64,000 nt of DNA from Takakia lepidozioides. Taxonomy: Eukaryota; Plantae; Bryophyta. Position numbers and translations under genes: made by a program. Under the pieces are notes generated by a model. It did no database searches, was not told where the DNA came from, and saw nothing but the letters and a program-made list of their open reading frames with translations. Where the stretch lies: positions 71,610,001 to 71,674,000 of the forward strand of contig CM060731.1 of NCBI GenBank assembly GCA_030704615.1. The letters are read 5' to 3'. Positions 1-64,000 of this stretch are shown here, piece by piece (position 1 is the first letter of the stretch; every line of letters begins with the position of its first letter).

Positions 1-88
1 AACTCAAAGCTGCTCAAGTTGCATGAAGGCAGAGTCAGAGAGGGAGGGAGGCTACCTAAGCTGCTGGTTAGCTTATGACTGGTTGCAG

Positions 89-3000
89 GCAGAGACTGTT
101 TATGGAGCACTGCGCGGCCTTGAGGTACTTTTCTCAACTCCTACGTGCTTTCTCTGTCTCCCTCCCCCTTTGACCGAGTCTGCAATTTTCTCTGTTATTG
201 ATGTACACTATGCTCTTAGGACTGAGACTTCCCCCTAATCCCTCTGTACAATTGGTTCCAGAAAGAAAGTGTAGCACACAATTCTATCCTAGTACTTCAC
301 GATCTGACTGTACTTCTTGATGTATGTGAAACCTTGTTTTTGAGCCAGTTCGGTCAAATTTTTACTGAAATGGTTGTGTTTATGGGTCATATCACCAAAG
401 CTGAGCAACTATGATGACTTACTAGTTGGATCCTCATGTGGAAAATGGGTAAAGCAACTTACGTTGGTAATAGGTTAGTTCATCACACATTCCATATGCT
501 TACCACTTTGGTTGTACAGTAACCACCAGAGAAGCATTTATGCTGGGGGACTGTGCATGACATGAGAAAACCTTCGGAACATATTCACCATAAAACCAAA
601 ATCTTTTTTTTTTTTGCTTGCAATACCTTAAGTAGAGCAGCAGGCAGTGATTGGGAGTGGATGCGCACATATGGAAAATGTGCCTGTAGTAATGACATGT
701 ATTCTCAGCCCCTTTCTACCCGAGCAGCACAATGGCACGAACCAACCAGAGAAGAGACCAAGAATATATGATGTGCCCATCGAGATGCACATCTATTTGC
801 TTGCAAAGACTGTCAAAACAGAGTGGGATCCTTTTTGTGAATGATATCCAATTTCTCGGGAATAGTGACCACAATTAACGGTGTTTATTTTTCTTGTTTC
901 CCATACTCCATGCAAACTTGAAGTTCAAGTGAAAAATAATTTTTCCCTTCAGACAAAGTGCCATAATATGGAGCTGCTGGACTTACGGACTGCAATAACC
1001 ATGTCACAGGATCTCATCAGACTGCTAAACACTTGTCGTCCTTCTATGAATTTCTTTTCTGGTATGGACAGCTTATTGTAACAAGCTGATATCCTGGATT
1101 CTTTCCTGTGAGGCTTCTCTGACAACTGTTGAAGATGATTGTGATTTGCTTGGTAGTTTCTTCCTGGAACATCCGGGAGAAAGATTTCAGAAATGAATTG
1201 TACATTGTCGGATGAGCAGCTATTTATAGAGAAGAGGTGGGAGGAAAGTTTCTAACTGGTCAGGGGATTCTCTGACAGCCAAAGTTGCTGAAAATAAGCT
1301 CTTTGCTTAAGCTGGTGGCTGTAAGGTTTTACCTTTAGTTCTAATGCCAGTATGTAGTCTTGAAGGCAAGGAAAAATTGGATTACTCTTGATAAGGGGGA
1401 GAGGATGTTGCTCGGGGATCTGGGTGTGTGTAGACATTCAGTCAGCTGGCGGCCTTCAATTTCAGGACACGGACAGTGCAGATTCTGGGCATCCCTTGGG
1501 CCATCAGAGACTATCCTCGTTTCGCCTTCCGTGGACTCTTAATTGGTCTCTCTCCCTCTCTCTCTCTCTATCTCGCCACAAGGCTACGGCAAACAAAGTC
1601 TTATGAGTACATTCTCTCTCTCTACATTAAGTCACTTTCTCTATTGACTTGTAAACCTCTGAAACTTTGTGCTTGTATGCATGTATATAGTTGTAGATAA
1701 AAGTTGCTTTTGATGCATGAATCAGATACATCCCGGCACTACCAACCCTTGGAGTCCATCAGACGCATCATTGACTCCATGGCCTATGCGAAACTTGTAA
1801 GTGTCGATTCTTAAATGAGTGGCTCTGTCAATAATAGATGATCAGACTCCATTTGCTCAAAAGAAAACACTTGAGTCTCAAATCTCAGGGATACTCTTTG
1901 CAATCAGACTGGGCTGTAATTTCCCCAGTTGCTTATCATGCCTCATTTGTAACCAAAGGGAGTCATAGCTATGTACAAGCCTTAATTCTGCCACACTTCA
2001 TCTCCTTTCCATACTGATGGAAACAAAGAAACAATGGTTAGGGGGCACACTATTAGATATATTTATGGTGTTTGGAGAGTTGTATAATAATCTGTTCTTG
2101 TGTGCAGAATGTGCTACATTGGCACATTGTGGATGAGGAATCCTTCCCTCTTGAGATCCCCTCCTACCCAAGACTCTGGATGGGCGCATACACATACGGG
2201 GAGCGCTACACCATGGATGATGCCCGCACAATTGTTGAGTATGTGAATATCAGACCTGTTGTGGTTGTTTTTGTGTTTTCTGCTTGAGTCTTTGCTTGGA
2301 TGCTGTCAACTGCCCTTTATCAATGTTAAGTAGAGCTGAAGGTTGATGTCCAAGGAAAGTGGAGGATGGCATCTTTATGCATCATTGCTCTCCTCCTTCG
2401 GATTGACAATTTTCACCAAGCATTAGTACCCTTTCTGGAGGAACCCCTGTCCTTTCAATGTACTAGGGACAACCATAAGATCATTTGTACCTACAACTCA
2501 GGTAATGTGATAGGACAAGTTGTCAATCTGAGCTTTCTTGGAAGCGATACCACAGTGAATTCTTTGGGTCCTACCCCATGGGCTAAGCACAAAGTTCGTT
2601 TTTAGGAATGACAGATCCACTCAGGAGGAGTCCTTATCCCATGAGCTACTTTGCTCCCGTAGCCATTTGTTGGCTTTTGTCTCATGGTCTTTTCACTTTA
2701 CATCAACCACTAATTAGATAGATCCATCGACTATGGGCCTATACCAGTATTTTGTGTTGTATTCAGAATTTCACCTCACACTACTCAATTGGATTGTATC
2801 CAGGTATGCACGGGCCAGAGGCATTCATGTCATGGCTGAACTTGATGTTCCTGGCCATGCTGCCTCCTGGTAAATCCCTTTCCTAAGCAGGTTGAGTTAT
2901 GTCCACTGTTTCAGCTCTTGCAAGTGCTAACTTTGAATGTACTCAACAAATAAACCTGTCTCTTGTGAATGGTGCATCTGGTGGGATGCTAAGCAACGAC

Positions 3001-6000
3001 CTGGTTCAGTGCCCGGCCGTATGATGATACTTACCTGGCCAAAGCCCCATAGTTGGGGAGGGAAAGATTGTTACGTCCACAGGCATCACTTCTGTCGTCT
3101 TATTATATGAGGAGTGGAAGACCAAAATTCGAAATTTTGTGGCTAAAATTTTGGGAGTTGCCCACCCGGTGTTGTAGGTGACTGTCATGAGTGGTTGAAT
3201 GCAGGGGTATGGGGTACCCAGAATTGTGGCCCACACCAGCTTGCAATGAGCCCCTTGATGTTAGCAAAGAAGTGACTTTTAATGTGATTGATGGCATCAT
3301 TGCAGGTTTGTGCTTAGCTTCTCCTCCTGCGCATACTCTCTCTTTATACAAGTGAAGGTGTAAACCCAGATGTATTCTGAAGAAGTTTTTTGTTTTGTCC
3401 TACCTTGTCCCATGGGCCCTCATGGGTCCTCTGTGGACCTTATGAAGTTTCTTTCTTTCTTTCTCTCTCTATCTGTGGGGTAATTAAATTTCTGTTTTCC
3501 TTTCTCTCTTATAAAGTACCATTTCATTTCATTTCACTTATGAGACAAGTGGGAGATTTAGATTGAAGAACACTTTTTCTTTTTCTGTCCTCTCTACAAG
3601 ATTTGGGCTGCTATTACAGCACAGCCAATCGCTCGCAGAGGTGTTTCTTTTGAGGATCAGAGATGCTTGGTAGATATCTGCATGAGGCTCGCCACCGTAT
3701 GTAATCTCTCAAAGTTGTAATGTAGTGTTCGGGCTGCTTATTGGGTGCCCCTCTTTCATGTATCCTACTTTTCCTTTGTCCTATAAGCTCTTGTGCTTCC
3801 CTCAGATGCTATAAAGTTCCTTTCTTTCTTCCTTTCTTTTCTATTTCTTACAAGATAGCCTGCAAGATAGCACGTCGCGCTAAGTTTAAATCAATGTTCT
3901 GCCTGAAACAAGCGTGTTAGTATACTCAAATCGATATGTTGAAGTGAAAGCTCTTGAACTCTCCATGGGATGTCACACACAAGAAACACAGTACATCATG
4001 CTTGCTACTGAAACTAGAGATGAATGAAAAGAGAAGGTGAGGACAATGAGAGACTAGAAAGAAGAAGAAAATGAAGAAAAAGGGAGAATCTGATGGTGCC
4101 TCATGTCTGCAGATTTCAAAAAGGTTTTCCCCTTCAAGTTTGTTCATTTGGGTGGAGATGAAGTTGATACAAGTATGATTCCCTTACAATATTACTTTCA
4201 GGCTGTTTTGTTTTCGATATATCTTGTTTACAAGCAGTTCTTTTCTTTTCATTCTTTCTTGCTGTATCTCGCGTTGGACATATCTTTTGGAATTTTCTCT
4301 TGATCCAGAGGCACTGTGGAGTAAATTAATTTTGGGCAAGATTCAATCTGGTGAGTGGTCATCGCTAAATTTAAGGTGGGAATTATGTATGCAGGCTGCT
4401 GGCGGGATACCCCGCACATCCAAGCTTGGTAATTCCTTCACATTCTAACATTCTTGATTCATTTTGGCAGGTATTGGATGCCTCTATAATCTCTCTAGAA
4501 TTTGACATGTATTGGCTTCATCAGTCTCCATTCCATTTCAAGACTAGGGTGGATACTTTGTTGGCCTGAGCTGTACTGAATAAACCATACAGTCAATTGG
4601 TGAGCATGTAATGATAAACTCGATTTTGACACCCAGTTTCATGCACGAGTTATAGCTCTGTGAGTTTGCAGTTGCTTGGAAACTCTAACTGCAGACCCTC
4701 TTTACTGGGACTATTGGTTGAATATCAACGATAGTGACTAGGTCAGTACATGGATAACAGTTTGGATGAATCACATCCCAATCGTGACAGAATGCCCCTG
4801 TAAGATCCATGATGAAATCCATGTTGAAGTACTATGTCATCAATGTCCAGTCTGGGATTTCATGTGAGCCAATGCTCCTAGATGTTTTTCATGTTAAACA
4901 ATGTTGTCCTGATGCCCCGCCTCCAATCTTGCGGCATCATCTCAACAGGTGACTTCATAGGCAGCAACATTCTCTTAAAACGTTGTAGGATGGAGCAATG
5001 ATGACACTCTTCGCACAAGTTTGCTGACATGGAAATAATGGGGCATGTCTGGTGTATAAATGCAGGCTTCAACTGAATAATTTCACAGCCCCTGATGCAT
5101 ATGCCAGTTTTGTCCTACGTACACAAGGGATTGCCCTGAAACATGGTTACCTCCCTGTGAACTGGTATTTTCTCTTCCATTGGAGCTACAACTTATAACC
5201 TTTCCACGTAAGGATGGTCTGCAATGAGATAGGACTTGTTAAATAATGCACTGGACAGATAAGTGAGTAGTTCAGATGTAATACCATCATTTGATTGTGA
5301 TGAATCTCTTGAGGCATCTCTCTTTTGGTATCACTGTTGGTATAACCAATTGTTACTTTTTTTCCATTGTGCACTGAAAGCTTCTGTTTGGTGGTCATAT
5401 TGGACAGGACCAAATGCTTGACCAATAGTGTAGTCAATAGTGTTTTACTGGTGCTATGTAGTGTGGAAGTGAGACTGTTTAAATATAAGAACCTTGGTGA
5501 CAGGTTTTTCTCACTTCGTGACAAGCCTACACTCGACAAAAATTCAAGTGGAAGGAATGTTGAGCAAAGGACACAGCTGTCTTGTGATGCCAAAATGATG
5601 CTCAGTACCAGACAGTATGTGGTCACTTTGTGCAGTTGAAGATACACAATTTATTGTGAACAGGGTTTTGATAATGGCATGTTATGCTGGATGGGCATCG
5701 ACAGGGAGGAGACATTTAACACTTTTCCATCCCGATTAAGCAAAGAGACAGTTGTCCATAACTGGTTGGCACTTCCTCCCATTGTTCTTTCTCTAGCGCA
5801 TCCTGCCTGCCGAATTCTCCAGACTAAGTTTATACTAGATATACTAGATGCCTTCTCAGAGAGGAAGCTCTAACCTTTCTGGTCAAATGTAAAGTTGGAT
5901 CTCATCATAGCTAGGCAGTCCATATCACAACCGCAAACACATGCTTCTGTCCCTCCTTACGCCAATGTCATATCCTAGTGAGGTTTCTCCACAATACCAA

Positions 6001-8811
6001 CAAGGCTATGAAAAGCAAATTAGTCTAATCATTTATCTCTCTGAGGGGAAGTCTGTGTGTTGACTGTCTCCGTCCTTTTTCCTTCTTAGAGGCAGCCACT
6101 TCCTTATGGAGCTGGTGTTGAGTTGTAAGGATCAGAGATGCCTTGAGCATAACTCTATAAGGCTCTCCACCTTAGAGAATCTAGCATTGTTGAATTTTAG
6201 TTTTGTGGTTGTGACCGCCAGTTTGTTGGGGGCACCAGTTCTGTATTTTCTATTTGCCTTTGTCCCGCAGCTCTTTGAGCTAAGTCCTTTTTTTTGTGTG
6301 TTCCCTCACCATTGAAGATGTAGGAGTACAAATTTCATTTTGGACTTGGGAAATCAGGTTGGAGAGTGGAACATGCCCAAGGGTGGTCAAATATGGCCTG
6401 AAATGCATATTGAGTGACCAAGGAACATGGTATTTGGATCACTTGGATGTGCCATGGGACAAATTTTACCTCACGGAGCCCCTTCTGAACATCATAGACC
6501 CAGATGAGCAGAAGTTGGTTATCGGTGGGGAAGTCTGCATGTGGGGGGAGACTGCGGATGCTTCCAATGTCCTGCAAACCATTTGGCCTCGTGCTGCTGC
6601 TGCTGCCGGTATTTTCTCTCTTCCACAAACTCCGTTAGGCTAGAATTTGTCCAGTATGTACCACTTAGAAGTGGAGACAGAACATCATTTTTTTCTTGTA
6701 CCCTAGTCCCTACATGATCAGTGGAAGATTCTACTGTCGTTCTTCAGATCCCTCATTCTTGGCAATGGCCCACAGCTGAAGACCAGAAGCGCCTACTGAG
6801 ATTTCCGCCCTGTTCGAAAAGGTTGTCAACTATTAGTGCATGGCTTTGACATCTGTCTCACTAGTCTATTCTGTTTTGTAGCTTCAACAACTTTTTTGGA
6901 GGATATGCCTATTTCCTTGTGATGGAGTGGTCTGCATGAGGTGCCTTCATATGGGGCACAAGGACTACCGCTGCCCCTCTTTTTGCTGTCGTTGGTAATG
7001 CCTAGATATGGGCCCTCTGGGCCTCTCGCAGCCGGAAAATATTTGTTCTTCTCTCTCTGTCCCTCTCTGCTAGGCGGCAAACTGGGTGCGAAGTCTATGG
7101 CCACAAGGCTATGGAAAACAACGTCTCATGAGTGCATTCTGTTAGAAGTGAGCTCAGATTTAGTTAGGGTTCTGTTAGGGTTTTTGACGGCTAGGGATAG
7201 TTCTACCAAAAGGTTCCAGCACATGGTTCCACCAAAAGTTTCTAGTGAACCCATGTAGGATTTAAGGGATAGGCTGAGGCAATGCCCAGCACTTCTTCTA
7301 GCACTTGGATGTGCTATCCTAGTAGAAAGAAGAGGAGAAGTCCAGCATTTACTCTTGAAGCTTTCTTTTGTAGTAAGGAGCATTCTTGTTAGTACTAACG
7401 TCTTGTTTGGTTCAGACTGTCAAGTTTTGTACTGCTGCTTGTGCTCGAAGCTTTCTGTCAATCTCTAGAGGGTGAGGACAGGTCTAGTTTTCAACAGGTT
7501 ACGGGCCCATAAGACGTTACAACTGGTTGGACAGTTGAGCCACTTGATGGCGACAACTACAAGAGTTGGATTTACAAGATGAAACTCCTACTCTCTTCAA
7601 AGTGCCTATGGTCAATAATGACTAAGAAGCCTTCAGAGGATAACTTGAAGGAGGCCACATGGAACCAAAAGAATGAGCTTGCATTGGCAGCTCTGGTCAT
7701 GAACATGAGATCAGACCTTGTAGTGTGGTAAGGGATATTACAACTGCTCATGAGGTCTGGCAGAGCTTAGGTGAAGTGTATGAGACAGATGTGATGGGGA
7801 AAGCATATGTCTTGCTTCTAAGTACGTTTGGAACTCAGGAAGAGGCCAATGTTGGGGACACAATGGACACTGCACCATTGTGGCATAGAAGGTTGGGTCA
7901 CTTGGGGACACAAGCGATCAAGGATCTTCAAAAGTTGGCACTGGGGTTGAATGTGGACTGGTCACACGAGCTACAATTCTGTGAAGGATGTGCTAAAGGG
8001 AAAGAGCTTGTGCTATCCAAATGCTTTTCATCTGTCTCATACACTTCTAACCTAATGCCAGATCTCATGAGCAGTTGTAATATCCCTTACCAAACTACGA
8101 CATGTTCTTGACCAGAGCTGTCAATGCAAGCTCATTCTTTTGGTTCCATGTGGCCTCCTTCAAGTTATCCTCTGAAGGTTTCTTAGTCACTATTGACCAT
8201 AGGCCCTATGAAGAGAGTAGGGGTTTTCATCTTGTAAATCCAACTCTTATAGTTGTTGCCATCAAGTGGCTCAATTGTCCAACCAATTGTAACGTCTTGT
8301 GGCCCCCAACCTGTTGAAAACTAGACCTATCCTCACCCTCTAGAGATATTGACATAAAACTTCTAGCACAAGCAGCAGTACAAAACTTGACAGTCTGAAC
8401 CCAACAAGCTTGCTAGGCGACAATGGATCTCAGGAGGAAGCCACTCTCTCTGTTGAACCAAGGCTTCACTAGAAGAAAGAGCACCCTTTCTTGAACCTTC
8501 ACCACCTCATCCTTCATGTTTTGGTACCTCCAATAGAGAATGCATTCATAGCCATGAGGTTTAGCATTTGAAATCTGAAAATGTGGATATCTTCTCATCT
8601 GCCCGAAATTTTATTGTGTTTGTCTGCAGAGCGACTGTGGAGCCCCCGGCCGATTACAGATCAAGGTGCTGCCCAAGCTTTCAAACGGCTACAGTCATTT
8701 CATTGTTTATTAGACCAGCGTGGTATACCAGCTGCTCCTTTGTTATATGGCGACTATCTTGCCCCGGGGCGGACTGCGCCCAGTGGCCCTGGCTCCTGCT
8801 TTGAGCAGTGA
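89..8811 (+). CDS. Beta-hexosaminidase (GH20, HEXO1/3-like), 12 visible exons, 5' part outside window
   Basis: GT-AG exons 89-124, 1434-1545, 1726-1796, 2108-2238, 2804-2869, 3205-3305, 4113-4172, 4395-4428, 5066-5164, 5705-5764, 6358-6608, 8630-8811 splice in frame: YGALRGLETFSQL, DYPRFAFRGLLIDTSRHY, NVLHWHIVD, ELDVPGHA, catalytic HLGGDEV, GGEVCMWGE, IWPRAAAAAERLWS. Confidence 0.95.
7140..8000 (+). mobile_element. Truncated Ty1/Copia retrotransposon (5' LTR, PBS, gag and GAG-pre-integrase fragments) in the last hexosaminidase intron
   Basis: LTR-like TGTTAG..TCAACA 7140-7496 followed by GGTTACGGGCCCA (copia-type half-tRNA-iMet PBS); gag LDGDNYKSWIYKMKLLL and LWHRRLGH...FCEGCAKGK. Confidence 0.8.
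8020..8545 (-). mobile_element. Second, inverted fragment of the same Copia family (LTR 3' part, PBS, gag start)
   Basis: 8020-8408 is the reverse complement of about 7403-7806 with scattered mismatches. Confidence 0.8.
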
Positions 8812-9892
8812 GAGACAGGTTGCCATAATGTTGTAGTTGAGATCGTAACTTGCCTTCTTTGGTGCAAGGCTTTCATAAGATCCTAAGATTTGCATCTTCG
8901 GTTTTGGGAATTCCCTTTTGCTCTTGCAGTTACGGTAACATACATGTCATATGGCATACCTGCCTCAAGGAACTTCGAGATGTAAAATTAGAGAAACACT
9001 GAACCTGGCTCTACAGCAAATACTTTGACACCTTGAAACTCCAATTTAGACGAAACCCAAGGATGGAAAGTATGAAACTCTAAAACCCAGGGACGAAACT
9101 CTAAACTCATGGACACTCCGGAAGTCTGAGTTAGAAAACTAACACGTGGGCAGCTTGCAAAATGATATGGAAGTCACAACTCGGAGAAAGCCAAGCCCAA
9201 GAAACTCTACTTTGAACCCAAGGACAAGCAAAGAAAAAAGTCAACACAATCAGGAAAGCAAAAACACTCTGGGGATGAGGGATGTATTCTGCGTGGATGA
9301 CCTCATTCATTCCGATCTTGCCCTAACTGGAAAGGATGGTCGTGCAAGGTTCTTCTAGCTCTGCTCTTTCTAGTTCGTAAATGCTTCGGGCGATTTCTTG
9401 TCCAGGAATTTTGACTTTGTCTTGATGGCCACAGTTTTCGAGGAAGCTTTGTGAAAGACTAGTGCAAGATAAATCTGTTGGAGATTCTTGCACTTGGAGA
9501 GTCCATAGACTCATTTGTTTGATCCTGGTCATCTGTGGAGGTTTTAAGAGCAGGAGCAATGCGAGGTAGGTAGGAGGTTAGCTGCACCATTTCAGGTTTG
9601 CAACATCTGCCATTAGGATCAACACGAGAGTCATTATGATCAACTTTTTTTTTTGCCAAAAGTTGGAATGCTTTACTGATTTTATTTTGGAAGGTGTATC
9701 GATGCGTTTGACATCTTCGTATGGCGCCCCGGTATGTCAACAGTCATGGGATTTGTGATAAGTGCGTAACTCTCTTTTGAAGAATGCCTGGTGCTGACAA
9801 CGATTGTGACAAGCATGGTTGAAGATCGAGATTCCAATGCTGAACACTGACATCTATGTCACATCTGTATATACTCTCTCGCAGACGAGACT

Positions 9893-12800
9893 ATGAAGAG
9901 GGCAAGTGATGAGCGCTACAAGCAATGGAAATTACTAGTGCCAGCCTTGTATGATTGGCTGGCCAATCATAACTTGGTCTGGCCTTCCCTATCCTGCCGG
10001 TACTTACCATGTTCTCGCTGGCATTGTCAGTTGCATTTCGCATTGTTGTGAAGCTGGGGCCCAGTTTGAGGGACTAAAAAGAGTAGGTATGCTTAAACCA
10101 TAAACCCAGGTAATATTGAGAACCTTCATATCGCGCAGAAAGAAAAAGCATTTGCACCATGTAGCAACGGATGTGAGAAGTAGAATTGATTTTTTCCTCC
10201 CCAACGGTTTATGAGATGCAAATGACTCTTGAGGTTGATCTCCACATCTAAAGAACACGAACATGTTGGTGGTTTGAGGCGATATTGATTTACATGCCGT
10301 TGCCACCATAATGCTAGATTCTTTGCATCGAGATTCTTTGCATTTGGCGGAGAGTCAGTCAGGTTTAGACTCCACTTGAGAGTAAACCAAGGAGAGTACA
10401 TATGCTTTCCAGGCATAGGGAGAACTCTCTGACAGAGAAGCATTATTAACTTACAGGTGAGGTGGATGGCTACTGTGTTGTACCTGTACTGTGCTGCTTC
10501 ATCAAGGCAGAAGACTGAATTTAGCCATCATTACCCTTAGGACTCAATTTTTGTGTGACCAAATAGATTTGCCATCCCCCAAGGCAGTGGCCCTCCTCCT
10601 TACAGTGTCTCCACGACCCCCACCACCACCACCACCACCTCAATGACAAGTATTTTGACCCATAAATTAGTGTAGGAGGCTTCTCTGTTTGGAAGCGTGA
10701 TGCATTTCTTGGAAGGTGCCACAGGTGGGGCCCACAGCTGGAGCAAGGAACTTACAAGACTCGCCAGCATATCTATGTATCTGAACGGGTGTGTTTTACC
10801 CCTAGCGATCCCCTTCATATGGAGGCCCTTAATCTGACCATATTAAATGCATGAGCATACTGGAACCTCAAACAGAAAGTGAGAGAGATTATCTTTGGAT
10901 TTGGTGCTAGGATATCGATTACTCAGTAAGCACAGAGATCTATGATTGTAGGGGGATTGTTTTACATGTATGAAATCGATTTTTGATGTCCTTTCGAAGC
11001 TTGGAAGAGAAGGATCATTCATGGACACAGTTGTGCTTGGAATTGCAGACAGATGGGACATTCCCAAACACGTTGATGGTTTGTCAATGCGATGTTGTGA
11101 AGCCACGAACTGCAGCAGCAGAACATATTTCACAGGCAGGTGCTATGTCTAAATAGCTACTATCACTTATTTTTATGCTAATACACACCAGATGTTGGAC
11201 AATGCATCGTACTCTATCTGCTCACTGGGTTTTTATACAGGCATTCAATGGGTTTTATAATCTTTCCCACTCCGGGGGCTGATGTTGTGAACCTGTTACC
11301 AAGTACCATCTCAACGGATATGTAGCTACAGTTTGTGCTTCATTAACTTGAACCTGGTTGGGTTACTTCCACACAGTTTAATGAGGGGGAAAGGTCGCCT
11401 TTTGTGAAGAAGCATAAGACAATCATCCATCCTGGTGAGGTGAGCTTAACCTGCTTTCCAATCTAGTCTAAGTGGGTCGTTGAAGTGCCACGTTGGCAAC
11501 AATACAGTAATGCTGGATTCCTAAGCATTGGAACAATGTGTGGCTAGACTCCATCCTCCGAAACTCCATTGTATGTTACAGTGCATTTTATCACGTTCAG
11601 CAGTGCTGTGAGAGGGTATTTATGGCAGTTGTTGCCAGAGTATTTCCGTCATTTCAGAGATGAAGGACTATCTAGTGAGTGAAAAAGAGAGTGGGGGTAG
11701 AGAAACACATGAAGATAAAGATTAATGCACTAATGATCTGGCTCTAATAGTATGTGGTTTCTTATGTAAGCTGAGCTTTGTAGTTCCAAGTTCGTTTCTC
11801 TCATGCTGAAATCTAATGGCTGGTGTGCACAGGTGAATAGGATAAGGGAGCTTCCACAGAACAGCAAAATTGTTGCGACCCATACGGACAGTCCTGAGGT
11901 GACTCACATAGACATTGGTTTCTTTTTAGGGTGAGAAAATAAGATTGAAGGGTGCTCATTCGCTGCTCCAGCTAGCCTTGGTGTGACCTGCCTTTAATAT
12001 AATAGCCTGAAATCCCTGAAGTGCTCCTCTGAGTCCACCATGCCAATCTTGTTTGGGTTGTTGAGTTTGCACTCCCAGACACTCTGTACTGAGGTGGAAG
12101 GACTCAATGGGAGAGAGGATGCACTCTTGAGGGTCTAGCCTGTTATGTGCTTGTTGAGAGAGATTTTGTTTGAACTCGAGTATGTTCTGCTTAAAGCCTG
12201 GAAGGTACCCCTTTGGGTTCTCCTTGCTAGAACTTGTGATGATGTGGTGATCCTGGTGGTTTTTGGTCCAATAACAGCATGTACTGATGGTTCGGCCTGT
12301 GCATAATGTTGGGTGCAAATAGGTGCTCATCTGGAATGTGGAAACTCAGCCAAATCGGTCTGCTCCAATTGGGGCTATGTTTTCTCGACCAGATCTGGTC
12401 AACCCTCCTCCTTGTCCTTCGTGACATCTGTTCTATTACTGGATGACCTTTTGTAAGTAGTTGCTTGGAGAAACAGACAGTGCAGGTTACAGGAACAAAT
12501 TTTAGTTTGAGGAGGGATTAGTTAGTGGGAAAGATTTGCTTGGAAAATATTCTGTTCTGCTATGTTGAAATGATGCATGGTAGTGGTTGTTATGGATGGC
12601 AGGTTTTAAAAGGGCACACAGAGAATGCAGAGTTTGCTCTTAATTTGAGCCCTACTGCACCTTTTGTTCTCTCAGGAGGTGTGTATGCCCTATTTAAGGT
12701 CTTTCAGTGTACCCATGCCAATGTTTATACCCACATCTATGTCGGAAGTATGTTGGCATGGCAGATGGCTCCTGGCTTCACTGCACTGGTTCGAGTGTTG

Positions 12801-15800
12801 TTTGGGGGTCCTTTGTCTTTACTTGATGTGTAAGCCGAGGCTTGGAAGTCTTGTTTTGGTGCAGAGGTTGGATCCCGTATAATAAGCTTGTGCTGAAACT
12901 GGAGATGCAGAAGGTTAGTTTCCACTGGATCAGGGTTTTGTTTTCAGCATTAGAGAGGGACCTACTTAGTACCCTCAAATGTATTGTGAGTTTTGCCCTC
13001 TTATTCTGTTGGTTCCCTCCACTCCCTAGACAAATTTGATGTTTCGATGGGAATGATGGATGCAGGCAAGGACCAATGTGTCCTGCTTTGGAGCATAGAG
13101 GACCAGATCACTGGTATTCAGGATTCCAGAGCTGGCACACCCGCTGGTGGGGGGGGACGGCAGACATGGAACACTGGGGGTGCTGTGTCTGACCTCTCTG
13201 CTGCCACCTCTGTTGGCCCAAGAGGAGTGTTCAAGGGCCATAGTGACACCGTGGAGGACGTCCAATTTCGGCCTTCAAGGTGGTCTTGAGATACCATCAA
13301 TCTTATGCTTGGCTACTTTGGTCCTCAGATTTGTGTGGATGCGTGCAGCTCCTTGTCCATTCACATACTGAGTTTGTGGTATTGGTTGGCTTTGGGCTTT
13401 GGGCCTGGGAATATCAGCACGCAGGAATTCTGCAGTGTGGGTGATGACTCTCGCCTCATTCTGTGGGATGCGCGCTCTGGCCATGAGCCCACTCTCAAGG
13501 TCACACCCCTTTGCCCCTTGGTGCTACCCTTTTCTTCCCCTTTTTTGGCTCATATCCTGTTTGATTGAACTTGAGGATTGCAGTTGTGGTTGAACAGGTG
13601 GATAAAGCACATCATGCAGACCTGCACTGTGTGGACTGGAATGCCCACAATGAAAATTTGCTTCTCACTGGGTACCATCTTCCTCTTCAAATCTCAATGT
13701 AGTTGAACGGAAGATAAATGGAGCCAGAACTTGCCCTTTTGAGTATTTAGGAAAGGCAGTGTCATATGTGCAAGCGTGCTTTGGATGAAATGTTGATCCA
13801 GAAACCTACTCGTACTTTTATCTTTTTTTGGTGACCAGCTATTTTATTTAGAAATCTCTCTTTGCCCTCACTAATGAAGCAAGGGGTTTGGTAATGGATT
13901 GGATGCTGCAGGTCAGCAGATGCCTCTGTGAGGCTATTTGATCACCGCAAGCTCTCTGCAAATGGCCAGGGTGTTCCTATTCTGCAGTTTGAAGGTCATA
14001 CTGCTGCTGTGCTGTGTGTGCAGGTACACTCTTGGACCCATGATCCATAACTTGTCTTTGATTGCTACCATAATATACCCGATAACCTTCTCTTCCTCTT
14101 ACTTGCATAATTAGCTCCCTTTATCTGCATCTGTCATTGGCTCTCTTGCCACTTTCAAGACTTTCAATCCTTCGTAACTGATGGATTAATATTTGGGCTT
14201 GGAATTTACATTGGGTTAGGATTGTAGGTCTTCAGTGTTTTCCTATTTTGGGATAATAATCATGTGGGCACTCAATTTTTCTTAGTGCATGAGATGTGTG
14301 GTTCTTATGAGAGCAAACCCCACAAAGCCATCAATGAGCTTGACGGTGACCACCTAACCAATCACAAGGCTGTTCTCAAGTACTAGACGACACCACTGCC
14401 TGTCTGTTTCTTGAAGGCTGTATTTGATTATCAATACTAAGGTAGCTTGTGCCGTTGGCCCATGTGTCCAGTGTCATCTAAGCCCAAGTGTAAGATCTTC
14501 TATGTATCCCAGTGCGTCTCCTATGTCGAGGCCCAAGCGCGACCTCTAGGGTAGTTTGTGCCTTTGGCCCATGTATGAAGAATTGAAATCTAAGACCAAG
14601 TGCAATTTCCTATGTGTCCTAGTGCGTCTCCTATGTCGAGGCCCAAGTGCGACCTCTAGTGTAGCCTATGCCGTTGGCCCATGTGTGAAGAATTGAAATC
14701 TAAGACCAAGTGCAATTTATCCAAGTGGGTCTCCTATGTCGAGGCCCATCTAAGCCCAAGTGCAATCTTCTATTCATGTATCCAAGTACGTCTCCCATGT
14801 CAAGGCCCAATTTTTATTTTTTTCCATGAATTTTTTGAGTAGGAATATATCCAATCATTATTGTTATATCTCCTGTCGAGGCTCCAATCATTGTCCCAGG
14901 AAAGCCTACTTTGCTATTTTTCACGTGCAATCCCTTATGTATCCCAAGTGCGACCTCCAGTGTCCAATGTCATCTAAGTCCAAGTGCAATCCCTATGCAT
15001 CCAGAGACCCTGCAGTTTGGGAGATCTCCACGTCATTGTTCCAACAAAGCCCACTTTGCTATTTTTGCAATCTCCCCTGTCAAGGCTTCATATATTGATA
15101 TATCCACTTTGCTATTTTTCACGAATTTCCAGCGACCAAAAGTACTTGAAATTCGATATTTCCACATGAAGGGCCAACCATTGCTCCAGGAAAGCCCACT
15201 TTGCTATTTTTCGCAAATTTCTGGCGACCCAAAGTACCTGAAATTCGACATCTCATACCGCAGGTCCAAAAATTATGAGACTAAGCCGGTGCACCCCTCC
15301 TCATCGAGGGCTTTCCAACGACACCAAGCACCAGGGCTGAGGCCCCGCGGTTTGGAGATCTCAACGACGCTACAAAACAAAACAAAACAAAACAAACTGC
15401 CTTGCTTTGTATATTGATTGCCGGTGCTGCTTGTTGGTGAGGGCTTTTGGGTGTGCAGTGGTGTCCAGACCGGGCATCTGTGTTTGGTAGCTGTGCAGAG
15501 GATGGGTTACTGAACATATGGGATTTTGAGCAGGTACTAATAGCCTATTTCCCTTCTGCTGCCGATGTCGCTCCCTCTTTCTTTTTTTCGTGGATTTAGT
15601 CATCAATGTCACAGACGGTCAGGGTTTCTTTCATTCAAGAGTTATTTTTGCTGTCTGGGCCTTCTACTTTTGTTTGCTCAAGGCTCATTCATGAAAGTGA
15701 GCTAGTTTCCTTTGTAAGCTCTGACTGGTTCACCATTCAGAAGTCTCTGTTGCAGAGTGCTACCAGTAGTGGTCATGAGTGCTTCCTGTGTGATATTTGC

Positions 15801-16770
15801 AGGTGGGCAAGAGAGTGTCAGATGTCAATAGAGCGAAAAAGGCATCAAAGGTGCCTCCGGGGCTCTTCTTTCAGCATACAGGGCACAGGTATGTGCGTTG
15901 CGTGCATGGATGTTTTCTATAGTCATTTCCCTGTTTATTATTGGTGGAGAAGATGCCATCTAGGCAACTTCTGAGCCTGCTGGCTGTGGCATGCCGCCGG
16001 AGAAAATCACTGCTGGCGTTTGGCCTTTGCCGCCATACATGTGACGTTACTGGGATGTACACATTTGTGTTAGTGTGGTTTGCAGAGCTTACCCAATACC
16101 CTCCCCCCTTAGTGCTCTTCAGCTCATATGAAGGATCAAGATAGAAGAAGGATTTGCTAAAAACTGATAATTGTGATTGCAATCATATGGGGGAAGCAGG
16201 GATAAGGTGGTGGACTTCCACTGGGATGCCAGCGATCCATGGACAATTGTCAGTGTGTCAGATAATGCTGAAAGCAATGGTGGAGGGGGAACCCTGCAGG
16301 TACATTTTTTGGTTTTGCCTGGATCATGTTGCTTGCCCATAAACATGCCCAAATCAGGTTATATCTTCAATCACTATTTTGTTTTGAACCCACACAAAGA
16401 GATTGCTAGGTATTCATTCCGCCTGCAGCCATGCCGACATTCTAGACTTCTACATGGCCCATGTGGTCTGATGTAGTCCTTACCACACGAAATGGCCTGC
16501 CTCTGCATGTCTAAGTCTCCAAGAATCCCCATTAGTTTGTAAGGTGGCATTGTCAGCTGGATCTTCTGCATGCAACACGGTCTGACTCATTATACAGCAC
16601 TTGCAGGTGCAGTTGGTATCACAATAAATGTTTTAACATATAAGTGCTGCTGGTTGTTGATGCAGATTTGGAGAATGATTGATTTTCTCTACAGACCTGA
16701 AGAAGAGGTTTTGGCTGAGCTTGATAAACTGCATCCTCAGATTCCATTGTTTCCAGCTGCAGTTAGCTAG
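9893..16770 (+). CDS. MSI4: WD40 histone-binding protein MSI4/FVE-like, 15 coding exons
   Basis: Exons 9893-9999, 10725-10788, 11049-11135 (GC donor), 11377-11439, 11833-11898, 12323-12397, 12603-12678, 13066-13279, 13418-13499, 13598-13671, 13912-14023, 15459-15533, 15803-15888, 16200-16299, 16666-16770: YDWLANHNLVWPSLSCRWGP, HPGEVNRIRELPQNSKIVATHTDSP, FQHTGHRDKVVDFHW; an acceptor at 9884 implies an upstream exon, so the true start could lie further 5'. Confidence 0.93.
14437..15417 (-). mobile_element. Non-autonomous Helitron (family A) in an MSI4 intron
   Basis: Minus strand begins A|TC and ends with a GGGCC-AAC-GGCAC imperfect hairpin then TTAG|T; internal tandem repeats; homologous to 45159-45720. 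Confidence 0.7.
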
Positions 16771-18416
16771 TTGGTGCATACAACATTGACCAGCACAGCC
16801 CTCAAAACACAAGGATACACAAGAGGATATTGCTGATGAATGACTGCTAAGATGGAATGGCCCAGTCTGTTTCCTTTATTTGCTACCAGTTTAGTGAAGT
16901 ACCCACAAATTAGGAAGAGGGAGAGATGGTGAGCCACTGAACAAAGGACAAGGATGTGTGTACGCGAGAAAAGGTGGCTTGAATGGAGAACTAAACAAGC
17001 AATGGTCCGAAGGGGTGGGAGTATTGTGACAAAAACCAGGCTCCAGCTGTGATGTAGGAGCAACTGCAAGTCTTTGGAAAGACAATTTCTAAGGAGTGGC
17101 AAGTGCTGCAGTTGGCCATTTCATTACAATGAATCGATGTGGCTTGTGGCCTGCCCACCAGCACAGAAGGTTCACCTATTAGCCAACAGATTTGTGTGCC
17201 CATTGCGTGTCCATTGTGCATCGTTGGTGTCACCATTTTTCAATACCTGCCAATATTGTGCATGTCAAAATTTTCACACATATATGTTATCAACTATGCT
17301 AGGCCAAGAAAAAATTATCCGTTGCCTATGGATTCAGAGGATATTAGTGAGTAACCAGCAGTTCCCAACCTGGTATCATGCATCAAGTATCAACATCAAC
17401 AGTAGTGGTGAGGGTGAAAGATAAGCTAGAAAGGAAAGGGAGGTTGTCATGCTGTTTGAACAGTTTGTCATCCTGCTTTTCAGGACAATGAAAGAGAGTA
17501 GAGAGGTGTTTCCAATGCCAGTCAGTGAGACTGTTCATCCCTTGGCCAAAGACCAATAGGGTAGAAGCACTGTTCATGGCGCATGTGCCCCATAGTGGCT
17601 CTCAAAAGTAAGCCCATGGGGCAAGAAAGTATGCCCATTTCTGGAACGTGTCAGGGTGGGGTGCGCCATGATAGGCCAGCAAGCTTACCCAAAGAGGAAT
17701 GAACTACAATACACCACTTAATCCATCACTTTACACTCAAATTATCCTAGGTAGATGATGTAGAGCTGGGATTCCTTCTCACCTTACTTTTCTACATGGA
17801 TGAATGGAGGAGGGATGCGCTCCGGATGATTTAAGGGATGGACGAAGCCAGGATGAAAGCTGGATGGACTTACACCTTGCGCATAAGGATGAGCTGGCAA
17901 CAGCCGATGGCTTTATTAGGGGCTGTCTTATTCTAACAGCTAGTTTAGGATCAGATTAGGATGGGACTGGGTGATCTGGCTTCTTTCTATGGCTGTGCTG
18001 GAAGGGCATCTGGTGGACCTATGTGTAAGTGTCACACGGCACTAGGATTAGATTATGACCTAATACTGTTTTTCTCCTACTGCGCTCCTAGTCCTCCTTT
18101 TGTGTGTTGTTCTCTCTTCTTTCCGTATCATGGCCTCCTTCCGTGGTCAAGGATCATCTCGGTTTGGTAGACGGGGTTTCTACAGAGGCATTGGCCGCAG
18201 CAGAGGTAGAAGTGGGTCCTCTTATCTCTCCTCTGAGGACGTTGGTTCTATTTCTAATTCGTTTCCAATTCCCTAGTCTTCGGCTTATCCTTCGATCTTA
18301 GGCCGTGGGCCTCCTTCTCATTTCTCCTCATCTCCGGAACCTTCCAATGCTTCTCTTTGCCCAGAGGCTGTTGAAGTTCTTGATGAAAAATGAGCAGATT
18401 TGGCCGATCAACATGG

Positions 18417-18960
18417 CACTACAAGATATGAGCGTTTTTAGGACTACGGCTTTGGCGGAGTCATAAAAACTGCACTAGGTAGATGACTACAGAGCGCTGA
18501 AATGCGTTGCAGTCATAGTTTTATCACTACATGACTCCGGAAAATTAGGAAGCTTTGGTCAAACATTGTTGACCACGATGACAGGGATGGTTTATATGAC
18601 TAGTGTGATATGTTTGACTACACGAGGACGACGTTTCATGGAATGTTATGACTCCATGACTGGATATGGTTTCACAGCTCTAATTATACGACTACATCGC
18701 TACACGTGTCATTTCGAAGGCAAATACACGAATGTATTCATCCATTGGACGAGTTCATCCACAGCATGACATGGCATGTAAACTTATGATTGTCTGACTG
18801 CAGATTGATTCATGACTCTATATATATGACTACATCACTACACGTGGCATTTTAAAGGCATTTATATGACTTTATTAGTACACGTGTCATTTTGAAGACA
18901 TATACATGAATGGATCTATCCATAGGATAAGCTCATCCATCCATGTTTGCCGAAATCCTA
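18417..18960. mobile_element. CACTA (En/Spm) terminus with subterminal repeats
   Basis: CACTACAAGA at 18417 followed by many ATGACTAC/CATGAC-like motifs. Confidence 0.7.
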
Positions 18961-19069
18961 TCAGCTTAGTACATGTGTTAGTTTCCTATTGGTTTGATAT
19001 AGCTCAAGCATTTTGTAGTTACCGTAGAGCACTAAGTCGCATTCTTCATTGAGTCTGTAAAGTGAGAGT

Positions 19070-19310
19070 TTGCAAAGGATGCCATTTGGAATGTGGAGTT
19101 TGCAGAGAGGGAATGTGCGACAGTATGGCTGAACGACTGGTCGTGTCTTCAAATGCAATGATTGCAGGATAGCATGGTAATCATATCATAGGCGAGAACT
19201 GCATCTCCTTGAAGAAATTTGGAACGTTACCTTCATGGACATGTATGGAAGCATCGACGATGAGAATTCGAAGGGAGAGTTCGATATGATCTACAAAGGT
19301 TATCTGGTGT
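19070..19310 (+). pseudogene. Degenerate PPR/E-domain fragments
   Basis: NAMIAG, MDMYGSIDD and GNVEFAER-like remnants with stops. Confidence 0.45.
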
Positions 19311-19584
19311 CAGATTGGTAAGTTATAATCGAAACGTTTAAATATCTGCTGCCAAGTCTACATCTCTTCTATTAGCAGTTATAACCAATCACCATCATGA
19401 AGCTACAGGCCCGATGCGAAATCCCAATCGGAACCTGCATCTTCCTCCCCTTTTTTGTCCTTATTTCGCTGTCAAACCCTTCATTCTATGTGGAAGGTTC
19501 CAAATGGAACTTCACATTTCCCCTCATGATCTTGATTTTGGGATTCTTTTCGAATGCAATGTTGTTAGGATATAGGTAGCATTG

Positions 19585-20850
19585 TCGTCATCACAGGTTG
19601 GCCGGTCAAATAATGGAGATATTACAAAGGAAAGGTTGAAGCTGGCCGCCAGTATATGTGTTCTCTCTGCGAATTGCCAAACTGGCTTCATCAAGAATGT
19701 GCAGGGTCGCAATGTCCTCACTAACTTTTAGGTTACTTTCATTTTAAGTGGGTGCAGTGCTGCTTCTAGTATGGGGCTCTTATCACTCAGTACATCATAG
19801 CGGAATTGAAGTGCTTATCCTCAGGTAAATCTGTGTCTTTTGGCACTCTAAAGTGAGTTTTTTTTGTTGTCAGGGTTAAAGGCCGTGTCGTAAATTGACT
19901 TGGGATTGGTCCAGGGAATAAATTTCACCACAGACAAGTTGATGGAGGTTGGTGCGGAAATGGTAGAGTCTGATAGAGTCACATGTGGATGTGAAAACAA
20001 CAGACAATTACATGTTGCGGATTTTCTGCATTGGCTTCACAAAGAAGCGACCCAACCACATTAAGCGCACTTGCTACGCACAATTTCAAAAATGTTAGAC
20101 AATTTCTAGGGCTCTTCGACAAAATGATGCAATTCTTAGAAGTTGAATGGCAGTCTCTGAAAGAAATAGAACCTCAAGTACACCAGCCAATAGTTTTTGG
20201 GGATAATGAAGGCATTTCAGGTCTCTGATGTCCATTTCTGAGGTTCATGTGTGAGTGGGAGAGAGAGAGAGAGAGAGAGAGAGAAATTTCCATAGAACAT
20301 GACGGTTGCAATGGTGGTTGCTTGTCAGGAACACTGCAAAACATTGTATGCAGCTAGTATTTCCATGCAGGTCCTTCACCAGTTTCGCGATATGCAGCCT
20401 GATGTAAGTAGTGTTACCATGTCTCGGCTTGCTTCGGTGGAAGATGAGGGAGATCATTGTGCATGAAGCTCAAACTTGTGATTTGAAGGTTCTTGTAGCC
20501 AAGTTCATTCCAGAGGTGATTGGAAAAGACATTGAGAAGATATCAGCCAGTATGTATCATATACAGAACACCTTCATCCACAAAGTAAATATTATGAAAG
20601 CTCCCAGAGTTGATGTGGGCAAGCTTATGGAGGTAGAACTCGCTTCCCTCCTCTAATTTAAGTGTTAGATAAGTTTCAGTTTAGTGTCAACGTTCACTGC
20701 ATACATTGGTTGTTTTCTTGGCTGGTATCTTGTTGCTTGGCTGCTTTCATGGGGATCACATACAGTGAGGAGGTGGGAGCAAAGATAGAGCGACATGTTG
20801 GTGAGTTGGAAGAGCTTGAAGGGGAGCATGTTGAGGTACCAGGGGTTAAA
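19585..20850 (+). pseudogene. RPS3A: 40S ribosomal protein S3a (eS1) pseudogene retaining introns
   Basis: [91 protein letters not shown]; stops and frameshifts. Confidence 0.85.
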
Positions 20851-22150
20851 TTGAAAGAGGAGGAGTACGAACGTAAGTTCTGCTGCAATAATTTTTGTTT
20901 TCCAGCCTACATGTTCTTGTTGGATATTAATTGAAGTGATTTCAATGTTGCTGCAATACCATAATAAAGTGGAGGCTGCTGAATGCAGTTGGCCTTGCTT
21001 GGTGCGGACAGAATCCATTGCAATGTGGAGATGGCTGATTATAGCATTTCCAGAGGATGGTGTGGATGGCCTTGTGTGGTGCATGCAGAGTCCGTGGCAA
21101 TGTGGAGATGGCTGAATGGGCAAAGGAGGCAAGTGGCAAAGAAGCCACGTCACTGGTACATAGTTGTGTGCGACATACTACATGAAACTGTACTATATGT
21201 CATTCCAGAGACTGTCATTGTTGGTCCATGTGTTTTACAACAATGCTATCAATATAAGACTTCTGGTTCGCATTGGAAGCTCAATCCCTGTAAGTTCATT
21301 GTGTGTGAAGCTCAAACTTGTGATTTGAATGATCTTATAGCCAAGTTCATTCAACCGGAAAGGAAAAATTCTGAAAGCTCCCAAATTTGATGTGGGCAAG
21401 CTTATGGAGGTAAAACTCAGCTTCCCTCCTGTAATGTAAGTGCTGGATAAGTTTCATTTAGTGTCGACCTTCACTGCATATATTGGCTCTTTTCTTGGCT
21501 GGTTTCATATTTTCTTGGCTGGTATGCTGTTGGTTGGCTTCTTTCATTTCACGTGTGTAGTGGAAGGGGAGAAGTACTTTCCTAAGTTTTGCTGCAACAA
21601 TGTCTTTTTCCAGCCTAGATGTTCTCGATGGATATAAATTGAAGTGCTTTGAATGTTGCTGCAATACTATAATAAAGTGGAGGGTGCTAAATGCAATTGG
21701 CCTTGCTTCGTGCAGGCATAATCCAAGGAAATGTGGACATAGCTGAAACCCCATGATAGCATTTCCGGAGGACGGTGTGGATGGCCTCACAATCCAGCAT
21801 GCAAAATCCATGGCAATGTGGAGATGGCTGAATGGGCAAACATGTTAAGTGGCGAACAAGCCACATCACTGGTACATAATTGCATGCTTACATAGTACAT
21901 GAAAGTGTACTATATGTCATTCCCGAATATGACCATGTTGGTCCATGTATTTTACAACAATGCTATCAATAAAAGACCAATGGTTCGCATTGGAAACTCA
22001 ATCCCCGTAAGTGGCTTGTGCGTGATGCTCAAACTTGTGATTTGAAGGATCTTATACCCCAGTTCATTGCAGAGGTGATTGGAAAAGACATTGAGAAGGC
22101 AACAGCCGTTATCTATCCTCTACAGATCCCCTTCAATTTGATGTGGGAAA
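20455..22150 (+). repeat. Tandem repeat of about 720-840 bp (two full units plus a partial third) containing the RPS3a 3' exon fragment
   Basis: GCTCAAACTTGTGATTTGAA recurs at about 20468, 21309 and 22027; intervening blocks are colinear. Confidence 0.8.
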
Positions 22151-22519
22151 GCCGGCTGGCTGGAGGTCTAGTCTCACTTTCACTCATCTAATGTCAGTGT
22201 TGTATCCATTGCAATGTGGAGATGTTTGAAACAACATTGAAGCATTTCCAGAGGATGGTCTGGATGGCCTTTCGTGGCGTGTGCCGAATCCATGGCAAGA
22301 AAACATTGCAGGCAGAACCCATGGCAATGGTACCAGCACGGGTTGGTCCAAAGCCAATTGCAACAACAAATGAATAAAGGGTGCTGAAAGGAAAGCACTC
22401 CATAATTGATCATAAAATCCACTGTCCAAGCATGATATCTTAATGGGAATGCGAAGGGAGTGTTACCACCTTAAACTATCATGCATGGTCTATAACTGGA
22501 GTGCACAAATCTAGCATAT

Positions 22520-23260
22520 CTAATCTTCATCATCCTCATCTATGTCTGGGTCACTACATGTATCACTGTCTTCATCACAGACTTGATCTTGTCCAAGGGT
22601 TGGCTGAACATCATCACCACGTATACGGGGTGCTCGGAGGTACAAGGAGGCCACCTGCTCTGAAGTAACCGGTACCGCTCGGCTGCATGTTGGGCCATCA
22701 GTAACCAGAGTCTCCTCTAGTCTTTGTGGGGCTAACAATCCTTCCACTTCCGCCACATCATCATTATCAATTGATATGTCGCAGACCACTCTACGTGCTC
22801 GGGGGCTCTTCTCCAGGACGACTTTTCCACCCCGGCTCCTTCACACAATCAGAAAAAAACACTTGATCAACCTGGCCAGGAAACACAAAAGGTTGCTCAG
22901 AAGGTGGAAGCATATGGTTAAAATTGACCAGTGTGAAGCCAACATCATCCTGCTTCATTGACATAGGTTGACGACCCACGCGACGCGCCCGTACCCATGA
23001 ACACAAAAACACTATAGGCTGTGTTTGGCCATAGTCAATTTGCAAAATCTCCCTTATAAGACCCACATATCTTGTAGGTTCCTCCATGTCATTGCCTGAA
23101 TTGTTGGTAATGGGCTGGTGCTGGAAAACAGATGAGACTCCACAATCAAAAGACACCATACTTGTTGTGTTCATGCCGGGGGATGTAACCCTGTAATGGT
23201 TACCATACGCTGTCATACTCTTGAATGACAGGGCAGTAAATGATGGAGGCCTTGATGTTT
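22520..23260 (-). mobile_element. CACTA transposase C-terminal (DUF4216-like) fragment
   Basis: SFDCGVSSVF..YVGLIREILQIDYG..IVFLCSWV..DDVGFTLVNF..QPFVFPGQVDQVFF..PGWK. Confidence 0.8.
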
Positions 23261-23261
23261 T

Positions 23262-23728
23262 GCCAAGTACAAAACACCCTCAAACTTTCAAATCTAATAT
23301 CAAGCACTCAAGCCTATAGGTTGTGGATCAAATACTCATCTCCCTCTATCTCTTAGACAAAACCTCGCTCTGATACCATGTTGGAATTTGACAGAGAATA
23401 GAGATAAAAGATGAATTGATTAAGTATTGATAACTCTCCACCTAACCATAGGACCACAACATGCTTTGTGTCCACCCTCCGAGATCTCCCTATTTATACT
23501 CAAAGTCTATTCCGGGAGAAGCTGAGATAACTGCATAACACCTGAGTTATTTCCAAATGATATTCTGGTACACTGACTTGAGTCATTAATAACTGAAGCT
23601 AATTTTAGCTAACTGAGGCATATCTCTATTGTTAACTATGACTTGTCAACACTGCTATTATTGAAGTCTAACTTGTCATCACAGTAACTCTGAGTAGCAG
23701 TAACTTGGTAAGGAGTTGATTTCCAACA
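23262..23728 (-). mobile_element. LTR (23379-23728) plus tRNA-iMet PBS and leader of a truncated LTR retrotransposon
   Basis: TGTTGGAA...TTCCAACA inverted ends; adjacent GCTCTGATACCA is the reverse complement of the TGGTATCAGAGC PBS. Confidence 0.85.
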
Positions 23729-24372
23729 GTGTCGTCGCTAGAATAAATATAGGCACAAGGGCTAGGCTGAGGGGGTGGGGATTTGACTGCGCCGGGGTAC
23801 TTTGCTTCAATGTACTGTGGAACAGGCCCGACATTCCAACTAGGAATGCGGTCGAGCCCGATATGGCGAGCCTGCATTCCGCCAGGTGGAACGGGTGCCT
23901 ACCAAAGCCCGTTCCAAAGCGTAACCAATGTTCCCTACTGTCGATTCTTAGGACAACGTGTGGATGAGAGTATCCCTATGAAACCCTAGAATCGAGAGCA
24001 AGTACCCGTAGATGCTGATTGATCGTACGGTTGAGAGGAGTTCTCTTTGTCTATATGGTCTATGTACACATATTATGCTCTCTCTCTCTCTCTCTCTCAT
24101 TCTTGGAATGCTTGGTATGGGGTCCACACAGCCCCTTGTTTGTGCCCTACCGTTAATGTAAAGGGCCTCTAAAACAGCCGGAAACGGACACCAAAACCGG
24201 TTAGGTGCATGTGTATTTTGCTCAAGGCCCAGATGAAGGCAAACAGGGGCAGAGCCCCAGCTTGAAGGCTAGCACAGGGATTTGAACCCCGGACCCACAT
24301 GCCAATGCACATGATGTCTTACATAGCCCTGCTCTGATACATAGATACAAATTGAAACTTACAATATTAACA

Positions 24373-24460
24373 CTAGGGCTTCGCGTTGCTCTGCACTACC
24401 AGCGACGACTTCTGAGAACAATGTTCTTTTTTATTGGAAATATATTTCATTCGAAATTTT
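24373..24460 (-). mobile_element. Helitron family B 3' end fragment
   Basis: Reverse complement of the 39085-39133 terminus (GCAACGCGAAGCCCTAG|T). Confidence 0.55.
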
Positions 24461-24889
24461 CTCTTGCTGGAGACCCATACACAACATTTGGCAAGCATAG
24501 ATACCAAACCATCAAACTACAAAACTTCTCTCTGAATATTTGTACAAATCACAGCAAGTCGACATAGCACCACCTCCACCAACAATGGTTGATTGAATCC
24601 AAGTTTGTGCCTCAGGTCAAATCCCTGCCAGCGTCCTGAGTAGATGTAGTATTCACTCCCAAATGTACTGTCTTTTGAAGATGACCCCCCTCTCTAGCAG
24701 AGTCACCAAGGGAGATATGCATTTTACACGATTTGATGAGGAGTTCCTGAGGTCAAAAGCCTGGAATTACAGAAATTCAGCAGCACAGGTAAGTGATTAC
24801 AAGTGTACAAACAAATGCTACAACAAAACGCCTTGTAGAGCTCAAACTGTTCAGCATCGTCCTTTATCTTGTCCCTGTTCTAGAGTATG

Positions 24890-27040
24890 TTATGAACTTT
24901 GCGTACCAGTAACCCCAGATCTGGTTTGCACCATGTGGAGTGTAGGGGGCTGCCACTTTTCTGTCACACTCATGGACATAGCAGGTGTCCCTAAATGCTT
25001 ATATGTGCAGCTGTGTACGGATGCCCATTGTGCGAACGTTCTCATCACTTCCACAAAGATAAGTGTTCTGTCCAACAATTCATTCCTTTTTGCTTTTCCA
25101 CAGTCATCAAGAGCCTTGGCAAAGTTGAATTTGTTCAGCATTGTTACCTGCTTTTGCTCAGGGGTGATCCAATGGGCCGCTTCATTCTCAGTTGTCCAGC
25201 TCTTGCTTGTCCCCACCTCCTGAATGTTGGCTGGTTTCTGCTCATGGAACTCTCCCTTGCTTTTGTCTTTTATCCACATTTTCCATTGGTAGGATGCAGC
25301 ATTATTATCCCATCTTGCTCCATGATGATCCTCTGTCTTGCCTTGCTGATTCTGCATCTCATAACTTTTGTTTTCCAATTCTGGTCTAGGGCTTTCCTTT
25401 TATTTTCACTCCACTCACAGTCTACATATGGACTCATGACTTTCAGTACTGCTCCTCTGTCCGCAAAAAGATAAGTCCTCCCTTTCTGTCCTTCCTTCAG
25501 CTTTTCTCCTCTCACTATCAGGAGGTTCTTGGTCATGACTTGCATTCTTCTTCTCATCAACAGGCTTTTCCAAATTACTTGTATAATTCTCTTCATCATT
25601 TGAATCTGATACTGCATATTGCTCCTCCATTGGCTTGTGTTGTCTCTTGGCTAGCTGGTTCCAGCTCTCTTGCTCCTTCATTCCTTCTTTCTGACCTCCT
25701 TTGGTGGCATGTAGATCATGACTTTCAGTGCTGCCACGCGTTGGTGCGCAAAAAGATATGCCCTCCTTCTCTGCCTTTTCTTCAGCTTGTCCATTTATGT
25801 CACCATGAGACTCTGTTTCATGCTTTGCCCGCTCCTCTTTGTCATTTGAATCTCGACAGGAAGCCTGAACTTCCCTTGCCTCAGTTTCATCTTTTCTTGA
25901 CTGGTCCCTTCTTGACTGCAGTTCAACATTTGTTTGCTGATGCATTTCTTTTACGTGCAGGTCCTCAGCACCTGAACTTCTCCCAGTCTCCTTGAAAAAA
26001 GATAAGTCCCCACTCATTGTCTCCCTTCCTCTCTCTGATTTTTCTGTTTCAAGGCCTGCAACTTGCAACCTTTCCAGCTTCACTCTAGTTTGTTAAAAAC
26101 AACTCAAGTCTGCTTTCTTTTGCTTGAACCCTGATGACTGCTGCTGTCCTTTTCTGTGCCTATCTCCATGTTGCTCAGATGCTCATATGACACCTCCTTT
26201 GTCTCATTCTCAGTCTTCAGCTTGTCATCTTGCTGCTGCCCCGAAATTCTGATCCTGGTTTGTTCTATTGATGTGGTCAGATATTGTTGACTGCCCCTCT
26301 TCTTCACGCGACATTGGACTATGTGTTGCTGCTCTCTTTCTTTGGTAAACAGCCACCTGATTCCCTGTTTCACTTTGCTTCTTGTTTGCACCATGCTGAT
26401 GGTTGGAATATTGTGGCACTGTGGACTCTCCAGTCCGTTGTCCAAAGTTCTTACCTTGGTAGCTCTCATTACTGGAATCTCCTCCTTGCATGCTATCCCG
26501 TTTCAGCTCACAAATTGTGCGTGTGCTCATTGCTCCTTCGGTTACTGATCCCATGCTTTGTGCTCCCGGCGCAGGTTGATTGATTTCAGAAGTGTTACTT
26601 GTCATCTGATCATCAACGCATGGTGGAGTCATTGCTGTTGGTTGCCCATCCTCAGTTGCACCTGCACCACCTTGAATTTGCTGCATGGTTGTCTTCCTAT
26701 GTTTCTTGTGGACACCATGTCCATGGCTGGTTTGTTGTTCCTCCTCCCGGCAGTAGGTTTCACACAATATCTCATCAGTTTCTTTTATTCCCTCATTCAG
26801 ATTTGTAAAAACCACTTGTTTGTCTTTCGGATTATACTCACCTTTCCTTGGGCTGATGTGGTCAATTCCAGGGTGCCATGTGAATCTGATCCTTTTTCCT
26901 TTATTGCCAATGATAGGTGGTTGTTCAACTCCACGCTTTAATTTCCTCTGTCTCTCGGCCAGATCTGCAGCCCTCATTTGCATTCCTTCATATCCATGCC
27001 CTTTGCTCAGGCACAATGACATAGTCTCCATCACGGGCAG
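24890..27040 (-). pseudogene. Chain of overlapping hydrophilic ORFs, probably one frameshifted low-complexity protein of unknown identity
   Basis: ORFs 26225-27040 (part), 26104-26469, 25415-26083, 25270-25617, 24890-25378 share E/K/Q/S-rich composition and repeated MVQTRS and SFC..STESH motifs. Confidence 0.35.
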
Positions 27041-27059
27041 TGTTTGCACCAGTCCATTA

Positions 27060-29229
27060 TCTTCCACAATATGTCTGCACCTCTCTCCAACAACTCTGAA
27101 AATCTGCATGCTGAGCCTAAACCCCTGGACATGTATGCTAAGTGTGGGAGCATCATGGATGCTCACCAAGTGTTTAACAGAATGCCTCAACGATCTTTGA
27201 TCACGTGGAATATAATGTGGGCAGGATTTACCAAGCATGGGTGTGGTAGGAATGCTTTGGAGACCTATGAGCAAATTCTGCGCGAAGGGGTGATGCCCAA
27301 CTACATCACATTTGTTTGTGTTTGCAATGCGTGTGCAAGCCTGGGAGCCACCTGGGAGCTCTGAAAAGGGGAAAGAGGTCCATGGTGACATCATCAAAGC
27401 TGGAATTGTACCAGATGTCATTGTGAACACTGCCCTGGTGGACATGTATGCCAAATGTGGGTGCATTAAGGATGCGAAGGGAGTTTTCAACACTATGGCT
27501 GAACGAGATGTGGTGTCATGGAACGCGAGCCTGGCAGCTCTGGAAAAGGGCAAAGAGGTCCATGGCGACATTGTCAGAGCTGCAATTGTACCAAATGTCA
27601 TTCTGAACAATACCGTCGTGGACATGTATGAAGGGAGTGTTCGACAATATGGCTGAACGAGATGTGGTGTTGTGGAGTGCGATGATTGCAGGATATGCAC
27701 AACAAGGGCGCGGGATGGAGGCTTTGGAGACCTATGAGCAAATGATGTGCGAAGCGGTGAAGCCCAACCACATAACGTTTGTTTGCATTTGCAATGCGTG
27801 TGCAAGCCTGGCAGCCCTGGAAAAGTGCAAAGAGGTCCATGGTGACTTCGTCAAATCTGGAATTTAACCCGATGTCATTCTGAACACTGCCCTGGTGGAC
27901 ATGCATGTCAAATGTGGGTGCATCGAGGATGCCAAGTGAGTCTTCGACAGTATGGCTGAACGAAACGAAATGTGGTGTTGTGGAGTGCGATGATTGCAGG
28001 ATATGCACAGCAAGGGTGCAGGATGGAGGCTTTGGAGACCTATGAGCAAATGATGTGCGAAAGGGTGAAGCCCAACCACATCACATTTGTTTGTGTTTGC
28101 AGTGCATTTGCAAGCCTGGGAGCCCTGGAAAAGGGAAAAGAGGTCCATGGTGACATCGTCAAAGCCAGAATTGTACCAGATGTCATCCTGACCACTGCCC
28201 TGGTGGACATGTATGCCAAATGTGGGATTAAGGATGCGAATGGGAGTTTGGCTGAACGAGATATGGTGTCGTGGAACGCCATGCTTGCAGGGTATGCACA
28301 ACAGGGGTGCGGGATGGAGGCTTTGGAGACCTATGAGCAAATGATGGGGGAAGGGTTGAAGCCCGACCACTTCACGTTTGTGTGCATTTGCAGTGCGTGT
28401 GCAAGCCTGGCAGCCCTGGAAAAGGGCAAACAGGTGCATGGTTGCATCGGCAAAGCTGGAATTGTACCAGATGTGATTCTGAACAATACCCTTGTGGACA
28501 TGTATGCGAAATGTGGGAGCATTGAGGATGCGGAGGTAGTGTTCAACAATATGGCTGAACGAGATTTGGTGTCCTGGAACGCCATGCTTGCAGAATATGC
28601 ACAGCAGGGGTGCGGGATGGAGGCCTTGGAGACCTATGAACAAATGATGGGGAAAGGGGGGAAGTGCACATCACATTTGTGTGCGTTGGCAATGCTTGTG
28701 CAAGCCTGGCAGCCCTGGAAAAGGGCAAAGAGGTGCATGGTGACATCATCAAAGCTGGAATTGTACCAAATGTCATTCTGGACACTGCCCTGGTGGACAT
28801 GTATGCGAAATGTGGGTGCATTGAGGATGCAAAGGGAGTATTTGACAATATGGCTGAACGAAATGTGGTGTCGTGGAATGCGATGATCGTAGGATATGCT
28901 CAGCATGGTTGTCATAGGGAGGTCCTGCAACTATTTGAATGAATGAAGATCAGAGGGGTTAAAAAGGAGCCAGGTCGCTGCTGCATTGAGGTTTGCAACA
29001 GGGTGCACACCTTCGTTGCAGATGACAAGTTGCATCTCAGAATTAAGGAAATCCATGCTGAGCTGAGAAGATTGTCTGGGCAGATGAAGGAGGTGGGGTA
29101 TGTGCCTGACACGCGCTTTGTATTGCATGATGTGGGGAGGAGGAAATGGAATTTTCTCTTTGCCACCACAGTGAGAAGCTGGCCATTGGTTTTGAAGATG
29201 GGATTTGTTCTTGTGGTGATTACTGGTGA
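27060..29229 (+). pseudogene. PLS-class PPR-DYW RNA-editing factor pseudogene
   Basis: Near-identical P-L-S triplets (LVDMYAKCG, VSWNAMLAGYAQQG, FVCICSACASLAALEKGK) broken by frameshifts; PG box KKEPG; ends HHSEKLAIGFEDGICSCGDYW*. Confidence 0.9.
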
Positions 29230-30384
29230 AAGGATGTCTTCTTGGAAAGATGCGAGTGTCTTGCTACATTCATTGATCTGTGACGTAGCTACTCAGACCA
29301 TCCACCATTTCCCGAGAGTATTGACCATGTGTACTGTTGAGTGCATTTGCTGTTGCATAAATCCACAGGAAATGATAGTGGGGTCTACCCGGCATAGGTG
29401 GGAAGTCAGCCCATAATTGCACTTGACTGAAGGGGTGATTTTTGACTGATTCTGGTGACAGTGGATGGAAATCAGAGTGCTGTCCTAATTCTGGGTTTGG
29501 GTGGTGGAGCTTCTCCAAAGCTTGAAGATGGAAGTGAGTACGAATTTTAATGAGCTTGATGAGAGGGGCAGCCCTGGTGCACAAGTTTGTTCAGCATCTT
29601 AAATTTGGACATGTTTGTTTGTTTCTCGTGGTGTGGCTTTGGATGGAGCCCTTGACGAACTTGCATGAATATTGTCAAAAGCTAGCCAACACCAAGATCC
29701 AATCCCATGGTGGCTGCTTGAAAGTTCATATAGTGATTGTAAGGATGCTGTTATTGATCGATGCGGCTTGACTCCCTCACACTATAACATCGGTTTGTGC
29801 GGGTTTGAGTTCAAGGTTGGGGGGAACCACTTGAGTTGCCAATCCCGAACAAGTCGAAAAACTCTCCTGAAATCCCCTTCAAGAAAGTGAGGCCTTTTTT
29901 TCTTGCTTCCAGACACCGTCCACACATCCCAAAAGCGAAGCTTTTGCATGTTGGTTCAATTAATATCAATGAATTTACACCCAACTAAGGGATAACTTAT
30001 GTGAATAATGAGAGGAAGATATATTTACTGCTCCTCCTTCGGCTGTGAGGGCACTGTCATCGGAAGGATTTGTAGTGAGCCGTGGTGCGATGCTCAATTG
30101 TTGTGCGAAGGGTTGTGTTGTTGTGGTCTATTGGTTTTTTTTTTTATCTCTCTCTGGAGTCCGGCTTGTAACTTTAGTTTTTGTTCTTGCAGGTTCTGAA
30201 GCATTTGTTGATGCATAGTCCTACAGAACAAGCACTGATTCTGTTGCCTCGCTGCTGTCAAGTGTGAGTGGATTTGAGGGCGTCTCATCAGGTGTGGAAG
30301 TGTCTGCATACTGGGCAGAAAAAGGGGTTCAACTCCCCCTAACTTCGTGGGAATACATATATAGATACAATGAAATACGGAGAC

Positions 30385-30537
30385 CTGACATGATAGCTTC
30401 GACAACACTCTGCCATTCTTTTTGCGAAAAACAATGAAATATGGGATGTATGTATGTATCACCATGGAGATGATCCACCCTTTTTTTGTGAAAATTGAAC
30501 ATAGTTCTCAGAATTCGTCGCTAGTAGTAAGCCCTAA
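30385..30537 (+). mobile_element. Helitron family B fragment
   Basis: Homologous to 38960-39133. Confidence 0.55.
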
Positions 30538-30739
30538 TTCTAGCGATGACCGAAGGTCGGAAGCTAGTTTAGCGTAGAGCAGGAATAGGGTGCCATAGTG
30601 CCACGTCATTGTCACCACGTTTCGTCGTCAAGTTTTTTGGACCCTGCCCGTTCTGCCCGACAATAACCGGAAAAAAACCCTGGAGAGATGGTCTGTACAC
30701 CAGCGTCGCTGTGAATGATGCGCGCGGGGAAGGGAGATG

Positions 30740-31500
30740 GGAGGATGATGACGATGGTGGGACAACCGCAATCGCAAGGTGTGGGTTTTTTTTAATGTAC
30801 AATGTGAAGATGTTTGTCCATCCTGCAAATGTGGGCTCTTGGTTCCTATTAGTACCATCATTTGGTATTCTTCCTGATGTTTACAAGGTTCTTGGGAGAG
30901 TCAGCGTGGTCTTAGCACGCCGTGTTTCAGTCTCTGCCCCGCTCAGCTGCACCGTGGTGGTTCTCATAGACCAATCCGACATTACCTGACTACAGACACA
31001 AGCAGCACACACAAGAGGTCCTTTTGGGTTGATGGTCGGTCAAATCCTCCATGGGTCATGCCACAAGGTCAAGGACAATGTGGTGAGGGCACCTTCTTCT
31101 TCGACCTATTTCAGCATGTTTTGCCCTCTCATCAGACTCCGCCCTGAGATGCATATTGAATTGTCAAGTGGTGAGTGCACCTTCTTCTTTGACCTATTTC
31201 AACCTGTTTTGCCCTCTCAGGGATGACGATGCCCCCGCGTCCTTGAGCGCGGAGGGGTGTTTCAATCTGTGCCTGCTCAACTGCACTGTGGTGGTTCTCA
31301 CAGACCAATCCGACATTACCTGACTACAGACACAAGCAGCACACACAAGAGGTCATTTTGGGTTGATGGTCGGTCAAATCCTCCATGGGTCATGATACAA
31401 GGTCAAGGACAATGTGGTGAGGGCACCTTCTTCTTCAACCTATTTCTGCTTGTTTTGCCATCTCATCAGACTCGGCCCTGAGGTGCATATTGCATATTGA
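30740..31500. repeat. Shuffled tandem repeat blocks, also present at 33370-33750
   Basis: GCACCTTCTTCTTCGACCTATTTCA-type unit occurs three times here and twice at 33550-33750; a second block is shared by 30740-30890 and 33370-33550. Confidence 0.75.
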
Positions 31501-33260
31501 TGCCAAAATGCCGAAACGAGATGTGGTCTCTTGGAGTGCAATAATTGCAGGATGTACTGAGCAAGGGCATGGTGAAGAGGCATTTGAACTCTTCACCAAG
31601 AAGGTGTAGAGCCCAACAAGGTCACTCTCATTTGCATCCTCAAAAGGTGTGCCAACACAGTAGCTCTAGGGCAGGGCAAGGGGCTTCATGCTCACATTGT
31701 CAGAGCTGGATTTGAATCAGATGTCTATGTAGGAACTAGCCTTGTCCATATGTATGCCAAGTGTGGGAGTTTGGTGGATGCGTGAAAGATGTTTGAAAAA
31801 ATGTCTAGGCAAGATGTGATTTCATGGAATGCAACGATTGCTGGATATATCCAGGAAGGGCTCATGGAAGAGGCATTTCAGCTCTTTCGGCAAATGCAAC
31901 TAGAAGGCATCACACCTGACAAGGTCACCTTTGCTAGTATCCTCAACACTGTGGTAGGATAGCAGATCTGGAACATGGCACTCAGGTCCATGCCCATATC
32001 ATTGAAGCTGGCTTTGAGTCTGATGTCCGTGTGGGAAACACCCTTCTCAGCATGTATGTTAAGTGTGGGAGTCTAGTGGATGCACGCCGAGTCTTTGACA
32101 ATTTGCCTAAACAAGATGTGGTTTCATGGAATGCAATGATTGCAGGATACATTCAGCAAGGGCACAGTGAAGAGGCATTTGAACTCTTCTGGAAAATACA
32201 ACGAGTAGGTATGAAGCCTGACAAGCTCACATTTGTTACCATCCTCAATGATTGCACCGGCCCAGCGGCACTGGAACAGGGCAGGCGTGTACATGCCCAC
32301 ATCACGGAAGGTGGAGTTTGAGGCAATTGTCTGTTTAGGGAATACCCTTGTCAACATGTATGCCAGGTGTGGAAGCGTGGTAGATGCACACCGAGTGTTT
32401 AACAACATGCCTTCACAAAATGTGGTTTCCTGGACTGCAATGATTGCAGGATATGCTCAGCAGGGTCATGGTGAAGAAGCACTGGAACTGTTTCGCAGAA
32501 TGCAACAAGAAGGTGTGAAACCAGGCCAGTTCACCTTTGCTAGCATTTCTAATGCATGTGCCAGCGTAGCAGCCTTGAACCAGGGCAAGCAAGCACCTGC
32601 ACACATTGCGGGACTCCAGGCAGATGAAAACATCCCTAAGTGAGATTTGATCTCATGGACCAAAATGATTTTAGGATCTGCTCAGCATGACTTCGGTGAA
32701 GGAGCGGATGCAAAAGGAAGGATAACACCGAATGAGGTTACTTGATGAGCACCTGAACACATTTGCCAGCCTAGGCCCTAGATAAAATGTGGGAATATGG
32801 TGGAGGCATGTCTAGTGTTCCACAAAGTGCCTCAATGAGATTTACATTCATTGGTGTTCTCTAGTGTAATGGCCATCAATATTCTGACTCTATGACTAGA
32901 GATCATGGCATCACACCAACAGGGGAGCATCTGGCTACAACTTGAACTTCTTGGTCGTACAGGGTGCTCCGATGTTGCAGAGGACTTCATTCACAAAATG
33001 CGAGTGAAGCAGGTGCACCAGCGTAGGGGGCTTGCTTGGTGCTTCCATAATTCCAGCAATAGGAGCTAGCTGAATGCATCCTAGAACGCATGTTCTGAAG
33101 TTAGAACCATAAAATGCTACAGTGTATATGCTGCTGTCAAATATCTATGCTGCAAACTTGGATGTGGACAATCTAGAAAATACCAGAAAATTGATGGAGG
33201 ATAGAAGTCTGAAAAAGGTGGCAGGGCGAAGCTGGATATAGATCACACCCACAAACAGGG
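31500..33260 (+). pseudogene. PLS-E class PPR pseudogene
   Basis: GNTLLSMYVKCGSLVDARRVFD, VVSWNAMIAGY repeats with several stops and frameshifts; E-domain remnants LLGRTG, YMLLSNIYAA. Confidence 0.88.
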
Positions 33261-34200
33261 GAGATCTTTCCAATTTTGAAACATTGCGGAAGGGGATGAA
33301 AGAGAGGATGTGCTTCTAACGCATTTTGTGTTGCATACTCTGGATCAGGTGCAGAAAATGGGAAGGGAGGATGATGGGAGGATGATGCCCCCGCGTGCTT
33401 GAGAGCGGAGGCACGATGGTGGGACAACCGCAATCACAAGGTGTGGCTTTCTCTTAATGAACGATCTGAAGAAGTTTGTCTATCCTGCAAATGTGGGCTC
33501 TTGGCTCCTGTTAGTACCATCATTTGGTATTCTTCCTTATATTTACAAGGTCATGCCATAAGGTCAAAGACAAAGTGGTGAGGGCACCTTCTTCTTCGAC
33601 CTATTTCAGCTGTTTTGTCCTCTCATCAAACTCGGCCCTGAGATGCATATTGAATTGTCAAGGACAATGTGGTGATGGCACCTTCTTCTTCGACCTATTT
33701 CAGTCTGTTTTGCCCTCTCATCAGACTCGGCCCTGAGATTCATATTGAATTCTGTAAGTTAGCTCGTTGGGTGGATCTGTGGTGGTTTGGAATGACTTTG
33801 ACAAGTAACTGCCGATGTGGCAGCAGGAAAGTATCCAAAAACAGATAACAGAGATGAGGAAAAGCTTTGGTTTGTACACAGGCAGGGATAGCTGAAGGAC
33901 CAGGGATAGATGTCCAGATTCATCCAAGAGGGTTGGATTTCAAACACAAAATTACTTCTGATTCCTTGATTACGTATGATTCCCTGTGGATCAATAGCTA
34001 CAAGAAACCTGCATGCGTAGATGTCAACTAAAGGCAGCAGCTGCAAAGTTGATAAAATCAGGCACCTCAACCTGACCACAGCTTCTGGAAGAGGACCAAG
34101 AGAGGGAGTCCACAATGTCTCTTCTGGCACTTCTGCGCATGTGAAGATGCTTTGTGAGGCAGACAGACTGAAAGAGGTTCTACAGACTTTAAACCAATGA

Positions 34201-35205
34201 GTGCAGTGGGTGCAGTTTTTCTTCGAGGCCAACATACCATTTAATGTGGCAAGGCTTTCGGCATTTGTTTCTGCCGTTAGAGCAACCTCGGAGTCCAAAT
34301 CCACGTACGTGCCTCCGACTTATCACAATCTCCGCACAGGATTGCTAGAAGACGTCATGACCGAGCTTACCCAAAAGGTCAACGACAGGACGGACGAGTG
34401 CATCAGAAAATATGGAAGCACTATATATGCCGATGGTTGGAGTTCTGTTACAAACAGACCATTGTTCAATATCATGCTCGTATATCCAGCTGGGGAACAA
34501 TTCTTGGGATCAGTCGACACTAGCGGTGAGAAGAAAGATGGACATTATCAATGCTAACTATTGACGGACTTCATCGAACATGTTGGAAGTGATAAAATCG
34601 TGCAAATATGCACAGACAATGCCGCTACCATGAGAAACACAGCAGACATGTTGATGGCACGTTATCCCCATATGTACTATCAAGGTTGTATTGCTCATAT
34701 CATTGACCTCTTTTTGGAAGATTGGGGAAAAGAACAGTGGGTGAAACAACTTGTCAAGCGAGCGAAGACTGTTGTGTCATTCATCCGCACACACCACATC
34801 CCTTTGGCAATATATAGGAGGCACGAACCAAAATACAGCCTCCGCAATCCAGGCGAAACTTGTTTTGTCACTAACTTCTTGATGGTGGATCGGTTGGTGA
34901 CGGTGAAGAGCAGTCTGGAGCACACTATCATCGATCCTCAATGGGATGCGTACACACGGACATTGCGGGACTCCAGAAAAGCCAAGTCATTGGGCAAAAG
35001 TCGAAAAGTTCGGAATAACATTTGCAGCGATGATTTCTAGAAGAAATGTGAAAACTTTGTTTATATGGTAGAGCCGGTGTTAATCGTCTTGTGGTAGTTT
35101 GATGGAAAACAACCAGTAATGGGCAAGGCATGGTTACTAATGCAAAATCTTGAGAAGCACGTCCAATCCTTGAAGCATCATCCCTTCTCTTTGAAACCTG
35201 AACTT
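34201..35205 (+). mobile_element. hAT transposase fragment (DUF659-like), pseudogenised
   Basis: FFFEANIPFNVA, TIYADGWS, IVQICTDNA, CIAHIIDLFLED; frameshift at about 34558 and stop at 35040; 3' truncated. Confidence 0.85.
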
Positions 35206-37247
35206 GTCAAGGTTCATCATGTCGCGTATTGTCCCCCCATTCCACCAGCGAGTGTAACCCTCTATCTCACGTGCATTCACAGCAAAATATTAGATAACAC
35301 CCGGATGCTGGAACTTCACTGCCAAAAACTCGTCGTTATGTTGTTTCAACGCATTTTCTGGATTTTTGGACTTGGGTTTTTTTCCCGCTAGCTCCCAATG
35401 CTCCGGTATTCTAGAATCGCCAACAATCCTACACTGACGGACCTTAGCATATCCTCCTTCTTTGTAAGGGCCAATCTCTACCACCTTCGAAGTAGAGTTC
35501 AGGTAATAAAGACCAGTTGTACCTCCCCCGCCCAATGACCCCACCTTCCAAGCGGCAACCCTAGTCCGGCGATGTGAATTCTGACTTGCCGAGCAAGCCC
35601 AATACTCAACACGCCGCATTAACTCAATTTCGGCGGAGGGCACTCGACCCTCGGTTGTTCTACCCTTCCATGTCTTCATTAGCTGCCTCAAATTCCACGT
35701 GGCGTCTTTCGCCCTGCTTTGGATCCACCGATTGAACTTCGGCTTGTCCCTGTCCGCCGTCCACTTAACCCCCGCCAAAGTGTTTGTCATTTTCCTCTCC
35801 GTTGTTTTTTTGCAAAAACTACGAAGTCACCATCCACACACGTCCATTGCCGTTTTCTGAGGTTTTGTCCCATGTAGTGGGCAAATGTTTATACAATGTC
35901 AGGGGTTGTGAATTCAAGTTCTGGGGCGGGGTCGTCTAGGGGTCGGAGGAAGAGAAAACGTGCCCACGAGCGGATAGTCAGGTCAACAAGCCAGACTACC
36001 CGGGACCAGATGCCTTGGATAGGGTGAAAGAAGTGGTAATGGATTATTTCAAGGGTAGGGACATGATGAGGCTGAAGAGTGCTTATGTCAGGCATGGATA
36101 GGAGGGGTTTCAGATTTTCCAGCAAAGCCGCCGGAGATCCGAAAATGGCAAAATGGTGATACGATGATTGAACCGTGAACAAGGATGTGGGACTGACCAA
36201 GAGAAAACCGACTAACCCCCCCCCCCCCAAATGGCATTATGCTTGAAAATGAGTGACATACCAGTGACGCCTTGTCACGTGTCAGCGCGGCGCGACTGGC
36301 CAGTCGCCCCTCGCCACGCGCACCCACATGGAAGAGGTCAAGGGTTCAAAACCACCTCCTTCCATCCCATTTGTTTTGTTTTTCCTGACCCGTGGCACCT
36401 CGCCACGTGGCTGGCCAGGCGCCGCTTCATGATTTTTTTTTTTTAAAAACGCCACACGGCGGGTCCCTGGATTTCTAAAAATATATATACGCGACCGCCG
36501 CATGGCGGTCGCTATATTTATAAAAACAAGAAAAGCGACCGCCACATGGCGGTCGCTGTTTCAAAGATTCAAAATAAAAATAAGCGACCGCCGCTAAATG
36601 GCTGTTGCTTCATTTTTTAAAATATATTAACTAAGTGACCGCCAAACGGCGGTCGCTTAATTTAAGAATCAAAATCAAATCGAGCGACCGCCTCCAAATG
36701 GCGGTCAATGTATTCGCTAAATTTAAAAAAAAACTATAGCGACCGCCACATGGCGGTCGCTGTATTTTTACAAAATATATCAAAGATATAATAATAATAT
36801 AATAAAGTGCGAGCGACGCCAATCTGGGCGGTCGCTTCATTTAAAACATAATAAACTTCAACCGACCGCCAATATAGACGGTCGCTTATTTTAAAATATA
36901 ATAAAATACAAGCGACCGCCAATATGGGCGGTCGCTTAATTTAATAAAATATTAAATCACAAACGACCGCCAATATGGGCGGTTGCTTCATTTAAAAAAA
37001 TAAAAAAATATATGCGACCGCCAATATAGGCGGATGTATTTTTTTAAATGAATAAAAAATATTAATAATTGACCACGTCTGTTCTACACCGTGGCTGCCA
37101 TGTCATTACAAATGGTAAAAATAAATCTTAAAAGTCAAATGTAAAAAAGATTACATGGGTAAACGTCCGGATTCAACATGACGTAACGCACGTCGGACGT
37201 GACGGCCGACGTGTCAGCGCCACGTCACGTCAGGAATGATAACTAGG
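35205..37247 (-). mobile_element. Kinase-bearing repetitive element, copy 1 (truncated, with internal inversion)
   Basis: Highly similar to about 50155-52481; same end GTCACGTCAGGAATGATAACTAGG in a different flank. Confidence 0.75.
36490..37035. repeat. Array of about 11 palindromes AGCGACCGCC-N3-7-GGCGGTCGCT with AT-rich spacers
   Basis: Directly visible; period mostly about 45-55 bp. Confidence 0.92.
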
Positions 37248-37279
37248 GCAAAATGTGGATGCATCAAGGATGCGGAAGA

Positions 37280-38605
37280 GGGTGAATGCAGGGCTGACTG
37301 GACCAAAATGGACGTTGCCAGCTCTACAATCATGAATCCGATAAGAAATGGCTCCGCTATGGACTTTTGAACACCGTCATTGTGGACTGTTAGCGCAATG
37401 AATGGAATTACAATGAACTCAAGTTCTCCTATGTGTCATTAGTGAATTCCATTGAAATTGGACATAAGGTGGCCATTTTGGTCCACATCATAGGTATGGA
37501 TTTGAAGTGACAAAATCATTTGTCATTTGAATCATATGGACTAATATATGTGAAACAAATAGGCGTTTTTTGAAAAGTCCATAGCTCATCTTGTTTTTTG
37601 GATTTTGGGTGTCATTTTTTTTCTAGAAGTATAAAAACCTATAATCTTCAAGGGCTAGGTGTCATATTGAATTTTTTTTGTAAACTCTAATTTTTAGTTT
37701 TTCATAATTTCTCTAAATAATATACTATTTTTTTAATAAATTATATCTTTAATATTTGGGGTAGGATTCTTTACTAAATATGTTCAGTATACCATTATCT
37801 ATCACTAAAAAAATAGTTTGGGATAGTATCCTTAACTTTGTTTTTTGGTCATGGACTTTCATGGAGCAGGATCTGCCGTTTTTGGTCCACTCAACCCTGC
37901 AACGAGGGAATTTATCCAAATATTTAATTTTGATGATAGATATGATATATTTAAACACTTTTAGTAAAAAGTCCCACCCCAAATAGGCTAGAATTTTTTT
38001 TATTAGAGATTTTAGTATTTAATTCTGAAAAATAAAAATAAAACTATTTTTTTATTTCTAATAACTATAAATTTTTGATTTTTTTTTCCATATATCACCT
38101 GGCACCTCCAGATTATGGGTTTTTACACCTTTTTAGTAATGATGATATCCCAAAAACCTCTAAATGATGATGATGTGCATTAGGGAAAATACACTACAGT
38201 TTGGGCCCAGTGTTTAGTATAAATTAGTCCATACCTCTCATTCATTGATGTTTTTAGTCCATGGAAAAGTGCATTTGGGTAGCTTTCAAAAATGACACCC
38301 CTAATGTGTTTTTCTTTTTGCTATTACTTAGGTGTATATGATGTTTTTTTAGTCCATATCGTTTTTCATGTGTAACACTGCAGTCCATAAGATTCAACTT
38401 TAAAAGTCCATAGCTCTTTCATAGATGATCTTTTTTACAATAAATTATTTTAAGTATGTCTCTACTGTAGTTACAAATCTTAGACCGTATAAGCTTGTAT
38501 GAAATATTGAGTTGTGATTTTACTATAAAATGTACCATGAATGGAGGTCACTGCAGAAATTGCCATGTTACGCAGTTTTTGGTCCACTGTAGCCTGCAAC
38601 TACCC
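37280..38605. mobile_element. AT-rich non-autonomous TIR element inserted in a PPR relic
   Basis: Imperfect TIRs GGGTGAATGCAGGGCTGACTGGACCAAAA / TTTTTGGTCCACTGTAGCCTGCAACTACCC; PPR codons on both sides. Confidence 0.6.
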
Positions 38606-38880
38606 CGTGGAACGCGATGATCACAGGATATGCCTAGCATGGTTGTCAGAGGGAGGTCCTACAACTATTTGAAGGAATGTAAAATAATGGCTTGAAGCCG
38701 GACAGTCTCACATTTTTGTGTGTTCTCTCTGCATGCAGCCACACTGGCCTACTGATGAAGGAAATCAAGATCATGGTGTCACTCCGACAGTAAAGCACTT
38801 TGGCTGTATGGTGGACCTTCTTTGGACGTGCGAGACAACTGGATGAGGCAATGGATCTGATTAATAAGATGTCAATCAAT
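38606..38880 (+). pseudogene. PPR/E-domain fragment (continues the 37250-37279 KCGCIKDAE piece)
   Basis: WNAMITGYA*HG, FLCVLSACSHTGL, HFGCMVDL..ARQLDEAMDLI. Confidence 0.75.
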
Positions 38881-38959
38881 CATTTTCAGACTTGTCAAAC
38901 TCTAGGGATGCCGAACAGGAGGGACCAGCAGGAATTCGGCCCTCTTTCATTTGAAAAAT

Positions 38960-39133
38960 AAAAATGATATGATAGCTTCGGCAACACTACGTCGTTTTTC
39001 TTCCGGATCGAAAACAATGAAATATGGGATGTATGTATGTAACACCATGGGGATGATCCACCCCTTTTTGTGAAAATTTGAACGTAGTTCTCAGAATTCG
39101 TCGCTAGTAGTGCGGAGCAACGCGAAGCCCTAG
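38960..39133 (+). mobile_element. Helitron family B 3' end
   Basis: GC-rich imperfect hairpin TGCGGAGCAACGCG then AAGCCCTAG|T. Confidence 0.6.
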
Positions 39134-39379
39134 TATTACAGTTGAACCACCTTAATGTGCATGAAGTACTAATGGGTTTACTGGTTTATGTGCAGTGACT
39201 TAACTATGTGATAACGCAAAGGTCTTGAGTTCTAATACTTAGTATGGTCTATTAGTCAATTAATTGTCCCGAGTTACATGACGCCACTTGGTGGATGGTG
39301 GATGGTAATACGTGTCAGTCTTGGGATCAGTTCAAATTGGTTGCAGTTAGATAACAAAGTTTTTTTTTCTTTTTTTCTT

Positions 39380-40014
39380 TTTCCTGCGACGCCCAGAGGT
39401 CGCAGATCGGGGCACACTTCATGGTGCTTGAAGTTTTTGTTGCGACCCCTTGGCAGTCGCAAAATTGGGACGTTTTGGGTGCGACGGCTGTGCCATCGTA
39501 GATCGGGCCCGAGAACGAAGTGCATTAGAGCTCATATGCGACGGTTGGGCCGTCGCTAACCCCCCCTAAACGTTGTAGTGTTTGTCACTACATCCATTTT
39601 GTCGCACCGGAAATATGCCACCGGAAATATGCCATCGGGAATATGGGCATGTGTCTAGATAATGTCCAGCCTGTCAACAAATTAGTTGCGTCCACATGTC
39701 CATTGGAATACGGATGCGTGTTCGGATATTGTATAATATCATCGACGGATTTGCTGCGTCCACGTCGCCTTCGGTGGAAGTGGTTGGAATCACTATATTG
39801 TGAAGTGGTTAGTTTAGCACTGTGACACATCAACGAACATGTGGACTCGAAGGTAAGTGATCGTAACTAGTGACCTTAACCACTAGTGATACATCATGTC
39901 TTTTATCATTGACTTGTCCAAATCCACTGGTTGTTCACACTCTAGTGGTTAGGTGCCTTTTACCACTCAAAATGAGTGGTTATCAGAGTGGTATTATGGG
40001 TTTTCCTTCTAGTG
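39380..40014. mobile_element. CACTA-type termini: TGTAGTG end at 39580, CACTAC start at 39586, TAGTG end at 40014
   Basis: Terminal pentamers, each with its own subterminal repeat set (TGCGAC..GTCGC; CCGGAAATAT; AGTGGTTA). Confidence 0.55.
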
Positions 40015-40097
40015 CAAAGACTCAAAAAGTCCCAAGATACCAACACTTTTATTGGCTAGTCGACCCAATGACCCCATTTTTATAGTTGGGTTGGTCA

Positions 40098-40449
40098 GAG
40101 CATCCCCACCAGGCCCGCTATCAGCCACAGAGAAAGGCAAAATACAGTGTCAGTGAGAAAAACCACAAAAACGGAGCCCTACCAGGGCATGCTAAAACGC
40201 TCGCTAAAATGCAAGCCACGCTCCGGGCACAAAGTTAGACACACGTGGAATCAATCTGGCCGAGCAATCATGAGCGAGCATCCCACTTAACGTGAGCCAT
40301 TGACGAGCGGGAGGTTTGGCGGGCCCGGTACCGTGCCACCGGTGGGGAACATTCCGCCTGCAGCCCCGCCAGCTTCTGGAGGGCCCTGCACATGCCTCGG
40401 TAAATGGCAATTGATGTACCCGTATACCATGCCATCAGTGGGGAAGCTC
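40098..40449. mobile_element. Tourist-like (PIF/Harbinger) MITE
   Basis: TIRs GAGCATCCCCAC / GTGGGGAAGCTC, flanks TCA and TTA. Confidence 0.75.
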
Positions 40450-40839
40450 TTATAACATCTGGCATCTGACATTCATAAGATAAAATAAAAAATGTGGACT
40501 ATTGTGGAAACAAGCGTAACTTATGGTGTCATTTAACCCCGAACGACTATTGCCTTCTAATCCAACATACACATATATGACTTTGAACCCACAACCGGCC
40601 CTGACCAGTAGACCATTTGTTCAAAGCTAATTTTGAAAATGTTGTGACCACATTTTTTTATAACAAACTAATAAAAAAGAATTTGACAATGCGGCAGCTT
40701 AATCATTGATCATTGATATTACAATATGTATACAACAAAAATAAGGTAATGAGGTAAGCCTCGTGACTTTTTGTCACGCTGATTTTTTCATTGACTCATT
40801 TGCAATATGAATTAAAAGACGCCGCTCATTTTAGATTAA

Positions 40840-41540
40840 TAGCGTCTTGAATGCGCAAGCGTGTGGCCTGTGGGCCCCGCCACGTCCAAACAAGGGGTCG
40901 CCCCACCATGGCCGGGTCCACGCCCTAGGGTCTGCCGCTACTTATCAGGGCAGACCCTCTCAGGCAGACCCAGAAACGGTCTGTTGTCTTTCCTGGACTT
41001 TGAATTTTTCAAAGACTTTATGAGTCTTTCCAGGGTCTGCCGCTACTTATCAAGGCAGACCCTCTCTCAAGCAGACCCAGAGACAATCTGCTGCCTTTCC
41101 CGGACTTAGAATTTTTCAGAGACTTTGTGAGTCTTTCCAAACTCAAAAAAGAATTGGTTTACTTCCATCTCTGCTGCCTTTCCCGGACTTAGAATTTTTC
41201 AGAGACTTTAGGAGTCTTTCCATACTCAAAAAAGAATTGGTTTACTTCTATCTCTACGTATCATACTAGCATTCATGGTTTGAAGCCCGCAACCCCTACA
41301 CTATCAAGGATTGCACCCAACCACCGGGGTACCTGCAACTTTCTTCTCAGCCTTCAAAATTTTATTGCTTTGTTCTAAAATTTTGACCTTGGAATAGCGC
41401 ATGCGCCTAAGGAGAGGCTTTCCCGCGGGTCTGCAGGTCTGCCAGTGGTGCATGAGGAGACCATCCCTGCAGACCCGGGTGGGGTGGGGTGACCCTCCCC
41501 TTTTTGCGGGCATGGGGCCCGCAATGCATTCAAGACGCTA
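40840..41540. mobile_element. MITE with perfect 15-bp TIR flanked by TTAA
   Basis: TTAA-TAGCGTCTTGAATGC ... GCATTCAAGACGCTA-TTAA; internal duplications. Confidence 0.8.
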
Positions 41541-41624
41541 TTAAAAATGAGAGCATTAAAAGACTTGCCCCCTTTACTTAAAAATCTAGCAAAAAAACAT
41601 CCTCAAAGTTGAATGAGTATAACC

Positions 41625-41870
41625 TATATATATATTATATATATATATATATAAGGAAACATGGGAGCGACTACTCACAATTCAGGCCCTTGAGGAGGGG
41701 GAAAAATTAACCCCCTTTCAGATAAGCCATTAGGCGGTGGAAACGTCACCACCAGACCAACCGGTCATGAACGATCCACACACCAGGCAGGGCAGCGGGT
41801 TTGAACCCCGAACCACCAGGGTGACACATTGTGCACTTACCAGCTGAGCTACCAGCTGATGTGCACCTAT
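41625..41870 (-). mobile_element. tRNA-derived SINE
   Basis: Minus strand has A box TAGCTCAGCTGG, B box GGTTCAAACC and a (TA)n tail; 3' fragments recur at about 44480-44545 and 44718-44778. Confidence 0.72.
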
Positions 41871-42030
41871 TTTGAAAGAGGATGAAATGATATATTGAAG
41901 CCTTCCCTAAGCCATTTATAATAGGTCACAACAATAGCCTGAATTGTGGGCTGTTCCCTTAAAAAAAAAAAAAAAAAAAAAAAAAAACCCAATAGAAATA
42001 TTATACATCCAATTGTAAATCTTAGTCCCA

Positions 42031-43206
42031 CTAGAAATAAACAGTTGGGGGTAAACCCCTTGGCTCTTCTGTAAGTTGTGTGCGGCACACAGGGCAATGA
42101 CCATGTTTGGTCCATATCATTGTGGCGCATGGTAGACAAAGCCCTGCGTGATGGCATGGTACTAATAATGCCCGCAACCTCTCATCATTCTTCATCTCCA
42201 TAAAGCACACCATGCACTCAGTTGTTTGCGATGAAGAATGTCCTCCTATCATCCCATTTTGATTAGGCCCACGAGCTTGTAACTCCCAACGTAGTTGTTC
42301 CACCATTTGGTTTGCCTCTTCTATCTCTCTAAGTAATTCTGTCTTTGTTGCTGTGTAATTTTCAGATATCTCTTCCTTCTCTCTTTTGTTCTTTTCCAAA
42401 AGTTGTTGCACGGCCATGTGGTTTTTCCACTCCATGAAGTGCGAGTGTAAAGTGCTAGTGAGCCGCTTCCATTCAGAGGTTTGTTTCAGCAACCCATCCT
42501 TGACAGCCATTTGTTGCTGCAAAAGTACTTCCTTGGCTCTTCGATTGATTTCCAAAAACTCCTTGATTTCTTTATGATGTTTTTCTTGAAGGACTGTCTC
42601 AGACGTAAAATGGTTTTGACTAAGCTCTTTAAATTGTTTTTGAAGCTCAACGGCAAACAAACCGTACAACCGAATGCGCTCCATCGTCTCCAACTCTTTT
42701 CTTTGTAGCATCTTCATCTCTTCAGTCAAATCAACTTCGGTGGTGCCATACTGCAGCAAATGGATCAAACGCAAACGCTCAAGACAATCATCAACTAGGA
42801 AAGTAGAGCTCACTAACATTTGTTGTCGCATGATGGTCTCTTGCTCTGCACAACGATCCCGCATGTGTTGGATCTCTTTCATTTTTATTTCTACATTTTG
42901 TAAATAGTGTTTGGAAGCCTCTTCCACAACTTCGGTGGCACGCACTTGTTTTTGTAACTCTTGTCGGCTTTCATCATTACTCTTTATGAACCCTCCAATG
43001 CGATGTTCAAAAGGTGCAATCAAACGAGGATGTTTCGACGCCCTAAACGCCTCCAAATGTTGCCCTGTTGCATCCATCACTTGTTGGCGTTTGGCATATC
43101 CGGACCATGGGGGAATGGGAGTGGGAGAAGATGCAGGCATGCTCCCCACAAAGACATGATTTCCAGCGCACACCCTAGCGTCCCAAAAGGCTCTATGCCC
43201 ATGCAT
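42031..43206 (-). CDS. Intron-free coiled-coil protein with C-terminal RING-HC (zf-C3HC4_3-like), putative E3 ligase
   Basis: 391-aa ORF with long heptad-rich region and CMVC..LVPCHHAGLCLPC..CPVCR; start codon uncertain. Confidence 0.75.
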   Translation of the reverse strand: MHGHRAFWDARVCAGNHVFVGSMPASSPTPIPPWSGYAKRQQVMDATGQHLEAFRASKHPRLIAPFEHRIGGFIKSNDESRQELQKQVRATEVVEEASKHYLQNVEIKMKEIQHMRDRCAEQETIMRQQMLVSSTFLVDDCLERLRLIHLLQYGTTEVDLTEEMKMLQRKELETMERIRLYGLFAVELQKQFKELSQNHFTSETVLQEKHHKEIKEFLEINRRAKEVLLQQQMAVKDGLLKQTSEWKRLTSTLHSHFMEWKNHMAVQQLLEKNKREKEEISENYTATKTELLREIEEANQMVEQLRWELQARGPNQNGMIGGHSSSQTTECMVCFMEMKNDERLRALLVPCHHAGLCLPCATMIWTKHGHCPVCRTQLTEEPRGLPPTVYF

Positions 43207-43886
43207 ATTGTCTCACTATGATCGTTTTGCAATACTCTCACTATTGTACATTGCTGCAAGTATTACTTGTATATAATTTAGCATACATTGAAATTCCACT
43301 TACAATTAAAGTCTAATTCTCTATTGTCTCAAGTGAATATTTTGAGATGAAACTTCCAATGTTTGTAAGGCATATGAATCATTGTAAGGCTTCAATGTAC
43401 ATGCTTTTACAAGTTTTGTCATTCTTGCTACTCAGTGTATGCATCAATCAACCCAATTCTTTTGCTCACCAAATTTTTGTGTCGTTGTCTAGAAAGTGTA
43501 TGTCACATCTGTGAAATAATCACAATATTACAATTAAGGGTTGAAACTCAATATAATCAATATCTTGTTTCATAAATGTAGATAAGAGAATCTGCAATTT
43601 GTAAAGTTAGTATTTTTTTTTGTCACAATGATTCCTTTCATCTCCATCATGTTGGGGTCTTGCAATTTAATCTTGAACTATGTGGAGGAACATCAAGTCT
43701 TATTGTTTTGATATTTGTATCTAGACTTTTGAACGTAGAGTTAACTCCTCTCTGTCTCCCCACCCAAAACAACACCCCCCCCCCCCCCCGGCCCACCTAC
43801 CTCTTTCCCTTTGAGCTTCAAAGGAGGCACCCCTCCATTCCAAAGGTTGTCACCTTTTAAGCGAATTCCAATACCATTTGACTTTA

Positions 43887-44353
43887 CCGTAGTGGGATAG
43901 CCGGTTAGGCACTTGCCTGCCTAATAATTATTTTTTGGGCCATTTGGCAGTTAGGCACTTTTGAGATTTTTTTTAAAAATTAGGCATCTTGGATGTGTAA
44001 TTTTTCAAATTAGGCAACTAAAAATAATGATCACAAAATGAAAACACAAAAATATAAATCTACAGCCGCTGCCATGGATGAAAATTGAAAACTGAGTCCA
44101 TGGATGACGTTTAAAATAAATATCATTTTCAATGGATATCATTTTTAGATTTATTTTTCTATTATAGATTTTTTTTTTAAAATTTAAATTCAAGTTTTGA
44201 TACCATAGGCACTTTTAGAGAAATTTTTGAAAATTAGGCACTGTTTAAAGATAAATATTTTTTAAATTAGGCACTCTTGTCAAAAATAATTTATTTTGAT
44301 TAGGCACTTTTTTTTTCAAATTAATTTCTGCCTAACCGGCTATCCCACTACGG
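43887..44353. mobile_element. Tc1/mariner (Stowaway-like) MITE
   Basis: Perfect 25-bp TIR CCGTAGTGGGATAGCCGGTTAGGCA, TA target duplication, internal TTAGGCA repeats. Confidence 0.88.
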
Positions 44354-45158
44354 TATGTTGCATAGCTAATGCCTTTCAAGATTGGATCGCATTAAATATA
44401 TTTTAAATATCTTATATAATAATATTTTATGGAATCTTATTAGTCATGATATCTTATATTGGTTTTGAATTTTAGTTTGAAGGGGGTTAATTGTTAATTC
44501 CCGCCCTCAACAAGGCCCAATAGTCATGGCTCGGTTTCCTTGCAAAATTAGATAAAAAAATTAATAATGAAGATATCTAATAATAAGTGTTGTGTTGTGT
44601 TGTATTGCCAGGACGCCAGGATAGGCTTATCATTGAAGTCCAAATCTATATAATATCTTTTATAATGGAGAGAAATAAATTTATTTACTTAAATCAAGTT
44701 TTTTTTTTGGTTTGTTTAAAAAAGAAACATGGGGAGCGACTGCTCACAAGGAGGGGGAAAAATTAACCCCCTTTCAGTTATATATTAAATAAATTGAGAA
44801 AACAATGTATGTCAGGCTCTACCATTTTTTATTTTTTTATTTTGTAGAAAGGGTGGAGCCCTAACAATTGAGCAAAGAAAAGGCTATATCATTTATGCAG
44901 GTAAGGGATAAATTCACACTTTCTAGTTAAAATTTTGTATTTTTACTGTGAAAAGATTCTTTATAACTATAGTCGACCCTTTTTGAAATGTTATGCATGA
45001 AGAAAAACTGGCCTTTTTTTATCGTGATTATAATTATGAATAAATGCTATAGATAATTGATTGTCCTAGCAACATACCACTCATTTTGATTTAACAAACA
45101 TTTTGAAAACAAAGGATTAGTGAATTGAGGTTTTTTGTTTAATGTATCATTAGCTAGA

Positions 45159-45720
45159 CTAGGGTAGCCTGTGCCGTTGGCCCAAGTGTCCAGTGTCATC
45201 TAAGTCCAAGTGCAATCCCCTATCCAGAGACTCTGCAGTTTGGGAGATCTAGGGTAGCATTGGCACATGGGTGAAGAATTGAAATCTAAGCCCAAGTGCA
45301 ATCTCCTATGTATCCAAGTGCTTCTCCCATGTAGAGGCCCAAGTGCGACCTCCAGTGTCCAATGTCATATTCTAAACCCAAGTGCAATCCCTTATGCATC
45401 TAGAGACCCTGCAGTTTGGAAGATCTCCACGTCATTGTTCCAACAAAACCCACTTTGCTATTTTTGCAATCTCCCCTGTCGAGGCTTCATATATTGATAT
45501 ATCCAAGTGCTTTGCTATTTTACGCAAATTTCCAGCGACCAAAAGTACTTGAAATTCCAAATCTCCCACGTGAAGGGCCAATCACTGCTACAAGAAAGCC
45601 CACTTTGCTATTTTTCCCGAGTTTCCAGCGACCAAAAGTACTTGGAATTCCACATCTCCCACACCGCGGGTCCAAAAATTATGAGACCAAGTGTCCAATG
45701 TCATCTAAGTCTAGTGCAAT
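45159..45720 (-). mobile_element. Helitron family A, second (5'-truncated) copy
   Basis: Homologous to 14437-15280; intact hairpin plus CTAG|T end. Confidence 0.7.
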
Positions 45721-46121
45721 CATACGTGACAGTATGCATTTGTTTGCAGCAGAATGCCAAGCAATGGGCGAGTGGCTAGCTGAGTTTACATTAAAGGAGG
45801 GCACAGGCTCTCGCAACAGTGAGGAGGGGAGCAGAGCGAAGAGAGCCAATAAAAAGGTTGCAACACCAAACTTGGCAGAAGGATCCAACAAACCTCAAGA
45901 AGTAGACCTTGAAGTACCAGAAGTGAATCCCCCACACCTGGCTGCACCTAAAGGGAATACTCAACCTAAGAAGGGAGACAAGGTAAGCATACCTACTCCG
46001 TCTGAAATTCTAGCAAAAGCTCAATCAGGTGGTCTCATGGACACCTCAGCAGCACAAGTGGTGATATTTCGCATGTCAGAACAGAGTTACATGGTTGGTA
46101 ACTCACAGATTGCAGAGAGGG

Positions 46122-46152
<31 letters not shown>

Positions 46153-46585
46153 CTCCGGTCAGTGGACCGACGTAACTAAGAGCCACCTCGCCTTGCGGCT
46201 ACTGCCCCCTTTCGAGGGTGGGCCCTATGAAGAAATCCGGTGTCCAGGGGACACCAAGTAATCGAGGTAAGGGGGTGTTTAAGGCATCATGGGTACCCAA
46301 GGGTACCCCGAGGGTTCCAAGGAGGCACATGGGAGAGAAGATTCAAGTTGCCGATGTAATATAGAGCCCAGGGGGTTTGAGATGTGTATGGATATGTTGT
46401 GTGGGGGGATTGAAATAGAGACGGATATGGGTGCGGGAGCTGCGATTTGTGAACAAACGCTAGATAGGGGTATGTATGATTTTGGAGGGGGTGTATAGGT
46501 ATGAGTGAGGCTGACCTTGTATAGGGGTGCACTAAGAGGTGTATTTTGGGTGGGGGTGTGTGATGGGGGGATGTTGGGACTATAA

Positions 46586-47550
46586 GTGTACAGACGAACA
46601 GATGTTGAGCAACGGACCTGGGACGGGTATTACGAGTGTTGGTTCAAGAATGATGTTCTCTTCAACGGTCATAGCATGAGCAACCACACGACATACATCA
46701 AAATCGACGGCGGGACCCCCCTGCAGACCCCTCGGGGCCTCTCTCTTGAACATAAATTACTAATAGGACTGATCTTACCGGGCACAACGATTCTCTTCCT
46801 CAGCGTGGGGTTGTGGACTGTAGGGTGTTTTACCATCATTCAAAAATCAAGAAGCCTTCGAATCAAAAGGCTGGAGAAGAAATGGACTGCGTCAAGAGGC
46901 CTGAATATAGATTTCACGTATGATGAGATTCGACTGGCAACGCGAGACTTTGCGGAGGAGATCCGGAAAGGGGGCTACGGGTCCGTGTTCAAGGGAGAGA
47001 TCGGACAGCTAGCCGTCGTGGCCGTGAAACGACTGGAGAAGTTGGGTACTGCTGGAGAGAGAGGATTTGTGAACGAGGTCGACACAATTGGACGCATTCA
47101 TCACGTCAATTTGGTGCAACTCCACGGCTTCTACGCCACAGCTGGTCACAAATTGTTAGTGTACGAGTACGTGGAGAACAACTCCCTTGACAAAACTCTC
47201 TTCCGCAGAGATCAGAAGTCAGATGCGCCTATCCTGGAGTGGAGGTCCCGCTTCAAGATTGCCATCCAAACAGTGCGGGGCCTGACGTTTTTGCACGAGG
47301 ACGTGCCAGGCCAGCGCATCATCCACTGCGATATCAAGCCGGAGAACATTCTGCTCGACTCCACGATGTCCGCCAAAGTGGCAGACTTTGGGCTTTCACG
47401 GATCCTGAATCGGGAGCAGACGCGCACCATGACGACGCACATTCGTGGCACCTCCGGCTACTTGGCTCCCGAGTGGACCTCCGACCACATGCCCATCACC
47501 ACCAAAATTGACGTCTACAGCTAGCTACGGTATGGTGCTGCTCGAGATTG
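46586..47550 (+). pseudogene. S-domain receptor kinase, middle piece (PAN end, TM, kinase subdomains I-IX)
   Basis: CWFK, TM helix, GGYGSVFKG, VAVKRL, IIHCDIKPENILLD, DFGLS, GYLAPEW, DVYS then 4-bp insertion then YGMVLLEI. Confidence 0.88.
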
Positions 47551-48300
47551 AAAGGCTGCAAAGGGTAATCTCCATACGGATAGTCGAAGTTAACTATCCC
47601 AGTCATATGCAGATTGTTGTCGACAGTAGTGTTATTGACGTTGCAAAGAGTGCTAATGGCCTTCGTCCGTGTGCACCCTTGAGATGGATCATTAGCATCG
47701 ACAAACTGAAATCCCCTCAGGACAGAAGCATTGATTAGAGCTGCAATATCCAAAGGGACCGCAAACGCCGGACACGAAGCAGATGTCTGAAAGAGCTTGC
47801 CATTCGACACTCCATGCTTTGGAGCTCCCATTAGTAACCCAACTATAGATGCGTAAATTGCCATAGGAGTCAAACGTTACTCGGCGCAACCGACCTGTCA
47901 AGGTACCCGTGTCATTGCTATTTCCAAGCACACTCGAGCTATTTCCGAACACATTGTTTGCTAGAAACTGACCCTCTGTTGTCAAAACGACGTATGAGAC
48001 GCCTTGCGTTGACAAGGGATTCTGGATAATTGGGCTAAACCAGGTACGCGGAGACGTCCAGTAAGCGATAAGGCTGCCGCTGAACCAAATAAGTGAGTAT
48101 CTACTTTGCGTCCAGCTGTCACGTTTCTGCCATGCGACCATGGCCGTCATATTGGTAAAATAATGCTGGCCCGGCAAGAGAGTGTCAGTGGGCTTGTCGA
48201 AGCTTTGCCACACGGTCTGGTTGAGTCCGTTGAGAAGGACAAAGTTTCCAGTTTCAAGCATGGCGGCGATGGTCACATTCGACTGCAAATTGCACAATTT
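47551..48300 (-). pseudogene. S-domain receptor kinase ectodomain (B-lectin end, S-locus glycoprotein, EGF, PAN start)
   Basis: MLETGNFVL, VWQSFDKPTDTLLPGQ, GNLRIYSW, CFVSGVCGPFGYC..CFCPEG; one frameshift near 47712. Confidence 0.88.
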
Positions 48301-48681
48301 CAGATCGTCATTGTCTGATTTACACTCGAAATGCTTGAAAAACTAGAGGATAACATATATATTTACCGATAACTGCTTGAAATATATAATTCCTATGAGA
48401 CCATGAAGATCTAGGGTAATCCTATATACTCTCCCGTCTGCTTCCAATATAACGATTTATAAGTATCATTGTCCAGCGGATCTACGATTTTTCACGTCAA
48501 CAAGCTATCTCAAGACACATTTGTATAGCAATCTGACGCGTCCATGAGACAACTTGTCCATGTATTTTCACGTGCCAGCATGCATCAAATGACTACTTAG
48601 TTTGATCACATGTATGCATTTTGACTTTCACATCTTGTGGCTACCTAGACTTAGAGGGACCTAAGCGCCAGCTAGGGGGCG

Positions 48682-49410
48682 ATTGTGATGGACTAGTGGC
48701 AGCCTAGTGATGGACTAGTGGTTGCACTAGTGGTGGCTAGTAGCAGCCTAGTGGTGGACTAGTGGTGACTAGTGGTTGTCTAGTGGCAGCCTAGTGGTGC
48801 ACTAGTGGTGCACTAGTGATAGTCTAGTGTTTGGTGTGCACATGTGTTGTGTGGTTTTGGACAACGATGTAGTTGTGTAGCGATATATATGCGCACGACA
48901 GCTGTCAAGTTATTTTACCACTAGTGTGAAATTAGCTAGGAAATAGCTAGCTTTTATATATTGACATTTGGGATTGACCCAAGTGTCAATCTAGGGGCCA
49001 ATACATGTTTGGGCACCTGGCGTTGTTATCTTCACGGCAGATCGCGGTGGGCTCATCTTTATCGAGTTGAGCCTCACCGCGTCTGGCTATGGCGCCGTAG
49101 TGTGGATTCCCCATGGCGTGGGGTGCACTTGGCTCGATTTAATATATGAGTGATGTTTTCATATTGTGATGGACTAGTGGTTGCACTAGTGGTGGCTAGT
49201 GGCAGCCTAGTGGTGGACTGGTGGCGGTGGTGGCTAGTGGTGGCTAGTGGTGGACTAGTGGCTGCACTAGTGGTGACTAGTGGTTGTCTAGTGGAAGCCT
49301 AGTGGTGCACTAGTGGTGGACTAGTAATAGACTAGTGTTTGGTGTGCACATGTGTTGTGTAGTTTTGGACAACGATGTAGTTGTGTAGCGATATGTATGT
49401 GCACAACATG
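48682..49410. repeat. Two copies of a CTAGTGG-based minisatellite block (48682-48900, 49163-49410)
   Basis: About 11-bp units (G/C)ACTAGTGGTG; both blocks end in the same unique tail GGTGTGCACATGTGTTGTG..GCGATAT. Confidence 0.85.
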
Positions 49411-49519
49411 TAGTATTTACAATGGGACTTTATTTATTACATGCACGATCAAAATTGAGTTCTGTCTTCATAAAAGAACCATTGTACCGCCACAAATCTC
49501 ATATCTACGAGACTATGGT

Positions 49520-50976
49520 CTACTCCGTCCTATATATGTCTTTAGGCTCAGGCCAATTGAATGGCTTGCCCATGAACCAAAGTACTACATGGGCTAATGT
49601 GACTCTCATTTTTGTTGTTGTCATACAACCTTTGTAGCATTGAATGCCAACAACCTTCCGTAAATTGGTCCTCGATCATACTTTGATCATAATGAGTGTT
49701 GCCATTTATTCATACCGCTATCTTCCCAACGGCAAAGGCCTCTGACGTCATGTCCTGGGGGGGGGGGGGGGGGGTGGGCATTCGCATTGAAAATCGATGT
49801 AATATTTTTTTCTATCCACCATCTTTTCGCGAGTTCCTGGTCCAGCTTGTCTTGGTTTTCAAACTGGTACGACGAGGCTTTGCGTATGCCCAATGGGGTG
49901 GCCAAGCCCCAATCACACACCCCAATCTTGATCTCCTCGGTGCCATCTGGAAAATGCAACAAGATGTTGTTGGGGGACAAGTCGTTGTGCAGGATACCGT
50001 TCTTGTGGACAACATCCATGATGCACACCAGTGCTCATGCAAGTTTACTGTGCACTTTCCGGAAACGAAGCAAGCGATCGCATTCCTGGAACTCTGCTTC
50101 CATTCCCCTTTGTTCCAAAATCACCCTGTTGTCTGAATCGTTGCCTCATTTTCTGTCAAGGTTCATCATGTCGCATATTGTCCCCTCATTCCACCAGCGA
50201 GTGTAACCCTCTACCTCACGTGCATTCAAAATATGAGATAACACCCGGATGCTGGAACTTCAATGTCAAACACTCGTCGTTATGTTGTCTCAACACCTTT
50301 TCTGGATTTTTGGACTTGGGTTTTTTTCCCGCTAGCTCCCAACGCTCCAGTATTCTAAAATCGCAATCCTACACTTACGGACCTTAGCATACCCTCCTTT
50401 TTTGTAAGGGCCAATCTCTACCACCTTCGCAGTAGAGTTCAGGTAATAAAGACCAGTTGTGCCTCCCCCGCCCGATGACCCCGACTTCCAAGGGACAACC
50501 CTAGTCCGGCGATGTGAATTCTGACTTGCCGAGCAAGCCCAATACTCAACACGCCGCATTAACTCAGCTTCGGCGGAGGGCACTCGACCCTTGGTTGTTC
50601 TACCCTTCCATGTTTTCATTAGCTGCCTCAAATTCCACGTGGCGTCTTTCGCCCTGCTTTGGATCCACCGATTGAAATTCGGCTTGTCCCTGTCCGCCGT
50701 CCACTTAACCCCCGCCAAAGTGTTTGTCATTTTCCTCTCCATATTTTGCTGGAAAATCTGAAACCCCTCCCATCCATGCCTGACATAAGCACTCTCCAGC
50801 CTCATCATGTCCCTACCCTTGAAATAATCCACTACCACTTCTTTCACCCTATCCAAGGCATCCGGTCCCGGGTAGTCTGGCTTGTTGACCTGGCTATCCC
50901 GCTCGTGGGCACGTTTTCTCTTCCTCCGAACCCCAGACAACCCCGCCCCAGAACTTGAACTCACAACCCCCGACAT
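49520..50976 (-). pseudogene. Atypical non-RD protein kinase-like ORF of the repeated element (copy 2, full length but frameshifted)
   Basis: GGYAKV glycine loop, LAGKK, HPGVI, LHNDLSPNNILLHF, VCDWGLA, SEAFAVGKIA, RVTLAHV; several indels and stops. Confidence 0.8.
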
Positions 50977-51510
50977 TGTATAAACCTTTGCCCACTACAG
51001 GGGACAAAACCATAGAAAACGGCAATGGACGGTGTTTCTACAAAAAAACAGGCCGTCGGAGATCCGAAAACGGATAAATGGTGATACGATGATTAAACCG
51101 TGAACAGGGGTGTGGGACTGACCAATAGAAAAACGACAACCCCCCCTTCCCCCCCCCCTCCCAAATAATCATCTTTGCACCTCCCGTTGGCAGTGCCAAA
51201 CAACGACGTCCGAAAGGACTACATGATGCCAAGGAACCGCACCACGAGAGGGGCAAAAGTGATCAGAAAAATAAGGGGGAATGGTTTATATAGGCGCCCA
51301 CCAGCCCCACCCCCCCCCCAAAATGGCATTATGCTTGAAAAGGAGCGATAGGCCAGTCGCACCTCGTCACGCGCACCCACATGGGAGAGGTCAAGGGTTC
51401 AAAACCGCCTCCCCCCATCCCATTTGTTTCGTTTTTCCTGACCCGTGGCACCTCGCCACGTGGCTGGCCGGGCGCCACTTCATGAATTAAAAAAAAAAAA
51501 AAAAAAAACA

Positions 51511-52285
51511 CGCGACCGCCGCATGGCGGTCACTATATTTATAAAAACAAGAAGAGCGACCGCCACATGGCGGTCGCTGCTTTTTTTTAAAATATATTAA
51601 ATAAGCGACTGCCTACTAGCGGTCGTTTAATTGAAGATTCAAAATAAAAATAAGCGACCGCCGCTAAATGGTGGTCGCTTCATTTTAAAAAAAATATTAA
51701 GGAAGTGACCGCCAAACGGCGGTCGCTTAATTTAACAATCAAAATCAAATCGAGCGACCGCCTCCAAATGGCGGTCGCTTAATTTAACAATCAAAATCAA
51801 ATCGAGCGACCGCCTCCAAATGGCGGTCGCTGCATTTTTCAAAATTTTACTGGCGGTCGCTTTATTTAAGAATAAAAATAAAAATAAGCGACCGCTACTA
51901 AATGGCAGTCGCTAAATTTAAAAAAAAACTATAGCGACCGCCACATGGCGGTCGCAATATTTTTACAAAATATATCAAAGATATAATAATAATAAAATAA
52001 TAAAGTGCGAGTGACCGCCAATCTGGGCGGTCGCTTTATTTAAAACATAATAAACTTCAACCGACCCCCAATATAGGCGGTCGCTTATTTTAAAATATAA
52101 TAAAATACAAACGACCGCCAATATGGGCGATCGCTTCATTTAAAAATTATTAAATTACCGGCAACCGCCAATATATGCGGTCGCTTAATTTAACAAAATA
52201 TTAAATCACAAGCGACCGCCAATATGGGCGGTTGCTTCATTTAAAAAATAAAAAATAAAATGCGACCGCCAATATAGGTAGATGT
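51511..52285. repeat. Array of about 15-16 palindromes AGCGACCGCC-N-GGCGGTCGCT with AT-rich spacers (copy 2)
   Basis: Directly visible; spacers colinear with 36490-37035 apart from unit gains and losses. Confidence 0.92.
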
Positions 52286-52481
52286 ATTTTTTTTAAAGGA
52301 ATTAATAAATATTAATAATTGGTCACGTCTGTTTTACACCGTGGATGTCATGTCATTACAAAGGATAGAAGTAAATCGTAAAAGTCAAATGTAAAAAAAA
52401 TTACATGGGTAAACGTCCGGATTCGACGTGACGTAACGGCCGACGTGTCAGCGCCACGTCACGTCAGGAATGATAACTAGG

Positions 52482-55400
52482 CAGCAATCACTGAAGGCGA
52501 TTTCAACAAGGTTCAGATTTTTGGGTCGTCTTTTGGTCCATGGTATATCAAACCCCGTTCTATTCATTGGTGGGATCAATTTGCAGAGACTGTGATGAGA
52601 GAAGATGAAGAGAGATTTCGGAAAATGCTTAGAGTGACAGTATCCACATTTGATTATCTGTGTGATATTCTTGGCAATGACCTCTTGCGAAATCCGCCTG
52701 CTAGTTTGCAAAACATCAAAGGCAGAAAACTGTCAATTGCCAAACAAGTAGCATTATGTCTATGAAGATTTGCAACAGGGGATTCTTTTCTTACTATAGG
52801 GGAAATGTTTGATGTGGCTGAATCCACCGCCAGCAAAATTGTGCACAGATTCACCAAGGCCATAATCAAAAGAGCCTACCACCACCTGCAGTGGCCTGAC
52901 CAGGATGTCATTTGTTTTGTGACAGCTGGCTTTGAAAAAGCACATGGTATTCCACAATGTTGTGGAGCTATGGATTGCACCCACATCTTGTTTGACCTAC
53001 CAGACAATCAAAGAAGAACTGTTTGGTTTGATATGAATCTTAATTATTCAATGATTGCACAAGCAATTGTCGACTCCAACATGCGTTTTCTGGATGTATT
53101 TGCTGGCATCCTTGGCTCGGTCCATGACTCTCATGTGTTGACGAGGTCTGATTTCTACTTCCAAGTCGAACGTGGCCAACGGTTGAATGGTCCATTGCGC
53201 CTCAAATAGTCCTACAGAATTTATTTTCCAGCTCCTACTCAAGTACATTACTTGCTACATTTTCTATGTGTTTCATCAGTAGGGCAATGAATATCCGGCC
53301 CCTGTGACACACACACATGCATAAGCTTAATATTTGACCCACACACAAGGATTGCCCACATCTCTTGGCAATGGTACAGCACCAGCCCCACAAGGCCCAC
53401 CTCAAGTCCATTTCATATGGGAATGTATTAGTCATGATGCATGGAATAAAGTACAGTACCAACAACTTTATGAAAGGGCCTCCTGACTGAGCAATGTGCA
53501 AATGTATAGTTCAATTGTGCAATGCATATGCCAAGGCCAAAATTCCACACACTCATAAAGATGGCACATCATCTACAACATATTGGGAATTCATACACAC
53601 ATGTGCCATGATGAGCATTGTACACCATCAAGGCACACTGTACCGCATGAAGGTATTATATACTATGATCAGAATGACAATCCCGAGTCATAAGGAGGGT
53701 CCAGCATATATGGGAATCATCCACACATGATGTTGAGCATTATATATCATCAAGGCACACTATATGAAGGCACTGTACTATACTTTGATTTGAAGATAGT
53801 ACTATAGAGATTATAAAGAAGGCACATTGTACAAGGGAAAGTATAGTACCTGCAAGTTTGTTTAGGTAGCTCATGAAAAGAGCAATGTACAACTACTTTA
53901 CCTATTGTGCAAAGCCTATGCCACGGATCACAAATTTCACACACGCCTGAGTCATAAAGAGGGTAGTGTATTGTACTATAACATGAAGACAGTACTATAC
54001 ATATTGTAATCAAGGCACACAGTACAAGATGAAGTCTAGTACCTGCAAGTTTGTTTATGTAGCTCATGAATAGAGCAATGTACAAGTACTTTACCTATTG
54101 TGCAAAGCATATGCCAGGGGCCAACTTTCACACACTTCTGAGTCATAAGGAGGGCAGAATCTCCATCATATTGGGGAATTATATGAAGGCAGTGTACTAT
54201 ACTATGCCACTATATAATATAAGCACACTGTATAATGTGATGTATTTATAATGTTAATGTGAGTCCACTGGCAAACCTGCTGGTTTGCTGTCAATTTGGC
54301 CATTGTCGAGTCATTGAGGTGCCAATACTCTTCAATCCCTCACCAATGTTCATTAGGGCTGTAATGTATCCAACTCCAATATCTCTGGTTGCTTGTATCC
54401 GTTCTCTTTCAAGTTCCAATGATTCTCGGTGGCGTACATTTTCCTGTTCTTGTGCAATTTGCATTTGTCCAAACAATTTTTCTCTATTCGTCTCCAATAT
54501 GTTTGTCAAGCTCTGCACCACGTTCGAAGAAACTCTTCGCCGTTTTGCAGTGGTTGGGCTGTCAGACTTATCACCGCCATCGTCAAATGAAGAGTCCCCA
54601 CCTATTATGCCAACAAGAATTAGATTGAATTCAAACAAGCACATGTACAAATCCAACAAATGTTGTGTATATGATGAGTTTTTACCTGGCCTGGGCATGG
54701 TGAAAGTATCAATAGGCCCATCATCTAGCTCAACAGCTTTGGATCCTTTGACATACCAGTCGCCCAATGCATTGAAGACCTCCAGTTGCATTATGACTTT
54801 TGGGAGTTTTGCATCTTTCCTCTCTTGGGGAATCATATGGAAATAAGATTTTTTTCCACTTGGAATTCTTCTTTCATAATCCCATATCTTCCGAAAATCT
54901 GCAAAGAGGTTTTCCCACTTGTCTTGACACTGTTGTGCACTTCGATTGACATTGTGTTCGATTCATGTATCTTCCACAATGGACCATCTCTGTGCTGCAG
55001 TATGGTGCAATGTCTTCGAGCCAGATCCAGGACCATGCTTCACCCAATCTGTACGCTTTGCTGCTTGCAAGACCATGACCTCGCTCACGGTCCATGGACC
55101 TTTTTTGTAAGTGCGACCAGGAATATTACTTTGTTGGGCACCAAACTCTGTGCTTGAGTTATCTAAATGAGAATACACATCCTCTGGTTCTTGCCCAAAA
55201 CTCTCTTCAAGAAAAGCTTGCATTGTTGCTACGCACTACTCTTCGAAACTCAAAAAAAACTATGGCGGCAGAAGACTCTCTGTGCATATTTGACGCGAAA
55301 AGTGTCGATGAGGGTAAGTTGTTCAGCAAGTCATGGCATGAAAATAACGGGCTACTGTAAGACACCAATGGAGAACGGGACCCGTACGCCCAACACCTCA

Positions 55401-55550
55401 CTTTTGGTGTGGGCTCCGCTGCATGGGACCCGGCCAGGCCCTGCACGGGTACCGATGTCCATGAAAGTGCATGGAACGGGTTGCCTGCACCCGTTCTCCC
55501 TTCGCGTGACATCAGCAGAACGGGAGAACGGGTCACATGGAAAGTAACCC
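52482..55550. mobile_element. Decayed PIF/Harbinger transposon: DDE transposase (+, about 52560-53210) and Myb/SANT-like ORF (-, about 54291-55223)
   Basis: RFATGDSF..FDVAESTA, CGAMDCTH, YSMIAQAIVD..FLDVFAG..GSVHD; second ORF KKGPWTVSEVMVL..RWSIVED plus coiled-coil tail; terminus ..GGAAAGTAACCC|TAA at 55550. Confidence 0.8.
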
Positions 55551-56289
55551 TAAGTCCCAGCCCTATACACTGCGACCTAGCAACCCTAAATTCGAGGCAA
55601 CTTTTGAACATTTTGACCGTTTTACACCCCAACATTATATAAATTAATTATATATTCCAAGTAATTATGTGATTTATTTTTTTATATATTTTTTGCTGAA
55701 CAGGGAGAGACCTTGGTAGGATTTTATTAGAATTATTGAAGGGAAAAAATTTAAAACCCTTGATGCCCTCAGGCTGCCATAAGGCTTACACTCACGGCGG
55801 ACCGTGACGGATATCACGACGAACGATAACATGTGAATTATTTAATTTAAAAATACCTTCACATAACTACATGGAATATATAATAGATTCTGAACATGAA
55901 CATGAAGCTCATGATCATTTTCCGAGGGCCATATTGGTTCATAGTTTATTCTGTTTGCAGAGCAGTACTCACACTCCCCATACACCACAATCTGGAAATT
56001 CTTTGTTCCCATTTTACACAGGTTTGTAACATTCTATGTAAACTACGCCAACCCCTGGCACGCTCATGGTTGTTTTGACACCGTTCTTGCCTGGGGTGTG
56101 GTGAACATGTGGGACACCCCACACTTAGGCCATATTTTGACCCACACCTTGGCTCAATCCACAGAGCCGCGAGAAAAGCCGTGGAATGTGACAGGTGTGA
56201 GACCCCCATACCGTGGAAAAAACCGATTTCCGGCGCAACCTAAAAATCTCTTTTATAGATGAGGATGAGATCGACATTCAGCCCGACTG

Positions 56290-56600
56290 GTACTACCCTT
56301 TACTAGGATTGAAACTGGAGCACTCCTGGAGGTCGTCGATCCGTTGCTGAGCGGGATCGTGGACACCACGGAGGTCGAACGGGCGTTGCTAGTGGCCTTC
56401 TGGTGCATCAATGAGAAGCCTGAGCGAAGGCCTACCATGACGATGGTTGTGAATATGCTGGTAGGCCACATCACTATCGAGTATCCAGTGCCGCGACCCA
56501 AATTTTTCGATGACATGCCCACTACTAGCATCAAAAGCCACGCTCAGAATCAGAGCCTAAATTGGATGATCCGCTGTACACCAGTTCGTCCGCTTCAGCT
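56290..56600 (+). pseudogene. Receptor kinase C-terminal piece (subdomains X-XI)
   Basis: LLEVVDPLL..EVERALLVAFWCINEKPERRPTMTMVVNMLVG..PVPRP. Confidence 0.8.
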
Positions 56601-57145
56601 TCACATCAATTGTCTTCCAACTCTTCGTACAGAGGTAGACAGTAGAGGTGTCGCGGAGTAGAAGTACTATAGGGTCCCAATTAGAACTATTGAATTAATA
56701 TTCTACTGGAAATTCCGTCAGTAGGAAATGTTGGTAGCTGTGATATCATACGAAACTGGCCCACCTGTACATTGACCTGTGCGTCTGGGGTTCAAACCCC
56801 TATAAGTTGTCTCTCTCAGCTTCAGGGCTGGCCAGTTTGCCTTCATGGCCTCCTTAAGGAGGTTTACTGTGCCCTGCGAACTTTATTTGGGATTATTAGG
56901 AGGAAAAATACATATACATATACATAGTTCATCCATCCAAAGTTAACCCAAAACCCTGACGCCGTGGAGTTTGTAAGGGAAAGACGATGGTTGATTTATA
57001 CAAGTGATGCTGAGCTTGGAAGCTCTGTTTCGTGTACGTCTCTGGGTGTATATGTGCACATTCACATGGCAAGAGCACTTCGTTGTGTGGGTTTCAGCCT
57101 TCCTGTTTCAATTCAAGAAGGTTGATTCTCTTTGGTTTTTCCAGC

Positions 57146-59116
57146 ATGGCGAGAGGTCGCCACAGCGAGTCAGAAGATGAAGAAGAGGACGGTAGGGGGA
57201 AGCATCGCTCCAGCAGCAAGAAGCATCGGAGTAAGCATCATTCGGAGAAGAGGAACAAGGGGGAGAAAGGGAGGCATAAGCGGAGAAGGGAAATGAGCTC
57301 AGAGAGCGAGGCCTCCTCCGACCGGAGTGCGAGCCGTAGCCCCCCTAGGGTTTCTCAAGACGATCTCCGAGAGTACATGGCGAGGAAAGCTCAGAGGAAA
57401 GCTGTGAAAGTGGCCAAAAGGTTGAAGACATCCACCGTTTCAGGGTATTCGAACGACAGTAATCCATTTGGGGACTCGAATCTCACAGAAAAGTTTGTAT
57501 GGAGGAAGAAGATCGAGCGAGACCTTACACAGGGTCTGGACCCTGCGGAGCTGTCTTTGAAATCCGAGAAGAAGCGGCAGAAGGAGCGAATGGCTGAGAT
57601 TGAGAAGGTGAAGAAGCGGAGGGAGGAGCGAGCAATTGAGAAAGCGCAGCATGAAGAAGAGATGGCAATGCTTGCGCGAGAGAGAGCAAGGGCTGAGTTT
57701 CACGACTGGGAAAAGAAGGAAGAGGAGTTTCACTTTGAACAAAGCAAGGTGCGGTCAGAAATCCGCCTGCGTGAGGGCCGAGCAAAGCCCATCGATGTGC
57801 TGTCGAAAAATCTGAACCTATCTGAGGACTTCGACATTGAGATAAACGAGCCATACAGGATATACAAGGGTTTGACTGTGAAGGAGATGGAAGAGCTGCG
57901 CCTTGACATCAAAATGCACCTGGAACTCGACCGCGCAACACCCACCCATATTGAATTCTGGGAAGCGATGATGGTGGTATGCGATTGGGAGATTGCAGAG
58001 GCCCGCAAGCGAGACGCACTCGACCGAGCGCGAGTGCGAGGCGAGGAGCCCTCGTCTGAGCTGCTGGCTGATGATCTGGGCTTGCATGGTGTGGATGACG
58101 ATGTACACAGAATGCTTCAGGGGCAGAGTGTAGCAGAGCTGGATAATCTGCAAGAGCAGACGGAGGCCAAAATGCGCAGCGGCACTGCGCAGGTGGTGGA
58201 GTACTGGGAGGCGGTACTCAAGCGCCTGCACATCTACAAAGCTAAGGCACGGCTCAGAGAAATCCATGCAGACTTGCTACGGCAGCATCTACAGCGTCTC
58301 CAGGATTCGGAGGAAGGCGAGCGACGTGTTCTGCACGATGATCTTGAAGTTGAGCGGAACGTCGATCACATGGAGAGTGATTCAGAAGATGTAGAACCAT
58401 TGTCACCAGAACTCGCAGGCACTGCAGAGAAGCCCAAAGAGGCTGAGGAAGAGGCAGGATCCTTTTCTCCTGAGCTGGTGCACGACTCTGATGCCTCTGA
58501 TGTCATGGACCCTGACGTGGACAGGGCTGATCTGGAACAGAAGCGGGCTGAGGTTATGGAGGAGCAGCAGCGGAGGATGCAAGAAGCGGCGGCCAGGCCC
58601 AGTGCTACTGAGGATGATGGTCTGGACCTCACTGCACCAGAGCGAGCCCTAGTGCTCAAGGCTGTGGGTGGCATGGAGGATGGAGACGCCATTCTTGGGG
58701 CAGGGGCCGAGGTGAATCTTGAATCACAAGTATATTGGTGGCATGACAAATATCGACCAAGGAAGCCAAAATACTTCAACAGGGTCCATACTGGCTACGA
58801 GTGGAACAAGTACAATCAGACCCACTACGACCATGACAATCCTCCTCCCAAGATTGTGCAAGGCTACAAGTTCAATATCTTTTACCCAGATCTTGTTGAT
58901 AAGACAAAGGCGCCCACTTATTGCATTGAGAGGGATGGTAGTAATGGGGAGACTTGCTTGATCCGCTTCCATGCTGGGCCTCCTTATGAGGACATTGCTT
59001 TTCGGATTGTGAACAAGGAGTGGGAGTATTCTCATAAAAAGGGGTTCAAGTGCACTTTTGAGCGGGGCATCTTGCATGTCTACTTCAATTTCAAGCGGTA
59101 CAGGTACCGCAGGTGA
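57146..59116 (+). CDS. CACTIN: Cactin (spliceosomal factor), single coding exon
   Basis: Uninterrupted 656-aa frame from ATG 57146; GYSNDSNPFGDSNL, cactin mid domain, C-terminal KYRPRKPKYFNRVHTGYEWNKYNQTHYD..FHAGPPYEDIAF..FKRYRYRR. Confidence 0.96.
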   Translation: MARGRHSESEDEEEDGRGKHRSSSKKHRSKHHSEKRNKGEKGRHKRRREMSSESEASSDRSASRSPPRVSQDDLREYMARKAQRKAVKVAKRLKTSTVSGYSNDSNPFGDSNLTEKFVWRKKIERDLTQGLDPAELSLKSEKKRQKERMAEIEKVKKRREERAIEKAQHEEEMAMLARERARAEFHDWEKKEEEFHFEQSKVRSEIRLREGRAKPIDVLSKNLNLSEDFDIEINEPYRIYKGLTVKEMEELRLDIKMHLELDRATPTHIEFWEAMMVVCDWEIAEARKRDALDRARVRGEEPSSELLADDLGLHGVDDDVHRMLQGQSVAELDNLQEQTEAKMRSGTAQVVEYWEAVLKRLHIYKAKARLREIHADLLRQHLQRLQDSEEGERRVLHDDLEVERNVDHMESDSEDVEPLSPELAGTAEKPKEAEEEAGSFSPELVHDSDASDVMDPDVDRADLEQKRAEVMEEQQRRMQEAAARPSATEDDGLDLTAPERALVLKAVGGMEDGDAILGAGAEVNLESQVYWWHDKYRPRKPKYFNRVHTGYEWNKYNQTHYDHDNPPPKIVQGYKFNIFYPDLVDKTKAPTYCIERDGSNGETCLIRFHAGPPYEDIAFRIVNKEWEYSHKKGFKCTFERGILHVYFNFKRYRYRR

Positions 59117-59963
59117 GGGCTGAAAGAGATCAGAGGGATTGGAACAGGATGAAGTCTCATGCTGGTGAGTAATGCCCCATATTCTGTGGAGGACAAAAAT
59201 TTCTAACTCTGTTAGCTGCCACTGTGCCCAGGTACAAACACATAACAATGGTAGGAACTCATCATAATGTGGATTGCCTTCAAATTGGCAAGACGACAGT
59301 GTAATCTATCTCTAGTTTCAAGATTTTGTTGTCAACTGTCAACTGTTTTACAATGTGGATGGAGTTACATGTAGTTTCTTGTGTCAGTTTCTAATGTTGT
59401 GTTGCATAGAAGCCCCTTTGTGTAAAGGTTCTAGACTGCAAGAGAGTCCACTGCCAAATAAGTAAGAGAGATTTTTCACTCCCTCTCTTGCTTCCAATAG
59501 CTGTGGTTTTCAAACACTTGTGGCACCTTGTCATCCTGTATGACTTGAACCTCAAGTAGATACAAATGTTTACACCGAAACTGAAGTCTCAAAGGTAAGG
59601 TACATCTCAAAGGAAAATCTCTACACCTTAAACCCTGCAAAACTAGAGAGAATCTATTGAAAACCTGAAGCTCTCCATGGCGCGAGACCAATGGGCCAGC
59701 TCTATCCTCAGACCGCAGCTCACAGTTGGACAGCAAGCTACGAGCTTTGCAAAAATACACCACGAGTATTAAGAGCAAAGAACACCTTCATATGGAACAA
59801 GACAGAAAACTGAAGGATACCAGAGATGCAGTCCTTCCTAAGGCAGCCAGCTATAAGACCTGAGAACAGGCATGAGTCCAACTAGCTAATCATCAAAATG
59901 GGAAATTGATATCAAATAGAATAAGATTCTGACTTCACAATGGAATGATCATCAATTTGCATG

Positions 59964-60731
59964 TCAAGAGTCTGCTAAGTGGTGAGGCCCAAAAAGGGTT
60001 GATCCAACAGACAAGTCTGGTCGACTGCCAATTGGTCTGGAACAAACACCATGAGTGTTCCCCCTTGAGTCCTTTGCAGCCAAGATCATTGTATCATTGG
60101 AGACATCATCTGTGAAGGGGGGCACATGATCAGCGGGCACATGATCAGCTCGATCAACTGTTCGTCTCTTCCACAACTGCCCTCCCAGGGTGAACTTGAA
60201 CTTGGTTTCAGTACCATCAGGGACGTCGCAGAGTCCACTTCTACATGCACAGCGAGGCTGGCCTTTGCTGATGGGTCCCTTGTTCCAGTAGAGGAACTTA
60301 ATCTTTTCAGAAAGGCAGCGTGGACACTTCTCCAATGGATGAAGGTCCAGAAAACCTGCAAGCTCGGCATCTCCTGCCTGACTTTTTTTCATTGTTGTTG
60401 CTTGCTGATCAGAATCCTCCGCCACTCGCTCAACTTCCTGCAGGCTAGGCTCTTGGGTTGCTTGATTGCCATGGAACTGTCCATGAGGGACATTTGATGC
60501 AAGTTCAACAACTGGATCTATAAGTATATTCTTGAGCAACTGAATCCAATCCGTCTCGTTGTGAATATTCACCCTGATCAAGTGAAACAATAGTATCAGT
60601 ACTACTAGTCCTAAACCATGCCAAATCACGAAGACCCCACCTTGAAGTGCACCCCTCCGTGCGTGCGGGCCGATAACAGCAACAGCAAAACGAGTAGCAA
60701 AACGAGTGAGAGAGAAAGACGATCCAAACAT
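59964..60731 (-). CDS. Protein with divergent Dof-like zinc finger
   Basis: CPRCLSEKIKFLYWN..QPRCACRSGLC..FTLGGQL resembles Dof CPRC-S--TKFCYYN..QPR..C..C..WT.GG.L; start uncertain. Confidence 0.55.
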   Translation of the reverse strand: MFGSSFSLTRFATRFAVAVIGPHARRGALQGGVFVIWHGLGLVVLILLFHLIRVNIHNETDWIQLLKNILIDPVVELASNVPHGQFHGNQATQEPSLQEVERVAEDSDQQATTMKKSQAGDAELAGFLDLHPLEKCPRCLSEKIKFLYWNKGPISKGQPRCACRSGLCDVPDGTETKFKFTLGGQLWKRRTVDRADHVPADHVPPFTDDVSNDTMILAAKDSRGNTHGVCSRPIGSRPDLSVGSTLFGPHHLADS

Positions 60732-61414
60732 CTTTTATGTGGCGCTCCCTTCTTAACCTTTGCGTACCCTTCGTACAGTTTTTACCCTTGCCAGGTAACA
60801 AATCGGATCCATCGCACAAGGTAACAACCGTCCGATCAGCTAATCCGTTGGATCTTTGAATTTTGAACTGGGCTGTTCCACATCCTTAAATGATACTAGT
60901 ATAGAGTAGAGTTACTCTTGTCGTCTCTTCGGAGTTAGGCAACGATCAGATCAACTAGAGACGGATAGATCAAACATCTCGGTGATGGTCTGTGTGTACA
61001 CAGCTCGTGGCTTCTACAAGGAAATGAATTCACGTTTTGAGAATCTTGTTTTTATTGCAGCAGGAGTCAAGATCACATCTCCCTATGCAGACGACAGACA
61101 CTTGGAAGAGAACCCAGAATTTTGATCATCTATTGTTGTGTGGAAATAACCTATGTTCCCCTATCAGTTCCAACAGTATCACTCTCCAACTACCCAGTCT
61201 CCCCTCGTTCAACCTTCTTTGGTGCCAAAATGGATTCTTTTTCCATGCCTACAGTTTGCCATCTTTTTGACACCTTGTCTGGAACAGAGGTTTTTTCACT
61301 GTGGATGTTCCATGATGAGTATTGAACTATGATTGAACAAAATCATTTCTTACTCCTTCCTTACAAACATATTTCTGCCCTCCAGTTTGCACTCTTTCAT
61401 GCAAATTGCTTATT

Positions 61415-61840
61415 TCACCAGCCACACCCCACCTCAGAGTGATGAAAGCTACATCCGGTTAACAATTGCTTGTCCTCAAGATTTCTGATAAACTTGATGG
61501 GGGAGTGGCAGTTGTTCCACACCTGAAGGTCCTTGATGATGTGGATAGAAGTCCCAGGAGGCAATCGCAAGCTTCTCACTGTGGAGGCAAAGAGGGGTTC
61601 CTTTTGTTCCTCCAAATTGTGCAATACACAGGCACATACCCAGCCTCCCTCATCTGCCTGAACAACCTGTGCTAATCAGCATGGATTTCCTGAAATTTGT
61701 GGATGCACTTGTCCTCAACAAACAATCTATGCATCCTGTTGGCATCCTTAACGCAGCTGCACCCTGGCTCCTTTCTGGCACCTCTGTACTTCGCTTTATT
61801 GTCTGACCTGCCATCAGCAGCACAAATCTTTGATAGCAGG
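61415..61840 (-). pseudogene. Orphan E+/DYW domain relic
   Basis: RKEPGCS, QMREAGYVP, LCLHSEKLAIA, IHIIKDLQVWNNCH, FHH. Confidence 0.75.
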
Positions 61841-62489
61841 ACATGAGCTCAATCATAATAAGACATTCGAGGCACATACTGTTGTCTCTTTCTGTCTTGG
61901 CAGAGATTTTCCCCATCAAGGACCTGAAGTGCCTGGCAGCCTACCTGCAGGAGGAACTTCGTCAGTTGGTACTTTCTGAAGTGATTTCTGGTTCTACTTT
62001 GTCCCATGGGCCCTCAAGGTTTAGAAGTTTCTTTCATATGTCTCTCTCTCTGCGTCGCATCCCTGGCCATCCTGTGGGGACTATCAATTTCTTACTTTCT
62101 CTCTCTGTTTAATTTAAAGCAAGGCTACGGCAAACAACGTCTTATGAGTACAATCTGTTCAATTTAAAGTACCATTTCATTTCATTCTCTCTGTTTAATT
62201 TATATACTGCCCGGCGTCAGCCCCTGACAAAGGTAGTTTCTGTCCCTTTGTGTTCCACTCAAAGTGGGCGCGGGGTCAATGACCACAAGGCTATGTCAAA
62301 CGTCTTATGAGTACATTCCGTTTAATTTACAGCATAAGAGAAGCAGATGCTCACAGAAAGAACAGTACTGACAGCAAAGTAATGACACATTGTTACTTTC
62401 CTCCTGTTCTTTCTTTCCAGGAATAAGGACAAATTCCAAAATTTCTCACACTTTAATTGGCACACTGTCTTGCATGCATGTTGCTTGGT

Positions 62490-64000
62490 TCACCAGTAAT
62501 CACCACATGAACAAACTCCTTCGTTGAAATGGTGGAAGCGGTTGGCATCCTGTACAACAACAGCCCTCCTAACAATCTTCACGATGAACTTGGTGGCAGT
62601 ATGGGAGTCACCACACACACAAAGGTTCTTGATGATGCGGATAAGTATCCTGGGGGGCGGGGGGTGCTAATGAGCCCAAAAAAATGGCCTGCTTCTCATG
62701 GTGGTCGCTGGTTTTTTTCGCTCCTCCTTACAAATCATGCAACACAAAGCACATGTCAGGCACACTGGCCTTCTTCATCTGCCATCTTTCTTTAGTTCAT
62801 CATGAATTTCCTCGATTTGTGGGTGCGACGAGTGTACAAATGTGTGCACCCAGCTGCAGACCTCAATGCGCCTGTAGCCTACTTCCTTTGTGACACCTCT
62901 TTCTTTCCACCTTTGCTTTATCTGGCCACCTGTCAGCTGCAGCGTAGATGTTTGATAGCAGCACATACGCTCGTGGATACCTCTTGACAATGCATTTTGC
63001 CACACATTCTGCTAGGACCACATTGCCATGAATTCTGCAGGCACCAAGCAAGGCTCCCCACACTGAAGCATCTGGTTCTATTGGCATTGTGTTAATGAAG
63101 TCCTCTGCCTCATCCAATCGCCCTGCGCGACCAAGAAGGTCCACCATGCAGCCGAAATGCTCCAATGTGGGGGTGAGGCCATAATCTTTCCTCATGGAAT
63201 CAAAGTAATGACAACCTTCATCAACCAGGCCCGCATGGCTACAAGCAGAGAGAACAGATATGAAGGTGATACTGTCTGGTTTGAAGCCTTTGCATTGCAT
63301 TTGTTGAAATATTTGGAGAACATCCCTACCACACCCATGCTGGCCATACCCTGCGATCATCACACTCCATGAGACTACATCTCGCACAGACATACTGTCA
63401 AACACTTGACGTGCATCCACTACGCTCCCACATTTAGCATACATGTCAACAAGAGTATTTTCCAAATCAATGTATGAGGGAATTCCGGCCTTGATGACAT
63501 CAGCATGGACCTCTTTGCCCTTTTCCAGGGCTCCTAGGCTGGCACATGCATTGAGAGCACAAATGAATGTGACAATGTTGGGTGTCACTCCTTCTCTCTG
63601 CATTTGCTCATAACACTTGAAAGCCTCTCTACCACATCCATGCTTGACATATCCTGTGATCATTGCACTCCATGACACCACATTTCGTTTAGCCATATTG
63701 TCGAACACTTGACGAGCATCATTCATGCTCGCACACTTAGCATACATGTCGACAAGGGTATTCTCCAATTTTATACAGGACAAAATTCCAGCTTTGATAA
63801 TGTCAGCATGGACTTCTTTGCCCTTTTCCAGGGCTCCTAGGCTAGCACAGGCATTGAGAATGCAAATGAAAGTAACCCGGTTGGGTGTCACCCCTTCCAA
63901 TTTCATCTGCTCATAGATCTTGAAAGCCTCCATACCGCACCCATGCTGAGCATACCCTTGGATCATCACACTCCATGAGACCACATCTTGTTTAACCATA
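62490..64000 (-). pseudogene. PLS-E-DYW PPR gene, PPR tract open but frameshifted before and within the DYW domain (5' end outside window)
   Basis: 378-aa open PLS+E region; downstream pieces IRIIKNLCVCGDSHTATKFI..DANRFHHFNEGVCSCGDYW*. Confidence 0.88.

What the first reader, a model, noticed from the sequence alone, without database searches (positions are those of the whole stretch)
51511..52285. CRISPR-like repeat-spacer array in a plant genome
Seen: about 15-16 GC-rich palindromes (AGCGACCGCC-loop-GGCGGTCGCT, about 24-28 bp) separated by distinct, almost pure A/T spacers of mostly 20-30 bp, at roughly 50-bp period. Loop sequences change along the array (GCAT/ACAT, AAAC, TCCAAAT, then AATATG), giving it polarity. 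No cas genes are present. Inference: phased dimeric protein-binding sites (transposase or replication initiator, as in CACTA-style subterminal repeats or iterons) or a multi-hairpin RNA upstream of the kinase.
Basis: partly seen in the sequence, partly recalled or inferred. Interest (0 to 1): 0.75.

Follow-up and report, generated by a model that had tools for sequence, protein, structure and literature searches.

The report
Kinase transposon's end repeats, not CRISPR
The palindrome array is not a CRISPR-like memory: it is an inherited repeat block just inside one end of a repeated plant mobile element that carries a broken gene of a kinase family for which I found no description, and it likely serves as a row of binding sites for the proteins that move or switch on that element.

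Summary
The array is real: 14 full palindromes and 2 half-sites at about 50-bp period. The 'spacers' are not distinct. They resemble each other, two are identical, and a second array at 36.5 kb repeats them in order at 94% identity, as high as the arms. Both arrays lie in copies of one element: broken kinase gene, TATA box, array, then 211 bp to a sharp end (…CTAGG, 52481). Beyond that end, 19 contigs of one public run have unrelated flanks. This copy interrupts a Harbinger transposase gene. Both copies lack the other end, so target-site duplication and superfamily could not be fixed; canonical Helitron insertion rules were not met. The kinase belongs to an unnamed, likely streptophyte family with conserved catalytic motifs and a helical N-terminal domain with no clear structural match. 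Relatives at 27% identity have a different, 21-bp repeat block in the same position, in likely head-to-tail units of about 3.2 kb. Best reading: subterminal protein-binding repeats of a kinase-carrying DNA transposon; binding itself is inferred. CRISPR-like reading rejected. Interest is modest and lies in the kinase cargo.

The parts
51511..52270 (.). Array A: 14 palindromic units and 2 half-sites with homologous A/T spacers
52271..52481 (.). Terminal 211 bp of the element, rich in ACGT motifs, ending ...GATAACTAGG at 52481
   Evidence: shared with copy B up to this base; unrelated flanks behind 52481 in 19 and 12 contigs of two runs of one sample and in 1 contig of another organism; 7 ACGT in 197 bp against 0.4 per 200 bp window-wide
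52425..52465 (+). Possible terminal hairpin, 11 nt before CTAG
   Evidence: DNA folding; its 5' arm differs in copy B and in other copies (loose ends at 52430-52442)
51285..51293 (-). TATA-like box facing the kinase gene
   Evidence: CTATATAAA on the minus strand, also present after the repeat block in L001-L004; function inferred
49529..50976 (-). Broken gene for a helical N-terminal domain plus protein kinase
   Evidence: in-frame stops and a frameshifted stretch; Pkinase match; extent by tblastn; family
49408..49528 (.). Leftmost surviving part of copy A; other copies continue differently left of 49408
   Evidence: loose ends before 49408 in 7 and 11 contigs with shared letters that are absent from the window
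52482..53209 (+). Broken PIF/Harbinger transposase gene interrupted by the element (target, not part of the element)
   Evidence: DDE_Tnp_4; other Harbinger copies carry different letters before 52485
54291..54962 (-). Myb/SANT-like gene, the usual partner of that Harbinger element
   Evidence: Myb_DNA-bind_4; partner role from established knowledge
35205..37247 (.). Copy B of the element: part of the kinase gene, a 290-bp internal inversion, array B and the same end
   Evidence: 88-95% identity in blocks; alignment A1
36490..37022 (.). Array B: 10 units and 1 half-site, same order, lacking some units of array A
34201..35204 (+). hAT-type transposase fragment (DUF659) abutting copy B; membership in the element not shown

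Best explanation
The array is an inherited repeat block 211 bp inside one sharply defined end of a repeated, kinase-carrying mobile element, and it likely acts as a row of paired binding sites for the transposase or an accessory DNA-binding protein supplied by an autonomous partner. Shown: the element context, the end at 52481, the insertion into a Harbinger gene, the shared ancestry of the spacers, and gain or loss of whole units between two copies. Inferred: each half-site (about AAA-NNN-AGCGACCGCC) is one protein footprint; head-to-head pairs bind dimers; the A/T linkers of 24-25 bp set the distance; slippage or unequal exchange changes the unit number. The class of element is open: I put a cut-and-paste element with terminal inverted repeats at about 0.45, a rolling-circle (Helitron-like or other HUH) element at about 0.35, and others at 0.2. 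This copy is dead and decaying, likely by methylation-driven C-to-T change.
For: Two copies share kinase piece, array and end, then diverge at once. In public contigs, summed depth falls from 30,412 at 52465-52479 to 241 at 52495-52509 in run X2 (not a copy number), and 19 (X2) and 12 (X3, same sample) contigs leave at 52481 into unrelated flanks, agreement 0.40 and 0.42; one contig of another organism does the same. Three Harbinger contigs in each of X2 and X3, and two in X5, carry other letters before 52485, so the element interrupts that gene. Spacers match each other and match between copies. Half-sites of both orientations carry an A-tract 4-7 bp outside the arm (88-100% A at three positions for 25 right halves; 42-84% for 26 left halves). 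The distance across the linker is 34-35 bp in 9 of 13 intervals while loops vary from 4 to 7. 19 of 31 arm deviations are C>T or G>A. Precedent for subterminal repeats bound cooperatively as a quasi-palindrome with A/T-rich flanks: Hermes (PMC10368747, passages).
Against: No binding was tested and no cognate protein was found. The other end is missing from both copies, so terminal inverted repeats and a target-site duplication were not seen. Arms are no better conserved between copies than spacers or flanking element DNA (93.6%, 93.8%, 91%), so two copies show no selection on the motif. The array also lies 220 bp upstream of the kinase TATA box, so a promoter role fits the position equally well. 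The block starts 211 bp from the tip, further in than the densest Hermes sites. The 50-bp period is not a whole number of helical turns.
Confidence: 0.6

Rival explanations
1. The array is a promoter-proximal or anti-silencing target block, as in Arabidopsis VANDAL elements: an element-encoded protein, possibly the kinase protein itself, would be recruited to it to keep the element and its kinase gene active.
For: Order array - TATA - kinase is kept in relatives at 27% protein identity that have a different repeat, 21 bp and direct (L001-L004). VANC targets form tandem repeats that differ between related elements (PMC5735166, abstract and passages). Catalytic positions are kept across the family. 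The array is CpG-rich (observed/expected 2.1-2.2 against 0.5 window-wide).
Against: No expression or methylation data. The N-terminal domain resembles no known DNA-binding fold above background. The CG(A/T)CCGC likeness between the two repeat types arises in 9-15% of shuffles. The position upstream of the gene is also the position next to the element end.
Confidence: 0.17
2. The array is a neutral minisatellite that grew by slippage from one palindrome and is carried passively by the element.
For: Exact 52-bp duplication (units 6-7), unit loss in copy B, Tandem Repeats Finder periods of 50-52; no excess conservation of arms between two copies; no compensatory pairs. Internal tandem repeats are common in non-autonomous rolling-circle elements (PMC4067079, passages).
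Against: Within the array, arms stay near-identical across units while loops and linkers have diverged, which uniform drift would not give. A repeat block sits at the same place in a distant family.
Confidence: 0.17
3. The array works as folded single-stranded nucleic acid: hairpin RNA feeding small RNAs, or DNA hairpins read by a rolling-circle enzyme.
For: It folds far better than shuffles (z = -26), as any palindrome array must. A hairpin and CTAG lie at the end. Relatives assemble as circular or head-to-tail units.
Against: 0 of 240 arm pairs show double compensatory change; of 35 single changes 22 break the pair. None of 78 Rfam matches reaches its gathering score. The array lies upstream of the TATA-like box, outside the predicted kinase transcript.
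Confidence: 0.05
4. A CRISPR-like array that acquires foreign spacers.
For: Superficial layout only: palindromic repeats of 24-27 bp at a near-regular period.
Against: Spacers are homologous to each other, oriented alike and inherited between copies. No cas family among 20 window ORFs or pieces scanned. No CRISPR family among the Rfam matches.
Confidence: 0.01

Closest known systems
Subterminal repeats of cut-and-paste transposons: Hermes hAT STRs (PMC10368747, passages read); En/Spm TnpA sites and Harbinger Myb sites (recalled, no call)
   Same: Short repeated motifs in inverted pairs near an element end, flanked by A/T-rich DNA.
   Different: Here the units are long (10-bp arms), regular (about 50 bp) and start 211 bp from the tip; the terminus reads CCTAG inward, not the CA/TA of hAT or the CACTA/G of En/Spm (those consensus ends are recalled); the only gene seen is a kinase.
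Helitron-like elements HLE1 and HLE2 (PMC11417382, passages; PMC4067079, passages)
   Same: Hairpin about 11 nt before CTAG at one end; internal tandem repeats; gene cargo; relatives in head-to-tail or circular units.
   Different: A G follows CTAG in all copies seen, flanks show no T preference, the inferred target in paralogous Harbinger copies is T^C rather than A^T or T^T, and no RepHel gene was found.
VANDAL/VANC anti-silencing systems of Arabidopsis (PMC5735166, abstract and passages)
   Same: An element with an extra gene and a family-specific tandem repeat block in non-coding DNA that differs between related families.
   Different: The extra gene here is a kinase, not VANC; no binding or demethylation is shown; the element is not shown to be a Mutator.
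Replitrons (PMC10288648, passages; 7 supplementary text files searched)
   Same: High-copy elements of non-seed plants with one precise end and a hairpin.
   Different: No Rep gene and no direct terminal repeat seen; the array and end motifs were not found in the supplements held; the figure showing termini could not be seen.

Membership tests
CRISPR array | Spacers unrelated to each other | tested here: not met
   Mean pair score 0.288 against 0.133 +/- 0.015, 0 of 2000 shuffles; two spacers identical
CRISPR array | Spacers differ between loci through acquisition at one end | tested here: not met
   244 of 260 aligned spacer letters identical between arrays A and B; differences are loss or gain of internal units
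CRISPR array | cas genes nearby | tested here: not met
   No cas family in Pfam scans of 20 window ORFs or pieces; not every ORF of the window was scanned
Mobile element (any class) | Dispersed copies with a sharp boundary and unrelated flanks | tested here: met
   Two window copies; 19 and 12 contigs leave at 52481 with agreement about 0.4
Mobile element (any class) | Empty site exists | tested here: met
   Paralogous Harbinger contigs lack the element before 52485; these are paralogues, not the orthologous allele
Helitron HLE1 | Hairpin followed by CTRR at the 3' end | tested here: inconclusive
   Hairpin 11 nt before CTAG, but a further G is shared by all copies and the 5' arm varies
Helitron HLE1 | Insertion between A and T | tested here: not met
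   First flank letters are C (copy A), G (copy B), G (X8), consensus A (X2, X3); the letter before the inferred site is T
Helitron HLE1 | 5' end begins with TC; RepHel gene in autonomous copies | not testable with these tools
Helitron HLE2 / Helentron | Insertion in TT, T-runs at termini | tested here: not met
   No T after 52481 in either window copy or in the flank consensus
hAT | Terminal inverted repeats and 8-bp target-site duplication | not testable with these tools
   Other end missing; no inverted copy of the end motif within 2 mismatches in the window
hAT | hAT transposase inside the element | tested here: inconclusive
   A DUF659 fragment abuts copy B only; copy A has none; whether the junction recurs in other copies was not examined
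CACTA / En-Spm | Terminus CACTA or CACTG (recalled), 3-bp duplication | tested here: not met
   The terminus reads CCTAG inward; the duplication could not be tested
PIF/Harbinger | Array is part of the neighbouring Harbinger element | tested here: not met
   The array-bearing element interrupts the Harbinger gene, and copy B has the array with no Harbinger
Replitron | Rep (Y1) gene and short direct terminal repeats | not testable with these tools
   Only one end available; no Rep ORF among those scanned
Eukaryotic-type protein kinase | Kinase fold with Lys, Glu, HxD..N and DxG residues | tested here: met
   Fold matches for homologue P0019; in alignment A3, K in 21 of 22, E in 21 of 22, HND and N in 21 of 21 rows that cover the loop, DW in 21 of 21; the window copy misses K and E in the frame read because of its frameshift
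VANC-type anti-silencing system | Element-encoded protein binds the repeat and removes silencing | not testable with these tools
   Needs binding and methylation data

The most novel reading that the evidence does not exclude
A widespread lineage of early-land-plant mobile elements carries its own active protein kinase with an unassigned helical domain, paired with a family-specific repeat array beside the element end and the kinase promoter. Kinase and array form a self-targeting module: the kinase is brought to the array and phosphorylates chromatin or the transposition machinery to keep its own family active, a phosphorylation-based counterpart of VANC. Some relatives would also amplify as head-to-tail 3.2-kb units.
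Probability: 0.12. Interest if true: 0.8.

Novelty: new variant of a known kind. Interest (0 to 1): 0.3.

Why it matters
As a repeat array it is ordinary: repeat blocks near transposon ends are well known, and this closes the CRISPR-in-a-plant lead. What is worth keeping is the cargo. A family of kinases with conserved catalytic residues at 24-31% identity seems to ride on mobile elements; the members I looked up came only from metagenome and read assemblies, with at most generic names. If such elements use a kinase and a cognate array to control their own activity, that would add a new route to the few known transposon counter-silencing systems, and a moss model would make it testable.

Tried and rejected
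No whole genome is held for this window, so full-length copies, the left end and target-site duplications could not be read. The end motif (21 letters) had 0 matches in metagenome contigs. The palindrome had 26 matches in prokaryotic genomes and 22 in viral contigs; all 48 are single units with no second unit within 600 bp. No kinase relative in viral or prokaryotic contigs. No fused longer form among proteins of 1134-3235 aa (weak evidence, and lengths between 752 and 1133 aa were not covered). The N-terminal domain folded confidently (pLDDT 89) but gave best Z 5.0 and no Foldseek match at E 0.001 and no Pfam family; absence of a match is not evidence of a new fold. No RNA holder listed. The letters that other copies carry left of 49408 and before the Harbinger break are not in the window. 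The idea that the array is the Harbinger's own subterminal region was rejected. The idea that the end is a hAT-type TAG terminus with GG from the target was rejected, because GG is shared by all copies and absent from the paralogous empty sites. A shared CG(A/T)CCGC core with the distant family's repeat is not significant. Joints that skip parts of the array in other contigs were laid at 85% likeness with short sides and are weak. The second ORF of L004 has 76 unnamed relatives, no Pfam family and no match in the window. Paper searches found no description of such a kinase-carrying element; subscription journals, Repbase and Dfam were not searchable, and a recalled paper on Crinkler-type kinases was not held. 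Earlier findings by sequence gave nothing. The prokaryotic promoter scan does not apply to a plant.

Full report
Observation. Between 51511 and 52270 there are 14 full palindromes (10-bp arms, loops of 4-7 nt) and 2 lone half-sites, separated by 15 A/T-rich linkers. Allowing 2 mismatches per arm, the unit occurs 23 times in the window, all in this array or in a second one at 36490-37022; 2 of 1000 shuffles of the array region gave any unit. The feature is real.

The spacers are not spacers. Linkers 5 and 6 are identical, inside an exact 52-bp duplication. The 14 linkers of 19-26 nt (the 53-nt one was left out) score 0.288 per pair against 0.133 +/- 0.015 for shuffles, with 0 of 2000 reaching the observed value, and 0.054 against their reverse complements, so they share ancestry and direction. 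Array B has the same units in the same order, minus some internal ones. In aligned columns, linkers are 244 of 260 identical, arms 204 of 218, loops 54 of 54, and flanking element DNA about 91%. No cas family turned up in 20 window ORFs or pieces, and none of 78 weak Rfam matches reaches its gathering score or is a CRISPR family. The 48 exact matches of the palindrome in prokaryotic and viral collections are all single units. The CRISPR-like reading fails.

The element. Both arrays sit in copies of one repeat: part or all of a minus-strand kinase gene, about 500 bp of upstream DNA, the array, and about 211 bp ending in GATAACTAGG. Public contigs place the end at 52481. Summed depth in run X2 drops from 30,412 to 241 across it (a contrast, not a copy number). 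19 contigs of X2 and 12 of X3 (one sample) run on into unrelated flanks, a further 4, 5 and 1 contigs leave one base later, and a 930-letter contig of a second organism ends its match at the same base. Right of the end lies a broken PIF/Harbinger transposase gene with its Myb partner. Other Harbinger contigs have different letters before 52485, which by eye are free of stops in the transposase frame, so copy A is an insertion into that gene. These are paralogues, not the same locus. On the left, copy A breaks off at 49408 against another high-copy repeat, where other copies continue with shared letters that the window lacks. Copy B breaks off inside the kinase gene against a hAT transposase fragment.

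Which class. A hairpin lies 11 nt before CTAG, the HLE1 pattern described in PMC11417382 (passages). Against it, a G follows in all copies, flanks do not begin with T, the inferred target is T^C, and the hairpin's 5' arm varies between copies. HLE2 needs TT targets, also not met. Read inward the end is CCTAG, which is neither the hAT nor the CACTA consensus as I recall them. Replitron termini could not be compared (figure not held; no hit in 7 supplementary text files). I leave the class open, slightly favouring a cut-and-paste element.

The cargo. The kinase gene has in-frame stops and a frameshift. Its relatives number 60 clusters at E 1e-10 or better among 50%-identity representatives. The ten looked up came from Logan, ENA or JGI assemblies with at most generic names, and the nearest Atlas cluster for homologue P0019 is eukaryotic, mostly Streptophyta. 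Earlier notes on this genome call it a likely moss (not checked by me). Catalytic residues are kept across rows that are 23-50% identical to the first, and the model of P0019 matches protein kinases. The N-terminal 120 residues fold as a helical domain with no clear match.

Distant relatives. Six metagenome loci encode kinases about 27% identical to ours (38% for the short L006). L001 has a 128-nt terminal overlap giving a 3174-bp unit, L002 is a permutation of it, and L003 begins and ends in the same repeat, so these are head-to-tail or circular units; assembly alone cannot tell which. L001-L004 have a GC-rich 20-21-bp direct repeat upstream of a TATA-like box and the kinase gene, the same order as in the window. 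All six belong to one family (over 80% DNA identity), so this is one independent comparison. The likeness of their CGTCCGC core to our CGACCGC is within chance (9-15% of shuffles).

Mechanism. Both half-site orientations carry an A-tract just outside the arm, and the distance across the linker is 34-35 bp in 9 of 13 intervals while the loop varies. No arm pair shows a compensatory double change (0 of 240), and most deviations are C>T or G>A. This fits double-stranded protein-binding sites decaying under methylation better than a selected hairpin, although dead copies give the test little power. Hermes offers a precedent for cooperative binding to a quasi-palindromic subterminal pair with A/T-rich flanks (PMC10368747, passages). 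I therefore read the array as subterminal binding sites for the transposase or an accessory protein of an unseen autonomous partner (0.6). Rivals are a promoter or anti-silencing block as in VANDAL/VANC (PMC5735166, abstract and passages; 0.17), a neutral minisatellite (0.17), folded RNA or DNA (0.05) and CRISPR-like acquisition (0.01). Against my reading: no binder is identified, arms are not better conserved than linkers between the two copies, and the period is not a whole number of turns.

Novelty. Repeat blocks at transposon ends are a known kind. I found no paper on this element or its kinase family in searches, but subscription journals, Repbase and Dfam were out of reach and supplements of moss genome papers were not seen, so it may already be catalogued as an unclassified repeat. 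Verdict: new variant of a known kind, interest 0.3. The boldest reading not excluded, a kinase-plus-array self-activation module, has probability about 0.12.

Noticed in passing
L001:1-3302, L002, L003: Distant kinase relatives assemble as about 3.17-kb circular or head-to-tail units; the unit junction holds TACTGCCAGAAAA, which resembles a CACTG-type terminus (recalled consensus). Another family member, P0170, also sits on a 3174-bp contig.
   Followed up: partly
L004:3282-3860 and 4119-4420: A second, convergent ORF of an unnamed family with 76 relatives and an 83-bp tandem repeat follow the kinase; possibly the far end of a longer element.
   Followed up: partly
window 46586-48342 and 56269-56661: An S-domain receptor kinase gene is split: middle part on the plus strand, lectin part inverted beside it, and a C-terminal-like piece about 9 kb away beyond the nested elements.
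   Followed up: no
window 48672-49408: Two pieces of a very high-copy repeat built on an 11-bp CTAGTGG unit; summed depth more than ten times that of the kinase element.
   Followed up: no
window 43885-44355: MITE-like element with perfect 27-bp inverted ends including TA and an internal TTAGGCAC repeat at 33-bp period.
   Followed up: partly
window 41648-44780: An open 393-aa coiled-coil plus RING frame lies between two short direct repeats about 3.06 kb apart.
   Followed up: no
window 57014-59116: Cactin encoded in one uninterrupted 700-aa frame.
   Followed up: no
window 35836-36126: A 290-bp segment of the kinase gene is inverted in copy B relative to copy A.
   Followed up: no
window 7402-8408: Long inverted repeat of about 390 bp around a copia-like fragment.
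   Followed up: no
window 27100-33000, 38600-38900, 61600-64000: Several degenerate PPR-like gene remnants with about 300-bp periodicity; family name recalled from the motif, not scanned.
   Followed up: no
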